Source: Dictyostelium discoideum
Taxonomy: Eukaryota
DNA length: 64,000 nucleotides
Reading direction: 5' to 3'
NCBI GenBank assembly: GCA_000004695.1
Contig: CM000151.3
Coordinates: 1,408,001 to 1,472,000 of the forward strand
Part shown: positions 1 to 64,000 of the stretch, in pieces
Layout of the letters: every line of letters starts with the position of its first letter
Numbering within the stretch: the first letter of the stretch is position 1
The notes under the pieces: model-generated
Seen by the model: the letters and a program-made list of their open reading frames with translations, nothing else
The model's database searches: none
What the model was told of the DNA's origin: nothing
Made by a program: the position numbers and the translations under genes

Positions 1-869
1 AAGAATCATTACTAAAGGATATTTACAATTTCATTAGTTTTAAATACCCAAATTCAACTGGTATCATCTATTGTGCAACCGTTAGAGAATGTGAAATTGT
101 TGCAGACTATCTAAGTGAACGTGGTTTATCATCTAATTTTTATCATGCTAAACTCAGTAATACTCAACGTTCGAAATTACAAAAAGATTGGACCAATGGT
201 GAATTTAAAATAGTTTGTACAACAATTGCATTTGGTATGGGTATTGATAAAGGTGATACAAGATTCGTCATTCATCATTCAATGCCTCAATCAATGGAAT
301 CCTATTATCAACAAACTGGTAGAGCTGGTAGAGATGGTAAACATAGTGATTGTTTATTATTTTATAATAAATCTGATTTAATGAGATTTAAACATATAAT
401 ATCTCTTAATCAACCAAAAGATCCATTCAATGCTTTTAGTAATTATAATGGTGTTGGTATTGGTGATATTGGTGGTGAACATTTAATATTAGATAATGAT
501 GGTAATTATATTAGCAATTATTCATCAGATGAATCTCAATATATGGATACTATTAAAAATAAAATTCAACAAACATCCACAAAACTTGAAATGTTGGACA
601 GTGTTGCTTCATTTTGCTCAACTCAATCGAAATGTCGTCGTGTAACTTTATTAAATTATTTTGGTGAAAACTCAAAATCTTGTGGAAATATGTGTGATAT
701 TTGTATTTCAAATTCAAATTCAAATTCAAATAATAGATCAAAAGCAAAACAAAATCAAATCGATTACTCTGAAAGAATTTATAATAGAAATTCTTATTCA
801 ATTTCATCTTTTAAAAATAAAAAAAAGAAATCACATGTATCTTATGATAATGATAATGATGTTGATTAA
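1..869 (+). CDS. RecQ-family DNA helicase, 3' partial (helicase C-terminal domain plus Zn-binding RQC-like region). The CDS enters the window in frame at base 3 and stops with TAA at 867-869.
   Basis: Translating from base 3 gives ESLLKDIYNFISFKYPNSTGIIYCATVRECEIVADYLSERGLSSNFYHAKLSNTQRSKLQKDWTNGEFKIVCTTIAFGMGIDKGDTRFVIHHSMPQSMESYYQQTGRAGRDG, which matches the RecQ helicase motifs IV-VI (IIYC, YHAGL-like, GMGIDK, QEAGRAGRDG). Downstream are four Cys (CRRVTLLNYFGE...SCGNMCDIC) typical of the RecQ Zn-binding module. No HRDC or winged helix is evident before the stop, so this is a short-C-terminus RecQ paralog. Confidence 0.85.
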   Translation, partial: ESLLKDIYNFISFKYPNSTGIIYCATVRECEIVADYLSERGLSSNFYHAKLSNTQRSKLQKDWTNGEFKIVCTTIAFGMGIDKGDTRFVIHHSMPQSMESYYQQTGRAGRDGKHSDCLLFYNKSDLMRFKHIISLNQPKDPFNAFSNYNGVGIGDIGGEHLILDNDGNYISNYSSDESQYMDTIKNKIQQTSTKLEMLDSVASFCSTQSKCRRVTLLNYFGENSKSCGNMCDICISNSNSNSNNRSKAKQNQIDYSERIYNRNSYSISSFKNKKKKSHVSYDNDNDVD

Positions 870-1266
870 AATTAATTAATTTCCAAAAAAAAAAAAATCC
901 TCTAAACTTTTTTTTTTTTTTTTTTTTCTTCCAAGACAATAAATAAATTAAGTTTTAAAATTAAAATCCATCATTATTATTTTTTATACAAAAATAAACT
1001 TTACAATTACTATTAATTATTTTTAAATTATTATTTGATACAATTTTATTGTTTTTTTTTTTGTTTTTTTTGTTGTTTTTTTTTTTTTTTTTTTTTTTTT
1101 TCATTTTTTTTTTTTTTTTTGTGATTGAATTTCTAAATAAAAATTCTAATGTTGACTAATATTTATATTGGTTGGTGGATGATGGTATTTGGTGATTGTG
1201 ATGTTTTCTTTTAATTTTTTTTTTTTTTTGATTTCTTTTTTTTTTTTGGACAATTACAATTTTATC

Positions 1267-1952
1267 TTAATCAAGTAATAACAATTGTTTAATGGCACCT
1301 GGTGTATCTACGTCGTTTAAATGGATAGTTGTAAATCTTAAAGCATTTAATAAACCTGGGGATGATTGAGTATTGGAATCTTTAAGTGTAACAATGCATG
1401 GTTTAATCTATTTTATTTAAAAAAAAACATATTTGTTTTAGTATATATTGTTTTTGAAAATTCCAAATTTAAAAATCTAAAAAAAAAACAACTTACATTA
1501 ACTGGAGATTTCTTTACAAAAGCACCTTGTGGGTGAATATGATCGAATAAAATAATTGAACCAACCATAGCTCTTAAACAAAACATATTGAGATCATCTT
1601 GTGTGAATCTGAATATAAAAAAAAAATGTTAGTGAATCTATACACATTATAATGAAAAAGGAAAAAAAAAAACATACTTCTTTTTCTCAACCATATCGTG
1701 ACAAACATTTGCCATTGTTGCTAAAGCGGTAGTAACATTATCTCTTGGTACAGTTGTATCTTGTGAAAGGAATTTAACAGTAGTTTCGGAAAGAACTTTC
1801 ATCATTGGAGTTGGATAAGCAAAGAATAATGACATTCTATTTGCTAATTCATCACGAATTTTAATGTTTGCATCCTTTTTGGTTAATTTCATTCTGTTAA
1901 GAGTACGACGATAATATGAGAAATCGTTTTGAATTGCTGGGTTAACCATCTA

Positions 1953-2030
<78 letters not shown>

Positions 2031-3283
2031 AATAAATAAATATTAGTATGAAATTATTAAATTTAGAAAAAAAGAGAGAGAGAACAATCAATAATTAATA
2101 AATAAATACCTTTGCGTCATCGAATTTCAAAACAAAATCAAAGATATCGGCAAGTTGCTTAGCGAGGGCTTGTTGGTTTGATAAAGATGCTTTTGGATCG
2201 TTTTTACAAAGAGCAACTAAAAGTTTTGGGAAACAAGTTTCCAATTCTAAAGAGAAATCGTAGAATTCTTGGAGTTGATCAACTGATGGGAGTACAGCTT
2301 CCCATGCAGCATCTTCAGTTTCTGGACCTGGATTGGTAATTGCCTAAAATGAAAATAATAAAATGTTAGAAAGGTATTATAAAACTTTATTCAGTCTTCT
2401 GGTTTTGCTGATATTTTTGTGTTTTTCATGTGTGCAAAGGGGTGTGGGGAGGGAGAGGGTTGAAAATAAACGTTTATTTTGATTATGTGAAATTAATTCC
2501 GACAATAATTATATAATTATATTGGTGAATATCTGAATCTATGCCATCACCAAAACACTATTCAATGATAATCCGCAATCAACACAAACAACTCTATTCC
2601 TGTCCGATTTGTAACAAATACTATCCAAACACTATTCCCATCATAAGCAGTTCTACTCCCTTCCTATCACCTTTTTTTTAAAAAAAATCCCACATACGCA
2701 CACACATATACACACACAACACTATTGCAACCTGTTATTGAAAATATTTACTCTTCTAATGAATTCATTACAACCTGCATAGGCTAAAAGTTTATCGATG
2801 ATAGCTGGACCTCTAATTAAAACTTCATTAACTGTTTTATGAAGTTCTCTTTCGTCGTCTGATGGTTGAGCATCTATTAAAAATAAATGATGATAAAAAA
2901 TAATAAAAAAAAAAAAAAATAAAAAATAATAAAAAAATAAAAAATAGTTAGTATCTATTATTTTAATTGTATTTAAAAAAAAAAAAAAACTTAAAGATAA
3001 AAATAAAAATAAATTAAAACAATAATAAAATCAAAAAAAAAAAAAAAAAAAAATTTTTTGATTTTTTTTTTTTTTTTGTGTATATTTATAAATATAGAAC
3101 CCATTTCTGATCTTCATTTTATCTTTTATCTTTTTTTTTTTTTTTTTTTTTTCCAACTTTATTTTATTTTTATTTTTTTATTATTTAAGATTATGAATAA
3201 TAAATTTATTACATACGTTCGAAATCTATGAAAATTTGTTCAGTGTGATCATTTCCATTGATAAAACTAAGTAATTGACCCAT
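1267..3283 (-). CDS. fam49: CYRI/FAM49 homolog (CYFIP-related Rac1 interactor), 6 exons: 3283..3217, 2873..2752, 2343..2110, 1949..1678, 1608..1497, 1407..1267 (about 315 aa).
   Basis: The N-terminus MGQLLSFINGNDHTEQIFIDFE has a myristoylation-type MG start. Exon 4 reads [22 protein letters not shown]...ELANRMSLFFAYPTPMMKVLSETT, near-identical to human CYRI-B [21 protein letters not shown]...ELANRMSLFYAEATPML. Exon 3 (AAWEAVLPSVDQLQEFYDFS), exon 5 (FCLRAMVGSIILFDHIHPQGAF) and exon 6 (GLLNALRFTTIHLND) are collinear with the CYRI DUF1394 domain. All junctions use GTAAAT/GTATGT/GTAAGT donors and AG acceptors, and the phases are consistent. The exon lengths sum to 948 nt. Confidence 0.9.
1954..2040. 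repeat. Pure (AAT)n / (AAAT)n microsatellite inside intron 3 of the CYRI gene.
   Basis: About 23 uninterrupted AAT units followed by AAAT units, lying between the GTATTT donor at 2109 and the acceptor at 1950. Confidence 0.9.
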
Positions 3284-3487
3284 TTTATTGTGTTATTTTA
3301 TATGTAAGTATGATTTTATATATTTATATTTATTTATATGAGTTTTGAATTATTGTTTGTAAATTGAAGATTCTCCAATTTTAAATATTTATACAATGTG
3401 TTTTTTGTTTTTTTTTGTAGTTGTGATTGAATTCTATTATTATTATTATTGCCTTAATGTCACACCATATAAAAACTTTTTTTTTAA

Positions 3488-3518
<31 letters not shown>

Positions 3519-4158
3519 CAAAAAAAAATTTTAAAAAAAAAAAAAAAAAAAAAAATTCAAAAAAAAAAAAAAAAAATAAAAAAAAAAAAGTTAATAATCC
3601 CATTTTTTTTTTTGATTCAATTCACCATTTAAAAAAAAATAAAAAAATAAAAAAAATAATAAAAAAAAATAATAAAAAAAATAGCAATAAATAAAAAGTT
3701 AAATTATTATTATTATTTTATTATTATTTATTCATTATCCATTAAAAAATTATATATATATATATTTTTTTTTTTTTTTCTTTCGTGCTTTCTTTTTTTT
3801 TTTCTGCCACCTTTTTTTTTTTTTTTTTTTTTTTTTTTCAAATTTTTGGTGCCAAATTATTAGAAAAAATTTCAACTTGAAAAAAAAAATGTCATCAACA
3901 GATAAAAATATATTTATTTCAAACAAAACATTAGATTTATTGATTTTTTAAAATCTTATGATTTTTTTTATTTTTTTTTATTTTATTTTTTTCATATTTT
4001 GTTGTACAACAAATAATAAACCTTTTTTTATTTTATTCTATTTTTTGTTTTTATTTTTATTTTCACAATTTTTAATATAATAGGGCTGATTATTTTCTCT
4101 CTTATTATAGCTATTTTTATTTCAAATTCCAAAATGAACAAAACTATTTTCCGAAATG

Positions 4159-4198
<40 letters not shown>

Positions 4199-4467
4199 AA
4201 ATAAAAAATAAAAAAATAAAAAAATATCTGACCCTTTGGACTTTTCTAATCCTTTTTTTTTTTTTTTTTTTTTTTTCTTTTCAATTTTTTTTTTTTTTTT
4301 TTCTTAATTTTTTTTTTTTAAAAAAAAACAAAATTACCAACAACAACAAAATCCAACATATTTTATTTTATATTATTTTTTATTTATTTATTTATTTATG
4401 TGGGTTAAAAAATTTTTTAAACTAAAAAATAAAAAAAATAAATAAAAAAAAAAAAAAAAAAACAAAA

Positions 4468-5957
4468 ATGTCATATAAAATAATAAACAGCTCCGATGAC
4501 GACAATGATAATAATAATAACAATGATATAAATAACAATGAGAATATTATTAGAGAAGAAGAAAAGAATAAAACACTACCAAATTCGCCAATCCAAACAG
4601 ATGAACAAAAAAAGAAACAAACATTATCAATTAATATTATGGTTTTAACCGTATTTTTACAAAGTATTGGATTTACATTAATTTTACCATCAATGTTGAA
4701 TTATTTAAATTCAAACGATCCACAATTTAAGAGATATTTCGGATACATTGTAGCATTATATAGTTTAGGACAATTTTTAGGATCACCTTTATTTGGTAAA
4801 TGGAGTAATAAAAGAGCAGCATCTGAACCAGTAGTAATCTCAATTGTAATCTCCATCATTGGTTCGATATTCTATTCAATTTGTTATAAATTCCATGGAT
4901 TTGCATTCCCAGCAATTATGGGTACCGCCAGATTCATCGTTGGGTTCGGTGCTGGAAATGTGTCAGTGTGTCGTGCATATGCCACTGAGACTGCCACAAT
5001 TGAAAATAAAACTCAAATTATGGGAAAAATGAGTGGTGCACAAGGCGCAGGGTTCGTCTTGGGACCTGGTATCGGGTTCTTATTAAACTTTTGCAATTTC
5101 ACCATTGGTCAAATGGTAATCAATAAATACACCGCACCAGGTTACTTGTCAATTTTATTAGCCATACTCAATATCATATTGGTTTTAGTATCCTTTAGAG
5201 ATGCAAGAGATTTAGAAAAGAGAAATTTAAAAACACCTGAAACAGCATCCCTTTTATCTATCAATGATGCCGATGCCGATGCCGATGCCAATAATGACGC
5301 TGATAAGCCAAAGAAGAATATGGAGCAACGTTTGAAGCCAATTGTATTGTCGATATTTTTATTCATGGTGGTGATTACAATATTTGCGGTATTCGAGACC
5401 GTGCTTACTTTAATGACATTGCAATATTATGATTGGGGAAGCACAGAGAATTATATTATACTTGGTACGAGTGGTATTATATCGGTGGGTATTTTCATAG
5501 CAATCTCAAGTCCGGTGATAAAGAAATTCGATGATAGAAAAACCGCTTTGTTCGGGTTCACTTGTTTATTCATTGCTTTGGTTTTATTAATTAATTACAA
5601 TATTCCAATTGGTAGTAGAATGACTTTACCAAAATGGCAATTCTTTATGGGTTCTGCATTTGTTTCAGTTGGTTATCCAATTGCTTCATCATTGGTTTAT
5701 GCAATATTTTCAAAAGTTTTAAACCCAAATTCTCATACTCAAGGCACTAAAATGGGTTGGTTAACTGCTGGTGGATCTTTAGCAAGAATGGTTGGTCCAT
5801 TATGGTCTCAAGAAATTTGGACTGCTACCAATCAACAAGGTATGGAATTATTCTTTGTAACTGCAGTTATCACATTAATTGCAATCGTTGTATTTATTAT
5901 TTTCTATAAAGATTTATCTCCTCATCCTGAATTTGTTTCACAACAAAAAACTGTTAA

Positions 5958-5964
<7 letters not shown>
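4468..5964 (+). CDS. mfsd8: MFS transporter, MFSD8/CLN7 homolog (single exon, 498 aa).
   Basis: ALYSLGQFLGSPLFGKWSNKRAASEPVVISIVISI matches human MFSD8 [54 protein letters not shown]...GAQGAGFVLGP matches GIGAGNVAVVRSYTAGATS...QALGFILGP. The C-terminal TQGTKMGWLTAGGSLARMVGPLW matches [23 protein letters not shown]. The hydropathy shows 12 TM segments. The (TAAA)n tract starts immediately after the TAA stop. Confidence 0.85.
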
Positions 5965-6013
<49 letters not shown>

Positions 6014-6239
6014 AATAAATAAATAATAATAATTAATAAATAATAAATAATAAATAATAAATAATAAATAATAATAGTAATAATAAAGCAATTAATTTAT
6101 AAATTATAAATTATAATAGTAATTTTAAAAAATAAAACAACCACATTTTAAAAATTTAAAAATAATAATAAAAGTGAATATTATAATATTATAATCTTTT
6201 TGGTATAATTGAAAAAGATCAATAATATATTAAAATTTC

Positions 6240-6281
<42 letters not shown>

Positions 6282-6943
6282 CAAAAATAGTAATAATAAT
6301 TATTAAATTTATAATTTTTTTATCTTTTATTTTATTTTTATTTCTTTTTCTTTTTTTATATCTTTTATTTTTATTATTTTTCAATTATCCTTAATTTGGT
6401 TTTTTTTTTATTTTTTTATTTTTTTTTTATTTTTCATTTTTTTTATTTTTTTTTAAAATTTACCCTGGTAAAGATTTAAATCTTAAAAGAATACGTCATT
6501 TATTTTAAACTTTTAAATTTTCTTTTTATTTTTTTTCCCCATTTTTGTTTTTTTATCCCGGGACAAGTGATTTATTAATTTTTTTTAATGCCTTATTATT
6601 TTATTTTATTTTTTATTTAAAATTTTTCATTTTTTTTTTTTTTTTTATATTTATTATCCTAAGATCTTGACTTTTTTTAAAATTGTCAACTTGAAATTAG
6701 ATTTTGAAATTTTAGGTAAATTAAAAAAAATGAAAAAAAAAAAAAATTAAAATAGAAAAAAAAAAAGAAAAAAGAAAGTTCCACATTTCCCAGATCCATA
6801 TTCTTTTTTTACTTTTTAATTTTTTTTTTTTAATTTATTTTTTTTTTTTTTTCATAAATAATATTTTAGGAAATAGAATTAAAACAAAATACTGACTAAA
6901 AATAATAATAATAATTCAGATTTTTTATTACAAAAGTCAGTTG

Positions 6944-6974
<31 letters not shown>

Positions 6975-7637
6975 CTAAACAATTTTATTTTAAAAAAAAA
7001 AAAAAAGTAAAAAAACGAACTAAAAATTACAAATTTAGATTTTTATGATAGAAAGCAGTTTTTTTTGGTTTTCTTAGTTTTAAAAAACCTTTTTTTTTTA
7101 AACAATATTTTGTTTTATTTTATTTTATTTTTTTTTTTTACTTTTTTTTTAAAAAAATCAGGATAAAAAAAAAATAGTAAAAAAAAAAAAAAAAAATAAA
7201 ATATAGAAAAAAAAAAAAAAAAAAAACAAAAGCGAAAACAAAACAAAGCAAACCAAAAAAAAAACACATAATATCTATTTAAATTGTATTATTTATTTTA
7301 TTATCAGTGGTAATTAATTATTTTTTTTTTTTTTTTTTTTTAAAAATAAACCACTACAAACATAAATATCTCAAATTACATTTAAACAATAATATCTTAA
7401 AAAAACAAATAAAAAAAAATAAAAAAAAATAAAAAAATAATTGTGTGTTTGTGTGTATTTGTGGTCTTTTCGATCTATTTATTTTAAAATAATTAATAAA
7501 TAAAATAAAATAAATTAAAATAAAATAAAATAAAATAAAATAAAATATTTTAAATAAATAAAAATTTAAAATTAACAATAACTAAAGTAATAATAATTTC
7601 CTAACTGTAATTTTTTATTTCTTTTTTTTATTTATTG

Positions 7638-7672
<35 letters not shown>

Positions 7673-7835
7673 AAAAAGAAAAAAGAAATTTAGATACGAA
7701 AGTAATATTAAATATATAAAAAAAAAAAAAAAAAATCCAAGAATAATATTTAAAAAAAGAATAAAAAAAAAACTAAACAAAACAAAAAGAAACAAAAACA
7801 ATTGTATAATATTTAAATTATTTTGGAAAAAAAAA

Positions 7836-9310
7836 ATGACGAATAATAGTAATATTGAAAATTGTAATACAATTTATGACAAACAAATAACTCAATTTAA
7901 AATTAATAGAAATGGTAGTAGTGGATGTGGAAGTAGTAATGAAAGTGGATCACTTTTAATTTCTATTAAAATCGAACATATCCTTGAATTTCCAGATGAA
8001 GTTTTATTAACAATTTTATCATTCTTAGAACCAAATGATATTAAAAATATTTATTTATCAAGTAGATATTTATCAAGGTTTGTATATATAAAATTTAACT
8101 TAATTATATATATATATATATAAAATTTAACTTAATTTATTTTAAAAAACAAAAAAAAAAAAAAAAAAAAAAAACTAATTTTATTTTTTTTTTTTACTAT
8201 TATTTTAGTTTTTGTTTTGAAAATAAAATTTGGAAAGCAATTTGTAAAAGAAAATGGAGTTCATCACCAATTTTTAAAAGAAAGCCAATTACAAATTGGA
8301 GAAGTTATTATTTAAAGAAAAAAGGATTTATGGATTTATCAGGTGGATTAAGTTGGATTGAAATATTTTCATCATCAGGTGATAAGCCATCACCAAGATA
8401 TCAAAATACATGTACATCAGTTGGAAATGAAATTTATTTCATTGGTGGACAAGATCATCCAGAGAATAGATTTAATACAATTCATAAATTTAATTGTACT
8501 ACACAAGAATTTACAAGATTAATACCAACAGGTAGCTCTCCACCAAAATTCGCCAGACATACATCAACAGTGATTGGCAGTAAAATTTATTCTCATGGCG
8601 GTTTCGATGGATTTAGTCAACATTTCGGACTATTTGTATATTGTACCATTGAAAACCGTTGGGAAACCCTCTCGCCCACTGGTGATATACCAATCTCAAG
8701 AACCAATCATGCCAGTACATCAATTGGTGATAATTTTTATATTTTCGGTGGAATGTATAAAAATGGTAGTGATTTAGTATTTTTAAATGATTTATTCGAG
8801 TATAATACTATAGAGAATAAATGGACCCAATTAAAGGGTACTGGCGACCACCCACCTCAGAAATGCGGTCATAAGCTATTCAATTTCGGTGGTAAATTAT
8901 TATTATTTGGTGGTGGATATGGCTCACAATGGGATATTAAATATAATGATGTTCATATCTATGACAGATCTTTAAATAGGTGGACAAAAGTTAAAACAAA
9001 GGGAGAAATCAACGTTTGTACATTTACTGTTAGTTGGAGTGTTGGTCCATTTCTTTTCATCTATGGTGGTCAATCTGTTAAAGATGATCTATTAACTAAT
9101 GATCTCTATATGTTAGATACTGTAAATATGGAATGGAGTTCTATCAATACAAATTGTACACCTTTTCCACGTGATATGGGTTCTGGTGTATTAGTTGGTT
9201 CAACACTTTATATGTTTGGTGGTTTCTCTTCAACACCATTAGATAGTTTATTCTCTTTAGATTTATTAAAAGATGAAAATTTAAATATATCACCTTCTCC
9301 AAATATTTAA
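7836..9310 (+). CDS. F-box / Kelch-repeat protein, 2 exons: 7836..8077 and 8209..9310 (intron 8078..8208, phase 2).
   Basis: Exon 1 encodes the F-box (ILEFPDEVLLTILSFLEPNDIKNIYLSSRYLS). The donor is GTTTGT and the acceptor TTTTAG. Exon 2 continues SFCFENKIWKAICKRKW..., then six Kelch-like blades with GG motifs (FIGGQDH, SHGGFDG, IFGGMYKNG, FGGGYG, IYGGQS, MFGGFSS) and the characteristic W/Y positions. Confidence 0.75.
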
Positions 9311-9425
9311 TAAAAAAAAAAAATAAAATAAAATAAAATAAAAATGAAACCAAACGATTTTAACCGAGAAATTAAATTAAAAAGAAAATTTAAAATAATT
9401 TTTAACTTTATTGTACATTTTTGTT

Positions 9426-9664
9426 TCAATTTGTTTGACTTTTCCAGTTATTATTATTATATATTCTACGATTATTATTGTGATGATAATTATTTTTATA
9501 TGGATGCCCTCTATTATTGTTATTATAATTATTATTATTACTACTTCCATCTTCATAACTATTATCATTATCAGACCTTCTATTATTATTATAACCTCTA
9601 TTATCATTATTATTATAATTTTGATAATGATAACCATTACCATTATTGTTATTATTATTATTAA

Positions 9665-9752
<88 letters not shown>

Positions 9753-10426
9753 GATATTGTTATTATTGTATTGATCTCTATCTTTTTCATAGAATCTATT
9801 ATTATTGTTATTTGAATTATTATTTGCATTATTATAATTTCCTTTATTTGAGTTATTACTATTATAAAATTGATCTTTGTCATTTCTATACATGTTACTA
9901 CTTGTTAAATTGGGTGAGATTCTATTACTGTTATTGCTGTTGTTGCTATTATTCGAACTATTATTATTGTTATTGTTATTATTAAATGAATTTACATTTG
10001 AATTTGAATTTGAATTATTTATAAATAAAGTTTGCGATGGTGAAACTGGTGATGAAAAAGGTGATAATGGGGACATACCAGTGATAGGTTTTGTAGAAGG
10101 ATAGTATTGACCTTGCATTGATGGTGATGATGGTTGCATAAAATTTGGTTTGTGATTATATGATGATCTATCATCTACTGAATAAGATTTATTTTGGTAA
10201 TTATATACATTATTACTATTAGTAGTATTATTATTGTTGTTATTATCAATACTACCATTTATGTTGTTATTAAAGCCATTATTATAATTATTATTGTTAC
10301 CATTAACCCCGTTACTATATTGACTAACGTTGTTATTATTATTATTGTTGTTGTTGTTGTTGCTGTTACCACTATTATTGTTATAGCTGTTAAAATTATT
10401 ACCATTACTAGAGTTAATGAAGCCAC

Positions 10427-10471
<45 letters not shown>

Positions 10472-11447
10472 AGCTACCATTATTGTAATTATTGTTGTTA
10501 TTAAAAGTTCCATTATTATTACTTGAAAATTGCAATTGTTGTTGTTGTTGTGGTTGTGGTTGTGGTTGTGGTTGTTGTGGTTGTGGTTGTGGTTGTGGTT
10601 GTGGTTGTGGTTGTGGTTGTGGTTGTGGTTGTGGTTGTGGTTGTGGTTGTGGTTGTGATTGTGGTTGTGGTTGTGATTGATGAATATCATTATTATTGAA
10701 TTGTATGTTTTGACCATTCATGAATTGATTGCTGTTATTAGTAGTATTACCATTAAAATTTGGATTATTATTAAATTGTTGTTGTTGTGGTTGTTGCTCT
10801 TGATGTTGTTGTTGATCGTGTTGTTTTTGTTGGTCTTGTTGTTGGTCATGTTGTTGTTGTTGTTGGTCATGTTGTTGTTGTTGTTGTTGTTGCTGTTGTT
10901 GCTGTTGTTGCTGTTGTTGTTGCTGTTGTTGTTGATATAAAAATTGTTGTTGTTGCTGTTGTTGCTTTTTTAAGAATAATGCTTTTTGAATTTCGGTTTG
11001 TCTTCTTTCTTCGGCCATAACAGTTTTTAATAAAAGGAATAATGTATTTTTATTTGATTCTAATGTTTCAAGTATCTCTTTTTGAACAATAATTTTTGAT
11101 TGTTGTTGTTGTTGTAAATCTTTTAATGAATTAACTTTCTTTTGTAACTTTTCTCTTTTTAGAGTAATTGTTTTTTGACGTTGTTCCATCTCTTGTTGTT
11201 CTTGTTGTAATCTTTGTTCCTCTGTTAAAAGTGATTGTTGTTGTTTTTTTAATTCAATCTCTTTTTGTTCTTGCTCAAGTTTTAACTTTTGTTCAATCTC
11301 TTTTTGTTCTTGTTCTTTTTTATTATATTGGTCTTCAATTCTATCTTCAACTATCTTTTTACATAAATACCTCCTAATGAATTTCTTTTTTGAAATCTCT
11401 GCTTGCAATGCTTTCAAGTGTGCTGTATTGTTATTATAATTTTTCAT
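9426..11447 (-). CDS. Q/N-rich low-complexity protein with an N-terminal coiled-coil region and a (PQ)n repeat (673 aa, single ORF).
   Basis: Continuous ORF. The N-terminal ~200 aa has a heptad-like charged pattern (EQEQKEIEQKLKLEQEQKEIELKKQQQ...). Next come polyQ, then (PQ)20 encoded by (GGTTGT)n at 10553-10675 on the + strand, then long poly-N. No recognisable catalytic domain. Confidence 0.55.
10553..10675 (-). repeat. (ACAACC)n hexamer microsatellite encoding (PQ)n inside the Q/N-rich gene.
   Basis: About 20 perfect GGTTGT units on the + strand. The opposite-strand codons CAA CCA give QP. Confidence 0.9.
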
Positions 11448-11882
11448 CTTTTTATTAATTAATTAATTAATTAATTTCCTATAGAGTTTATTTATTTGTT
11501 TTTTTTTTTTTTTTAATGTTTATCTGTGAAGAATTGTGAAAAATTGAAAAAAAAAATAAAAATAATTGAGAAAATTAAAAAAAAAAAAAAAATAAAAATA
11601 AAAAAAAAAACCCAATTTCCGTTACTTTTTGGAAAATATCTTTATAATAAATGTCATTTGATCGCTCCTTTTAAAAAAAATGTCGTTGGAGTAAATTTAT
11701 GATTTTTATTTTATTTTTTTTTTTTTTTTTTTTTTTTTGGTTTTTTTCATTTTATTTTATTAAACAAATTAATTGAAAAATTTTTAAAATTTTTTATTTT
11801 TTATTTAAGTTATAATTTAGTATAAAGTACTTTTATTTGTAAGTATTCCCACAAAAAAAATAAAATAAAATAAAGTTATTCC

Positions 11883-11914
<32 letters not shown>

Positions 11915-12297
11915 CCATTGTTTTTAAATAATTTATAATGACCTATTTATAAAAAATAAAAGAAAAAAAAAAATTTAAAAAAAAAGTAAAATGTATTATT
12001 TATTATTTATTTATTTTTATTATTTATTTTTATTTTGTTTTATAATTATTATTATTATTATTTTTTTTTATTTTTTTTTTTTATTTTCTTTCCAATACAT
12101 TTTTGTCATTGAAGGATTACCATTTTTGTATAAATTGTTTTTTTTTTTTTTTTGAAAAAAATTAATTTTTTTTAGTTTTTTTTTTTTTTTAGTTTTAGGA
12201 AAAAAAAAAAATAAAATAAAATAGAGGAAATTAAAAATTAAAATAATAAAAAATAAAAACAAATAAATAGTATTGTTTGGGTTATGTTTATAATTTC

Positions 12298-12336
<39 letters not shown>

Positions 12337-12497
12337 GGGAAGGAAAAAATTAAAATTATAATGCCCTTGTAACCCCCACATAAATCCAAAAAAAAAAAAA
12401 ATAGTTGAAAAAAAAAAATTTTTTTTTTTAATAATTATTTTTTATTTTTTTTTTCCAACAATTATTTATCATTTATTTATATTCACACACTTTGTTA

Positions 12498-12529
<32 letters not shown>

Positions 12530-12765
12530 TAAATTAAAAGTATATATGTTTATTATATATAAATAAAGAACATAAAAATAAAATAAAAAAAAAAAAATAA
12601 AAAATATTTTTTGGTCTTAACAACCTTAACACTAAAAAGTAAATATTTTCGTAGTAAATTTTTAAACACATCCCAAAACTTTTTTTTTTTTTTTTATACT
12701 ATTAGATTTTAGTAAATTTTATTTTAATTTTTTTAAAAATTTATTTTTAATTTCAATATTATATC

Positions 12766-12804
<39 letters not shown>

Positions 12805-13225
12805 CGATTTTTCATATGTGTATGCATACATTAAATCAAATAAATCCAAACACCGTTCGTTAACGAACTTTTTTTTTTTTTTTCCCGCTATTAACGGATT
12901 CAATAACAAAATTTTAAAAACTATTATTTTTTTTATTTTTTTTTTTTTATTTTTTTTTTTATTTCACCCCCCATTACAAACGACACAACAATAAAATTTT
13001 TATATATTTTATATATATATAATTTCACATATTAATAATAATTATCACTTATTTTATGTTTATATATAATAACATTTATGATAAAACTTATAAATTATAC
13101 ATCTAAAAAAAATAAAATAAAATAATAAATTAATAAAAAAAAAAAAAAATATAAAAAAAAAAAAAAAACCTAATAAAGAAAATTAAAAAATAAATTTTTT
13201 AATTCATTTGTAAAATTATAAAGAA

Positions 13226-14709
13226 ATGGAAAAAATAAAAAAACAAAATAATATAGGAAGCTATAGTAGTGATAAAGATGGTGAATATAAAAAGTTTAGA
13301 TTTTCAAAAACCTCAATTAGAGGTTTTCTATTAAAAGAATATGAAAGAGAAGTACCAATTATTGTTAAAATTCAAGTAATGTATATAATATAAAATAATA
13401 TAATATAGTTATAGAGGGCTAAGGAAAGGGATGGGGAGGTGTGTATTTTTTTATTTATTTTAAATTATTAATATTAATAAAATATATTTTTTTTTTTTAT
13501 TTTTTTATTTTTTTTATTTTTTTATTTTTTATTTTTTCTAATATTTAATAGAGTTATAGAAATAAATTTTTAGATTTTTATTTTAAAATGGCAAGCATTT
13601 TAGGAGAAGAAGTATTTTTCATATTAGCATTACCAATTAGTACATGGTGTGTTGCAACACAATTAGGAGTTGAATTATGTGTGGTGTTAGCACTTACAAT
13701 TGGTGGTGGAAATATACTAAAGAATACATTTACATTACCTCGTCCACCACCAAATATAGTTTGGACCAATACAGCACATCAAAAAGATCATGGTTTACCA
13801 TCAACTCATACAGCATCAGCATTTGGTTTAACTTTTTACTTTTTAATTTATACTTATTTCCTTTTCCCAACAATTGGTGAATCTTTTAATATTTCACTTT
13901 TATCTATGTTTTTTATTGTATTATTTTGGTCAACAAGTGTAATGTTTAGCAGGTAAAGTTTTTTTTTTTATTTTATTTTTAAATCTATATAAAAATAAAA
14001 ATAAAATATATATATATATTAATTTATTTATTTATTTAGATTATATAATGGTCATCATACACCAATGGATGTTATTGCAGGTTTAATTGTCGCAATTACA
14101 TCAATATTAGCAACAACATATCAACTTAGATATTTTATTGAAGGAATGGTATTATCTGAAACCTTTTTATTTGGACCAATGCTTTATATTGCAATTTTAT
14201 CAGCAATTTTGTTTTTCCATCCACAAGCAAACACTGGACCAACACCAGCATATCCAGAGACTGGTTTGGTTTGTGGTGCAAGTTTAGGTTCTTTAATTAG
14301 TTTATGGCTTCATGCTCAACATCCATGTCCATTAATGAATCAAGAATTATTATTATTAGAAGCTAATTATGATTCAATAGTTTCAACAATTCATTCAATT
14401 CCATTATTACTTCATGGTAGTAGAATTTTAATTGGTTTGGTTTTAGTTGGTATAGCAAAAGTTTTCTCAAAGAAATTCTTTTTCTTTGCTTATGATTTGG
14501 TAATTAGAGCAAATACAAATAATGAACAATCTCAACCAATCACTACAGTTTCATTCGATCCAAATAAAAAGATCATAGTCACTCCAACAATTGAAGCTTT
14601 CTCAAAATTGTTTGTTTACACTTGTGTTAGTTTCACTATCGTTTCAATGCCATACTTATTTTATTATTTAAATATTCAAACTTCTGCTGATGTAACAAGA
14701 TATTATTAG
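13226..14709 (+). CDS. PAP2-family lipid phosphate phosphatase, sphingosine-1-phosphate phosphatase-like. Proposed exons: 13226..13380 (tentative), 13560..13952 and 14040..14709.
   Basis: Three phosphatase motifs are present in order: KNTFTLPRPPP (KxxxxxxRP), PSTHTASA (PSGH) and SR|LYNGHHTPMDVIAGL (SRxxxxxHxxxD). The last is split by a phase-2 intron (GTAAAG donor at 13953, TTTAG acceptor at 14039). FLDFYFKMASILGEEVFFILALPI aligns to SGPP1 [22 protein letters not shown], so coding must begin upstream of Met 13588. The first exon MEKIKKQNN...PIIVKIQV (GTATAT donor) is plausible, but its junction is uncertain. Confidence 0.7.
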
Positions 14710-14945
14710 GAAATTTAAAAAAAAAAAAAGAAAAAAAAAAAGAAAAAAAAAAAGAAAAAAAGAAAAATCAAACGATTATAAAACAAAAAAAAAAAAAAAC
14801 AAAAACAAAAAAAAAAAAATAAATAAATAAAATCAAACGATTAAAAAAAAAAAAAAAAAAATCGAACAAATAAAACTAAAAAAAACCAAAAAAATAAAGA
14901 ATGTGTCGTGTAATATATTCCACAATTAAAACATAGTGAAATTAC

Positions 14946-14980
<35 letters not shown>

Positions 14981-15310
14981 ACACCCCCGATATATTATTT
15001 TGGTTTTTTTTTTTATTTTTTTATTTTCTTAAATTAGGATAAACAACGAAAATAAAATTTTAGGAAAACAACGGAAATAAAATTCTAAAAATAAAACTTA
15101 TTTATTTTAAAATCTAAAAATAATAATTATAATTTCAACAAACCTTAAATGATAATACAATAAAAATGAAGATTTATCAACCCTTTATAAAGTAAATATT
15201 AAAAAAAAAAAAAAAAAATTATAAAAATAATTAATCCTGATAAAATATATATTTATAGTAATTCAATAACAGTATTTTTTCAAAGGAATTCAAAACATGA
15301 TTTTCTTTTA

Positions 15311-15663
15311 ATGGTATATTATTCATTATTATTTACATCATCATTTTGTATTGGATCAGTTTTATTAGTAATATCTTCAATTAGACATTTCTTTTTAGCA
15401 TTTGAGTTATTTTGGTTATTAGTAATAGCAACAACAGCAATAGTAAGCTCAGAACATTTTTATGGCATTATTAAAAATGTAATAAGGTTATGTGTTGCTG
15501 TAATTATAGGTTCAATTTTATCTTATATTTCATTTTCAATGGTTGGAAGGTCAGTTTGGCCAAATTGTTTTATTTTTTTTGTAATTTTATTATTAGGAAC
15601 TGGTAATTAAAATTAAAATTATTATCATTATCATTATTACCGTATTTTAATTATATTAATTAT

Positions 15664-15726
<63 letters not shown>

Positions 15727-18583
15727 GGACCAATGATGACATCAAAACTATGTCCATTTTATTTATTTAAGTTTGTTTTTTTAACTTATTATTATTTAAC
15801 ATTTGAAGATACATTTAGAAAAGAATTTTATTCACCAATTGATAATTTACTGTTTACATTAGGATCAGCTGCTTCATTTGGATCGTGTTTATTAACATGT
15901 CTATTGTTAAGAGCACCATTTGCAAATATTTTATTTATTCAAACTTCAAATACTCTATTAAAAAGATCAATTTCTTATATTAAACAATTAAAATTACAAA
16001 CAAATTTAGTTTTTTCAAGAAATAATAATTTTAAAATTGTAATATATTATTATTTTTTTATTTTAATCAACCAATAACCAATTTTATTTTTTAAAAAAAA
16101 AAAAAAGAGATATTTGTATATTTTATAATCCTAATTATTTCTTTTTTTATTATATAAAATAGTATTATAGAGATATTGATGAGAATAGTAAAAGAAAAAC
16201 AAATGATTTGATTTTAAAATTACAATTCCAACATCAAGATTATAGTGAAAGGTTAAATCATTTAGATCAAATGTTAAGGTATTTTTTAAAAATTATTATT
16301 TAAATTTTAATTTAAAATATTAATAATAATAATTATAATTATAATAATGAAAAATTTAAACTAAATTTTTTTTAAAATAATTTTATATTTATTAGTGATA
16401 GTAAAAAAGAATTTTGGGCAAAAAACTATATTCAACATTTTGAAAGAATTCAAATTTTATTTGAAAGAAATTTAAAGAAATTAATTGCAGTTGGACTTAA
16501 AATAAATGATGAAATTGATGATAAAATTAGAAATCAGATTGAACCAATAATACCTCAAGTTAATATATTATTTGATGAAATTTTAAAAATTTTTGAAGAA
16601 ATGGGTAACCAATTAAAATATAAATTTATACATACAAATAATAATGATAATTCTCAATGGTTTAAAAATACTATTGCAAGTGATTATTATAAGAATTTAG
16701 ATAAAAGGGATGAAAATTATCATTCATTTTTTTATTGTCATTTGGATTTTGTTTATAAAATCAATGGTTTAAAAGATATAAAAGAGAATTCATTAGAATG
16801 GAATCAAATTAAAATTAATAAATCATTTGAAATTATTGATGAAACAATATCTAAAATTGATCAATTATTTGAATCGATTTTTAAAGAAGCACCATTATTT
16901 AATCCAAATGTTGATAATTCGTTATCAAAAGTTTATATATTATTAAAATGTTTTAATACATTTTGTTTAGAACAAAAATTATTATCAAAAGAAATATTTT
17001 TAGTTTCATATCATAATAGTTTAAATAGGAATAAACCACAAGAATATTTAGCAATCGTTGCAACAATTAAAAGAATTTGGAAATATACTAAAACTTATAA
17101 ACAAAGAAAATTAGAAAAATTAGAAAATGAGAGGAATACTAATGAAGATACCACACCAATTAAAGAGAAATTTAAATTATATTTTATGAATTTTTTAAAA
17201 GATAGAATTTTATATAATTGGCAATTTACTATTAAATATTCTTTAGTTAGTGCAGGTGGTGCAGTGGCAATCTTTGAAATTAAAAAACATACAAAATTTC
17301 AATTATTTGAAATGTTAAATTGGATGTTAAATGCATATATTGTAACGGCCGGACCAGATATCGGAGCATTGGGAGCATTAACATCTGTTAGAGTAATCGT
17401 TTTAATTATTGGTGGATTTCTTGGATATGCAAGTATAATAATTTGTGAATTTGGTGGAAATGATTCATCAAAAGCATTAATTTATATTGGATTTTCATTT
17501 GCAATTATATTTCTATTGGGTATTATTTTAAATTTTCAAATATTTAAAGGAATGATAACAAATATAGTTTTCACATTTTCAGTTGTTTCAATTCCACTTT
17601 ATGAAAATGGTTCAAATATAATTTTTACACTTTATAGAATTGGATATGTTGTACTTGGTTTCATTTTAGTATTTATCTTATCAATGATAATACCATATTA
17701 TGATTATAGAGAATTAGAAAAGAATTTATTTAAAATACCATTCTTAATAATTGAATTGGTTGATTACTTTTTTTATTACAGTTTTGAACAACCAATTCAT
17801 GAATCAAATAAAACACTTTTATCAATACCTTATAATGAAAATAATGAAAATTATGTTTTCAATAATATAGATTATAATAATTTCAGTCATGTAAATAATA
17901 TTAATAGTGAAAAAAGTTTTAAAATCTCTGAAATGATAACAATTGATCAATATAAATCAGTCTTTAGTGAGAAATATATTAACCTTAGAAGAATATTCCC
18001 AGCTCAAAGAAATTTATTATTAGATTCAAAATTAGAATTAATATTTAAAAAAAGTGAATTTAAAAACCTAGAAAATGATTTATTATCAATTCAATATTTT
18101 CATGATTTATTTGGAGTTTTAGAATTTGCATTTGTAGAATCACATGAAACTCATATTAGAATGATTGGAAAAGAAACCAGAATACAAGCTAGACGATTAT
18201 TTGATGAATTGGAACTATCATCCACTTTATTATGCCACATTCAGGAGGAAAGGGATAATTTAGGTAGAGTGATTAGAAGTTCATCATTACCTTACATTTC
18301 TCAAAAAAGGGATAACGGGATTGATTTAATGAATCAATTAATTGACCATGTTAATTCACAAATTTCAAATTATAATATACCAACATTAGAAAAACATCAA
18401 TTAAATGCAACACTATTTGCACTACATAGTTTTGTTAAACAATATCATTTAATATTCAAGAAATTAATATTAAAAAAGGAATCTATGGTTAACAATAGTA
18501 AAGTTTTCATTTTAAATAATAATAATTATAAAATTAACTCAAATATGATTGATGTTAAAGAAAGTATATTTCTAAATCAATAA
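15311..18583 (+). CDS. Large multi-pass membrane protein of unknown family, 4 exons: 15311..15602, 15728..16038, 16163..16278, 16396..18583 (about 969 aa).
   Basis: Four long ORFs join with consistent phases through the GTAATT, GTAATA and GTATTT donors and the matching AG acceptors. There is an N-terminal cluster of TM helices, then a ~350-aa soluble region, a second TM cluster (GGAVAIFEI...IVLIIGGFLGYASIIICEFGG...), and a C-terminal soluble ~300 aa. This two-TM-block layout resembles ArAE/FUSC-type exporters, but I cannot confirm family membership. Confidence 0.5.
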
Positions 18584-18659
18584 AAAAGTTTTATTAATTA
18601 TTTAAATATTACAATTATTTATTTAAAAAAAAGTTTTTGGTTGATTAATTAAAAAAACT

Positions 18660-18714
<55 letters not shown>

Positions 18715-18765
18715 TATTATTTTTTTTATATTTTATATATAAATATATATATTTTTGATTTGTTT

Positions 18766-18808
<43 letters not shown>

Positions 18809-18814
<6 letters not shown>

Positions 18815-19787
18815 AAAGTATTCAGGTGCAGGTTTTTTAGCTGGTGCACCTCTTGATTCTTGAGGAGCAGCTTCAAAGATTGCAAAGTTCTTTTTAAGAT
18901 TTTCGTCGAGTTGTAAAATTGCAGCAACATTACCACATCTATAACAATAGTTTGGAGCAGACCAAACGGTGACTAATGTTTCATTAAACATATATTTGAA
19001 ACCTTCCATTACTAATTGATGCGCTCTACATATAAATTCTAAATTGTTATCGTGATTAAACTTTTGAACGACATCTTCACCAAATAAGAAACCTGCACCT
19101 CTTGGACTACCATTCCATCCTGGTATATCCTCTGGATCTGACCACATTAAATCACACATTGGTCCTTCATGTGGTACTTCTTGTTTTCTATCAATTGCCC
19201 TAATCTAATAATAAAAAAATATAAATATATATTTATATACATATATTAATATATATATATATTATATATACACTTTAATATTTATAAATTGTATTGTAAT
19301 TTGATGAATGATACATTACTTGATCTAAAGTATTAATTGATGGAGATAAACCACCATGAACACAAAATATTTTACCATCAACTAAAGCAGAAAGTGAGAG
19401 ATAATCGAAAATCTCTGTACAATATTTCCAAACTGTAACACTACCATACTTTCTAACGCATTCTTCATAGAAACCATAGACTTGAGTGATTTGTCTAGAT
19501 TCATGGTTACCACGAATCAATGTAATTCTATCTGGGTATCTAACTTTTAATGCCAACAATAATAAAAATGTCTCTACTGAATAAAATCCTCTATCTACAA
19601 AATCTCCCATAAAAAGATAATTGGTTTGTGGACAATCTCCTCCAACTTTAAAAAGTTCTTTTAAATCATAGAATTGACCATGAATATCACCACAAATCTA
19701 GATAAAAATAAAAATAAATAAAAAAACAAATGAATTAGTTTAAAATTTAAGGTAGTGGTTTTTTTTTTTTTTTTTTTTGTGTGTGGT

Positions 19788-19822
<35 letters not shown>

Positions 19823-20030
19823 CTATTAAGGAAAATAAAAAAAAAAAATAAAAAAAAAAATGTATAAATGATTTTAAATGACCTACAGTTACTGGTGAAT
19901 CTACTCTTTGAACATTTCCTTCTTCTAAAAGGATTTCTCTTGCTTTTGAACATAATGCTCTAACTTCACTCTCTTTGATGATTTCACATCTTTTGAGTTG
20001 TTCAATTTGTCTATCTAAATCGGATGACAT
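18809..20030 (-). CDS. ppp4c: Serine/threonine protein phosphatase 4 catalytic subunit (PP4c), 3 exons: 20030..19887, 19697..19320, 19204..18809 (305 aa).
   Basis: [48 protein letters not shown] | [42 protein letters not shown]...[21 protein letters not shown]...[13 protein letters not shown] | [26 protein letters not shown]...[11 protein letters not shown]...[16 protein letters not shown]...APEYFL. This is near-identical to human PP4c along the whole length, including the C-terminal YFL. All PPP signature motifs are present (GDxHG, GDxVDRG, GNHE, HGG, RG, H). Donors are GTAGGT and GTAATG, and all phases are 0. Confidence 0.92.
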
Positions 20031-20376
20031 CTTATTTAATTAAAATTTCTTGATTTTTTTTTTTTTTTTTTCTAAAAAAAGACTATATAATACACACAAG
20101 AATTTTTAATTTATTTGTTGATTAGCTGATTGAGAGATTACAAAACAAAACCTTTTATAGTAATATTATTTAAATTTTCAAAATCTTATTTTTTTTTTTT
20201 TTTGTTTGTTGATTGTTTTTTATTATTATTATTATTTATATATTTTGATTTTTCTTTATTTTTCTTTATTATTCTTTTTTTTAAAATTGATTGGTTTATA
20301 CAATTGGCACAAAATAAAAAAAATATATAAAAATAAAAATAAAAAAAGTAATAATAAAAAAAATTGATATATTTTG

Positions 20377-20417
<41 letters not shown>

Positions 20418-20625
20418 AAAAAAAAAAAAAATTAAAAAAATTTTAAAAAAAAAAAAAAAAAAAAAAATGAAATAAAAAAATAAAAATAAATAAAAATAAA
20501 AAAAAGTTGGACTCATGTGGAAATCGACACAACATTAAGATATCATGCCCAAAGAATTATTTATTTTTATTTTTTTTTTTTTTGGAAATCAAAACATAGT
20601 GGAAAAAAAAAAAAAAGGCAATAAC

Positions 20626-20684
<59 letters not shown>

Positions 20685-20822
20685 TAATAATAATATTAAT
20701 AATAATAATAAAAAATGATCTTGATTTAATAAAGATAATAATAATAGTTGAAAGATAAAGTAGATCCAATATTTTTTTATACGAAATTGAATCATACCTT
20801 AATTTTTTTTTCAAGGTTTGGT

Positions 20823-20861
<39 letters not shown>

Positions 20862-21245
20862 GGTAAAATCTTTTTTTTTTTTTTTTTTTTTTTTATTATT
20901 TTTCTTTTTCTAAAATAAGATATTTAACCATTTCTTAAAAAAGTAAAAAACTGTGTTAGGTTTTGTTAGGTGAAAATATGGTATTTTTTAATCCCCAAAA
21001 AAAAAAACAAAAAAAAAAAAAAAAAAATTAACTTAAAAACCACAAATTTGTGTTTTGTGACCACTTTTTTCAAAAAAATAAAAAAAAAAAAATACTTTTG
21101 AATGAATTTGTGTATCTGTCTATAATTATTTTTCTTTTTAATTTTATTTTTTTTTTTAATGTTTTTTTTTTTTTTATTTATTGTTTAATTTTTTTTTTAA
21201 TTTTTTTTTTTGATTTTTTTTTTTTTTTGATTAATTAAAGATATA

Positions 21246-21291
<46 letters not shown>

Positions 21292-21330
21292 TTTTAGAAA
21301 AAAAAAAAAAAATTTTAAAAGATTAAGAGA

Positions 21331-22335
<1,005 letters not shown>

Positions 22336-22943
22336 TCTGTGGGTTTCCCAATTCCTTTAAAAATTTAAGCCCAAAAAAAAAAAAAAAAAAAAAAAATTTT
22401 CAAAAAAAAAAAAAAAAAGAAAATATCCAATGACGTGTTCAAAATCATCAAACAATCTTTTATGTTGCGATTTGGTGTTTTTTGAAAAAAAAAAAAAAAA
22501 AAAAAAAAAAATTTAAAAAATAAATTTTTAAGTGTTTTTTTGAAAATAAAAAAAAAAAAAAAAAAAAAAAAAATTTAAATCCAAAAATAAAAAGAGTTTT
22601 AAAAAAAAATTTAAAAAAAAAAAAATAAAATAAATTTTTTTATTTTAAATTCCATAAATAATTTAATAATAATTTTTTTTTTAATATTTTAATAATAATA
22701 ATAATTAACACTAATGGGTATTTTTTTTTTTGTAAAATTTTAAAAAATTCAAACATTTTATTAATAATAATAAACTTATGGTAACGCGTAAATATGTTCG
22801 GTGAAAAAAAAAAAAATTAAAAAAAAAATTAAAACCAATCCGAATTTTTATTTCGTTGAAAAAACAAAAAGATTAATTATTCATTGGATCTTGTGAAAAA
22901 AAAAAAATTTCTTTTTTTTTTTTATTTTTTTATTTTTGAATTT

Positions 22944-22979
<36 letters not shown>

Positions 22980-23431
22980 TTTATTGTTTATTATGTTATT
23001 AATTTTTTTTTTTTTAAATAAAAATCCTTTCTTTTCAATTGAAAACATTGTTGTGTGGCTATTTTAAAATATTAATATAGTAATTTTTTAAAACCTATTT
23101 TTTAAAAGTTTCACCATTTCAAGATTTGGACACGCATTCGAATCAGATTCCCAATATATTTTTCAATTTTTTTATTATTATTCCCACCCTATTATCCATT
23201 TATAAATTATTTTTAATTTTTTTTTAAAAAATTTATTTTAAAATTTAAAAAAAAAAAAAAAAAGAAAAAAAAAAACACACACACACACAACTTTTTTTTT
23301 AATTTAATTTATTTTATATTTATTAAAAAAAAAAAAAAAAAAAAAAGTTATATTGAAAAAAAAAAAAAAAAAATTTTAATTTTAAAATAAATACCCACCC
23401 CATACATATATATATTTATATATAAATATAA

Positions 23432-24307
23432 ATGGAATTATTACAACAATATCTCCAACAACAACAAGAAGAGTTAAAAATTCAAAGAGAGTTGCATAGT
23501 AGTGGCCAATCACAAAATGCCTATCAACAACAACAACAACTAGAAGATGATGAAGAGTATGATGACGATCAATTACCTTTATCACCAACACAAACTGAAG
23601 AATTTGATTATGACAATGATTATAACGATGAAGAATTCTACGATGAAGATGATGACTTTAAAGAAGATGATGATGAAGAAGAAGAAGAAGAAGATGATGA
23701 AATGTATCCAATAAGACAAGATAATAATATCGATGATGATGACTATGAAGAAGATGAAGAAGAGCAATTGTTATATCCAACTAATAATAATAATAATACC
23801 ACCACTACTACTCCCTATACTACCTATAATAATAATAATAATAATGATATTAATAATAATAATAACAATAATACAAAATCAGAGATGACTATGATACCGA
23901 CAGTATCATCTAATATTTCTTTAAATCCATTACAAATTTTGGAACAATATTTAAATACACAACAACAAATTCAACAAAAACAATTTCAAAAACATCAAGA
24001 AGAATTACAAATTCAACAATTACAACAAAATCATCCATTACAATTATTGGAACAATATTTACAACAACAACAACAAATTCAACAGGAACAATTTTTTAAC
24101 CACCAAAGAGAAAATCAAGTTCCAAATAGTAATAGTAATAGTTTAAATAGTAGTAATGAAAATAATAATAATAATGTTAATAATAATAATAATATTATTA
24201 ATAATAATAATAATAGTATTAATAATAATATGAATAATAGTAATAATAATAATAATAACAATAATAATGGAAACAAAAACCCTTTTTTTCTAGATGATTT
24301 CATTTAT

Positions 24308-24313
<6 letters not shown>
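23432..24313 (+). CDS. Acidic, Q/N-rich hypothetical protein (293 aa) with an internal duplicated LEQYL-QQQIQQ-QF motif.
   Basis: Continuous ORF. There is a D/E-rich block (EEEEEEDDEMY...DDDDYEEDEEE), and the unit LQILEQYLNTQQQIQQKQFQKHQ is repeated as LQLLEQYLQQQQQIQQEQFFNHQ. Poly-N tail. Confidence 0.4.
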
Positions 24314-24345
<32 letters not shown>

Positions 24346-24539
24346 TAAAACTTATTTATATAAAAAATAATAGGTTATCGATTTCCAAATGGTTCATTTA
24401 ATAAAAAAAAAAGTAAAAACAAACACAAACCCCAAAGGCAATATCCTGTTTGGATATTTATTGTAAATAATATAAAAATAAAATAAAATAAATAAAATAA
24501 AACAAAACAAAATAGTCAAAAAATAAACAATATATTTTT

Positions 24540-24573
<34 letters not shown>

Positions 24574-24760
24574 AATGGATTTAGTATAGATAAAATATTT
24601 TTGTAATAATTGTTCTGTTTTTTTTTTTTTTTTGCTAAAAAAATTTTATTTTTAGAATCTAATTGTTAACCATCCATTTTTTGTAATTCGGACAACAATC
24701 TTAAAATAATAATTAAAAAAGAACACAAAAAGAAAATCATATTGTAAAATCTAAAAAAAA

Positions 24761-24798
<38 letters not shown>

Positions 24799-25781
24799 TG
24801 AAGCCCCAAATGGTAATTTTTGATCAAAACTTTTTTTATTTTAATTCCTTTAAGCGTTTTTTGGATACAAATTAGGTAATGCCCTAAATCCCAAATAAAA
24901 AAAAAAAAAAAAAAAAAAAATTTTGAAAACCAATTTTGCCTTTTTTATTTCCTCATAATAATTTTTATTTAAAATCCTTTGTGAGGCTAAATGTATAAAA
25001 AAATTGAAAATTTGTTTGATATAATACAGCTGTTTTTTTTCATTTTTATTAACAAACTCGAACAAAGAAATAAAAAATAATAAAATAAAGGTTAATAATA
25101 ATTTGAAAAAAAAAAAAAAAAAAAAAGAATAATTAATCTAACATTTTCTTATTAATTCATTCAAGTTTATTAGTTTCATATGGACCATTTGATCCATTTG
25201 TTTCATTTGATTCATCCACAACCATATTGATTTCTTTGAATTACACGGTAAGTAATCAAATCTATACTCTATCATAAAATTATCATGGCACTATGATGTT
25301 TGTGTCCATATTAGTTTTATTTTTCCAAATAATAAAAATCAAAAAATTTACTTATGTAATTATAAAATTTTTTAAAAAAAATAAAAAAATTTCTTATTTA
25401 ATCATCAATGCTTCCTTATTAAGTAAAATGACTTTGTTGCCCTGTATCTGGAATTTTTTAAAAAAAAAAAGTGCCAATCAAATGATAGAGGAAAGATTTA
25501 TCAATATCATTATGGTTAATGCCAATTTTTTGGATCCAGATATCAGAGAGATTATAAATCTATATGTGCACATATGACATCTAGAATGGTTTAATATATT
25601 ATTAATACTTCAACAAACGAAATAAGTAACAATAGAAATTTTACCAATTATCCAAAATACACAATTCACAAAAATTTAAAATCAAAATCATAATTTAAAA
25701 AAAAAAAAAAAAAAAAAAATTTATTTTTATTTTTTAAAATAATCCCAATTGAATTTAGATATTGTATCTAAATTGAACAAC

Positions 25782-25883
<102 letters not shown>

Positions 25884-26464
25884 CCAAAATGATTTTTAAA
25901 TTCACAAATTTTTATAATTATTTAATACCTTTGAATTGACCAGACAGACACCCCCCCCCCCCATCGATATCGGCAACATCATCACTATAACCTTGTTCTT
26001 TTATTCCAATCCAAAAGCTTTCTTGATACTTCTCTGTATCGAATATTTCTTTACCATTGTTCTCTTCATCAGTATCGTCTAAAAATAAATATTCACTTAA
26101 ATCCTTTTTAAAAAAAAAAAAAAAATTGTTTTTTACACAAAATATCCCCATGAAACTTAATTTATATCATTTTGTGTATTTTTGTGTTTTGTAAACAAAA
26201 TTAATATTAAGAAATAAATAAAATTAAATCATTGTTTATATAAAAATATTTTTCTTTTTTTTTTTTTTTTTTTCAAAGTGTCAAATTGAATGTTTTTACC
26301 AAATAAATTTATTTTTTTTTTTTTTTTTTTTTTTTTTTTCAATTTTTTATTTTTTATTTTTTTTTTTTTTTCACTTTTTTTTTTTTTTTTATTTTTTTTT
26401 AAATTTTTTTTTTATTTTTTTTTATTTTATTTTATTTTCAATAATTCTCAAAAGTAAACTCGAA

Positions 26465-26818
26465 ATGAGTATCCATTTAATCAAAAAATCAACTGGTATT
26501 ACAGGTTTAAAGGTTGAACCAAATGCAAGACATATTTTAGCAGGTTTATACAATCAACTTTTAAAGAAATTAGAAATCCTCCCACCAACTGCAGGTTACA
26601 GAAAATCAGCAGAACTCGAAACCAAATTCAGATTAGGTGTCATTGAAAATGAAACTGATATCGTTAAAATTGAAAATAAAATATATGCTGGTCAAATTGA
26701 AGAATTAATTGTTCAAGCTAAAAATGATTTAAAAGTTGTCGATTTAGTCCATGAAAGTAGAGCATGGGAATTACCAGACAAAAACAAACCACCAGTTGTC
26801 ATATATTCAAGCAAATAA
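26465..26818 (+). CDS. ndufa5: NADH dehydrogenase (ubiquinone) 1 alpha subcomplex subunit 5 (complex I B13 subunit) homolog, 117 aa, single exon.
   Basis: [41 protein letters not shown]...[14 protein letters not shown] aligns with human NDUFA5 [41 protein letters not shown]...GQLEEVILQAEHEL. Length and motif order match. Confidence 0.85.
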
Positions 26819-27062
26819 ACTTTTTTTAAAAAATTTCACTTTTATATACAATATATTATTATACAAAATCAAACATAAAATAAAAAAAAACTAAAATCAA
26901 TCAGTAAAGATAAAAATAAAAAAAAAAAAAAAAAACAAATGTAAAATCATTTTTAAAAAAAAAAAAAGACCTTTTGGTCGTATTAAATACTATGTTATAT
27001 ATTTTTTTATTTGTATTTATATTTTTGTATTTTGTTTTTTATTATTATTTTATTTTTTTTTT

Positions 27063-27656
27063 TTAAGAAAGAATAATCATAGTTAAAACAAAAAATATAG
27101 CGAAAAATATTGAAGGTATCATTGATGATGAATTATTTGGTCTATCTGATTGTTTTGGTAATTCGAATGGACATTCTTTTGTATAATCTTTTGGTAATGA
27201 ATAAGTTGAACCACAAGCGGTTTGAGCCAAATTTAACATATTGTAAGCACCAGTTGCTCTGAAACAGTTACTCATTTTACAAACATATTGTTGACAATTT
27301 TTGAATGCACACGAATCTTGATTGAATAATAGTTGTTGATTCATTGGACATGAATAGGTTGCACAACATTGAATTAAATCACCAAATGTTGATTTACATG
27401 AACTATCAATGAAAACCTCTGGAACACAAATTCCAACTTTGTTTGCATTAATTGTATCTTTTGCGATATTATTATTATTACAAATGCAACTATCACTATA
27501 ACCTTTACATGCTGTTGAATTTGAACATTGTGAACATGTTCCACTTGGTGTATTTAAAACACATTTTCCTTGACTACCACACTATTTTTTTTTCGTCAAA
27601 AAATGAAAAATAAAAAAAAAAAAATATCCAAAATTTTGTGTGAAAATATTATATTG

Positions 27657-27690
<34 letters not shown>

Positions 27691-28180
27691 AGTGATGTGT
27701 TTTTTTATTATGAAAATATTATGTTGAAAAATAAAAAATAAAAAAAAAATTTTAAAAAAAAAATGGTGTGAAAGGTTCATTTGTTTTTTCGAAAATGTGA
27801 AGGCGTGATTGTGTGGGGTGCTGGGAAATATATTTGTGTGTTTTTTTTTTTTTTTTTCAAAAAAATATGTGGCAACACACGAATATTCGCTTATTTGTGC
27901 GAGATTTTTTCTAGTTTTTTTTTTTTTTTTTAATTTTTTTAATTTTTTATATTATTCGCTTTTCAAAAGGGACTAGGAAATTAAAAAAAAAGAAAAATAA
28001 AAAAAAAAATATGAAAATTGAAAAAAAAAAAAAAAAACGGTGTTGCAAATTTGAAAAAAAATAAAATATAACAAAAAACGTATCAATTTATTCCTAATGA
28101 TTGTGAAAATAAAAATATCATAATAAAAATTTACAAAAAAAACAATTATTTAATTACATCACAATTTTAATAATAATATA

Positions 28181-28230
<50 letters not shown>

Positions 28231-28252
28231 GATTGTGCGCAGAAAGAGAGAG

Positions 28253-28290
<38 letters not shown>

Positions 28291-29153
28291 TAATTAAATT
28301 TAATAACTTACATATAAATTTGAACCAATATCACAATCATAGAAAAATGGAATTCTTTGAGCATCAGGAGAGTTATCACATTTTTCATTTAATTTTTTAG
28401 TCCATGGTTCTTGACAAGTTTTTGAAGTGGAACTATCAGATTGATATGAACAAACAAGATTTACATTACAATCATATCTATTTGAACAAGCACCATTAAT
28501 TCCACTAGTGGCAACACAAGAGTTTACTCCACCTTTAGAAACACAATTTTCATTAAATTTACAATCTGATGGTGATTTGCATTGTTTATTAGCAATTAAT
28601 GTGCAAATATTTGAACTACATGTTAATAATGCCTCTTGACCTGGAATTGGACTTGCCCAACAATCTGAATCTACACTACATCCTTGACCTGCACTATAAT
28701 TATTAAAATAAAAATAAATAAAATCCAAAATAAAAAAAAATATGGAAAAAATTGTATAAAAAAAAAAAAATGAAATGAAATGGAAAATTAATTTTCATAT
28801 TTTTTTTTTTTTTTTTTTTTTTTCTTGGGGGGGTTTCATTAATATCTTTAATTTTAATTTACTTACATGGAAAAATGATTATTACCACAAACACCATTAA
28901 CACATTGATATGGAGAACATTGGATATTTGAAGTACATGAATCACCCTTGGACAAAGATTGAGTACATTTGCCAATTGGAGCCCCATTGCAATAGGAATT
29001 AAAAGCACAGGAATCTCCTGTTGTATTACAAGTGGATCCAATTGCAACAATTGATGGATCATTGAAACACATAATGGCGGGTGAAATTTGACCAAAGCAT
29101 ATTGATAATGTATTTAAAAACAATAATATTAAAATTATTGTATATTTATTCAT
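27063..29153 (-). CDS. Secreted cysteine-rich protein with an N-terminal signal peptide and a GPI-anchor-like C-terminus, 3 exons: 29153..28867, 28693..28312, 27581..27063 (about 395 aa; internal coordinates +/-1).
   Basis: Exon 1 MNKYTIILILLFLNTLSICFGQ is a signal peptide, followed by a Cys-rich module. There is a GTAAGT donor at 28866-28861. Exon 2 carries 18 Cys in CxxxxDC / CSSNIC-type spacing and ends ...GSNLY with a GTAAGT donor. Exon 3 (CGSQGKCVLNTPSGTCSQCSNSTACKG...) ends NNSSSMIPSIFFAIFFVLTMIILS*. A Ser-rich omega region followed by a hydrophobic tail is the GPI-signal pattern. The track's Met at 28728 is actually a TTG codon, which supports an internal exon. Confidence 0.65.
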
Positions 29154-29623
29154 TTTTTAAATTTTTTAATATTATTTTATTTTTATCTCTATATATATAT
29201 ATTTAATATTATTAATGTTTGTTAATGGTGGTTTAAATTAATGATATGAACTCAATAATTTTTTTTTTTTATTTTATTTTATTTTTTTCATTTTTTTTTA
29301 TTGTAAAAATTTAATTAAAATTAAAATAAAAATAATAATAATTTGCCATTGTTAATGTGTTGGTGGTAAATTTACAAAAATAGAATCTAACTGATTTTAA
29401 TAAAAAAAAAAAAAAAAACTGAAAAATTAAAAAAAAAAAAAGATGGTGGTCAAATCTCATTGATTAGAAAAAAAAAAAAAAATAATAAAACACACTCCAA
29501 TTAAAAAGAATAAAAAAAAAAAAATAATAATAATAATTTTAAATATTAAAATAAAAATAATTATTTTATTTAATTAATTAAAAAAATAGGATAGAGTGAG
29601 AAGAAAAAAAGAGAAAAGAGAGG

Positions 29624-29665
<42 letters not shown>

Positions 29666-32600
29666 TTAATTATTAAATTTTTAAAATTTTAAATTATTAA
29701 ATCACATATTTAGAAAATTAAGAAAAAATAAATTGATATTAAATAAGTTATTTTTAAAGATATAAATAATTGATTAAAATAAAAATATGATTAAAAAAAA
29801 AAAAAAAAAAAAATTGATTATATTTATCGTGTGATGTGAAAAAAATAGGTTTTTTTTTGGTACGAAATTTAATATGATTTTGTTGTTGAAGTTGTGGCTG
29901 GTTGTACAAAAAAAAATAGCAATGGCTAAATAAAAAAAAAAAATAAAAAAAAAAAATAAAATCAAAAATAAAAAAAAAAAAAAAAAAAATTAAATTAAAA
30001 AAAAATATTTATTGTTGATATAGCTTTGATTGCCAAGAATAACGACGTTAAAAAATAAAATTTTAAAAAATAAATCAAAATAATTGTATTATTTTTTAGG
30101 AATATTTGCACCCTTTATGGTCTAAAAGTTTAACGGCAATTAATTCACCACCCACTTGTTTCAATCGAATCTAGATTCGTTTTTTAAAAACGAAATTTGT
30201 GGCGTATTTGGATGATTGAAGCACAACTTTTTTTTTTTTTTTTTTTAATCGTGCCAATTTCAAAATCACTTTTCTCTAACTTTTTCAAATTTTTATTATA
30301 ATCAACGCCAAGCCATCTTCAAAAATGGCTTCTGGACAACCAATTCAAATAATCTTTTTTTTGGGATTTTGGATTTATGAACCAAATGAGCTCAAAAAAA
30401 AATTAAAAACAAAATTATTGGTCGCCCAATAATATCTCACGATAAATAAAAAGTGGTTGGCTGGTTGGCCGGCTGTTGTTGACAATAAAAAAATATTCAA
30501 TAAAAAGTGTATTTTTTTATCAAAATGATCATAAACATTTTATTTTAATTTTATTTTATTTTTTTAATTTTATATTTTTTTTTTTTTTTCTTTTTTTTCT
30601 TTTATTTTATTTTTTTTTTTTTTTAATTTTAAAAAAAAAAATAGCATACAATGATTAAAGAAAATTTTTTTTGAAGATTTTTTATTCACCAATATTACTT
30701 TTAAAATTTTTTTTTCAATTTTTTTTCTTTGCATCCTTTGATCCTCACCCTCATACCAACACAAATTTTCTATTGGTTTTTTGTCAAAATTAAAAAAAAA
30801 ATTAGAAAAAAAAAATCACTGCCCCCTCGTCAGTAAAATATTTTTTTTTAAAAAAAAAAAAAAAAAAAAATAAAAAAGGGCGCTAAAAATAAAACTTGTT
30901 TAAAAATATCTCCTCCTTGTTTTTCAAAAATGAATTTTTTAATCTCATATGAAAGGTACAAGGGTTGAAATAATCACGCTATATTATATTTTTTTTCTAT
31001 TTTTTTTGGGCGAGACATGGGTCATATGAGAAAAAAAAAAAAAAAAAAAAAAAAATAACTTTATTGATATCAAGTGAACGTGTTCTTTTTTTTATTTATT
31101 TTTATTTTTATTTTTTTTTTTTTAAAAAAAACTAAGCAAAACGATTAGTCATATCCTGTTCAAATTTTTGGTTTTTGGATTTTTTTTTTTTTTTTTTTAT
31201 TTTTATTTTTATTTTACTTTTTTTTTTTTTTTTTATTTTATTTTTTATTTATTTTTTTTTTTTTGGGTTATTTTATTTTTTTTAATCACAAATTGTCTCT
31301 CCAATTATTTTCTTAAATCACAAAAAAAAAAAACCCCCCATTTTTTTGTCCTCAACACCAGTATGTATAAAAATGATCATTTACAATCAATAAATTTTAA
31401 ATTATAACAATATTTTATAATTAGATCAATTAAAATAATTTAATTATTTAGATAAATAATTTTAGATTTATTTAAATCTAAATAATTTTAAATAATAGAT
31501 AAATTAAATAAACAAATAAAATAAATAATTAAATAAATATATAAATAAATAAATAAATATAAATAATTGAATATAAATAATTAAATAATTAAATATATAA
31601 ATAAATATATAAACAAATAAATAATAATAAATAAATAAATAAATAAAAAAATAAAAAAAAATAAATTAATAAAAAAATAAATAAATAAATAAATAAATAC
31701 GAATATAAATAAACACGAATATAAATAAAAAAAACTAAATAATAAAATAGTAAAAATAATTAAAATATATCAATAGACATGTTAAATAATTAAAAATTCA
31801 AACTAAATTTTAATAATTGTGATAATATTAATTAATATTTAATTTTATTTTAATATATATAAATTTTTTTTTTTTCTTTTTTTCTTTTTTTTCTCTTTTC
31901 TTTTTTCTCTTTTCTTTTTTATCATTTCTTAAAACAATTATTCACATTCCATATGAATATATTTATTTTTTTTTTTTTTTTATTTTTAAAATACTCAAAT
32001 TTTATCTCAATGATTTTTTTTATAGAAAAAACTATGATTTAATATTTGATGTGAGGAAATACGTAAATCTTTTTTTTTTTTTTTTTTTTTTTTTTATTAA
32101 TTAATTTTTTTTTATTTTTTTATTTTTTTTTTTTTAAAAAAAGTGATTTTAGTTTTTTTTTTTTCTAAATCTGCCCCAAATAAAATGATTTGAAATGATT
32201 CTCTTAATGATTTTGTCTAAATAAAATAATAAAAAAAAATTAAAAAAAAAAATTAAAAAAAAAACAAAGCAAACTGCCAAAAAATGATATCTGAGAAAGC
32301 CAAAAAAAAAAAAAAAAAATGGTCGGTATATCTAAAAGATCTAATTTTGAGAAAATTAAAAAAAAAAAAAAAATTAAAATAAATTTTTTAAAAAAAAGTT
32401 TTGGTTTGAAGACTGATTAAATGATTTTTTAGTAAATCAAAAAAACCCAAAAAAAAACCAAAAAAAAAAAAAAATAAAAAAAAAAATAAAAAATCAAAAA
32501 TTATTTGCCATGGTTTAAAAAAAAATGGTTATTGGGCCAATTTAAAAAATTATTGGTGGCCATAAACGCACAAAAAATCTGAGAAAAGAAAAAAAAAAAA

Positions 32601-33326
32601 AAAAAGAAGTACTGTTATAAAAAATTTGCTCAGTTCCTTAATTTTACACAAACAAGATATGATCTTCGCACTCCTGGAAGCTGATTGGTTGTTTTCGTTG
32701 TTGCTTTCCTCTCTGGACCCCCTTCAAAAATAATCAGAAAAAAAAAATTATAAAAATAAATAAAAAATAAAAATAAAAAAAATTTCAAAATATCTTTTCC
32801 TTGTTTTCCAAAACTCAACTCTTTTTTTTTTCTTTTTTTTTTATTATAATTTATTTTATTTTAATTTTTTTTTTTGTATTGGTGATGAATTTTGTGTAGG
32901 TGAAAGGCTGAAAATGATTGCGGCTTCTTTTTTTTTCTAATTTTGTTTTCTTTTATTTTCTTTTCAAGTTTTTGATTTTTTAAATAATTTATTTAGTTTT
33001 TTTTTTTTTTTTTTTATTATTTTTTTTTTTTTTTTATCCCTTGCCAAATTTTTTTTTTTTTTATATTGTTATTGTTTTCTTTCATCTTCCAATTTTGAAC
33101 TTGGTAAATAAGTAAGTAGAATTATTTTTTTTAAGATTTTATTTTTGTGATTTAGTTTATTTTATAATTGCAATCTAAAAAATATATCAATATAAATAAA
33201 ATAAAATAAAAAAAAATAAATAAAATATATAAAAAAAAAAAAAAAAAATAACAATTAATAAATAAATAAAAAAAAAAAAAATAAATAAATAAATAAATAA
33301 ATAAAAAAATAAAAAAATTAATAATA

Positions 33327-33390
<64 letters not shown>

Positions 33391-33446
33391 AATAATAAAA
33401 ATAATAATAAAAAAAAAGGAAAATAAAAATAAAAATAAAAATAAAA

Positions 33447-33485
<39 letters not shown>

Positions 33486-33892
33486 GGTACCAATCAAAAC
33501 ACCCTATTCAAATAAATCATTTAATTCGTTTAAAGTATTCTTGAATTTCAAGAGACTTCTTTATTTTAAAGACATATAATCCCAATAAAAAATCTGTACT
33601 TCTCAGGGCACCCTCGTGTAATTTGAAAATTTTCATAAAAAAAAAAAAAAAAAATTTCATAAAAAAAAAATAAAAAAAAATAAAAACAATTAGAAAAAAA
33701 AAAAATTTCACAATCAGTGATGATAAATATGTCCCTTGGGTTGTGTTTATTTTTTACCAATTTGTGAATCTTTCAAAAAAAAAAAATTTTAATAAAAAAA
33801 AAAAAAACAAAACACCCACCTTAATTTTTTATTTCATTTGAAGTTTGTAAGATATATAAAAAAAAAAAAAATAAAAATAAAAATAAAAAAAT

Positions 33893-33984
<92 letters not shown>

Positions 33985-34065
33985 TATAAAAAAATATTAT
34001 TATTAATAATAAGCTTTTTTCAATTAAATGTTTTAAAAATCATAAATAACAATAATCACTTTTAT

Positions 34066-34114
<49 letters not shown>

Positions 34115-34938
34115 CTAAATAATTAATTAAGCTACATCCGACCAAAAAAAAAAATAAAAAAAAAACCTAAAAAAAAAAAAAAAAAAATAAAACAATAATA
34201 AAAATAATAATAAATTAAAAAATGTATTATATTTACCATTACTGCATACTAAAAATAGTAGCATTCATAAATACACCTTTTTTCATTCTTTCTCTACTAA
34301 AAATGCAGAGTGGTCATAGTAATAACAACACCAACATAACATTTTGATAAAAACAAAAACCAAAAAAAAAAAAAAAAAAACAAAACAAAATAATAAACCT
34401 TTATTATCGCACACTCACGCTAAATATACAAATTTGATTTTATTTTATTTATTTTTATTTTTTTAATTTTTTTTTGTGTGTTTTTTTTTTTTTTTGTGTT
34501 TTCAAACACAACTTAAGTGGTAGATTTACTGCTATACTTTTCCAAAATAGCAGTAAATCCAATTTTTTTTTTTTTTTTTTTTTAAATTTATTATAATATA
34601 AATATTTTTTTTCATTCCAAATTTGTATTTTTTTTTTTTTCTCTCTATTTACTCCCCCCAGCATAGTACTGTTTGGTTGACTTTTTTTTTTTTTTTATTT
34701 TTTTTTTTTTTATTTTATTTTTTTATTTATTTTATAATTATTTTTTTTAAATTTTTTTTTATATCATAATTATATTTTTATTTTTCCTGTTACTCTTTTC
34801 CAATATTAACAATTTTTATTTTTTTATTTTTTTTTATTTTTTTTTTATAAAAATTTTCCGAAATCTAGAAAAAATTTTCCAAAATCCAAAAATAAAAAGT
34901 TATTTCTATAAAAAGAAAAAAATAAAAAATAAAAAAAA

Positions 34939-37940
<3,002 letters not shown>

Positions 37941-38098
37941 TAATGGGAATAAAAGAAAAAAAAAAAACAAATAATAAAAATAATAATAAAAGCAATACAA
38001 TAATAGTAAACGTTTAAAACAATGAATTAACATTGATATAATAATTTCCAGGTTGTTTTTTATTTTTGTCTTTTTTTTATTTTTATCATTTGTTATTA

Positions 38099-38146
<48 letters not shown>

Positions 38147-38831
38147 GGATTTTTATAAATTATAAAAGAGTGATAGAGGGGAAAGCCATATAATATTGGA
38201 TTTATTTTTGTATTATTAGAACATCACTGGTTGAAATATAAATATTTATTTGATTTTGTTTATGTATTTTTCAACTTTTTTTTGAAATTATACTTTAAGA
38301 ATATTTTTTTTTCCAATATTTTTTTTTTTTTTTTTTTTTTTTACATTTAATCTATAAATAAAAAATTAGGTTAGGGCTTTTATTTAGAAAAAACTAAGAT
38401 TATAATAAAATGATACCCCCTTTACTTTCCTTATTTTGAATATTTTCAGATTTGGCAATTTCTTTTTTTGACTATTAGATTTTACTTAAAATAGTAAAAA
38501 TTCCTTTTTTTAATTTCAATTAATTTTTAAATTGAAAAATGATTCAGTATAAATAGAATAAACTTTTTGAAAAAAAAAAAAAAAATAATCACTCAAAAAA
38601 ATGAAAAAAAAATAACAAATAGAAAAGAAAAGTAAACCCAACTCTAAAAATTAAAAAAGGTTTAGATAAAAGTTGACAGTCTAAAATAAAAAAAAGAAAA
38701 AGGGTAAAGTGATTGAAAAAAAATATAATAAAAAAATAAATAGCAATCTAACTTTATATTATTATTATTATTTATATAGTAATTTCCAAATGAAAAGGTT
38801 TTACATTCAATTATAATCTAAATAATAATAT

Positions 38832-39010
38832 ATGAATCAATACCAATCAAATGATATAGAAAGGAAAGATTTATCTATGCACTATATCATAAAGAAAGGT
38901 TGATCATCATATAAATTTTATTTTCTAAAGTAATAAAATGAATCAATATCAATCAAATGTCAGAGAAAGGAAAGATTTATCTATGCACTATGGCATTTTG
39001 AAAGGATGAT
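38832..39010. repeat. Tandem direct repeat, two copies of a ~107-bp unit at ~80% identity.
   Basis: Copy 1 is TGAATCAATACCAATCAAATGATATAGAAAGGAAAGATTTATCTATGCACTATATCATAAAGAAAGG. Copy 2 is TGAATCAATATCAATCAAATGTCAGAGAAAGGAAAGATTTATCTATGCACTATGGCATTTTGAAAGG. Confidence 0.8.
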
Positions 39011-39077
39011 GATATCATTTATAAAAAATTAGAAACCAAAAAACCAAAAATAAAATAAAAAAAAAGCTTTAATAAAA

Positions 39078-39082
<5 letters not shown>

Positions 39083-39175
<93 letters not shown>

Positions 39176-39180
39176 CATTA
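39083..39180. repeat. (TA)n dinucleotide microsatellite of about 49 units.
   Basis: Uninterrupted ATATAT... tract. Confidence 0.95.
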
Positions 39181-40436
39181 TTGTTTAAAAAACCAATTTA
39201 ATTATTTTAAAAAATAAAAATAAAAAACTACATCCTTTTTTGTATTATTAATAAAAATTCAAATTCAATTGGACTAGAATTAACCAACCGGCGCTAAATC
39301 GAGTGGTGGTTGTGGAGGAAAAGGTGATCAAATAATCATGGTCGTGGTAATGGTCATGGCCACATAGCCAGGCGGTAAAGGTTCAGGAGGTTCAACAATT
39401 GTAGTTGTTAATATTTAATACTTTGAATATTACTACAATTGTAATAATAAATTATTTAAAATAAAAATCGCACCTATTAATTTTTTTTTTTTAAAAAATA
39501 ATAATCTTTTATTTTTATTTCTATTTATCTATTTATTAAATTTAAAAAGGTTACAATTTCATTGCACAATTAGTATCTTATTTATTCGTGAATTTAAAAA
39601 TTATATTTCTTAATTTATCCCTGAATTAAAAAATTATTAACCTCTGATTAAACTTGATCAATTCTTTTATCATCTGTACTCTAAAGATTTACTACAGGAG
39701 TTGAGCCTTGATAAATGTTATAATTATTATTATTATTTTTTTTTTTATTTTTATTTTTTTTTTTAATGCATGTGGGTATTAAAAAATTTATCAGGTAAAC
39801 ATCCCAATGAATTTATTACCTCTGGGAGATTTTGTTTGTGTATATTTTTTAATTTGTTTCTTCTTACTATGAGGAAAACAAATAATAAAAAAATACCAAT
39901 AAGAAACATAATTTGATAAAGACTAAAATTTAAATCGAAACCAATCATTTTAATATTAAAATCAAAAATTGGTTAAAAGTTAAAATAAAAAAAAAAAAAT
40001 TGATTTTTTTTTTTTCTCAAAAATCCCTCAAACAACAAAAAAAAAAAAAAAATAAAAAAAAAAATCTTTTTTTTTTTTTTAATTTTTCATTTTTTTTATC
40101 ACTTAAAAACGTTTCCTAATCCTTTAAATTAAATTCATAGTCGACCAATAGATCAAACAAAATATAAATTAGAAAAATAAACAAATAGAATAATGTGTCA
40201 ACCAGTAGTAGCTACATTTAAGAAATCAACTGTACATGTAAGTACTTTAGATATAAATAAATATATATATATATACATATATGCATTGACACCAACCCCT
40301 TTGTTATTATTTTAAAAGATATATAGAGACTGTATTAGATTAGCAAGATATATAGGTGATATGGTAATTATCAATTAATATTTTTTTTTTTATTTTGTAA
40401 AAGCAACACATTTTATTGAAAAAAAAAAAAAAGTAA

Positions 40437-40479
<43 letters not shown>

Positions 40480-40626
40480 AAATGGTAAATGTTGCTTTTA
40501 CAAAATAAAGATAAAATGTACACAGATAAACAAAAATAATAATCATTTGGAAAAGCATATTAATATTGATTATTATTTTATTTTATTGTTTTTAAAAAAT
40601 AAAAAAAGAATGGGCATGCCAAAAAT

Positions 40627-40892
40627 ATGTCCAAACAAGTTCGTATAGTATTTAGAACAAATCAATTTGAAATTGATCCAAAGAAAATAGAAGAACAAAA
40701 AACAGAGTAAGTAATAAAAAAAAAAAAAAGGAAAAAAAAAAGGAAAACAAATTAACTAAACACTTTTTAAACAAAATAGTGCTGTCCGTTTTTTAACAAA
40801 TTTTATGCAACATGAAGCAGAAAGAATGGCAAGAAGTCAAAAGAAAGCAGCATCTGAATCAACCCAAACTCCAAGAACAAGATCAACTCTTG

Positions 40893-40897
<5 letters not shown>
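40627..40897 (+). CDS. Small hypothetical protein (about 65 aa), 2 exons: 40627..40706 and 40780..40897. Upstream exons at 40193..40237 and an extension to 40609 are possible.
   Basis: MSKQVRIVFRTNQFEIDPKKIEEQKT then a GTAAGT donor at 40707 (phase 2). A CAAAATAG acceptor gives DAVRFLTNFMQHEAERMARSQKKAASESTQTPRTRSTLD*. The composition is non-repetitive and the splice signals are canonical. A possible first exon MCQPVVATFKKSTVH followed by GTAAGT lies 390 bp upstream. I do not recognise the family. Confidence 0.4.
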
Positions 40898-40930
<33 letters not shown>

Positions 40931-41218
40931 AAAATATATAAAACAAACTCTTGGTAGGGTTTAAAAAACAAAATAAAACCAAACAAAAAATATAAATATA
41001 ATTTATAAAATCTTAATTATTGTAACACTTTAGATCTTTTTTTTTTTTTTTTTTTTCTTTTAAAATTTTTTTTATTATTACTTTTTTTCTTTTTTTTTTT
41101 TTTGTTTTGTTTTTCTTTTTTTTTTTTTTTTTTTTTTTCTGGTTTAATTTAAATTGATTTATGTATATGAATTATTTTTTTTATTATTATTTAATATTAT
41201 TATTAATTTTACTATTTC

Positions 41219-41665
41219 TTATTTATTTTGTGGATTTGCAATAGCATTGAAGAATTTACCAGGTCTGTACATTCTAGAAAGTCTAATTAATTTTTCTTGA
41301 ATTGGGGTAGTTGTAACATTTAAATCTTTCAAAGTTAATGCACCAACAGTAGTGGTCATATCTTGATTATGATAATCGATTTGATCTTTAATGAAATTTG
41401 GATTACGAGCGAATCTTTCTAATAAATGTTCAGAGATGAATTTCATGAAATCATTTGAAACTGGAATATTTAATTTACTGTATTGAGCTGTACCATCAAT
41501 AATCATATCTAAAAATTCATCCCATGTAAATACTTCATCACCTGCAAATTCATAAACTTTACCACTTGTACCTGGTGTTTCCAAAATTGATAAAATACCA
41601 CTTGCTAAATCGTAACACTATTGTAAAAAAAAAAAAAATGATAATAAAAAAAAAGAGTATTAATA

Positions 41666-41740
<75 letters not shown>

Positions 41741-42573
41741 TTTTCATTACAATAATAATAATAATAAAAATGATATTTACATGAAGTGGTTGAATTTTAT
41801 GTTGTTGATTATATCTTGGAATGAATGGCCAATTTTGAGAGACTTTTGACCATTTGTTAATGAATTTATCTTCATCACCAAAGATGATTGATGGTCTAAC
41901 TACTGTACAATTTGGAATGATTTCTCTTGTTAATTTTTCACCGATTGCTTTTGAACGTGAAAAATGGGATGGAGAGTCTTCGGATGCTCTCAAGGTTGAT
42001 ACGTGAATGTATTTCTCAACATTTTTACTTAAATCAGCGATACGAGATGCTGCATGAACATTGATATCGTCGAGTGAGAAATTACGAGTTTCATAATCAC
42101 GACCAGCCATATTGATGACAATGTTTGAGTGTGAAATTGCTCTTTCAATTGATTCGCTATCTCTAATATCGAAACGAACTGGAATGATTTGACCTAATTC
42201 GCCCAACACCTTGAGATCACGAAAACCTTCATCTTCACATCTGTATGGTACAACTACTTGAATACCTGTACGTGCTAATAATTGTACTAAATATCTACCA
42301 GTGAATCCTGTTGCTCCAAATACTGTTGCTACTAATCCTGTTGTTTGTGTACGTGAACCATGATGAATTCTTGTTAATGGATTTTCATTAATTGTTGAAA
42401 ATGATCTCTAAATAATAATAATAATAATATTAAAAAAAAAGTTTTTTTTTTTTATTTTAATATTTTTATAATGAAAAGAAAAAAGTTTTATTATTTTTAT
42501 TATTAAGATAAGGTAATATATATTTTACCTTATTTATAAGAGATGGAAATCCTTTTGAAAGATTCTTTAACAT
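41219..42573 (-). CDS. ndufa9: NADH dehydrogenase (ubiquinone) 1 alpha subcomplex subunit 9 (complex I 39-kDa, NAD(P)-binding) homolog, 3 exons: 42573..42529, 42407..41781, 41617..41219 (356 aa).
   Basis: Exon 2 reads ...[87 protein letters not shown]...KYIHVSTLRA...SKAIGEKLTREIIPNCTVVRPSIIFGDEDKFIN. It is collinear with human NDUFA9 [35 protein letters not shown]...MGDLGQLLFLEWDARD...HSNVVINLIGRDWETKNF...KFIHVSHLNA...[33 protein letters not shown]. Donors are GTAAAA and GTAAAT, all phase 0. Intron 2 contains a pure (ATT)n tract. Confidence 0.88.
41665..41743. repeat. (ATT)n microsatellite of about 26 units inside intron 2 of the NDUFA9 gene.
   Basis: Uninterrupted ATTATT... tract between the donor at 41780 and the acceptor at 41618. 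Confidence 0.9.
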
Positions 42574-43072
42574 TTTAAATATTTAAATAAATTTTGATTG
42601 TGAGCTCACAAAAAAAAAAAAAAAAATAATAAAAAAAAATAAAAAATAAATAAAAAAAAAAAAAATGAAAAATTGAAAAAAAAAAAATGAAAAAAAAAAG
42701 TGAAAAAAAAAAAAAAAAAAAAAAATGTATATTGACAAAAACATTCAAATCAGATATCCAATTTTTTTTTTTCCAAATTTTTTTTCATTTATTTCATTTT
42801 TTTTTTTTTTTTTTTTTTAATTTTTAATTTGGATTTGGTATAGATAAATAGAACACTCAAAAATACACAAAATGATATAAAATATATAAAAAACGAATGT
42901 AATTATAATAATAATAATAATTACATTCGTTTTTTTTTTTTTTTTTTTTTTCATCAAAAAATTTTTTTTTTAGTATTTAATTAAATTGTTTTATTTTTAT
43001 TTTTTTTAATAAATGATAGTATTGGTGGTAGTGGTAGTGAGGATTTTATTAATAGTATTGGCATCCATCCAT

Positions 43073-43103
<31 letters not shown>

Positions 43104-43540
43104 ACAATTCGACATAATCTTATATCTGGTAGTGAAAAGATAATGGTTCAATAGAATTTTTGAATCAATTAAAAGTAATCATTCCTTCCATGTTATCATT
43201 CATCTCACTTGGCAAGAAGAAGAGTTTTGATTGATGTTTCAATAAATGTTAGAAACAAAATCAAGAGTTTAATAAAAAAAGTTATAAATTTAGGATACAA
43301 ACCATTTTATTTATAAGGTTAAAAAAAAAAAAAAAAACCTTATAAATCCATCAAAGACAGAAAAAAATATTATTGTTTGTTTAAAATAAAATAAAATAAA
43401 TAAAAAAATAAAAAAATAAAAAAAATAAATAAAAAATCATATTAAGTCATAGTGTTTATATATCATATTTACCCATAAACCAAAAATGGAGTTATATTTT
43501 AATCAAAATTTTAATTTTTTATTTTTGAAAAAAAAATTTT

Positions 43541-43584
43541 CTGGTGCAAGCCAAAAAAACATGCACTGGTTGTGGTGGTGGTTA

Positions 43585-43590
<6 letters not shown>
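43541..43590 (+). ncRNA. Candidate small non-coding RNA (~45-50 nt) downstream of a DUSE-like element. Speculative.
   Basis: ACCCATAA at 43471-43478 matches the Dictyostelium upstream sequence element seen ~60 bp upstream of snRNA and class I RNA genes. About 63 bp downstream, a GC-richer segment CTGGTGCAAGCCAAAAAAACATGCACTGGTTGTGGTGGTGGTTA can fold with an 8-bp stem (CUGGUGCA/UGCACUGG). It is followed by T35, a Pol III-type terminator. Confidence 0.3.
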
Positions 43591-43619
<29 letters not shown>

Positions 43620-43629
43620 TTTTTTAATT

Positions 43630-43664
<35 letters not shown>

Positions 43665-43789
43665 CTGAACGATTTGTTCTACTGGTTTTTTTTTATTTTT
43701 TTTTTTTCATTTATATATATGTATAACTAATAATTATTATTACTACATTAAATTATCAATATTTTTGTATAAAATTAATTTGTAATAGT

Positions 43790-43831
<42 letters not shown>

Positions 43832-44058
43832 CGCCCTTTATATATATATATTACACAAAGTAAATTAAATTAAGATTTTAAGTCGATCTTATATTTTTAA
43901 ATAAAAAAAAAAAAAAAAATAAAAATAAATCAAAAAAAAAAAAAAAGAACATATATATATGTTTTTTTTTAAATAAAAAAAAAAATATATAAAAAAAAAA
44001 AGTAATCGAAGAAAAACAAAAAAAAAAGTAATCGAAGAAAACAACTACAACAAATAAA

Positions 44059-47000
44059 ATGACAACATCAACAATTGAAAATGGAGCATCATCACCAATT
44101 ATTGTATCATCATCAACACCAAAACTTTATCAAGAAGGAGCAGGAGTATGGATACCAGATCAAGAATTAGGATGGATTGGAGCAGATGTAATTGAACATT
44201 CAGAGACATCAGCAGATCAAGTATTAGTTAGAACAGAGGATGATAGAGAAGTGAAAATACCATTAAGTAAAGTGTTTCAAAAGAATCCAGATATATTGGA
44301 AGGTGTTGACGATTTATCATTTTTATCACATTTACACGAACCTGCAATCTTACATAACCTCCATCACCGTTATAATTTGAACCAAATCTATACATATATT
44401 GGAAAGATTTTAATCGCAATCAATCCATACACATCATTACCACTGTATGGAAAGGAGATGATCAGTGCCTACTATGGTAAACAATTGGGTACATTAGCAC
44501 CACACGTTTATGCCGTAGCTGAAGATGCTTTCAAAGATATGCGTTATGATGGTACAAGTCAATCAATTTTAGTATCTGGTGAATCGGGTGCTGGTAAAAC
44601 TGAAACTACAAAATTCTTATTACAATATTTTGCTGCGATGGGTAATATGATTAAAGAATCAACATCATCATCATCAATAAATGGAATTAATACATCATCT
44701 GACGGTATCCCAGTAACACCACCACCTTCACCAATGAAAAAATCACCTGTTGATAAATCGGTTGAAGAAAGAGTTTTAGAAAGTACACCATTATTAGAAG
44801 CATTTGGTAATGCTAAAACTTTAAGAAATGTAAAAAAAAAAAAAAACAAAAAACAAAAAACAAAAAACAATTATCATTTATCATTTTCTAACTTTTATTA
44901 TTATTATAAATATTATAGGATAATTCATCTCGTTTTGGTAAATTCATTGAAATTCATTTTAATGAAATGGGTTCAATTATTGGTGCAAAAATTTTAACAT
45001 ATTTATTAGAAAAATCAAGAATTGTAAGACAAGTTTATAATGAAAGAAATTATCATATATTTTATCAAGTAAGTAATAGTATTTATATATATATTATATA
45101 TATAAAATATAAAAATAAAATTATTAATTTTTTTTATTTTTTTTTTTTTTTTTTTATTTTTTTTATTTTTTTTTTTATTTAAAAAAGTTATTATCAGGTG
45201 CATCAGAAGAATTAAAAGAAAAATTAAATTTAAAAACAATTGAAGAATATAGTTATTTAAATAAGAGTGGATGTTTTGAAATTGAAGGTGTATCGGATGA
45301 AGAGCATTTTAATAAGACATGTCATGCAATGCAAGTTGCAGGTATAACATTGGTTGAACAAGAGAATGTATTTAGAATATTATCAGCGATTTTATTGATT
45401 GGTAATTTTGAATTTGAAAATATAGCCGGATCAAATGATGATAGTTGTCAATTGATTGATCGTGACCCATTGGAGAAAGTATCGGTATTGTTAGGATGTG
45501 CACAACCTGATGAATTGTTGAATTCAATGTTAACACGTAAAGTGGTGACGGGTAAAGAGTCGTACATATCACATAATACAAAAGAGCGTGCTGAGAATGC
45601 AAGAGATTCATTGTCAATGTTTTTATATGGTATGATGTTTGATTGGTTGGTTGTGAAAATCAATTCAAGTATGTCGATTTCAACACAACAAAAATCCAAA
45701 TCGTTCATTGGTGTATTGGATATCTATGGTTTTGAATCGTTTGAAGTGAACGGGTTCGAACAGTTTTGCATCAATTATGCCAATGAAAAGTTACAACAAT
45801 TATTTAATCAACACGTTTTCAAAGAGGAGCAACAGGAGTATATAAAGGAGAAGATCGATTGGTCATACATTGATTTCAATGATAATCAAGATACTTTGGA
45901 TTTAATTGAAAAGAAACCCATTTGTATATTGACCTTACTCGATGAGGAGACTATGTTCCCCAAGGCCACACCTCAGACATTGGCAACTAAACTTTACTCA
46001 AAAATGACAAGTCATAGTAAATTTGAAAAGCCACGTTTCTCATCGACTGCTTTCACAATCAATCATTATGCTGGTAAAGTAACCTATGAAACTGATCAAT
46101 TCCTTGACAAGAATAAGGATTTCATAATTCCTGAACAAATTTCAATTTTACAAAGATCAAATTTCTCATTCATTAAAGTGTTAATGTCACATTCTGATAA
46201 GTTCACTCAATCACCTGGTGGCCATCCACAAGGTAATGGTGGTCCAACTTCTTCCAATACAAAGGGTACTTCAGGTTCATCGTCAATGAAATTCCTTTCT
46301 GTTGGTTCACAATTTTCAACATCACTTGCAACTTTAATGAAAACTATTTCAACTACAACACCACATTACGTTCGTTGTATTAAACCAAATCCAGAGAAAT
46401 TACCTCAAACTTTTAATAAACAAGATGTAATTCATCAATTACGTTGTGGTGGTGTTATGGAATCTGTTAGAATTTGTTGTGCAGGTTTTCCAACTCGTAG
46501 ATTATTATCTGAATTTTATCAACGTTATAAAATTTTATATGTAAAAGATATTAATACTGGCAGTGGTGGTGGTAAGAAAGGTTCAAATAATAATAAAATT
46601 AAAGATCCAAAAATTTTAGTTCAAAATTTATTAACTGGTATTGAATTATCAGATGATAAATATAAGATTGGTTTAACAAAAGTATTTTTAAGAGCTGGCC
46701 AATTGGCAAGTTTAGAAGATATGAGATTGGAGCAATTGGATCGTAGTGCAACAGTTATTCAAAAGAGATGGAAAGGTTATTTATATCGTAAACGTTATAA
46801 ACAACTTAGAGATGCATCATTGATAATTCAAACTAAACTTAGATCAGTACATGCAAAACAACAATTATCAGCATTACAACGTACTCATTCAGCCATTTTA
46901 ATACAAAAAGTTTGGAGAGCTCATAGGGATAGAGTTCAATATCAAAAGATTAGAGATGCTTCATTACAATTGCAAACTGTAATGAGAAGACATTTATTCT

Positions 47001-50000
47001 CTGAGCAAGTTCATAGGGAAAGATGTGAGAATGCAGCAATCATCCTACAAACAAAGATTAGACAAATCCTATCAAAGAGAGAAGTTGATAAAAAGTTACG
47101 TGGTATCATTTTAATTCAAGCAAGATGGAGAATGAAATTGGCCAAAAGGGTTTACATACAATTAAGAGCCGAAGCAAGATCATTGCGTACCGTTCAAGAG
47201 CAAAAGAATAAACTTCAAGAGAAACTTGAGGAATTGCAATGGCGTTTAACCTCTGAAGCAAAACGTAAACAACAATTGGAGGATCAAAAAGTTAAATCTG
47301 ATACAACCATTAGTGAGCTTTCAAGTAATAATGATCATCTCGAATTACAATTATCAGAGATTCAATTGAAATATCAAGAATTGGATAAATCAAATCAAAG
47401 CAGTCAATTACAATTATCTGAATGTTTATCAAAACTAGAGGAACAAACTCAACAATTAGATCATTCAAGTAAATTAAATAAAAAACTTGAGAAAGATTTA
47501 TCTGATCAACATGATTCCATCGAGAAATTACAATCACAATTTAATGAAACTGAACAACAATTACAACAATTTAAACAACAATCTGAGGAATTATCAAGTA
47601 AATTATCAAAAACCACTCAACAATTGGATTTCAATAAACAAGAATTTGATAGATTATCTCAAGAGAGAGATACTGATAATACAAATAATCAATTAGAGAT
47701 TCAACAATTAAAGAAAGCAAATTCAACTCTAGAAGAGGATTACTTTAGTTTATCAGGTATTAGAGATAATTTAGAGAGACAAGTATTGGAATTACGTGAT
47801 GAAAATCAATTAATAAAGGAGAGATTAGATTCATTGGGTCAACAATCCTCTCAGTTCCAAAGTGGTGCAGCATTAGAGAAACAACAATTGGAACAATTGG
47901 TTCAAGAACAATCTGAACAATTAATTAAACTTTCCTCAGAGAAATTGGGTAGTGAGGAGGAGGCAAAGAAACAAATCAATCAATTAGAACTTGAACTTAC
48001 TGATCATAAATCTAAATTACAAATTCAATTACAATTGACTGAACAATCCAATGAAAAGATAAAGAAACTCAAAGGTAAATTAGAGGAATATCAAGATGAA
48101 AAGAAACAATTACAACAAGAGCTCGAAAGAATTAAACAATCAAAACAATCGGTTGAAGATGAAAAGAATTCATTAATCACTCAATTAACAACGGTCAAAT
48201 TTGAAAGTACTCAAGTTTCAACCAATGTATCTCATCAAAAAGAAAAGATCACCACATTGAAATCTACAATCGAAGAATTGAATAAATCGATTGGCAAATT
48301 ACAAGCTGAACAAAAGAATAAAGATGACGAGATACGTAAGATTCAATTTGAATTAAATGATCAAAAACAACAATTCACTAGACAAACCAAAGAGTTTTCT
48401 GATCTTCAATCACAACAATCAATCGATAGACAAAAATCAGAGATTACAATTCATTCATTAGAGAGAACCAATGAAACTTTGAAATCCGATTTCGAACGTG
48501 TTCAACAATCATTGAAACAACAAGAGAGAGATTGTCAACAATATAAAGACACAATCAATAGATTAGAGAATGAGGTTAAACAATTGACTCAATTGAAAGA
48601 ACGTTTCGAAAATGAATTCTTTGTTGCAAAGGAACAAAATTCAAATCAAACTCAAGAATCTGTTTATCTAAAAGAGGTTACCACTCAAATGCAACAAAAT
48701 CAATCACGTATCGAAAGAGAATTAGAGGAAAAGAAACAACATATCACTAGAATCGACGATGAACGTGATGAACTCAAGAAACAATTGACTCAACTTCAAC
48801 AACAACATGAACAATCTTCAACTCAATTGCTATTGGCTCAAAATGAATTGGAACGTCTTAGAAAGAAAGAACTAAAATATAAAGAACGTGGTCATGAAAC
48901 TTCCAAACAACAAGATCAATTCAATATGGAGATTCAATCATTACGTATCACCAATAATGATCAATTGAAATCTTTACAAGATTATGAACAAGAGAAAAAG
49001 AAACTCAAAGATAAACTTTCATCCTCTAAACAAGAGGCTCAACAACAACGTGAATCAATCATTAAAATGGATGCTGAATTATCTGCAATTAAACAACATT
49101 CGCAATGGGTTGAAAATTCTTTCACCGATATGAAACAAAGAAATCAAGAACTCATTGAATCAAGTGCACTCTATAAACAACAATTGTTACAACAAACTTC
49201 AACAATCGATTCAACCATCAAAGAGAAAGAGAATGAAATTTCAAAATTACAACAACAACTTGAAACTTCAAATCAACAATTACACCAATTGAAAGAGGAA
49301 TTAAATTCAATGAAACAATCCAATCAATTAGAATCCACCGAACAATCTAAACAATTGAATCAACTCATTCAAGAGAATCAACAATTGAAATCGGTCACCA
49401 ATGAAATCTCTAAACAATTGGATGATGCTGTCTTTGAGAATCAAAAGATTAACAATACAATCAAAGAACAAGAGATCAAATCAAAGAGAATGTCTGTCGA
49501 ATTACAACAACATATCGATGAAGGTAAACAACAAGAGATTCAACAATTACAATCTACAATAGCTCAATTGAAACAACAACAACAATCTGAAACTGATCGT
49601 CTAGAAAAAGAAATTCAACAAATGAAACGTGAAAGAGAAACTCAAATGAAATTGGTAGAGTCTACAAAATTAAATTATCACATGTTGGAGGATCGTATGG
49701 AACTCTATAGAAATGTTATGGAGATCATTGATTACAAAGAAACTGAATGGGAGAAATTGGCAAGATTGGCCGGTTGTAAAGAATTGGATACAAAATTACT
49801 CTCTGATTTCCTTTTATCTTGTAAATTAGAACATACTAGTTTAGGTAGTCAAATGTGGTTCCATCAAATAGATTATTGGTGTCCTTATGAAAGAGACTCA
49901 AGTAAAGGTATCTTTTATGGTATCATTAGATCAATAGTTGATTTCACAATTAAAAACTTTGATGATGTTGATCTTCTCTCCTATTTATTGGCTTGCTGTT

Positions 50001-51004
50001 CTCTTACACTTTTCCTTTATAAAAAGAATTTAGTTAAACATTTAAATGGTGCAAATTCAATTATGCCAATCATACCAACATTGGGAGATTTAGAAGAATT
50101 AAATGAAAGATTATCACATCAATCATTAACAACTAGTGGTAAATTCTCTGGTGGTGGTGGTGGTGGTGGTATTGATTTCATTGATCAATTACAACAAAGT
50201 ACTGGTATAACTTTTGGTTTAATATTTAAAGCTACAACTCTTAAATTATCACCATTGGTTGATGGTGCAATTTTAAATGAAAATTATAATAAGAAATTAA
50301 CATCAATCTCTGCTTCTTCATTTGGTAGTGGTAGTTTTGGTCTTGGTTCTAATGGTGTTGGTAGTGTATTATCAATTGAATTGATTACAACTTATCTCTC
50401 TTCAATCATTACAATATTCCAACATCGTATGGTACATTTTACATTATCACAAAGATTCTTTAATCAAGTATTTTGTTGGATTGGTGCTTTAATAATGAAA
50501 GGTTTCATGTTGAGACAAACTTTTTGTACAGAAACATTTGCTACCTTTGTTAAAACAAAGATTGACTTTTTAACTAGATGGGCCGATGATATTGGTAATG
50601 TTTGGGTTGGTGATGTCGCTAATGCTTTCCAACAAGTTAGAGAGGTCATCAATGTTTTAAATATTAAAGATAAAGAAAAGATCATCGATGATAAAATACG
50701 TAAACAATATTGTCCAACTTTAAATTCAAATCAATTGAAACAAGTCTTATCTTTATTCTCTCCTGGTGAGTTTGGTGGTAAACGTGTCTCTGCTAAAGTT
50801 ATCGCCTCCATTTGTCCACCAAATAAATCCTCTGCTGGTCAATCCTTTGTTCAAGATGAAAACAAATTAAATACAATTCCAATTGATTCTTTACATTATT
50901 TAGAAATTCAAGATATTAAAACACTTTCTTTACCACTCTCTATAAGACAAACAATTGAAACTGAAATCATTAATTTAAAACAACAAATTGCTTGTAAAAA
51001 ATAA
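44059..51004 (+). CDS. myoJ: Class-V-like unconventional myosin heavy chain (MyoJ), 3 exons: 44059..44829, 44919..45068, 45188..51004 (257+50+1938 = 2245 aa).
   Basis: Motor-domain motifs are present: GESGAGKTE (P-loop) and ...AKTLRN|[14 protein letters not shown] (switch I, split by a GTAAAA...TTATAG intron). NYHIFYQ|[13 protein letters not shown] is split by a GTAAGT...AAAAAG intron. LDIYGFE (switch II) follows. There are six IQ motifs ([69 protein letters not shown]), about 900 aa of coiled coil, and a C-terminal globular DIL/dilute-type tail. The predicted length of 2245 aa matches what I recall for D. discoideum MyoJ. Confidence 0.9.
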
Positions 51005-51321
51005 TAATAAAAAAAATAAAAAATAAAATTTTATAAAAATTTAAAATTATTAATTTGTAAAAATAAAAAGCTTTGTAATAATTATAACTATAATAAAATT
51101 TTATTTGGTTTCTTTTTTTTTTTTGATTGGATTTCTTGTAAATTTGGTAATATTTGGTAATTTGAAGTTCATATTAAGGAATTATAATTTTGAAATATAG
51201 TGTTGTTATTTTTACAATCATTACTACTTTTTTTTTTTTTTTTTTTTAAAAAAGACATCCTGTTTTTAAATAATTTAGTATTTAAAATTAAATAAATCAA
51301 ATAATAAAATTATAAGAGTAT

Positions 51322-51780
51322 TTGATTAGATGAATTGGTCGAAGGAGCTAAGATTCGGAAGCACCGATTTTTGGAATATAATATACTTTTCCAGCTAATT
51401 TTCCTTAATTAATTTAAGGAAATTGTTTGGGTCTTTAAATTTGTATGAAAGTTTAAATTTTTTTTTTTTTTTTTTTTTCATTAATATTTATTAATCACAG
51501 TTTATCCATCCATAATTAATGGTTTTATCTATTTATTTTAATTTTAGAAAGTAAAGAAGATACTCCTTTTATTCATTTGATTTTTTTTTTTTAGGATTGA
51601 TGAGATCAATTTTCTATAAAAAAAAAAATCAGTTGCTTAGATTGATTGATCGAATGAGACAGGATTCGGGAGCACTGATTCAGGAATACAATATACTTTG
51701 CAAGTTAGTTTCCTTTAATAAAATCATTTAGGTCATTAAAATTTCTCTGATCTCTTTAAATCTTTTGCTTTTTATTATTT
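51322..51780. repeat. Two diverged copies (~75% identity) of a ~120-bp unit located 3' of the retroelement. Possible C-module-like remnants of older TRE insertions.
   Basis: 51335-51447 is GATTAGATGAATTGGTCGAAGGAGCTAAGATTCGGAAGCACCGATTTTTGGAATATAATATACTTTTCCAGCTAATTTTCCTT... and 51640-51750 is GATTGATTGATCGAATGAGACAGGATTCGGGAGCACTGATTCAGGAATACAATATACTTTGCAAGTTAGTTTCCTTT.... The first copy is followed by T21. Confidence 0.55.
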
Positions 51781-51990
51781 AATTCTTGAGTAGTTTATAG
51801 CATTTATTAAATTAGGTCGTTGTAATTCTAATGTTCCCTTACATTAAAGAAAAAATGACCATGTGGGTCTAGATTTTCTTTATGGTGGAGAAGTTCAATG
51901 GTGAACTTCTTGCATGATTTTTTTTTTTTAACTTAATATTAAAAATAAGGATTAACCAAGTAAGATAAAGAAAAGCACTTCCCAATTTAA

Positions 51991-54900
51991 TCAACATTTT
52001 TTTTTTTTTTTTTTTTTTGATATAAATAAACTATTGTAGTATACGATTAGTATGTTATTTTTATTTATTTATTTTAGGTTTTTTAGTTTTTGTGAATTTA
52101 AAATGGTATGTTATTTTAGATTAGGTAATTAATAATTAATTGGTGGTGTAATTGTTGGAATTGGTTCATTTGTGTTTATGCTCCATTCTTTTTTAAATTT
52201 TTTGATTGTTTCGGACCATTGGGTTTCTTTTTGAGTTTTTGTGAGGTTGTTTTTAATTGAGTATTGGTTGAAGTTTGATAATGTTCTTGAATATTCCAAT
52301 CTTATTAGCTTGTGCCATTTTGATTTTAATATATCATAATCTAGTGTTGTGTTGTTTATTTGATTGTTCCGATTATCAAATGATTGAGTTATATTGATGT
52401 CAAATAATGATTTGCATAACCATATCCATATTTGGTGAATAACTAATGAGATTATGTTCCAATATGCATGTGTTCTGACTAGATCAAGATTTGTGTTTAT
52501 ATAATTCCAGTTGAACCTGTATTTTTTATATTGTGCGTTTTCTGCAAAATGAAAATTAATATTGATAGTTGGATCTGGTTTAAATGCTTTGTTGTTTGTT
52601 TGTGGTTTATAAATGAGTGTGTATAATTTTGTTGTTTGGTTTTTTGTTAGTGACCAGTTTTTGTTTCTATTGCAATTTTTATATAAAAAATATTTTAATT
52701 TGTCGTGGTTTATGAAGTTGATTGTGTGCTGACAATTGAAAAACAAATGACCATAGGGATCATTATTCATTTCATTGTTGCAAATGGGGCAAACTTTGTT
52801 GTGTAGATGATTAATTGGAAGACATCTAGCATGGAATCTTTGCATTGTATCACGGCCTTTTGGATCTTTTAATTTTTGAATTTTGACAAATAGTTGGTCG
52901 TATGTGTATTTCCATAATAGTTGTATTGATTGTTGGTGCGAAGTAAGAAGTAGATCTGAATATTTCTTGCCAACATAGTCTTTTGATTTGCATTGGTGAT
53001 TGTTGAGTATTGTCGAGTAGAATTCTTTGAGTGTTGGTGGTAGTGAAATATTATTTGTGGTTAATGTTAGAGAGGTTTGGTTTTTTATTAATATTGGTTG
53101 TAGGATTTGAACTTTATCTTTTAGATGTCCAATTTGAGTTGCATAGTTTTCCCATTTTTTTGATTTTTATAAGGTATGGAGAAGAGATTGATTTGTTGAT
53201 GATTTGATCCATCCAACTTATCATGTATATTGAATTGTTTGCAGATTTATGCATTTGTAAAAATCTGTTGTATATCCAAATCTTTTGAGCAACTTGTCGT
53301 AATTGTATATTCCACATACCCCAACCACCTTCTTTTAATGGTTTTAATGATCTATCATAACACATCAAAGGTATTTTTGCACGGAATGGATGGTTGATGT
53401 GTTGTTTTTAATGGAATTGGTATTAGAGTTGGTGATTCAGAATTTGCGGGAGAATTCATAAACCATGAGATTAATTTATTAATTTGAATTTCTTCATCTT
53501 TTGTAAATTCTTCAAGGTATGATAAATATGTTATTGGTGATAGTGAGTAGGTGTTTATGATGGTTGTTTTTGTTTTTAATGTTGTGCCACTAGTTTTCCA
53601 TAGTACTAATGATTTAATCAGTGTTTTCATTGTTTCTGGTAATTTCCTATGTAAACCCCCTATGATTAAAGAAATAGCCAAGGACTCTTTCTGATTGATC
53701 TTTTTTGGTTATTGGGATTCTTTTTGATTGTGGAATGTTGTTTATTATGTGTTTATCAGTGATTTTGTGGGGGTTGATTTCTATTATTGCACTTTTGTCA
53801 AAATTTAATGATGATGATGTTGAAGCGCAGAAATTATCGAAATGTTTGATTGATTGTTGTTGTTGTTCGTAGTTGATGTTGTATGTTGTAGAGTCGTCTG
53901 CAAATTGGGTAAATTTGATTTTAATTTGTGGATTGGGTGAAATTGGTAATCCAATTATTGAATTGTCTGCATTTATTGTTCTTGCTAATATTTCAATTAC
54001 AATTACAAATAAAGTGGCTGAGATTGGGTCACCTTGTTTTACACCTCTTTTAATATCGAATTTTCTGGTCGTTTTACCATTAATTGAAATTTTTGCTTGT
54101 GAGTCAGATAATAGCTTGTGGATTAAATTTATTAATTTTATTGGTATACCAATATGAATTAATGTTCTTTTAATGCTATCGTGAGAGATAGAATCAAATG
54201 CTTTAAAGAAGTCAAATAGTGTGATGATACCAGGGAGGTTTTTAGATTTGAGGTAGTTGATTAATTCATTGATGTTGATGATGTTGTCTATGATGAATCT
54301 GTGGGGTACGAAACCAGTTTGGTTGTTATTGATGATGAAAGGAAGTATTCTCAGAAGACGTGCATTGATTACTTTGAGAGGGATCTTGTAATCAGTGTTT
54401 AGAAGTGTAATGGGACGACGATTTGATATGAGTAAGGGGTTGCCTTTCTGGTATATTGTGTGTATAAGACCTTCGGTGAATTCTGTTGTGATGTGGTGTG
54501 GATTTTCTAGTATATCGTTGAATAATGTAGTGAGAATTGGTTTAACTTGGTTTAAATGATTAATGTAAAATGCATTTGTAACTCCATCTGGACCGGGTGA
54601 TTTGTTGGGGTTACTGGTTTTAATTGCAGCTTCAACTTCATCTTTTATAAAAGGTGAGTCTAAACCATTCCAATATTCATTTTTTATGATGGGCCATGTG
54701 TTTAGCATGAGCTAGTGAGTAATTGGACAACATATTTGTAAGCTATATAGATTTGTGTAGAATTCAACAAAAGCATTTTCAATTTGGTCGGGGTCGGATG
54801 TAATGATGTTTCCATATTGGATTGATTCAATTTTTGCATCTTTTGATCTTTTGTTTAGTATTGCTGATAGATACTTGCTAGGTATTTCTCCATTTATATG

Positions 54901-57230
54901 TTTTTTTAATATGTTTGTGTGGTTTTGATGTAATTTGTTTTTGTTACATATAATATTGTATTCAGTGATGCATTGTTCTTCAAGATGTTTGAATTTTGCT
55001 GCTTTTTCTAATAGTATTTGTTTTGCACGTTGAGTTTGTTTGTCTTTGTTATATTGATAGTTTTTTAGAGTTTTAATAATTTTTGATTTTACTTTTGACC
55101 AATTTGTAAATTGATTGTTGATGTGTTATTGTGATTAGTTATTAAATGATTGATAATATTGATTGCTTCATGGTCATTTGCAGTACCAGGTGATAATATC
55201 CATCTTTTCTTATGTTTATTTATTTGAAAAGGTGAAGAAATTGTTGTTGATATTGGATTATGATCTGATAATGAAGATGGAATTTGGTGGACTTGTGTAT
55301 ATATATTTTCAGGGTCTATTCTATTGTATTGAGTATATATTCTATCTAATCTGTTACCATGTGTATGAGTTGGAGTGGTTTTTAAATTCACCTTGATCAA
55401 TTAGATGGTGTTGGTATGTGTAGGATTGGATAATATCATCTAATAGTGAATTGTCGTTGTGGATACAGTTGAAATCTCCTGCGATAATAGATACATGTTG
55501 GGATTGGTTTGGTATTGGGTTTGTTGAGTGGTTGTGGAGAAGTGTTTGTAGTGAAGTTGCATATGAATTCTTTTTGATGGTATTATTTGATGCTGGTGCG
55601 TAAATTCCAAGAATACCAATTGGTAATTGATTTGGAAATATAACGTCTGCTAAAATAGCTCTACCATCAATTGTTGATATGTGTTTGAGTTTGAGTGTGT
55701 TTGGGTTATGGTTAATGATGATTACACCATTTCCTCGTTTGGTGACAGAGATGATGTGATCGGGAAAATCATGTTTAAGTTGTAATGGTGATGAATTGAG
55801 TTCAGTGAGTATTGAAATTGTTGGACGCGGTGTAAGTTTTGATATAAGTAGTTGTAGTGTGTCAACAGGTTTTTGGTAGGAATTGTGGTGATTGTTGGGG
55901 TTTTCAGTGAATCCTCTACAATTCCATGTTATAAAGTTGATTTTTGAGCTCATACCTTACTAGGTTTGGAAGCACCAGTATTGACTGGTTGTGTAGTCAG
56001 GGCATTGCTGCTTCTTCTTGGATTTATTGGATTTGGAGTTGGTGCACTTGGTTTGTTTGGTTGAGATTGTAGAGGTTTTTGTGGTACAATTGTTGGATCG
56101 GTTGGATTGCTCATTGATAATGAGTTTTTCCCGTTATTATTATTTGAAGAATCACTTTTGTGTGAAATTTCATTATTGTTTTGGGATTGATTGTTAATAT
56201 CAAGTGATTCATTTAGTATAGCTTTTGAACCACTATTTTGAAGTGAGTTATTATTGCGATTGGAATTTGCAATTTCGTTGATTGGTGGGGTGTTAATGTT
56301 GTTTTTTGGTGGTTGATTGTTTTTGTTCATGTTTGGGTTTGTGATGGCATTTTTTATAGTTGTTGCCATATCTGCATTTTTTGCATGTTGAATTTTGTGT
56401 TTAGTGACACTACGTGTTGCAGCTTTGATATATCTTGTGATACCAGATGGTTGTTCGATCTTTTGATCAACAATGTTGTGTGTGTGATCAATTAGATGAT
56501 ATGTTATAATGTAACTTTTAAACGCAACAGCATATGAGTATGTGACAGTAAATGATTCAATTGATGTACAACTGGTGAATTTAGTGAGGTTGTTTGTAAT
56601 TGCCTCGTTTGCATGTTTGGGTGAGTACGTTTTAATGAATGTTTTAATGATTGCATAATCATTTGATGATATATCGAATCTATAGTTGAGTTTGTCGATA
56701 TTTAGTGCAAGTTGGTTTTGAAGGTTGATTATTGAAGTTAATTTATCAACGTTGCAATTTACGAAGGCAGTTGCACCAATTATTTTAAATGCTGATGGCG
56801 ACAGTATATCTTCGAAGAGTTTGTGAATGTTTTTGTGAATTTGTTGGATTCTTGTGTCATCTTTAGAGGTTAATTCTTCACGGATGTGTGGTTGATTAAA
56901 GTAACACTTAATGTTGATGGTGTTATTGTTTTTTTCTAAGAAAGAGAGTGGTCTTGTGATTGATGGAGGTGCAATGATATCTAATTGATTATCAAGTCCT
57001 TTGTTTAGTGAGAGTTGGTTTGTTGGGGTTTGTTTTTTAGGTGTGTCGATTTTTGCACTTTTGTTTTTTGTTGTTGAGGTTGTGGAGGTATTATTTGTAG
57101 GTTGTGTTGTTATCTGTATGATTTAACTGTAATTCAGTTGAGTGATCATCAGCCATTGTTGAAAAGTATATAGGACGATAGCCCTTGCTTTATTGAGCAA
57201 AAAAAGGGTAAAATTAAGAGGAATGAATGT
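51991..57230 (-). mobile_element. tRNA-gene-targeted non-LTR retrotransposon (TRE3-like), about 5.2 kb. It has an ORF1-like region, an ORF2 with APE endonuclease and reverse transcriptase, a C-terminal Cys/His motif, and a 3' oligo(A).
   Basis: The ORF pieces on the - strand are: ORF1-like 56369..55950 plus upstream out-of-frame coding to ~57160; APE endonuclease 55953..55354 (ITWNCRGF...SIIAGDFNCIHN); RT 54708..53647 (PITLLNTDYKIPLKVINARL, FDFFKAFDSI, QGDPISATLF, FADDSTTY); then 53681..53355, 53368..53114 and 52845..52129 (CPICNNEMNNDPYGHLFFNCQH). The stop at 52129 is followed by ~110 nt and then A28 (T-run at 51991-52018 on +). Multiple frame changes between the ORF pieces mean this copy is probably non-functional. 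The 5' end lies ~120-180 bp downstream of the tRNA-Phe 3' end, in the same orientation. Together with the size and ORF order, this points to TRE3 rather than TRE5. Confidence 0.8.
52129..55953 (-). pseudogene. ORF2 (APE endonuclease, RT and Cys-motif domains) of the TRE3-like element, disrupted by at least 5 frameshifts.
   Basis: Six overlapping ORFs in different frames (55953..55354, 55400..55089, 54708..53647, 53681..53355, 53368..53114, 52845..52129) together reconstruct one ORF2-type polyprotein. Confidence 0.7.
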
Positions 57231-57312
57231 GGCGGTGAAGATATAACAGTGATTTATTTATTATATGTATAAATTCTCGTTTATTTCTTTGTTTTTTCGG
57301 TATCAACATATA

Positions 57313-57322
57313 GAATCGAACC
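57313..57322 (-). promoter_or_regulatory. External B box (ex-B, GGTTCGATTC) about 30 bp downstream of tRNA-Phe.
   Basis: The reverse complement of GAATCGAACC is GGTTCGATTC, which matches the Pol III B-box consensus GGTTCGANTCC. It is embedded in a T-arm-like fragment TGATCGCCGGTTCGATTC that lacks the rest of a tRNA. This is the arrangement described for the extra B boxes of Dictyostelium tRNA genes. Confidence 0.5.
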
Positions 57323-57350
57323 GGCGATCATACCAACAATTAAAAAAATT

Positions 57351-57424
57351 TGCCTCAGGCCGGGATCGAACCAGCGACCTTAAGATCTTCAGTCTCACGC
57401 TCGTACCAACTGAGCTACTAAGGC
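57351..57424 (-). tRNA. tRNA-Phe (anticodon GAA), 74 nt, followed by a T7 Pol III terminator.
   Basis: The reverse complement is GCCTTAGTAGCTCAGTTGGTACGAGCGTGAGACTGAAGATCTTAAGGTCGCTGGTTCGATCCCGGCCTGAGGCA. It has a 7-bp acceptor stem (GCCTTAG/CTGAGGC, one G-U), a D arm GCTC-AGTTGGTA-GAGC, an anticodon stem TGAGA/TCTTA with loop CTGAAGA (anticodon GAA), a T arm GCTGG-TTCGATC-CCGGC and discriminator A. A-box and B-box consensus are intact. TTTTTTT follows immediately on the - strand (57343-57349). Confidence 0.88.
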
Positions 57425-57483
57425 TTTTATGAAATTTCTGTTTTTTATAGCAGTATAAATATTATAAAACGGAAAAAAAACAA

Positions 57484-57757
57484 ATCTCTTTTTTTGATTA
57501 TTTCATTTTTCATATAAAAAAGACTTAAAAAACAAATAAATAAATAAATAAACTATCTTAAAAAGCCATCTTTTTACTTTATTGTAATTTATTATTTGTT
57601 TCGTTTTGAGAATTTTGCGTAGCAAAATTTTCAAAAAAAAGCAAAAAATAATCAGATCGAAAAAAAACAAACAACAACAACAATCTCTTTTTTTGATTAT
57701 TTCATTTTTCATATAAAAAAGACTTAAAAAACAAATAAATAAATAAATAAACTATCT
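57484..57757. repeat. Near-identical ~75-bp direct repeat, two copies 200 bp apart, starting ~60 bp upstream of the tRNA-Phe 5' end.
   Basis: 57484-57559 and 57684-57757 both read ATCTCTTTTTTTGATTATTTCATTTTTCATATAAAAAAGACTTAAAAAACAAATAAATAAATAAATAAACTATCTT. Confidence 0.8.
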
Positions 57758-57810
57758 TGGACAAAAAAGATGTTTTAATCAAAAGTAATAATACAATTCA
57801 AAATTCGAAA

Positions 57811-57851
<41 letters not shown>

Positions 57852-57894
57852 TAAACCAACCCCTCTTTTAGAGACCCTGTAAAAAAAAAAAAAT

Positions 57895-58150
57895 AAAATA
57901 AAATAAAATGAGATCTAGCATCTCAAGGAGAAGCAAATAATAATTGCGTTATCCAATTCAAAAAAAAAAAAAAAATATTATAAAACTCTTAGACCATGTA
58001 AAAAAAACTAAAAATAAAATGAGATCTAACATCTCAAGGAGAAGCAACTAATAATTGCGTTATCCAATTCAAAAAAAAAAAAAAATATTATAAAATATTT
58101 TCAAAGAGAAGCAACTAATAAATGCGTTATCCAATTCAAAAAAAAAATAT
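57895..58150. repeat. Tandem repeat, about 2.4 copies of a ~113-bp unit.
   Basis: The unit AAAATAAAATGAGATCTAGCATCTCAAGGAGAAGCAAATAATAATTGCGTTATCCAATTCAAAAAAAAAAAAAAAATATTATAAAAC recurs at 57903, 58016 and (partially) 58100 with a few substitutions. Confidence 0.8.
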
Positions 58151-59055
58151 TGACAATCAAAAATGTCGAATTTTCCCTTTTGATGGTTTTCTGTAGATAA
58201 TAACCCAAAAATGGTCATTACTTTTATTGAAGCTATAGTCGTTCGTTACAATAATAAAAATTAGTATTATTTTAATTATTCACTTTTAGCAGATTATGTC
58301 AACTCATTTAATAAAATATAAAATGTAAATTAAAATATTATTATCAGTTTTTTTTTTTGGATTTTACTATTTAATAATAAATAAATCTTATTTGTTTTTT
58401 CAATTCTATGTATATTCAATCAATTTAATTTAATTATAAAATATAAAGAGAATTGAAAAATTAAATAATTTAAGATTAAATAGATCACTTTTGTTAAATT
58501 TACTTTTGTTCCATTTGCTTTACTTTTATTTTCTTTTTTTTACATAGACTACTTTTGTAACACAGTTATAAATTATGTATCGAAAGAATTCTTTGTAATG
58601 AAAGTAAATGTATCTAAATTAAATGTAACAAAGTATATGTAACGAAAGTGTTCTATTGTAATCCAATCGAAAGTAATAATTATTCTTTCTTTACTTCTTT
58701 TATTGATAGTGTAGAGTTATAGATATTAAAAAAAAAAAAAAAACAAAGTTGCATTAGAATACACAAAATGCATTAATGAAATATTCCAAGAAAAAAAAAA
58801 AAATATTCCTGAAATAAAAAAACGGCAAGTTTGAAAAAGGATAAGGAAATTTTCTTTTTTTTTTTGTTCTAAAGTACACTTTTTTATTTTTTTTTTTATT
58901 TTTTTTTTTAATTATCAGATTGATAAATTATAAATTTTGTAAATTTGATTTGAACTATAATGAATAAATTATTGTGAAGAAAAAAAAAAAGGGAAATAAA
59001 AATGGAAAAAAAAAAAAGTATAAAAAAAAAAATTTTGAAAAAAACTCTTTTTCTT

Positions 59056-60117
59056 TTAAAGTAAACCAAGTTGTTTGATATATTGGAATTGCTCAGGAAT
59101 TTCTTGAAGAGCGGCAACTGCAAAATCAACTTCTCTATTTTCAGCTTTTGCCATTGTTGTGTGGAATGGTACAAATTGGAAATTATCAAATTGTCTTTCT
59201 GGTAAATCATCATCAAATTTCTCCCTATTTAATAATAAATAAATAAATAAATAAATAAGAGTTAGTGAAAAACAAAGATATACAATTAATAGTTTTCTTT
59301 TTTTAAAAAAAAAAACTTACATTGTATCCCAAGGACCATCACCAACACCAATACAAATGATTGAAATTGGATATTTTGAAGCTTCTTCAATAGCTTTAAT
59401 GGTTTCATTTACAACGGATACTTCACCATCAGCAATGATTACTAAAATATGATATGCCTTTGCTGCAGCGGTAATATTTATTGTTTCTCTAATGATTGGC
59501 GCAAATGAAGTTGGACCTGATAGAGAAACCAATGGAGTGATTTCATTATATTTTTGTAAAACTTCATTGAAACCAAAACAAGGTCTTTCGGTTGTAAAAG
59601 AGAATACACTCTTATCGGTAGTTCTTGAATCACCAAAACCATAGGTTGGTAATAAATTATCATCATCAAATACTGATAATGTTTTGCCAATAATTTCAAT
59701 TGCTTCTTGGTATGGATTTAACATACCTGGTTGAATATCATGTAAACATTTACCTCCAAATGTTTTTTTACCATTCCATGTATTACTTTTTGTCTAAATT
59801 TTTTCAAAATAAATAAAATAAAATCAATTGAATAATTAATAATCTATTATTATTATTATTATCTATTATTATTATTATTATTATTTTTATTGCACCCTAC
59901 TTACATAATCAATTCCAATGATTAAATTTGATGATTCTAAACCAGCAGTACGTAAAGCATCTTGTACTTCTTGTAAGGATTGGAATTTATCTTTAATTGG
60001 TTGGAATTTAACTTTATTTTCTAATGGTTTCTTACCGTTGTAGCCACCTCCGCCACCACTTCCACCACCACCACCATGTCCCATTGTTCCTTGATGTTTT
60101 GATCCTCCGCAACCCAT
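59056..60117 (-). CDS. Copine-like von Willebrand A (copine A-domain) protein with an N-terminal myristoylation motif, 3 exons: 60117..59905, 59793..59321, 59224..59056 (284 aa).
   Basis: MGCGGSKHQG... begins with the MGxxxS motif. Exon 2, TKSNTWNGKKTFGGKCLHDIQPGMLNPYQEAIEIIGKTLSVFDDDNLLPTYGFGD...YHILVIIADGEV...PISIICIGVGDGPWDTM, is the copine/RGLG-type vWA core. Exon 3, EKFDDDLPERQFDNFQFVPF...EVDFAVAALQEIPEQFQ, is the conserved copine C-terminal segment. Donors are GTAAGT at both junctions, phases 0 and 2. No C2 or RING domain is present. Confidence 0.8.
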
Positions 60118-60169
60118 TTATTTATTTATATGTGTAAGTGTTTTAAAAGAGAATAAAAAAATAATATTT

Positions 60170-60209
<40 letters not shown>

Positions 60210-61032
60210 TATGATACTGTGAGAAATAATAATTTTTGAAATAAAGAAATTATTATTGTTATTATTTTATTAGAAATAAAAAATTTTGTTTTTTTTTTTT
60301 TTTTGTGTTTTTGTAATTATTAAGTATTCGTTGTTAATATTAATTTGAATTGAATTGAAAAAAAAAAAAAATTTAAAAATAAACAAACCCTTTTAAATTT
60401 TAATTTAGCTACCACAACGGAAAAAAAAAAAAAAAAAAAAAAAATTAAAATAAAATAAATTCAAAAAATTAAAAAATAAAAAAAAAAAAAAAAAAAAAAA
60501 TAAATAAAATTTCAAAGAATAGACGAAGTGTTTTTTTGAGTGTTAAACTGGTTATTAATTATCATGATTGTTTTTGTTAAAATAATTAGAATAATATTTA
60601 AGTATGAGCGACATAGTGGAATTCATATGGTAGTTCTGATGGGGAAACAAGAGAAAAAAAACAGAATGATTATTAAAAAAAAATAAAAAAAATAAAAAAA
60701 AATAAAAAAAATAAAATATCTTTTTTATAATTTTATACTCAACAAAAAAATTATTAATAAAATAAAATAACAAAAAAAAAAAAAAAAAAAAAATATAATA
60801 ACTGCAATTAATTTCTTTATACTTGATTAAATTTGTAGAGTGTTTATATTTTTATTTTTATTTTTAATTTTTTTTTTTTTAAAATACATATTTAAAAATA
60901 ATAATAATAATAATAATTCACACCCCCAAAATATATATTTTTTTTTTTATTTTTTTTTTTTTTTTTTTTTTTTTTGGATAGGGATAAATCTTATTTTTAT
61001 TTTTTTATTATTATTATTATTAATATGAAGAT

Positions 61033-61782
61033 ATGAATAAAATTTATTTTTGTACAAGTATTTTCAAAATATTATTAAGTTTAATAGTTTTGGGAATTTT
61101 TATTACCCTAATTAATATAGATAGCAATAATGAAATTTTAATTATAACAACAAAAACATATACACATTCAATTGATATAAATGGTAGTGAAATTGGAAAT
61201 AGAGATTATAAAGAAATAAAATACCATATATCATTAAAACATACAGATATTATAATTAAAGAAAATAATAATGATAATTATAATAATAATAAAAATATTG
61301 AAATAATAAAAATAAATAGATATTTATATAAAAATGAAATTAATAAAGAAAATTATTTAGAAATTAGTAATCATTTTTCAAAGATTGAAAATTTATTATA
61401 CTCTTTTTTAATATTTATATTTACAGAATTTATAATAATTTTAATATTATTTTTAATACCAATAAAATCAAAAATGAAAAATCAACCAAAAATTATATAT
61501 AAAATAAAAATAATAATTTATACATTTTTAATTATACTTTTCTTACCTTTATTTATTATAATGATGGATTTAGTATCAAAAGATCTTAAACAAATTTTAT
61601 TATCAATACCAATTTTAAAACCAATTTGTTTAGATTCAAAAAGCAATGAAATTGGATTTTGTAAAGAATATTATTTAGGAATTTATAAAATTGAAAATGA
61701 AACTTTAAAAGAATATGATTCAATTAATAAAAATTTAAAAACTGGTTTTGTATGTTATTTATTATTTTTTTTTTTCTAAACA

Positions 61783-61821
<39 letters not shown>

Positions 61822-61989
61822 GAAAATATATATAATCATGTCAATTTATTTATTAATTTTTTAAAATTTATAGGAGTCCTATGAATGGGAAAATGGGCCA
61901 TTATATGAAAAGTTAATATCCATTTTAATTCAAGTTATAATATTATATATAGCAATAGTATCTTTAATAGTTTTCGAATATGGAAATAA
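61033..61989 (+). CDS. Hypothetical multi-pass membrane protein, 2 exons: 61033..61749 and 61873..61989. It is a tandem paralog of the next gene.
   Basis: An N-terminal signal-anchor (FKILLSLIVLGIFITLI) is followed by ITTKTYTHSIDING, later TM helices and CLDSKSNEIGFCKEYY. The GTATGT donor and TTTATAG acceptor join it to ESYEWENGPLYEKLISILIQVIILYIAIVSLIVFEYWK*. The motif order parallels the ORF at 62684. Confidence 0.5.
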
Positions 61990-62683
61990 AAGAATTAAAA
62001 AATCCAATAACCCATACACTTTTAGAAATTAAATAAATAATAATTGATATTATTTTTTTTATTATAATAGTAATTTGTTTTCGGAGTCAAAAAAAAAAAA
62101 AGAATTTATAAATAAAAACCTCTAAAATCTTTATTTAAGAGAATAAGTAAATAAAAGGTGAAAATACAAAAAAAAAAAAAAAACAAAACACCCCTCTCAC
62201 CCCCTCCCACACCCCACAATTTTCGAAACTAATAAAACACGTTTATTTTTTTATTACCACCAGATGTATTTATTTTATATTTTTTTATATTATTTTTTTC
62301 ATTATAATAAATGGTTATTGTTAATTATTATTATTATTATTTTTATTTCATATTTTTTAAGTTTAAAAAAAGAATTTTTTTTTTTTTAAAAAAAAAAATA
62401 CTTTAGTTTTAAATTTTAAAACTTAAAAATTTTTTGTTATACATAATAGTATGGGAATTTAAAATCCTGAACTAATTTTTTTTTTTTTAATAGATAAAAG
62501 AAGGAAAAAAAAAAAAGTGATATCATAAACAATTTTTTTTCAAAAGTCTTTTTTTATTCAATTATGTTAAAATACCAAAATTTAAAAATAAATTTTTAAT
62601 TTGTATAAAAATAAAAAATAAAAAAATGGAAAATAAAAAAGGAATAATTTCCAAGATTAATTGTTGCCTACTTTTATTAATCT

Positions 62684-63898
62684 ATGTTGGGAGCATTTAT
62701 TAATATTCAACCAAATAGATTAATTGAAATTCATACAAAGACCTATAAATTTATAAATAATACAAATAATACAAATAATAATAATAATAATAAAACAACT
62801 CATTATAAATTTGAGTTTTCATTTCAACATTTGGATATAATCGATAAAACTAACCCAAATTTAGAAAATAATACATATAATATTGATAGAATAATATATA
62901 AACCTGAAACTGCCTTATATAATTTTTTTAACTATTTCAAATTTTATTATAAAATCTTTATTTCCTTTACAATCACACTTTTTGTTTCAATAATTTTTTC
63001 ATTCTTTTTACCAAATTCCTCAACTTTAAATTTTAATTCAAATAATAATAATAATAATAATATTCAAAAACAACAAAATTCAAGAGAATTAAATGAATTT
63101 TCAATTAATTATAATGATAATAAATTAAATTATAAATTAATAATTTATTTTATAATTATTTTAAATTTTATACCAATTTTAGTATCAATGATATTAATGA
63201 TTTGTTTAGATTTTAAAAAAGCATTAATTTCAGATGTTAATTATTATGAAATTTTAAAAATCCTTTGTATTGATGATAATGGTTCAAGATTTGGGTATTG
63301 TTCAAATTCTAATTTCATAACACAAGATATAATTAAAAGATCAATTTCAAATGAAATTTTAAAACAACATACAATTAATATTGATTCAATTACATATCAA
63401 CATGATTCATTCTGGTGGAGAGATTCTTCAACATTTATTAGAATTACAATTTCATTTATCTTAGTTATTATATTATTATCTGGTTTAATAATTACAATTT
63501 ATACAAATTTAATTGACGATTTAAAAAATCAATATAAAATCAATGAATTATTAAAATTAAAAAATAATCAAAATAAAAGTGATGATAGTAATAATAATAA
63601 TAATCAAGCAAATTCAATTGAAATGAAAGATTTTAATAAAACTATTGAAATTTCAAAAAAACAATCGACTCCAAATTCACCTTCAACTCCATTTGGTAAA
63701 CAATCAATTTATCCATCACTTTCATCAATGGGTTCATTTGATCAAAGTTATTCAAGTGGTTGTGGAAGTAGTGCCAGTGGTAATAGTAGTAGTAAAAATA
63801 TTGCCACATGTAGTAACAATTCAATTCAATCATTGATTAGTGACCATTCCCAGTCACAATTACCTACTTCACCAAACACTTCAACCTCTTCTATATAG
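62684..63898 (+). CDS. Hypothetical membrane protein (404 aa ORF), paralog of 61033..61989 with a Ser/Thr/Asn-rich C-terminal tail. A probable N-terminal signal-anchor is encoded out of frame at 62626..62691.
   Basis: IEIHTKTYKF...CIDDNGSRFGYCSNSNF...DSFWWRDSSTFIRITISFILVIILLSGLIITIY parallels ITTKTYTH...CLDSKSNEIGFCKEYY...ESYEWENGPLYEKLISILIQVIILYIAIVSL in the upstream gene. The upstream ATG at 62626 encodes MENKKGIISKINCCLLLLIYVG in frame +1 relative to the main ORF. Confidence 0.5.
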   Translation: MLGAFINIQPNRLIEIHTKTYKFINNTNNTNNNNNNKTTHYKFEFSFQHLDIIDKTNPNLENNTYNIDRIIYKPETALYNFFNYFKFYYKIFISFTITLFVSIIFSFFLPNSSTLNFNSNNNNNNNIQKQQNSRELNEFSINYNDNKLNYKLIIYFIIILNFIPILVSMILMICLDFKKALISDVNYYEILKILCIDDNGSRFGYCSNSNFITQDIIKRSISNEILKQHTINIDSITYQHDSFWWRDSSTFIRITISFILVIILLSGLIITIYTNLIDDLKNQYKINELLKLKNNQNKSDDSNNNNNQANSIEMKDFNKTIEISKKQSTPNSPSTPFGKQSIYPSLSSMGSFDQSYSSGCGSSASGNSSSKNIATCSNNSIQSLISDHSQSQLPTSPNTSTSSI

Positions 63899-63916
63899 TA
63901 GTAATAATTAAGGAAT

Positions 63917-63952
<36 letters not shown>

Positions 63953-64000
63953 TATGTGTGAAATAAAATTGATTTTTTTTTTTATTATTTAGTTTTTTTT

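Follow-up and report, generated by a model that had tools for sequence, protein, structure and literature searches.

TRE3-B of Dictyostelium discoideum has a consensus of 5,279 bp and is represented by 43 copies, 9 of them full-length (PMC5006619), while the consensus lengths of TRE3-A and TRE3-C are 5,229 and 4,734 bp (PMC5006619 Table 1). TRE3 elements insert 40-150 bp downstream of tRNA genes, sharing their orientation (PMC5911963), and a distance range of 34-188 bp was given for TRE3-B (PMC5006619). TRE5-A (DRE) is another L1-type non-LTR retrotransposon with tRNA-gene targeting and the same ORF2 domain order, but TRE5 inserts 40-54 bp upstream, facing the other way, and its UTRs are modular (A/B/C; PMC5911963). 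Skipper-2 (formerly DGLT-P), an LTR retrotransposon, uses the same zone behind tRNA genes as its target (PMC5006619); it is a Ty3/gypsy element with LTRs, integrase and a chromodomain.

The locus studied here lies on chromosome 2 of D. discoideum AX4, with myoJ (DDB_G0272112) as neighbouring gene, in a 64-kb stretch of DNA which we call the window. An earlier note on this DNA had proposed a minus-strand, LINE-like element of the TRE3 type downstream of a tRNA-Phe(GAA) gene, its external B box and its terminator. All of these were confirmed, and the target site and the element were delimited as follows:

57351-57424, minus strand: tRNA-Phe(GAA) gene, the Pol III target (ARAGORN)
57342-57348, minus strand: T7 run, Pol III terminator of the tRNA-Phe gene (read directly)
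57313-57322, minus strand: external B box (ex-B) GGTTCGATTC, a match to GGTTCGANTC (read directly)
57302-57309, minus strand: 5' copy of the flanking repeat ATGTTGAT
51997-57301, minus strand: non-LTR retrotransposon assigned to TRE3-B, as assembled, 5,283 nt + A22 (homology to other copies and empty allele)
57157-57301, minus strand: 5' UTR, starting ACCGAAAAAACAAAGAAATAAACGAG (sequence comparison with other copies)
52019-52128, minus strand: 3' UTR
51997-52018, minus strand: poly(A) tail, A22 (same length in copy c1 of another assembly)
51990-51996, minus strand: 3' copy of the flanking repeat, (A)TGTTGAT, continuing as TAAA

Including the tail the element measures 5,305 bp (5,288 nt without the tail when repaired), and the tail is A22 rather than A28. 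Its 5' end, previously put at ~57230 and 120-180 bp from the tRNA gene, was mapped at 57301, which leaves only 49 nt to the 3' end of the tRNA-Phe gene, which reads the same way, and 11 nt to the ex-B box. This boundary is set by the stop of homology, by the ATGTTGAT repeat, by recurrence of the adjoining 13 nt upstream of c1 in a second assembly (below), and by the empty allele. Other D. discoideum copies are 96-99% identical to the element over 57295-51997 and start with a short A-run followed by CGAAACAAAGAAATAAACGAG; the window copy, unlike these, is without the A-run. As to the flanking duplication that the earlier note had suggested looking for, ATGTTGAT recurs without a mismatch at either end as a direct repeat of 8 bp (57309-57302 and 51997-51990), and its 5' copy together with the 5 nt upstream reads TCTATATGTTGAT (57314-57302). 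The site is empty in a diverged strain (L008), which reads tRNA-Phe ... GGTTCGATTCTCTATGGTGAATTATTAAATTGG and aligns to the left and right flanks of the window joined with one repeat copy, in agreement with both junctions. Another TRE3-B copy (L010) has an 11-bp duplication, ATCATCATTTC, so the 8-bp repeat of the window looks short.

The tRNA-Phe gene, whose internal B box GGTTCGATCCC occupies 57372-57362, is fully (100%) preserved in the strain with the empty site, and the ex-B box is kept there despite diverged flanks. GGTTCGANTC was matched once in the 64-kb window, at the ex-B box, with 0.02 matches expected by chance. Other TRE3-B copies likewise follow a tRNA gene and share its orientation, at ~47 nt (tRNA-Thr; L001) and ~43 nt (L006).

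The coding content of the element was as follows:

55950-57156, minus strand: ORF1 ('gag', 402 aa when repaired), 99% identical to Q9Y1H6/AAD43056.1 'gag' across 100% of length
52129-55953, minus strand: ORF2 (1,275 aa when repaired)
55254-55926, minus strand: APE endonuclease domain (Pfam Exo_endo_phos, E=1.6e-8)
53758-54429, minus strand: reverse transcriptase (RT) domain (Pfam RVT_1, E=1.6e-29)
52732-52791, minus strand: zinc-finger-like motif CPICNNEMNNDPYGHLFFNC, CX2CX10HX4C

ORF2 begins in the -1 frame, and its start codon and the stop codon of ORF1 share the sequence ATGA. The motifs reported earlier were all located, WNCRG and GDFN in the APE domain (together with LTELN, RLDRIY and SDHNP), FDFFKAFD, QGDPIS and FADD in the RT domain, and CPICN...H...C at the C-terminal side. 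Proteins of AX4 match the RT segment at 92-97% identity, and a second D. discoideum RT cluster (P0003, P0005, P0139, P0141), presumably TRE3-A or another subfamily, matches it at only 55-58%. ORF2 showed 95% identity to DDB_G0291686 (P0129), which is listed as 'TRE3-B ORF2' (PMC12405889 Table 2). The length agrees with the TRE3-B consensus within 0.2% (4-9 nt), whereas it is 54 nt off TRE3-A as assembled and 59 nt off when repaired. TRE3-A (Tdd-3), the most abundant TRE3 subfamily, has the same architecture and is likewise targeted downstream of tRNA genes. By one dictyBase product name, taken from a single paper, and by this agreement in length, the subfamily is TRE3-B. The two overlapping ORFs, the APE-RT-zinc finger order, the poly(A) tail and the position inside the published 34-188 bp are all as in TRE3-B, and in contrast to Skipper-2 the element has APE and poly(A) but neither LTRs nor integrase.

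The locus was then compared with L007 (GCA_054883475.1), a long-read assembly made independently from a lab strain that is nearly identical; judged from assembly statistics and near-identity, it probably corresponds to AX2-214 of PMC12745789 (Nanopore + Illumina, N50 5.3 Mb, L50 3). Its MyoJ protein is identical to AX4 MyoJ, and its flank showed 0 mismatches to the window in 8.6 kb, with homopolymer-length differences only. L007 carries two tandem TRE3-B copies, c2 and c1, in the order c2-A17-TCTATATGTTGAT-TAAA-CTGTTATATCTTCACC/AATACAAAT...(c1)...A22-TGTTGATTAAATTGGG; hence the description of the element as complete holds for the sequence as assembled, but not for the locus as independently assembled. 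The 13-mer TCTATATGTTGAT sits after the tail of the upstream copy and before c1, which is 5'-truncated and rearranged and has the duplication (A)TGTTGATTAAA of 11-12 bp. The L007 contig ends inside c2, short of the c2 5' end and the c2-tRNA junction; c2 would have a 13-bp duplication, and its 5' junction would be identical with that of the window. At its 5' end the window element has the junction that the upstream copy (c2) should have, and at its 3' end that of the downstream copy (c1).

The window element has one -2 frameshift in ORF1; in ORF2 there are six indels that shift the frame, a further pair of indels that compensate each other, and one CAG>TAG:

57099/57100, minus strand: 2-nt deletion (AA) in ORF1, window only
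55378, minus strand: +1 C insertion splitting the APE domain, window only
55117-55118, minus strand: 1-nt deletion (T), common to c2 and not c1
54712-54714, minus strand: in-frame TAG (CAG>TAG) between the APE and RT domains, also in c1
54376-54380, minus strand: compensating indel pair (+C, -A), ILSKV to IPLKV, window only
53658-53660, minus strand: +1 frameshift, GGG replacing AT, window only
53424-53425, minus strand: 1-nt deletion (C), common to c1
53383-53384, minus strand: 1-nt deletion (A), window only
53156-53157, minus strand: 2-nt deletion (AG), common to c1

As assembled, ORF2 falls into seven frame segments, where at least six had been counted before; the copy is indeed rich in frameshifts, and in ORF1 as well as ORF2. 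The earlier note had left open whether this was decay or homopolymer miscalling. Four lesions (TAG 54714, 53424 and 53156 in c1, 55117 in c2) recur in the independent assembly of the locus and are therefore real decay. The remaining frameshifting indels are seen in the window only, and not one of the indels that shift the frame alters the length of a long homopolymer run. Both options thus hold in part, though neither in quite the form in which it was put. Judged from its reading frames, the element is dead, as its own proteins cannot be made; in this it differs from TRE3-B as known.

The substitutions of the window element form a mosaic of c2-like, c1-like and private variants. It shares with c1, in addition to the TAG and the two deletions, ~20 derived substitutions from 54966 downstream; 55356T, 55102T and the 55117 deletion are common to it and c2. 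Of the 22 c1-private variants at 57027-54991 it has 0, and substitutions of its own are clustered between 56604 and 55816. The window-private -2 lesion at 57099/57100 lies within 2 nt of the 5' breakpoint of c1. The c2-type 5' junction, the c1 3' junction and the mosaic substitutions together suggest a merger of tandem copies. Most likely, the window element is a collapsed or chimeric merger made in silico from the tandem in the shotgun reference, and we hold with high confidence the reading as a whole, namely a dead TRE3-B element that is most likely a collapsed or chimeric form of the tandem.

The less likely source of such a merger is a real event in the AX3/AX4 lineage, in which the tandem copies c2 and c1 would have undergone unequal homologous recombination and one unit length would have been lost. 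We regard it as possible but rather unlikely. The two junctions are exactly those of the expected product, and the variants do change from c2-like (55356-54991) to c1-like (54966 downstream). However, a recent event should have left a clean c2/c1 mosaic, whereas no fewer than 11 substitutions and several indels are private to the window. The c2-private variants at 55741-55460 and five c1-private variants at 54355-53860 are missing, too many for strains with identical flanks. The favored in-silico reading has a difficulty of its own: window and c2 differ at nine positions over 55872-55378. The mosaic is not explained by a simple c2/c1 crossover, and one must postulate a third source of reads or a tandem copy in addition to c1 and c2.

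TRE3-B is an L1-type, APE-encoding, poly(A) non-LTR retrotransposon. Its RNA would serve for translation of ORF1 ('gag') and of ORF2 (APE-RT-zinc finger), the latter probably by way of the ATGA overlap in the -1 frame. The complex would be directed to Pol III-transcribed tRNA genes, presumably by TFIIIC or TFIIIB at the B box or ex-B box, and would insert by target-primed reverse transcription, as the literature suggests, with the poly(A) end facing away from the tRNA gene and a target-site duplication of 11-13 bp left behind. At this locus, the 5'-truncated, rearranged c1 would have inserted first, with the duplication (A)TGTTGATTAAA, and a near-full-length c2 second, 5 nt nearer the tRNA gene and with the putative duplication TCTATATGTTGAT, giving the tandem seen in the sister lab strain. 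Such an order implies a c2 5' junction of GGTTCGATTCTATATGTTGAT joined to ACCG.

It is quite improbable that the true AX4 locus holds one full-length TRE3-B with an 8-bp duplication, decayed in place, the tandem having arisen later elsewhere. The clean junctions with an exact repeat at both ends, the matching empty allele and the four independently confirmed lesions are in its favor. But c1 shares the 3' junction, A22 and the ~20 derived variants, pointing to the same insertion event, and its longer duplication TGTTGATTAAA abuts a truncated end, an arrangement that no simple deletion of a full-length copy recreates. Were c2 new in the other lineage, AX4 should carry the truncated 5' end of c1, which is absent. 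Moreover, 0 substitutions in the 8.6-kb flank stand against dozens of differences within the element, and other copies show duplications of 11-13 bp.

We give hardly any credence to the view that all frameshifts are sequencing or assembly errors in an intact, retrotransposition-competent TRE3-B. Four frameshifting indels (55378, 53660, 53383 and 57099/57100) are indeed seen in the window only, and the family has intact versions, as four Logan contigs (L002-L005), 98.8-99.1% identical to the element in DNA, have ORF1 and ORF2 open, besides the nine full-length copies counted in PMC5006619. Yet the lesions found in c1, in independent Nanopore/Illumina data, and in c2 mean that neither real copy at the locus is intact, and a length change in a long homopolymer run accounts for none of the frameshifting indels.

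That the element is a TRE5, with which it shares the APE-RT-zinc finger architecture (PMC5006619), or a LINE without tRNA-gene targeting that lies here by chance, is refuted, as the earlier note had anticipated, by its placement downstream of the tRNA gene in tRNA orientation, past both the Pol III terminator and the ex-B box (TRE5 inserts ~50 bp upstream in opposite orientation; PMC5911963), by same-family copies 43-47 nt behind other tRNA genes, and by a TRE3-B ORF2-named protein in the same 90% protein cluster.

The element is already known, as a catalogued, inactivated TRE3-B copy in the usual spot downstream of tRNA-Phe. The gene model DDB_G0272400 (P0153; AX4, 8.48-Mb chromosome) matches its private features, for example in ending ...FFNHRGFT.

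ARAGORN found a single tRNA gene in the 64-kb window, and the strand behind it was read directly, giving the following order:

57351-57424, minus strand, tRNA-Phe(GAA) gene
57348-57342, minus strand, T7 run after tRNA-Phe
57322-57313, minus strand, external B box (ex-B box) GGTTCGATTC after tRNA-Phe
57301-51997, minus strand, non-LTR retrotransposon

The ex-B box described in the earlier note was recovered, as the sole match to GGTTCGANTC in the window (1 match versus 0.02 expected by chance). The homology limits of other copies, a flanking repeat and an empty allele together place the 5' end of the element (57301) 49 nt after the 3' end of tRNA-Phe (57351) and 11 nt beyond the ex-B box, downstream of the tRNA gene and in the same transcriptional orientation; the same note had put the distance to the tRNA gene at 120-180 bp. 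A gap of 49 nt is within the published ranges, which are 40-150 bp downstream of tRNA genes for TRE3 (observed range 14-228 bp; PMC5911963, PMC5006619) and 34-188 bp downstream for TRE3-B (PMC5006619). Other TRE3-B copies behind tRNA genes showed similar gaps, ~47 nt in contig L001 (tRNA-Thr) and ~43 nt in contig L006 (an intron-containing tRNA gene); in L006 the insertion is ~5 nt past the ex-B box, and in L001 it falls between tRNA-Thr and that box. TRE3 targets the region downstream of an internal or external B box (PMC5911963), and repeated tandem targeting of one tRNA gene is already known (PMC5006619, supplement note). Architecture, placement, orientation, target duplication and empty site are directly evidenced at this locus; recognition of a Pol III factor complex bound to the B box or ex-B box would steer the element to the tRNA gene, and target-primed reverse transcription would leave the tail distal to it.

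Along the minus strand from 57301 to 51997, G+C content rises and the strand skew is marked. Alignments of other copies span window positions 57295/57294 to 51997/51996; their 5' ends carry an A-run followed by CGAAACAAAGAAATAAACGAG, and the window element starts with ACCGAAAAAACAAAGAAATAAACGAG at 57301. Its poly(A) tail consists of 22 A (52018-51997), shorter than the A28 reported previously. ATGTTGAT stands directly outside both ends (57309-57302 and 51997-51990, the first A shared with the tail), and no direct repeat longer than these 8 bp was found at the two ends. The empty allele was seen in contig L008 (GCA_054859385.1), which has the same tRNA-Phe and ex-B box without the element, reads ...GGTTCGATTCTCTATGGTGAATTATTAAATTGG..., and aligns to the two flanks of the window joined with one repeat copy. 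The repeat at both ends and the empty allele indicate a target-site duplication, as in TRE3. The strain of L008 is labelled D. discoideum, and its aligned stretches are 83-96% (mostly 87-96%) identical to window 33956-64000, a divergence consistent with the 'cryptic sister species' remark in PMC12745789. No further copies or fragments of the element were found within the window, just low-complexity, A/T-rich matches to the 3' UTR and tail.

Pfam searches of the element returned Exo_endo_phos (E=1.6e-8) and RVT_1 (E=1.6e-29). The ORF2 motifs WNCRG, LTELN, GDFN, SDHNP, FDFFKAFD, QGDPIS and FADD were all found, together with a zinc finger read as a motif:

52791-52732, minus strand, CX2CX10HX4C finger

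When repaired, ORF1 has 402 aa and is 99% identical, over its full length, to the 'gag' protein Q9Y1H6/AAD43056.1. In four Logan contigs (L002-L005), 98.8-99.1% identical to the window, ORF1 is open and ORF2 runs uninterrupted until the contig stops (983 aa in L002), and L002 joined to the last 1.03 kb of the window's element gives a single 1,275-aa ORF2. The two frames overlap at ATGA (ORF1 TGA 55952-55950, ORF2 ATG 55953-55951), and ORF2, in the -1 frame, would be expressed via this overlap, which agrees with the TRE organisation described for TRE3-A and TRE5-A (PMC5911963). The element thus has what defines a TRE3 non-LTR retrotransposon, that is, two ORFs flanked by short UTRs, a poly(A) tail, and an ORF2 made of endonuclease (APE), reverse transcriptase (RT) and zinc finger in that order.

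The best protein matches of the element were all from D. discoideum. One of them, P0129 (DDB_G0291686), is 95% identical to the window ORF2 and is listed as 'TRE3-B ORF2' (PMC12405889 Table 2); it falls in the same 90% cluster as P0006, the best RT match, which is 97% identical to the window RT. A second D. discoideum RT cluster is 55-58% identical to the window RT. Without its tail, the element measures 5,283 nt, or 5,288 nt with the indels reversed, and the consensus lengths are 5,279 bp for TRE3-B, 5,229 bp for TRE3-A and 4,734 bp for TRE3-C (PMC5006619 Table 1). Judged by sequence, the element is called a probable TRE3-B because of the 95% ORF2 identity to a named TRE3-B protein and a length near 5,279 bp, the subfamily being set through the dictyBase product name of DDB_G0291686 and this length agreement. 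TRE3-A (Tdd-3), with its 5,229-bp consensus, is a poorer length fit. TRE5 was rejected, as it inserts 40-54 bp upstream of tRNA genes and is oriented opposite to them, whereas the window element lies downstream of tRNA-Phe in the same orientation. The readings as a LINE without tRNA-gene targeting and as an active copy with intact ORFs were likewise rejected. This is an ordinary find: the element and its subfamily are known, and it occupies its usual place in a model-organism reference genome; TRE3 elements, their downstream-of-tRNA preference, the ex-B box and tandem re-targeting have all been described (PMC5006619, PMC5911963).

Lesions were called against the intact-ORF contigs, and some of them are shared with one of two tandem TRE3-B copies, c1 and c2, present at the same locus in the assembly GCA_054883475.1 (contig L007; c2 is nearer the tRNA gene):

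57099/57100, ORF1, AA deleted, window only
55378, ORF2, +C, window only
55117, ORF2, -T, also in c2
54714, ORF2, CAG>TAG, also in c1
54380/54376, ORF2, +C and -A, compensating, window only
53660, ORF2, +1 (GGG for AT), window only
53424, ORF2, -C, also in c1
53383, ORF2, -A, window only
53156, ORF2, -AG, also in c1

ORF2 is uninterrupted over its final 1.03 kb. No frameshifting indel changes the length of a long homopolymer run, and the compensated pair alters short runs (CC to CCC and AAAA to AAA). As a separate observation, 18 kb of unique DNA (window 34074-52000) differs from L007 by a handful of substitutions and many A/T-run differences, with no others; long A/T runs are 1-10 nt shorter in this long-read assembly than in the AX4 reference, so that one of the two assemblies is unreliable for homopolymer length.

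The ORF at 45329-51004 is Myosin-J (DDB_G0272112), and the gene model DDB_G0272400 (P0153) reproduces copy-specific features of the element (IYQKGNPLL, YKIPLKV, ending FFNHRGFT). Its features and the Myosin-J neighbour indicate that the window is AX4 chromosome 2 and that the element already has a gene model. The DDB_G0272400 protein (799 aa, window 53650-57122, minus strand) consists of ORF1, C-terminal APE and RT segments joined with the frameshifts skipped; it is a spliced annotation artefact across a pseudogene and no host gene. The biological weight is small and the added value is limited to curation, for which the label TRE3-B and the ends 57301 and 51997 are recommended.

GCA_054883475.1 appears to be the AX2-214 Nanopore plus Illumina assembly (PMC12745789; N50 5.3 Mb, L50 3). 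It encodes a MyoJ identical in sequence to the AX4 protein, and its flank matched the window throughout 8.6 kb except for differences in homopolymer length. Its tandem reads, in order, c2...A17, TCTATATGTTGAT TAAA, CTGTTATATCTTCACC / AATACAAAT... c1 ...A22, and TGTTGATTAAATTGGG. The c1 copy is 5'-truncated and internally deleted, with (A)TGTTGATTAAA (11-12 bp) on either side. The 3' junction and tail length of c1 match those of the window, and the TAG, two deletions and ~20 derived substitutions (54966 and further downstream) occur in both; c1 and the 3' half of the window element are one insertion event. The c2 gene model has 1,553 aa, which implies a near-full-length copy, and the -T at 55117 and two substitutions are common to c2 and the window. 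The 13 nt after the c2 tail are exactly the 13 nt preceding the 5' end of the window element, and the 5' junction of c2 would be expected to read ...GGTTCGATTCTATATGTTGAT followed by ACCGAAA, as in the window. The window repeat is resolved by this assembly into two duplications, one of 11-12 bp and one of probably 13 bp; the 8-bp 'duplication' of the window is the overlap of these two real duplications.

None of the 22 c1-private variants between 57027 and 54991 occurs in the window element, which carries private substitutions between 56604 and 55816 as well as four private frameshifting indels. Its private lesion at 57099/57100 lies within 2 nt of the 5' breakpoint of c1. The complete set of its private ORF1 variants (PNPINPRR...GASKPSKV) was found in none of the annotated ORF1 proteins. 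Unique junction k-mers were TGTTGATTAAACTGTTATATCTTCACCAATAC for c1 and ACAACCTACAAATAA for the window.

The window element is derived from the tandem and combines a 5' junction of the c2 type with the 3' junction of c1. The favoured route is collapse or chimerism in the shotgun reference, given identical flanks around an interior that is a three-way mosaic and includes private variants. We consider it moderately probable that the AX4 reference misrepresents the locus in this way, at least two tandem TRE3-B copies, inserted one after the other at the same tRNA-Phe target, 5 nt apart, having been collapsed into a chimeric 'full-length' pseudogene that bears DDB_G0272400. Real unequal recombination in the AX3/AX4 lineage, which would also start from the tandem, is less likely given this mosaic interior. 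The tandem origin follows from two points: had c2 inserted anew in the other lineage, AX4 would keep the truncated 5' end of c1, which is absent from the window, and a full-length single insertion cannot yield c1, whose own duplication lies directly against its truncated end. Whether collapse or recombination applies, neither real copy is intact, and the elements at the site are dead. The reference copy probably merges two tandem copies, and per-copy analyses of TRE decay or activity there should use long-read assemblies; if the case is typical, AX4-based TRE copy numbers, 'full-length' counts and per-copy mutation loads would be biased at tandem sites.

Further TRE3-B copies were observed in the compared contigs. 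In L010 (GCA_054883475.1, CM142511.1), a copy at 5858-12248 has a clean 11-bp duplication, ATCATCATTTC, and abuts a ketoacyl-synthase gene model; in its upstream 5.8 kb ARAGORN found no tRNA gene, and a B-box-like GAGATCGATTC lies ~75 nt upstream. L001 holds a 'mini' TRE3-B (10216-10290), in which ~17 nt of 5' end (ACCGAAACAAAGAAATA) are joined directly to the last ~15 nt and poly(A); it stands in tandem behind a rearranged copy, both between tRNA-Thr(AGT) and the ex-B box GGTTCGACTCC. A second tRNA-Phe(GAA) gene was seen in L009 (7900-8111), with a 5'-truncated TRE3-B that starts at the ORF1 ATG ~20 nt downstream and is interrupted by a ~60-nt insert ending in A19, and a separate TRE3-B 5' end lies head-to-head with it, 2 kb away.

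Upstream of tRNA-Phe, the window carries an 86-nt direct repeat (57474-57559 and 57673-57758) whose copies are 95% identical and 199 nt apart, with 113 nt separating them; the proximal copy stops 50 nt short of the tRNA-Phe 5' end, which equals the TRE5 integration distance. At window 57889-58152, a ~86-nt unit (…ATGAGATCTAGCATCTCAAGGAGAAGCAA.TAATAATTGCGTTATCCAATTC…) is found in three copies (93% and 70% identical to the reference copy), and it occurs once in the empty-site strain L008.

Follow-up and report, generated by a model that had tools for sequence, protein, structure and literature searches.

Gene 2 of a tandem pair on chromosome 2 of Dictyostelium discoideum (DDB_G0272272) is annotated in the AX4 reference as a truncated protein, and the truncation is most likely caused by a local patch of base-calling errors in this Sanger-era sequence, at six sites within 54 bp. 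The stretch analysed, a reference segment of 64,000 nucleotides that is called the window here, has 21.8% G+C, poly-Asn tracts and short AT-rich introns. According to the mechanism proposed, gene 2 would be a normal, conserved four-transmembrane gene with its start at ATG 62626 and the signal-anchor MENKKGIIPRLIVALLLLSMLGTFINIQP. The AX4 reference would have been misread at 62648-62701 (TT as TTT, CCC as CC, A as AA, GA as AG and A as T), the resulting net +1 shift would put ATG 62626 in another frame, and annotators would have resorted to the internal Met 62684, which yields a 404-aa model without TM1. It is seen directly that the differences exist, that they lie close together and occur in the window alone, and that the intact frame is conserved; from this we infer errors rather than real AX4 mutations.

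The long open reading frame of gene 2 extends from ATG 62684 to 63898 on the forward strand and encodes 404 aa beginning MLGAFINIQPNRLIEIHTKTY. Its product matches exactly XP_645201.1 / Q559Y3, which is listed on chromosome 2 of D. discoideum AX4 as "hypothetical protein DDB_G0272272". The ATG at 62626 opens an ORF of 25 codons, MENKKGIISKINCCLLLLIYVGSIY followed by a stop (62626..62703, +), and the long ORF lies in the next frame relative to it. The first-pass annotation of the window had noticed this arrangement, with the signal-anchor of the second copy out of frame, ATG 62626 leading to a stop and the main ORF running from 62684, and inspection of the reading frames agrees with it. The two frames are fused by the removal of one G from GGG 62689-62691.

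At 90% identity, the cluster of the AX4 gene 2 protein has a single other member, KAM9951775.1, which is an intact protein of 423 aa that starts MENKKGIIPRLIVALLLLSMLGTFINIQP and comes from contig JBTAPE010000001.1 of the D. discoideum assembly GCA_054883475.1 (JBTAPE01 below). The first-pass annotation had asked for an independent assembly at 62685-62700, and JBTAPE01 contradicts the window there. Alignment of the DNA with the intact allele revealed six differences across 62648-62701 (Table 1), namely three 1-bp indels in short runs and three base differences (an AG/GA swap and one T/A), so that the window strings AATTTCC, GCCTAC, TTAATC, GGGAGC and TTATTAAT stand against AATTCC, GCCCTAC, TTATC, GGGGAC and TTATAAAT in the intact sequence. 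The first two indels cancel after six scrambled codons (SKINCC for PRLIVA), and the third is uncompensated and leads to the stop. The first eight codons from ATG 62626, MENKKGII, are the same in all orthologs, and the remaining codons are frame-scrambled in the window. The single-base fix near 62692 that had been proposed at first is not supported, since with six sites and not one involved, a one-base repair opens the frame but yields the wrong peptide: the N-terminus rebuilt in this way contained ...IISKINCCLLLLIYVGAF..., while the conserved sequence, in the second assembly and the orthologs, is ...IIPRLIVALLLLSMLGTF.... Once corrected, the true coding sequence of gene 2 would be 62626-63898, for a protein of 423 aa. 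Beyond this stretch the ORF has no damage, and the two D. discoideum assemblies agree in it at 100% identity.

Table 1. Coordinates of the gene pair, the difference cluster and the C-rich element (window positions unless a locus is named)
Feature	Position	Strand	Remarks
Gene 1 exon 1	61033..61749	+	signal-anchor TM1, TKTY extracellular loop, TM2, TM3, C...GFC loop; ORF and splice model
Gene 1 intron	61750..61873	+	124 nt, GTATGT...TAG, AT-rich, A(31) run
Gene 1 exon 2	61874..62032	+	ESYEW motif, TM4, basic tail, TAA stop included
C-rich element	62182..62226	+	...CACCCCTCTCACCCCCTCCCACACCCCACA..., CCCACACCCCACA core; about 400 bp upstream of ATG 62626
C-rich block in other species	L002 6189-6232; L003 6294-6314; L005 6100-6133; L007 4824-4852		
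Gene 2 ancestral start	ATG 62626, in 62626..62703	+	A-rich context AAAAAAATGG; 25-codon ORF in the window
Gene 2 as annotated in AX4 (DDB_G0272272 / Q559Y3)	62684..63898	+	without TM1; TM2-TM4, Cys-pair loop and Ser-rich tail kept
Difference cluster	62648..62701	+	6 differences in 54 bp vs the intact JBTAPE01 allele; net +1
Site	62648-62650		window TTT, other assembly TT (+T in window)
Site	62667-62668		window CC, other assembly CCC (-C in window)
Site	62679-62680		window AA, other assembly A (+A in window)
Site	62692-62693		window AG, other assembly GA
Site	62701		window T, other assembly A

The related species show which of the two sequences is ancestral. Gene 1 has four orthologs with 100% coverage, in D. 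cf. discoideum, D. dimigraforme, D. citrinum and D. firmibasis, and all four genomes have the gene order myosin, copine(-), gene 1(+), gene 2(+). In each of the four, the gene 2 ortholog is a single uninterrupted ORF starting M[ED]NKKGIIPRL[IF][VI]A[LI][LI]LLSMLGTFINIQPN. D. purpureum has the same tandem pair beside copine, and its gene 2 ortholog, EGC30204, also has a hydrophobic N-terminal anchor. A look at further family members, which the first-pass annotation had recommended for finding the ancestral N-terminus, was informative: the signal-anchor is uninterrupted in the second D. discoideum assembly and in all five of these other species, and it reads MENKKGIIPRLIVALLLLSMLGTFINIQP in the five closest genomes. 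At each of the three indel positions the window stands apart from JBTAPE01, D. cf. discoideum, D. dimigraforme, D. citrinum and D. firmibasis, and it alone has GCA where these have the Thr codon ACA. Over codons 1-37 of the five intact sequences, pS is 0.08-0.46 and pN 0-0.06 (pN/pS about 0.05-0.13), and this large excess of pS over pN means that throughout the clade the frame opened by the counterpart of ATG 62626 is translated and kept by purifying selection.

The signal-anchor is therefore ancestral, and its loss is excluded at the level of the species. Evolutionary loss of the anchor or pseudogenisation of the second copy in D. discoideum, with a protein made from Met 62684, is very improbable, as the AX4 annotation is all that speaks for it. 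The conspecific genome has an intact 423-aa ORF, so the lesion is not common to the species as a species-level pseudogene would have it, the rest of the ORF is undamaged, the strong purifying selection on the first 37 codons gives no sign of relaxed constraint on the stranded segment, and a three-transmembrane remnant clashes with the conserved four-transmembrane layout. A copy that had genuinely lost its anchor, one of the options first considered, is thereby refuted for both species and clade, and where the first-pass annotation had named orthologs beginning at the internal Met without an anchor as evidence against its reading, the opposite was found, an anchor in every ortholog.

The most likely source of JBTAPE01 and the other new assemblies is the work of Holland et al., PNAS 2025 (PMC12745789; PRJNA1300491), a study of AX2-214, two wild D. 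discoideum, two cryptic sister isolates, three D. citrinum, D. dimigraformum and D. intermedium, assembled from Nanopore plus Illumina reads (PMC12745789). JBTAPE01 is probably the AX2-214 assembly, given the zero SNPs in 7.5 kb and the order of the WGS accessions (E, H, K, M) relative to the order of strains in Table 1 of PMC12745789. With a reported gene diversity of 0.0014-0.003 in D. discoideum, about 10 SNPs would be expected in 7.5 kb for a wild isolate and none was seen, which points to AX2-214. AX2 was derived from NC4 as an axenic strain separately from AX3/AX4, and a true difference between AX2 and AX4 must thus be of laboratory origin. The combination of Nanopore and Illumina reads makes non-homopolymer bases reliable in the comparison assemblies. 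In the window, each of the long A/T homopolymers at 57812-57818, 60950-60953 and 61788-61793 exceeds its JBTAPE01 counterpart in length (by 7, 4 and 6), which is probably due to Nanopore homopolymer compression in JBTAPE01 and is opposite in direction to the error at the 62648-62701 patch. This known Nanopore bias is also what could be said for an error in JBTAPE01, such as a Nanopore artefact, with the window correct; such an error is extremely unlikely, as JBTAPE01 is Illumina-polished like the other assemblies, agrees with four independently assembled species at every indel of the cluster and keeps the conserved ORF.

The comparison between the window and JBTAPE01 was stretched to 51,983-64,000, via gene 1 plus 10-kb flanks; for extending it upstream, exact look-ups of the window ORFs 53647-54708(-) and 44059-44997(+) gave no match. 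The unique sequence from about 56.5 to 64 kb (7.5 kb) has zero substitutions outside 62648-62701, and the only other differences are in the lengths of long A/T runs (57812, 60950 and 61788) and a single T at 62320. Of the seven events outside homopolymers, six thus fall inside 54 bp, for which a uniform spread would give a probability of about 1e-10. The retroelement at 52-56.5 kb has about 1.6% divergence between the window and JBTAPE01, though the unique flanks are identical, and being a multi-copy repeat it says little on the cause of the cluster.

This distribution bears on the possibility that the patch is a real, complex multi-site lesion at the 5' end of gene 2 in the AX3/AX4 lineage, for example an error-prone repair patch. 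We hold such a lesion to be unlikely, even though the window sequence is that of the public reference, the comparison strain appears to be another laboratory derivative, so that a lineage-specific change is formally possible, and AX4 has other changes of its own, such as the chromosome 2 duplication (PMC12745789). It would need six independent-looking changes in 54 bp and none in the flanking 7.5 kb, and with a reported base-substitution rate of about 2.5-2.9e-11 per site per generation in D. discoideum, this is not credible as independent mutation. In addition, miscounts of 2-3-base runs and a swap of adjacent bases are typical of base-calling; they are the mark of a poor Sanger read and not of known mutagens, and nitrosoguanidine gives G:C to A:T transitions, unlike the changes of this cluster. 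Were the lesion real, AX4 would be a natural null or hypomorph, which is unlikely to the same degree, with the gene kept in AX2 and the wild relatives, as the strong upstream ATG 62626 would divert ribosomes into the 25-codon ORF.

Base-calling error in the reference remains the best account of the cluster. The differences occur in the reference only, and neither in a near-identical independent assembly nor in the outgroups. A sequencing indel had been among the explanations offered in the first-pass annotation, and it is favoured by the clustering of the differences, their uniqueness to the window and the intact frame of the other assembly and the orthologs. When AX4 lines were re-sequenced, 1,916 departures from the reference proved to be common to the lines and were put down to reference errors or differences in the ancestor (PMC3466296). 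The gene 2 patch is comparable to a reference error in that its differences are unique to the reference, clustered, situated in short homopolymers and disruptive of an otherwise conserved ORF. The literature searched does not list the gene 2 locus as a reference error, and the attribution made here rests on comparative evidence; no match was obtained when the N-terminal 136 aa served as a protein query to pick up read-derived fragments in other D. discoideum data sets. That the reference has been public for more than 20 years and the 404-aa model was never corrected is counter-evidence, though weak because the gene is unstudied, and neither DDB_G0272272 nor DDB_G0272402 is mentioned by its id in the literature searched.

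A frame that is disrupted in the DNA could also be rescued in vivo, either through a programmed ribosomal frameshift or through the splicing of a mini-intron of 31 nt (GT 62663 ... AG 62693), whose removal would restore the frame arithmetically. The probability of this is close to negligible. The orthologs read straight through the stretch as coding sequence, and three separate shifts would be needed to match them. An intron of 31 nt is far under the known size of Dictyostelium introns (124 nt in the neighbouring gene), and its excision would take away the hydrophobic core of TM1. A programmed frameshift was rejected as well, as the orthologs are all single uninterrupted ORFs, with no conserved frame change at a slippery site.

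The relationship between the two genes was upheld, with one correction to the structure of gene 1. This had been taken as 61033-61989, but it consists of two exons (Table 1) separated by an intron of 124 nt and encodes 291 aa. Excision of 61750..61873 leaves the frame intact and gives exactly the database protein, the spliced product being identical to KAM9951774.1. The AX4 model DDB_G0272402 (114 aa) is the C-terminal third of gene 1 only. The D. purpureum ortholog of gene 1 is likewise split into two models, EGC30202 (70 aa; L007 3719-3957) and EGC30203 (147 aa; L007 4112-4618). The description of genes 1 and 2 as tandem paralogs was supported by BLASTP, with 28% identity over about 300 columns and an E value of 3e-11 with composition correction. 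The common motif order reported for the two also holds, as TKTY, the C...G[FY]C (C-x10-C) pair and [ED]S[YF]xW align between gene 1 and gene 2.

Both were first described as uncharacterised membrane proteins, and hydropathy is in keeping with this, with four hydrophobic segments each in gene 1 and intact gene 2 and three in the AX4 404-aa model. Basic residues are found before TM1, in the TM2-TM3 loop and after TM4, which suggests an N-in/C-in topology with two extracellular loops, the first of them predicted to be beta-rich. Loop 1 has the motifs TKTY, HxDI and NRxxY, and loop 2 has an invariant Cys pair (C-x(10)-C), which probably forms a disulfide, and [ED]S[YF]xW adjoining TM4. In the absence of TM1, loop 1 would be cytosolic and the charge pattern unfit for N-in/C-in, which makes the 404-aa model biologically implausible. 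Gene 2 has a poly-Asn tract in its cytosolic TM2-TM3 loop (63040-63065), with 7 Asn in D. discoideum but expanded beyond 50 in D. dimigraforme, D. citrinum and D. firmibasis, and D. cf. discoideum alone has a second tract, after TM4, expanded to about 50.

The pair forms an orphan four-transmembrane family, seen so far in D. discoideum and in close relatives as distant as D. purpureum. Pfam searches with the family members gave no match above threshold, and a profile search of PDB sequences gave no match. In a full HMMER profile scan of 1.84 billion representative proteins there were only five matches, which all belong to Dictyostelium (both paralog clusters, plus three models of D. purpureum); the search with the full-length gene 2 protein was swamped by poly-Asn words and returned the AX4 protein alone. 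The mean pLDDT is 54 in the AlphaFold model of gene 1 and 60 in that of intact gene 2, where 189 residues reach at least 70, and at this moderate confidence both models have four long helices and a beta-sheet drawn from both extracellular loops. Fold searches with these two models gave no significant match, the weak top Foldseek matches being TARP gamma-5 fusions, the claudin-like domain protein DUOXA1 and a designed claudin fold, and also synaptophysin.

The family shares with the Claudin / PMP22 / TARP-gamma proteins the four transmembrane helices with both termini cytosolic, as judged from hydropathy, basic residues and the predicted models, and in the AlphaFold models also a large beta-rich ECL1 to which ECL2 adds a strand. 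It differs from them in the ECL1 signature W-x(17-22)-W-GLW-C-x(8-10)-C, as there is no GLW and the Cys pair is in ECL2 instead. None of PF00822, PF13903 and PF06653 scored above the gathering score, and the single match was Claudin_3 at E 1.1 in one member. MARVEL-domain proteins (synaptophysin, occludin) also have four transmembrane helices, and sub-threshold MARVEL matches were obtained in four of nine family members, but the best had an E value of 0.045 and about 13 bits against a gathering score of 32.8 bits (PF01284). To our knowledge, MARVEL proteins do not have a large beta-rich first loop, unlike the gene 1/gene 2 family. Tetraspanins, which have a small ECL1 and a large ECL2 with a CCG motif, were rejected, as ECL1 of the family (about 70-85 aa) equals or exceeds ECL2 in size and the CCG motif is missing. 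A claudin-like fold may serve as a lead, the hints for it being weak, and the family is placed in no known superfamily.

Upstream of gene 2, a C-rich block is found in five species, 150-410 bp 5' of the gene 2 start, in an intergenic region of about 80% A+T. It is likely a promoter element, and presumably similar to the CA-rich / G-box elements known from Dictyostelium promoters under developmental control. The copine gene (59056-60117(-)), with Copine / vWA domains, 284 aa and two introns, is divergent to gene 1, and the N-terminal MGCGG of its product is likely a myristoylation/palmitoylation motif. The copine / gene 1 / gene 2 neighbourhood is kept out to D. purpureum, where copine is on the strand of the pair. 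Between the class-V-like myosin and copine genes, a non-LTR retroelement (about 51980-57100, with Exo_endo_phos and RVT_1 ORFs) lies beside tRNA-Phe(GAA) 57351-57424(-) and looks tRNA-targeted (TRE-type); it is absent from the equivalent position in D. cf. discoideum, D. dimigraforme, D. citrinum and D. firmibasis.

For curation, these results mean that DDB_G0272272 / Q559Y3 should be extended to 423 aa from ATG 62626 and DDB_G0272402 to 291 aa instead of 114 aa. Topology, signal-peptide and orthology analyses of the AX4 proteome give the wrong answer for both genes, and frame anomalies in the AX4 reference should be compared with the new long-read Dictyostelium assemblies before they are given a biological reading. 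If the window were correct after all, which is improbable, AX4 would differ from AX2 and all wild relatives in a clustered lesion that knocks out a conserved, Dictyostelium-specific four-transmembrane surface protein, perhaps of claudin-like fold, and AX4 and AX2 would be a ready natural knock-out pair for this orphan membrane-protein family. The stranded start itself brings no new biology, and the gene pair is a genuine, mildly interesting orphan four-transmembrane family limited to Dictyostelium.
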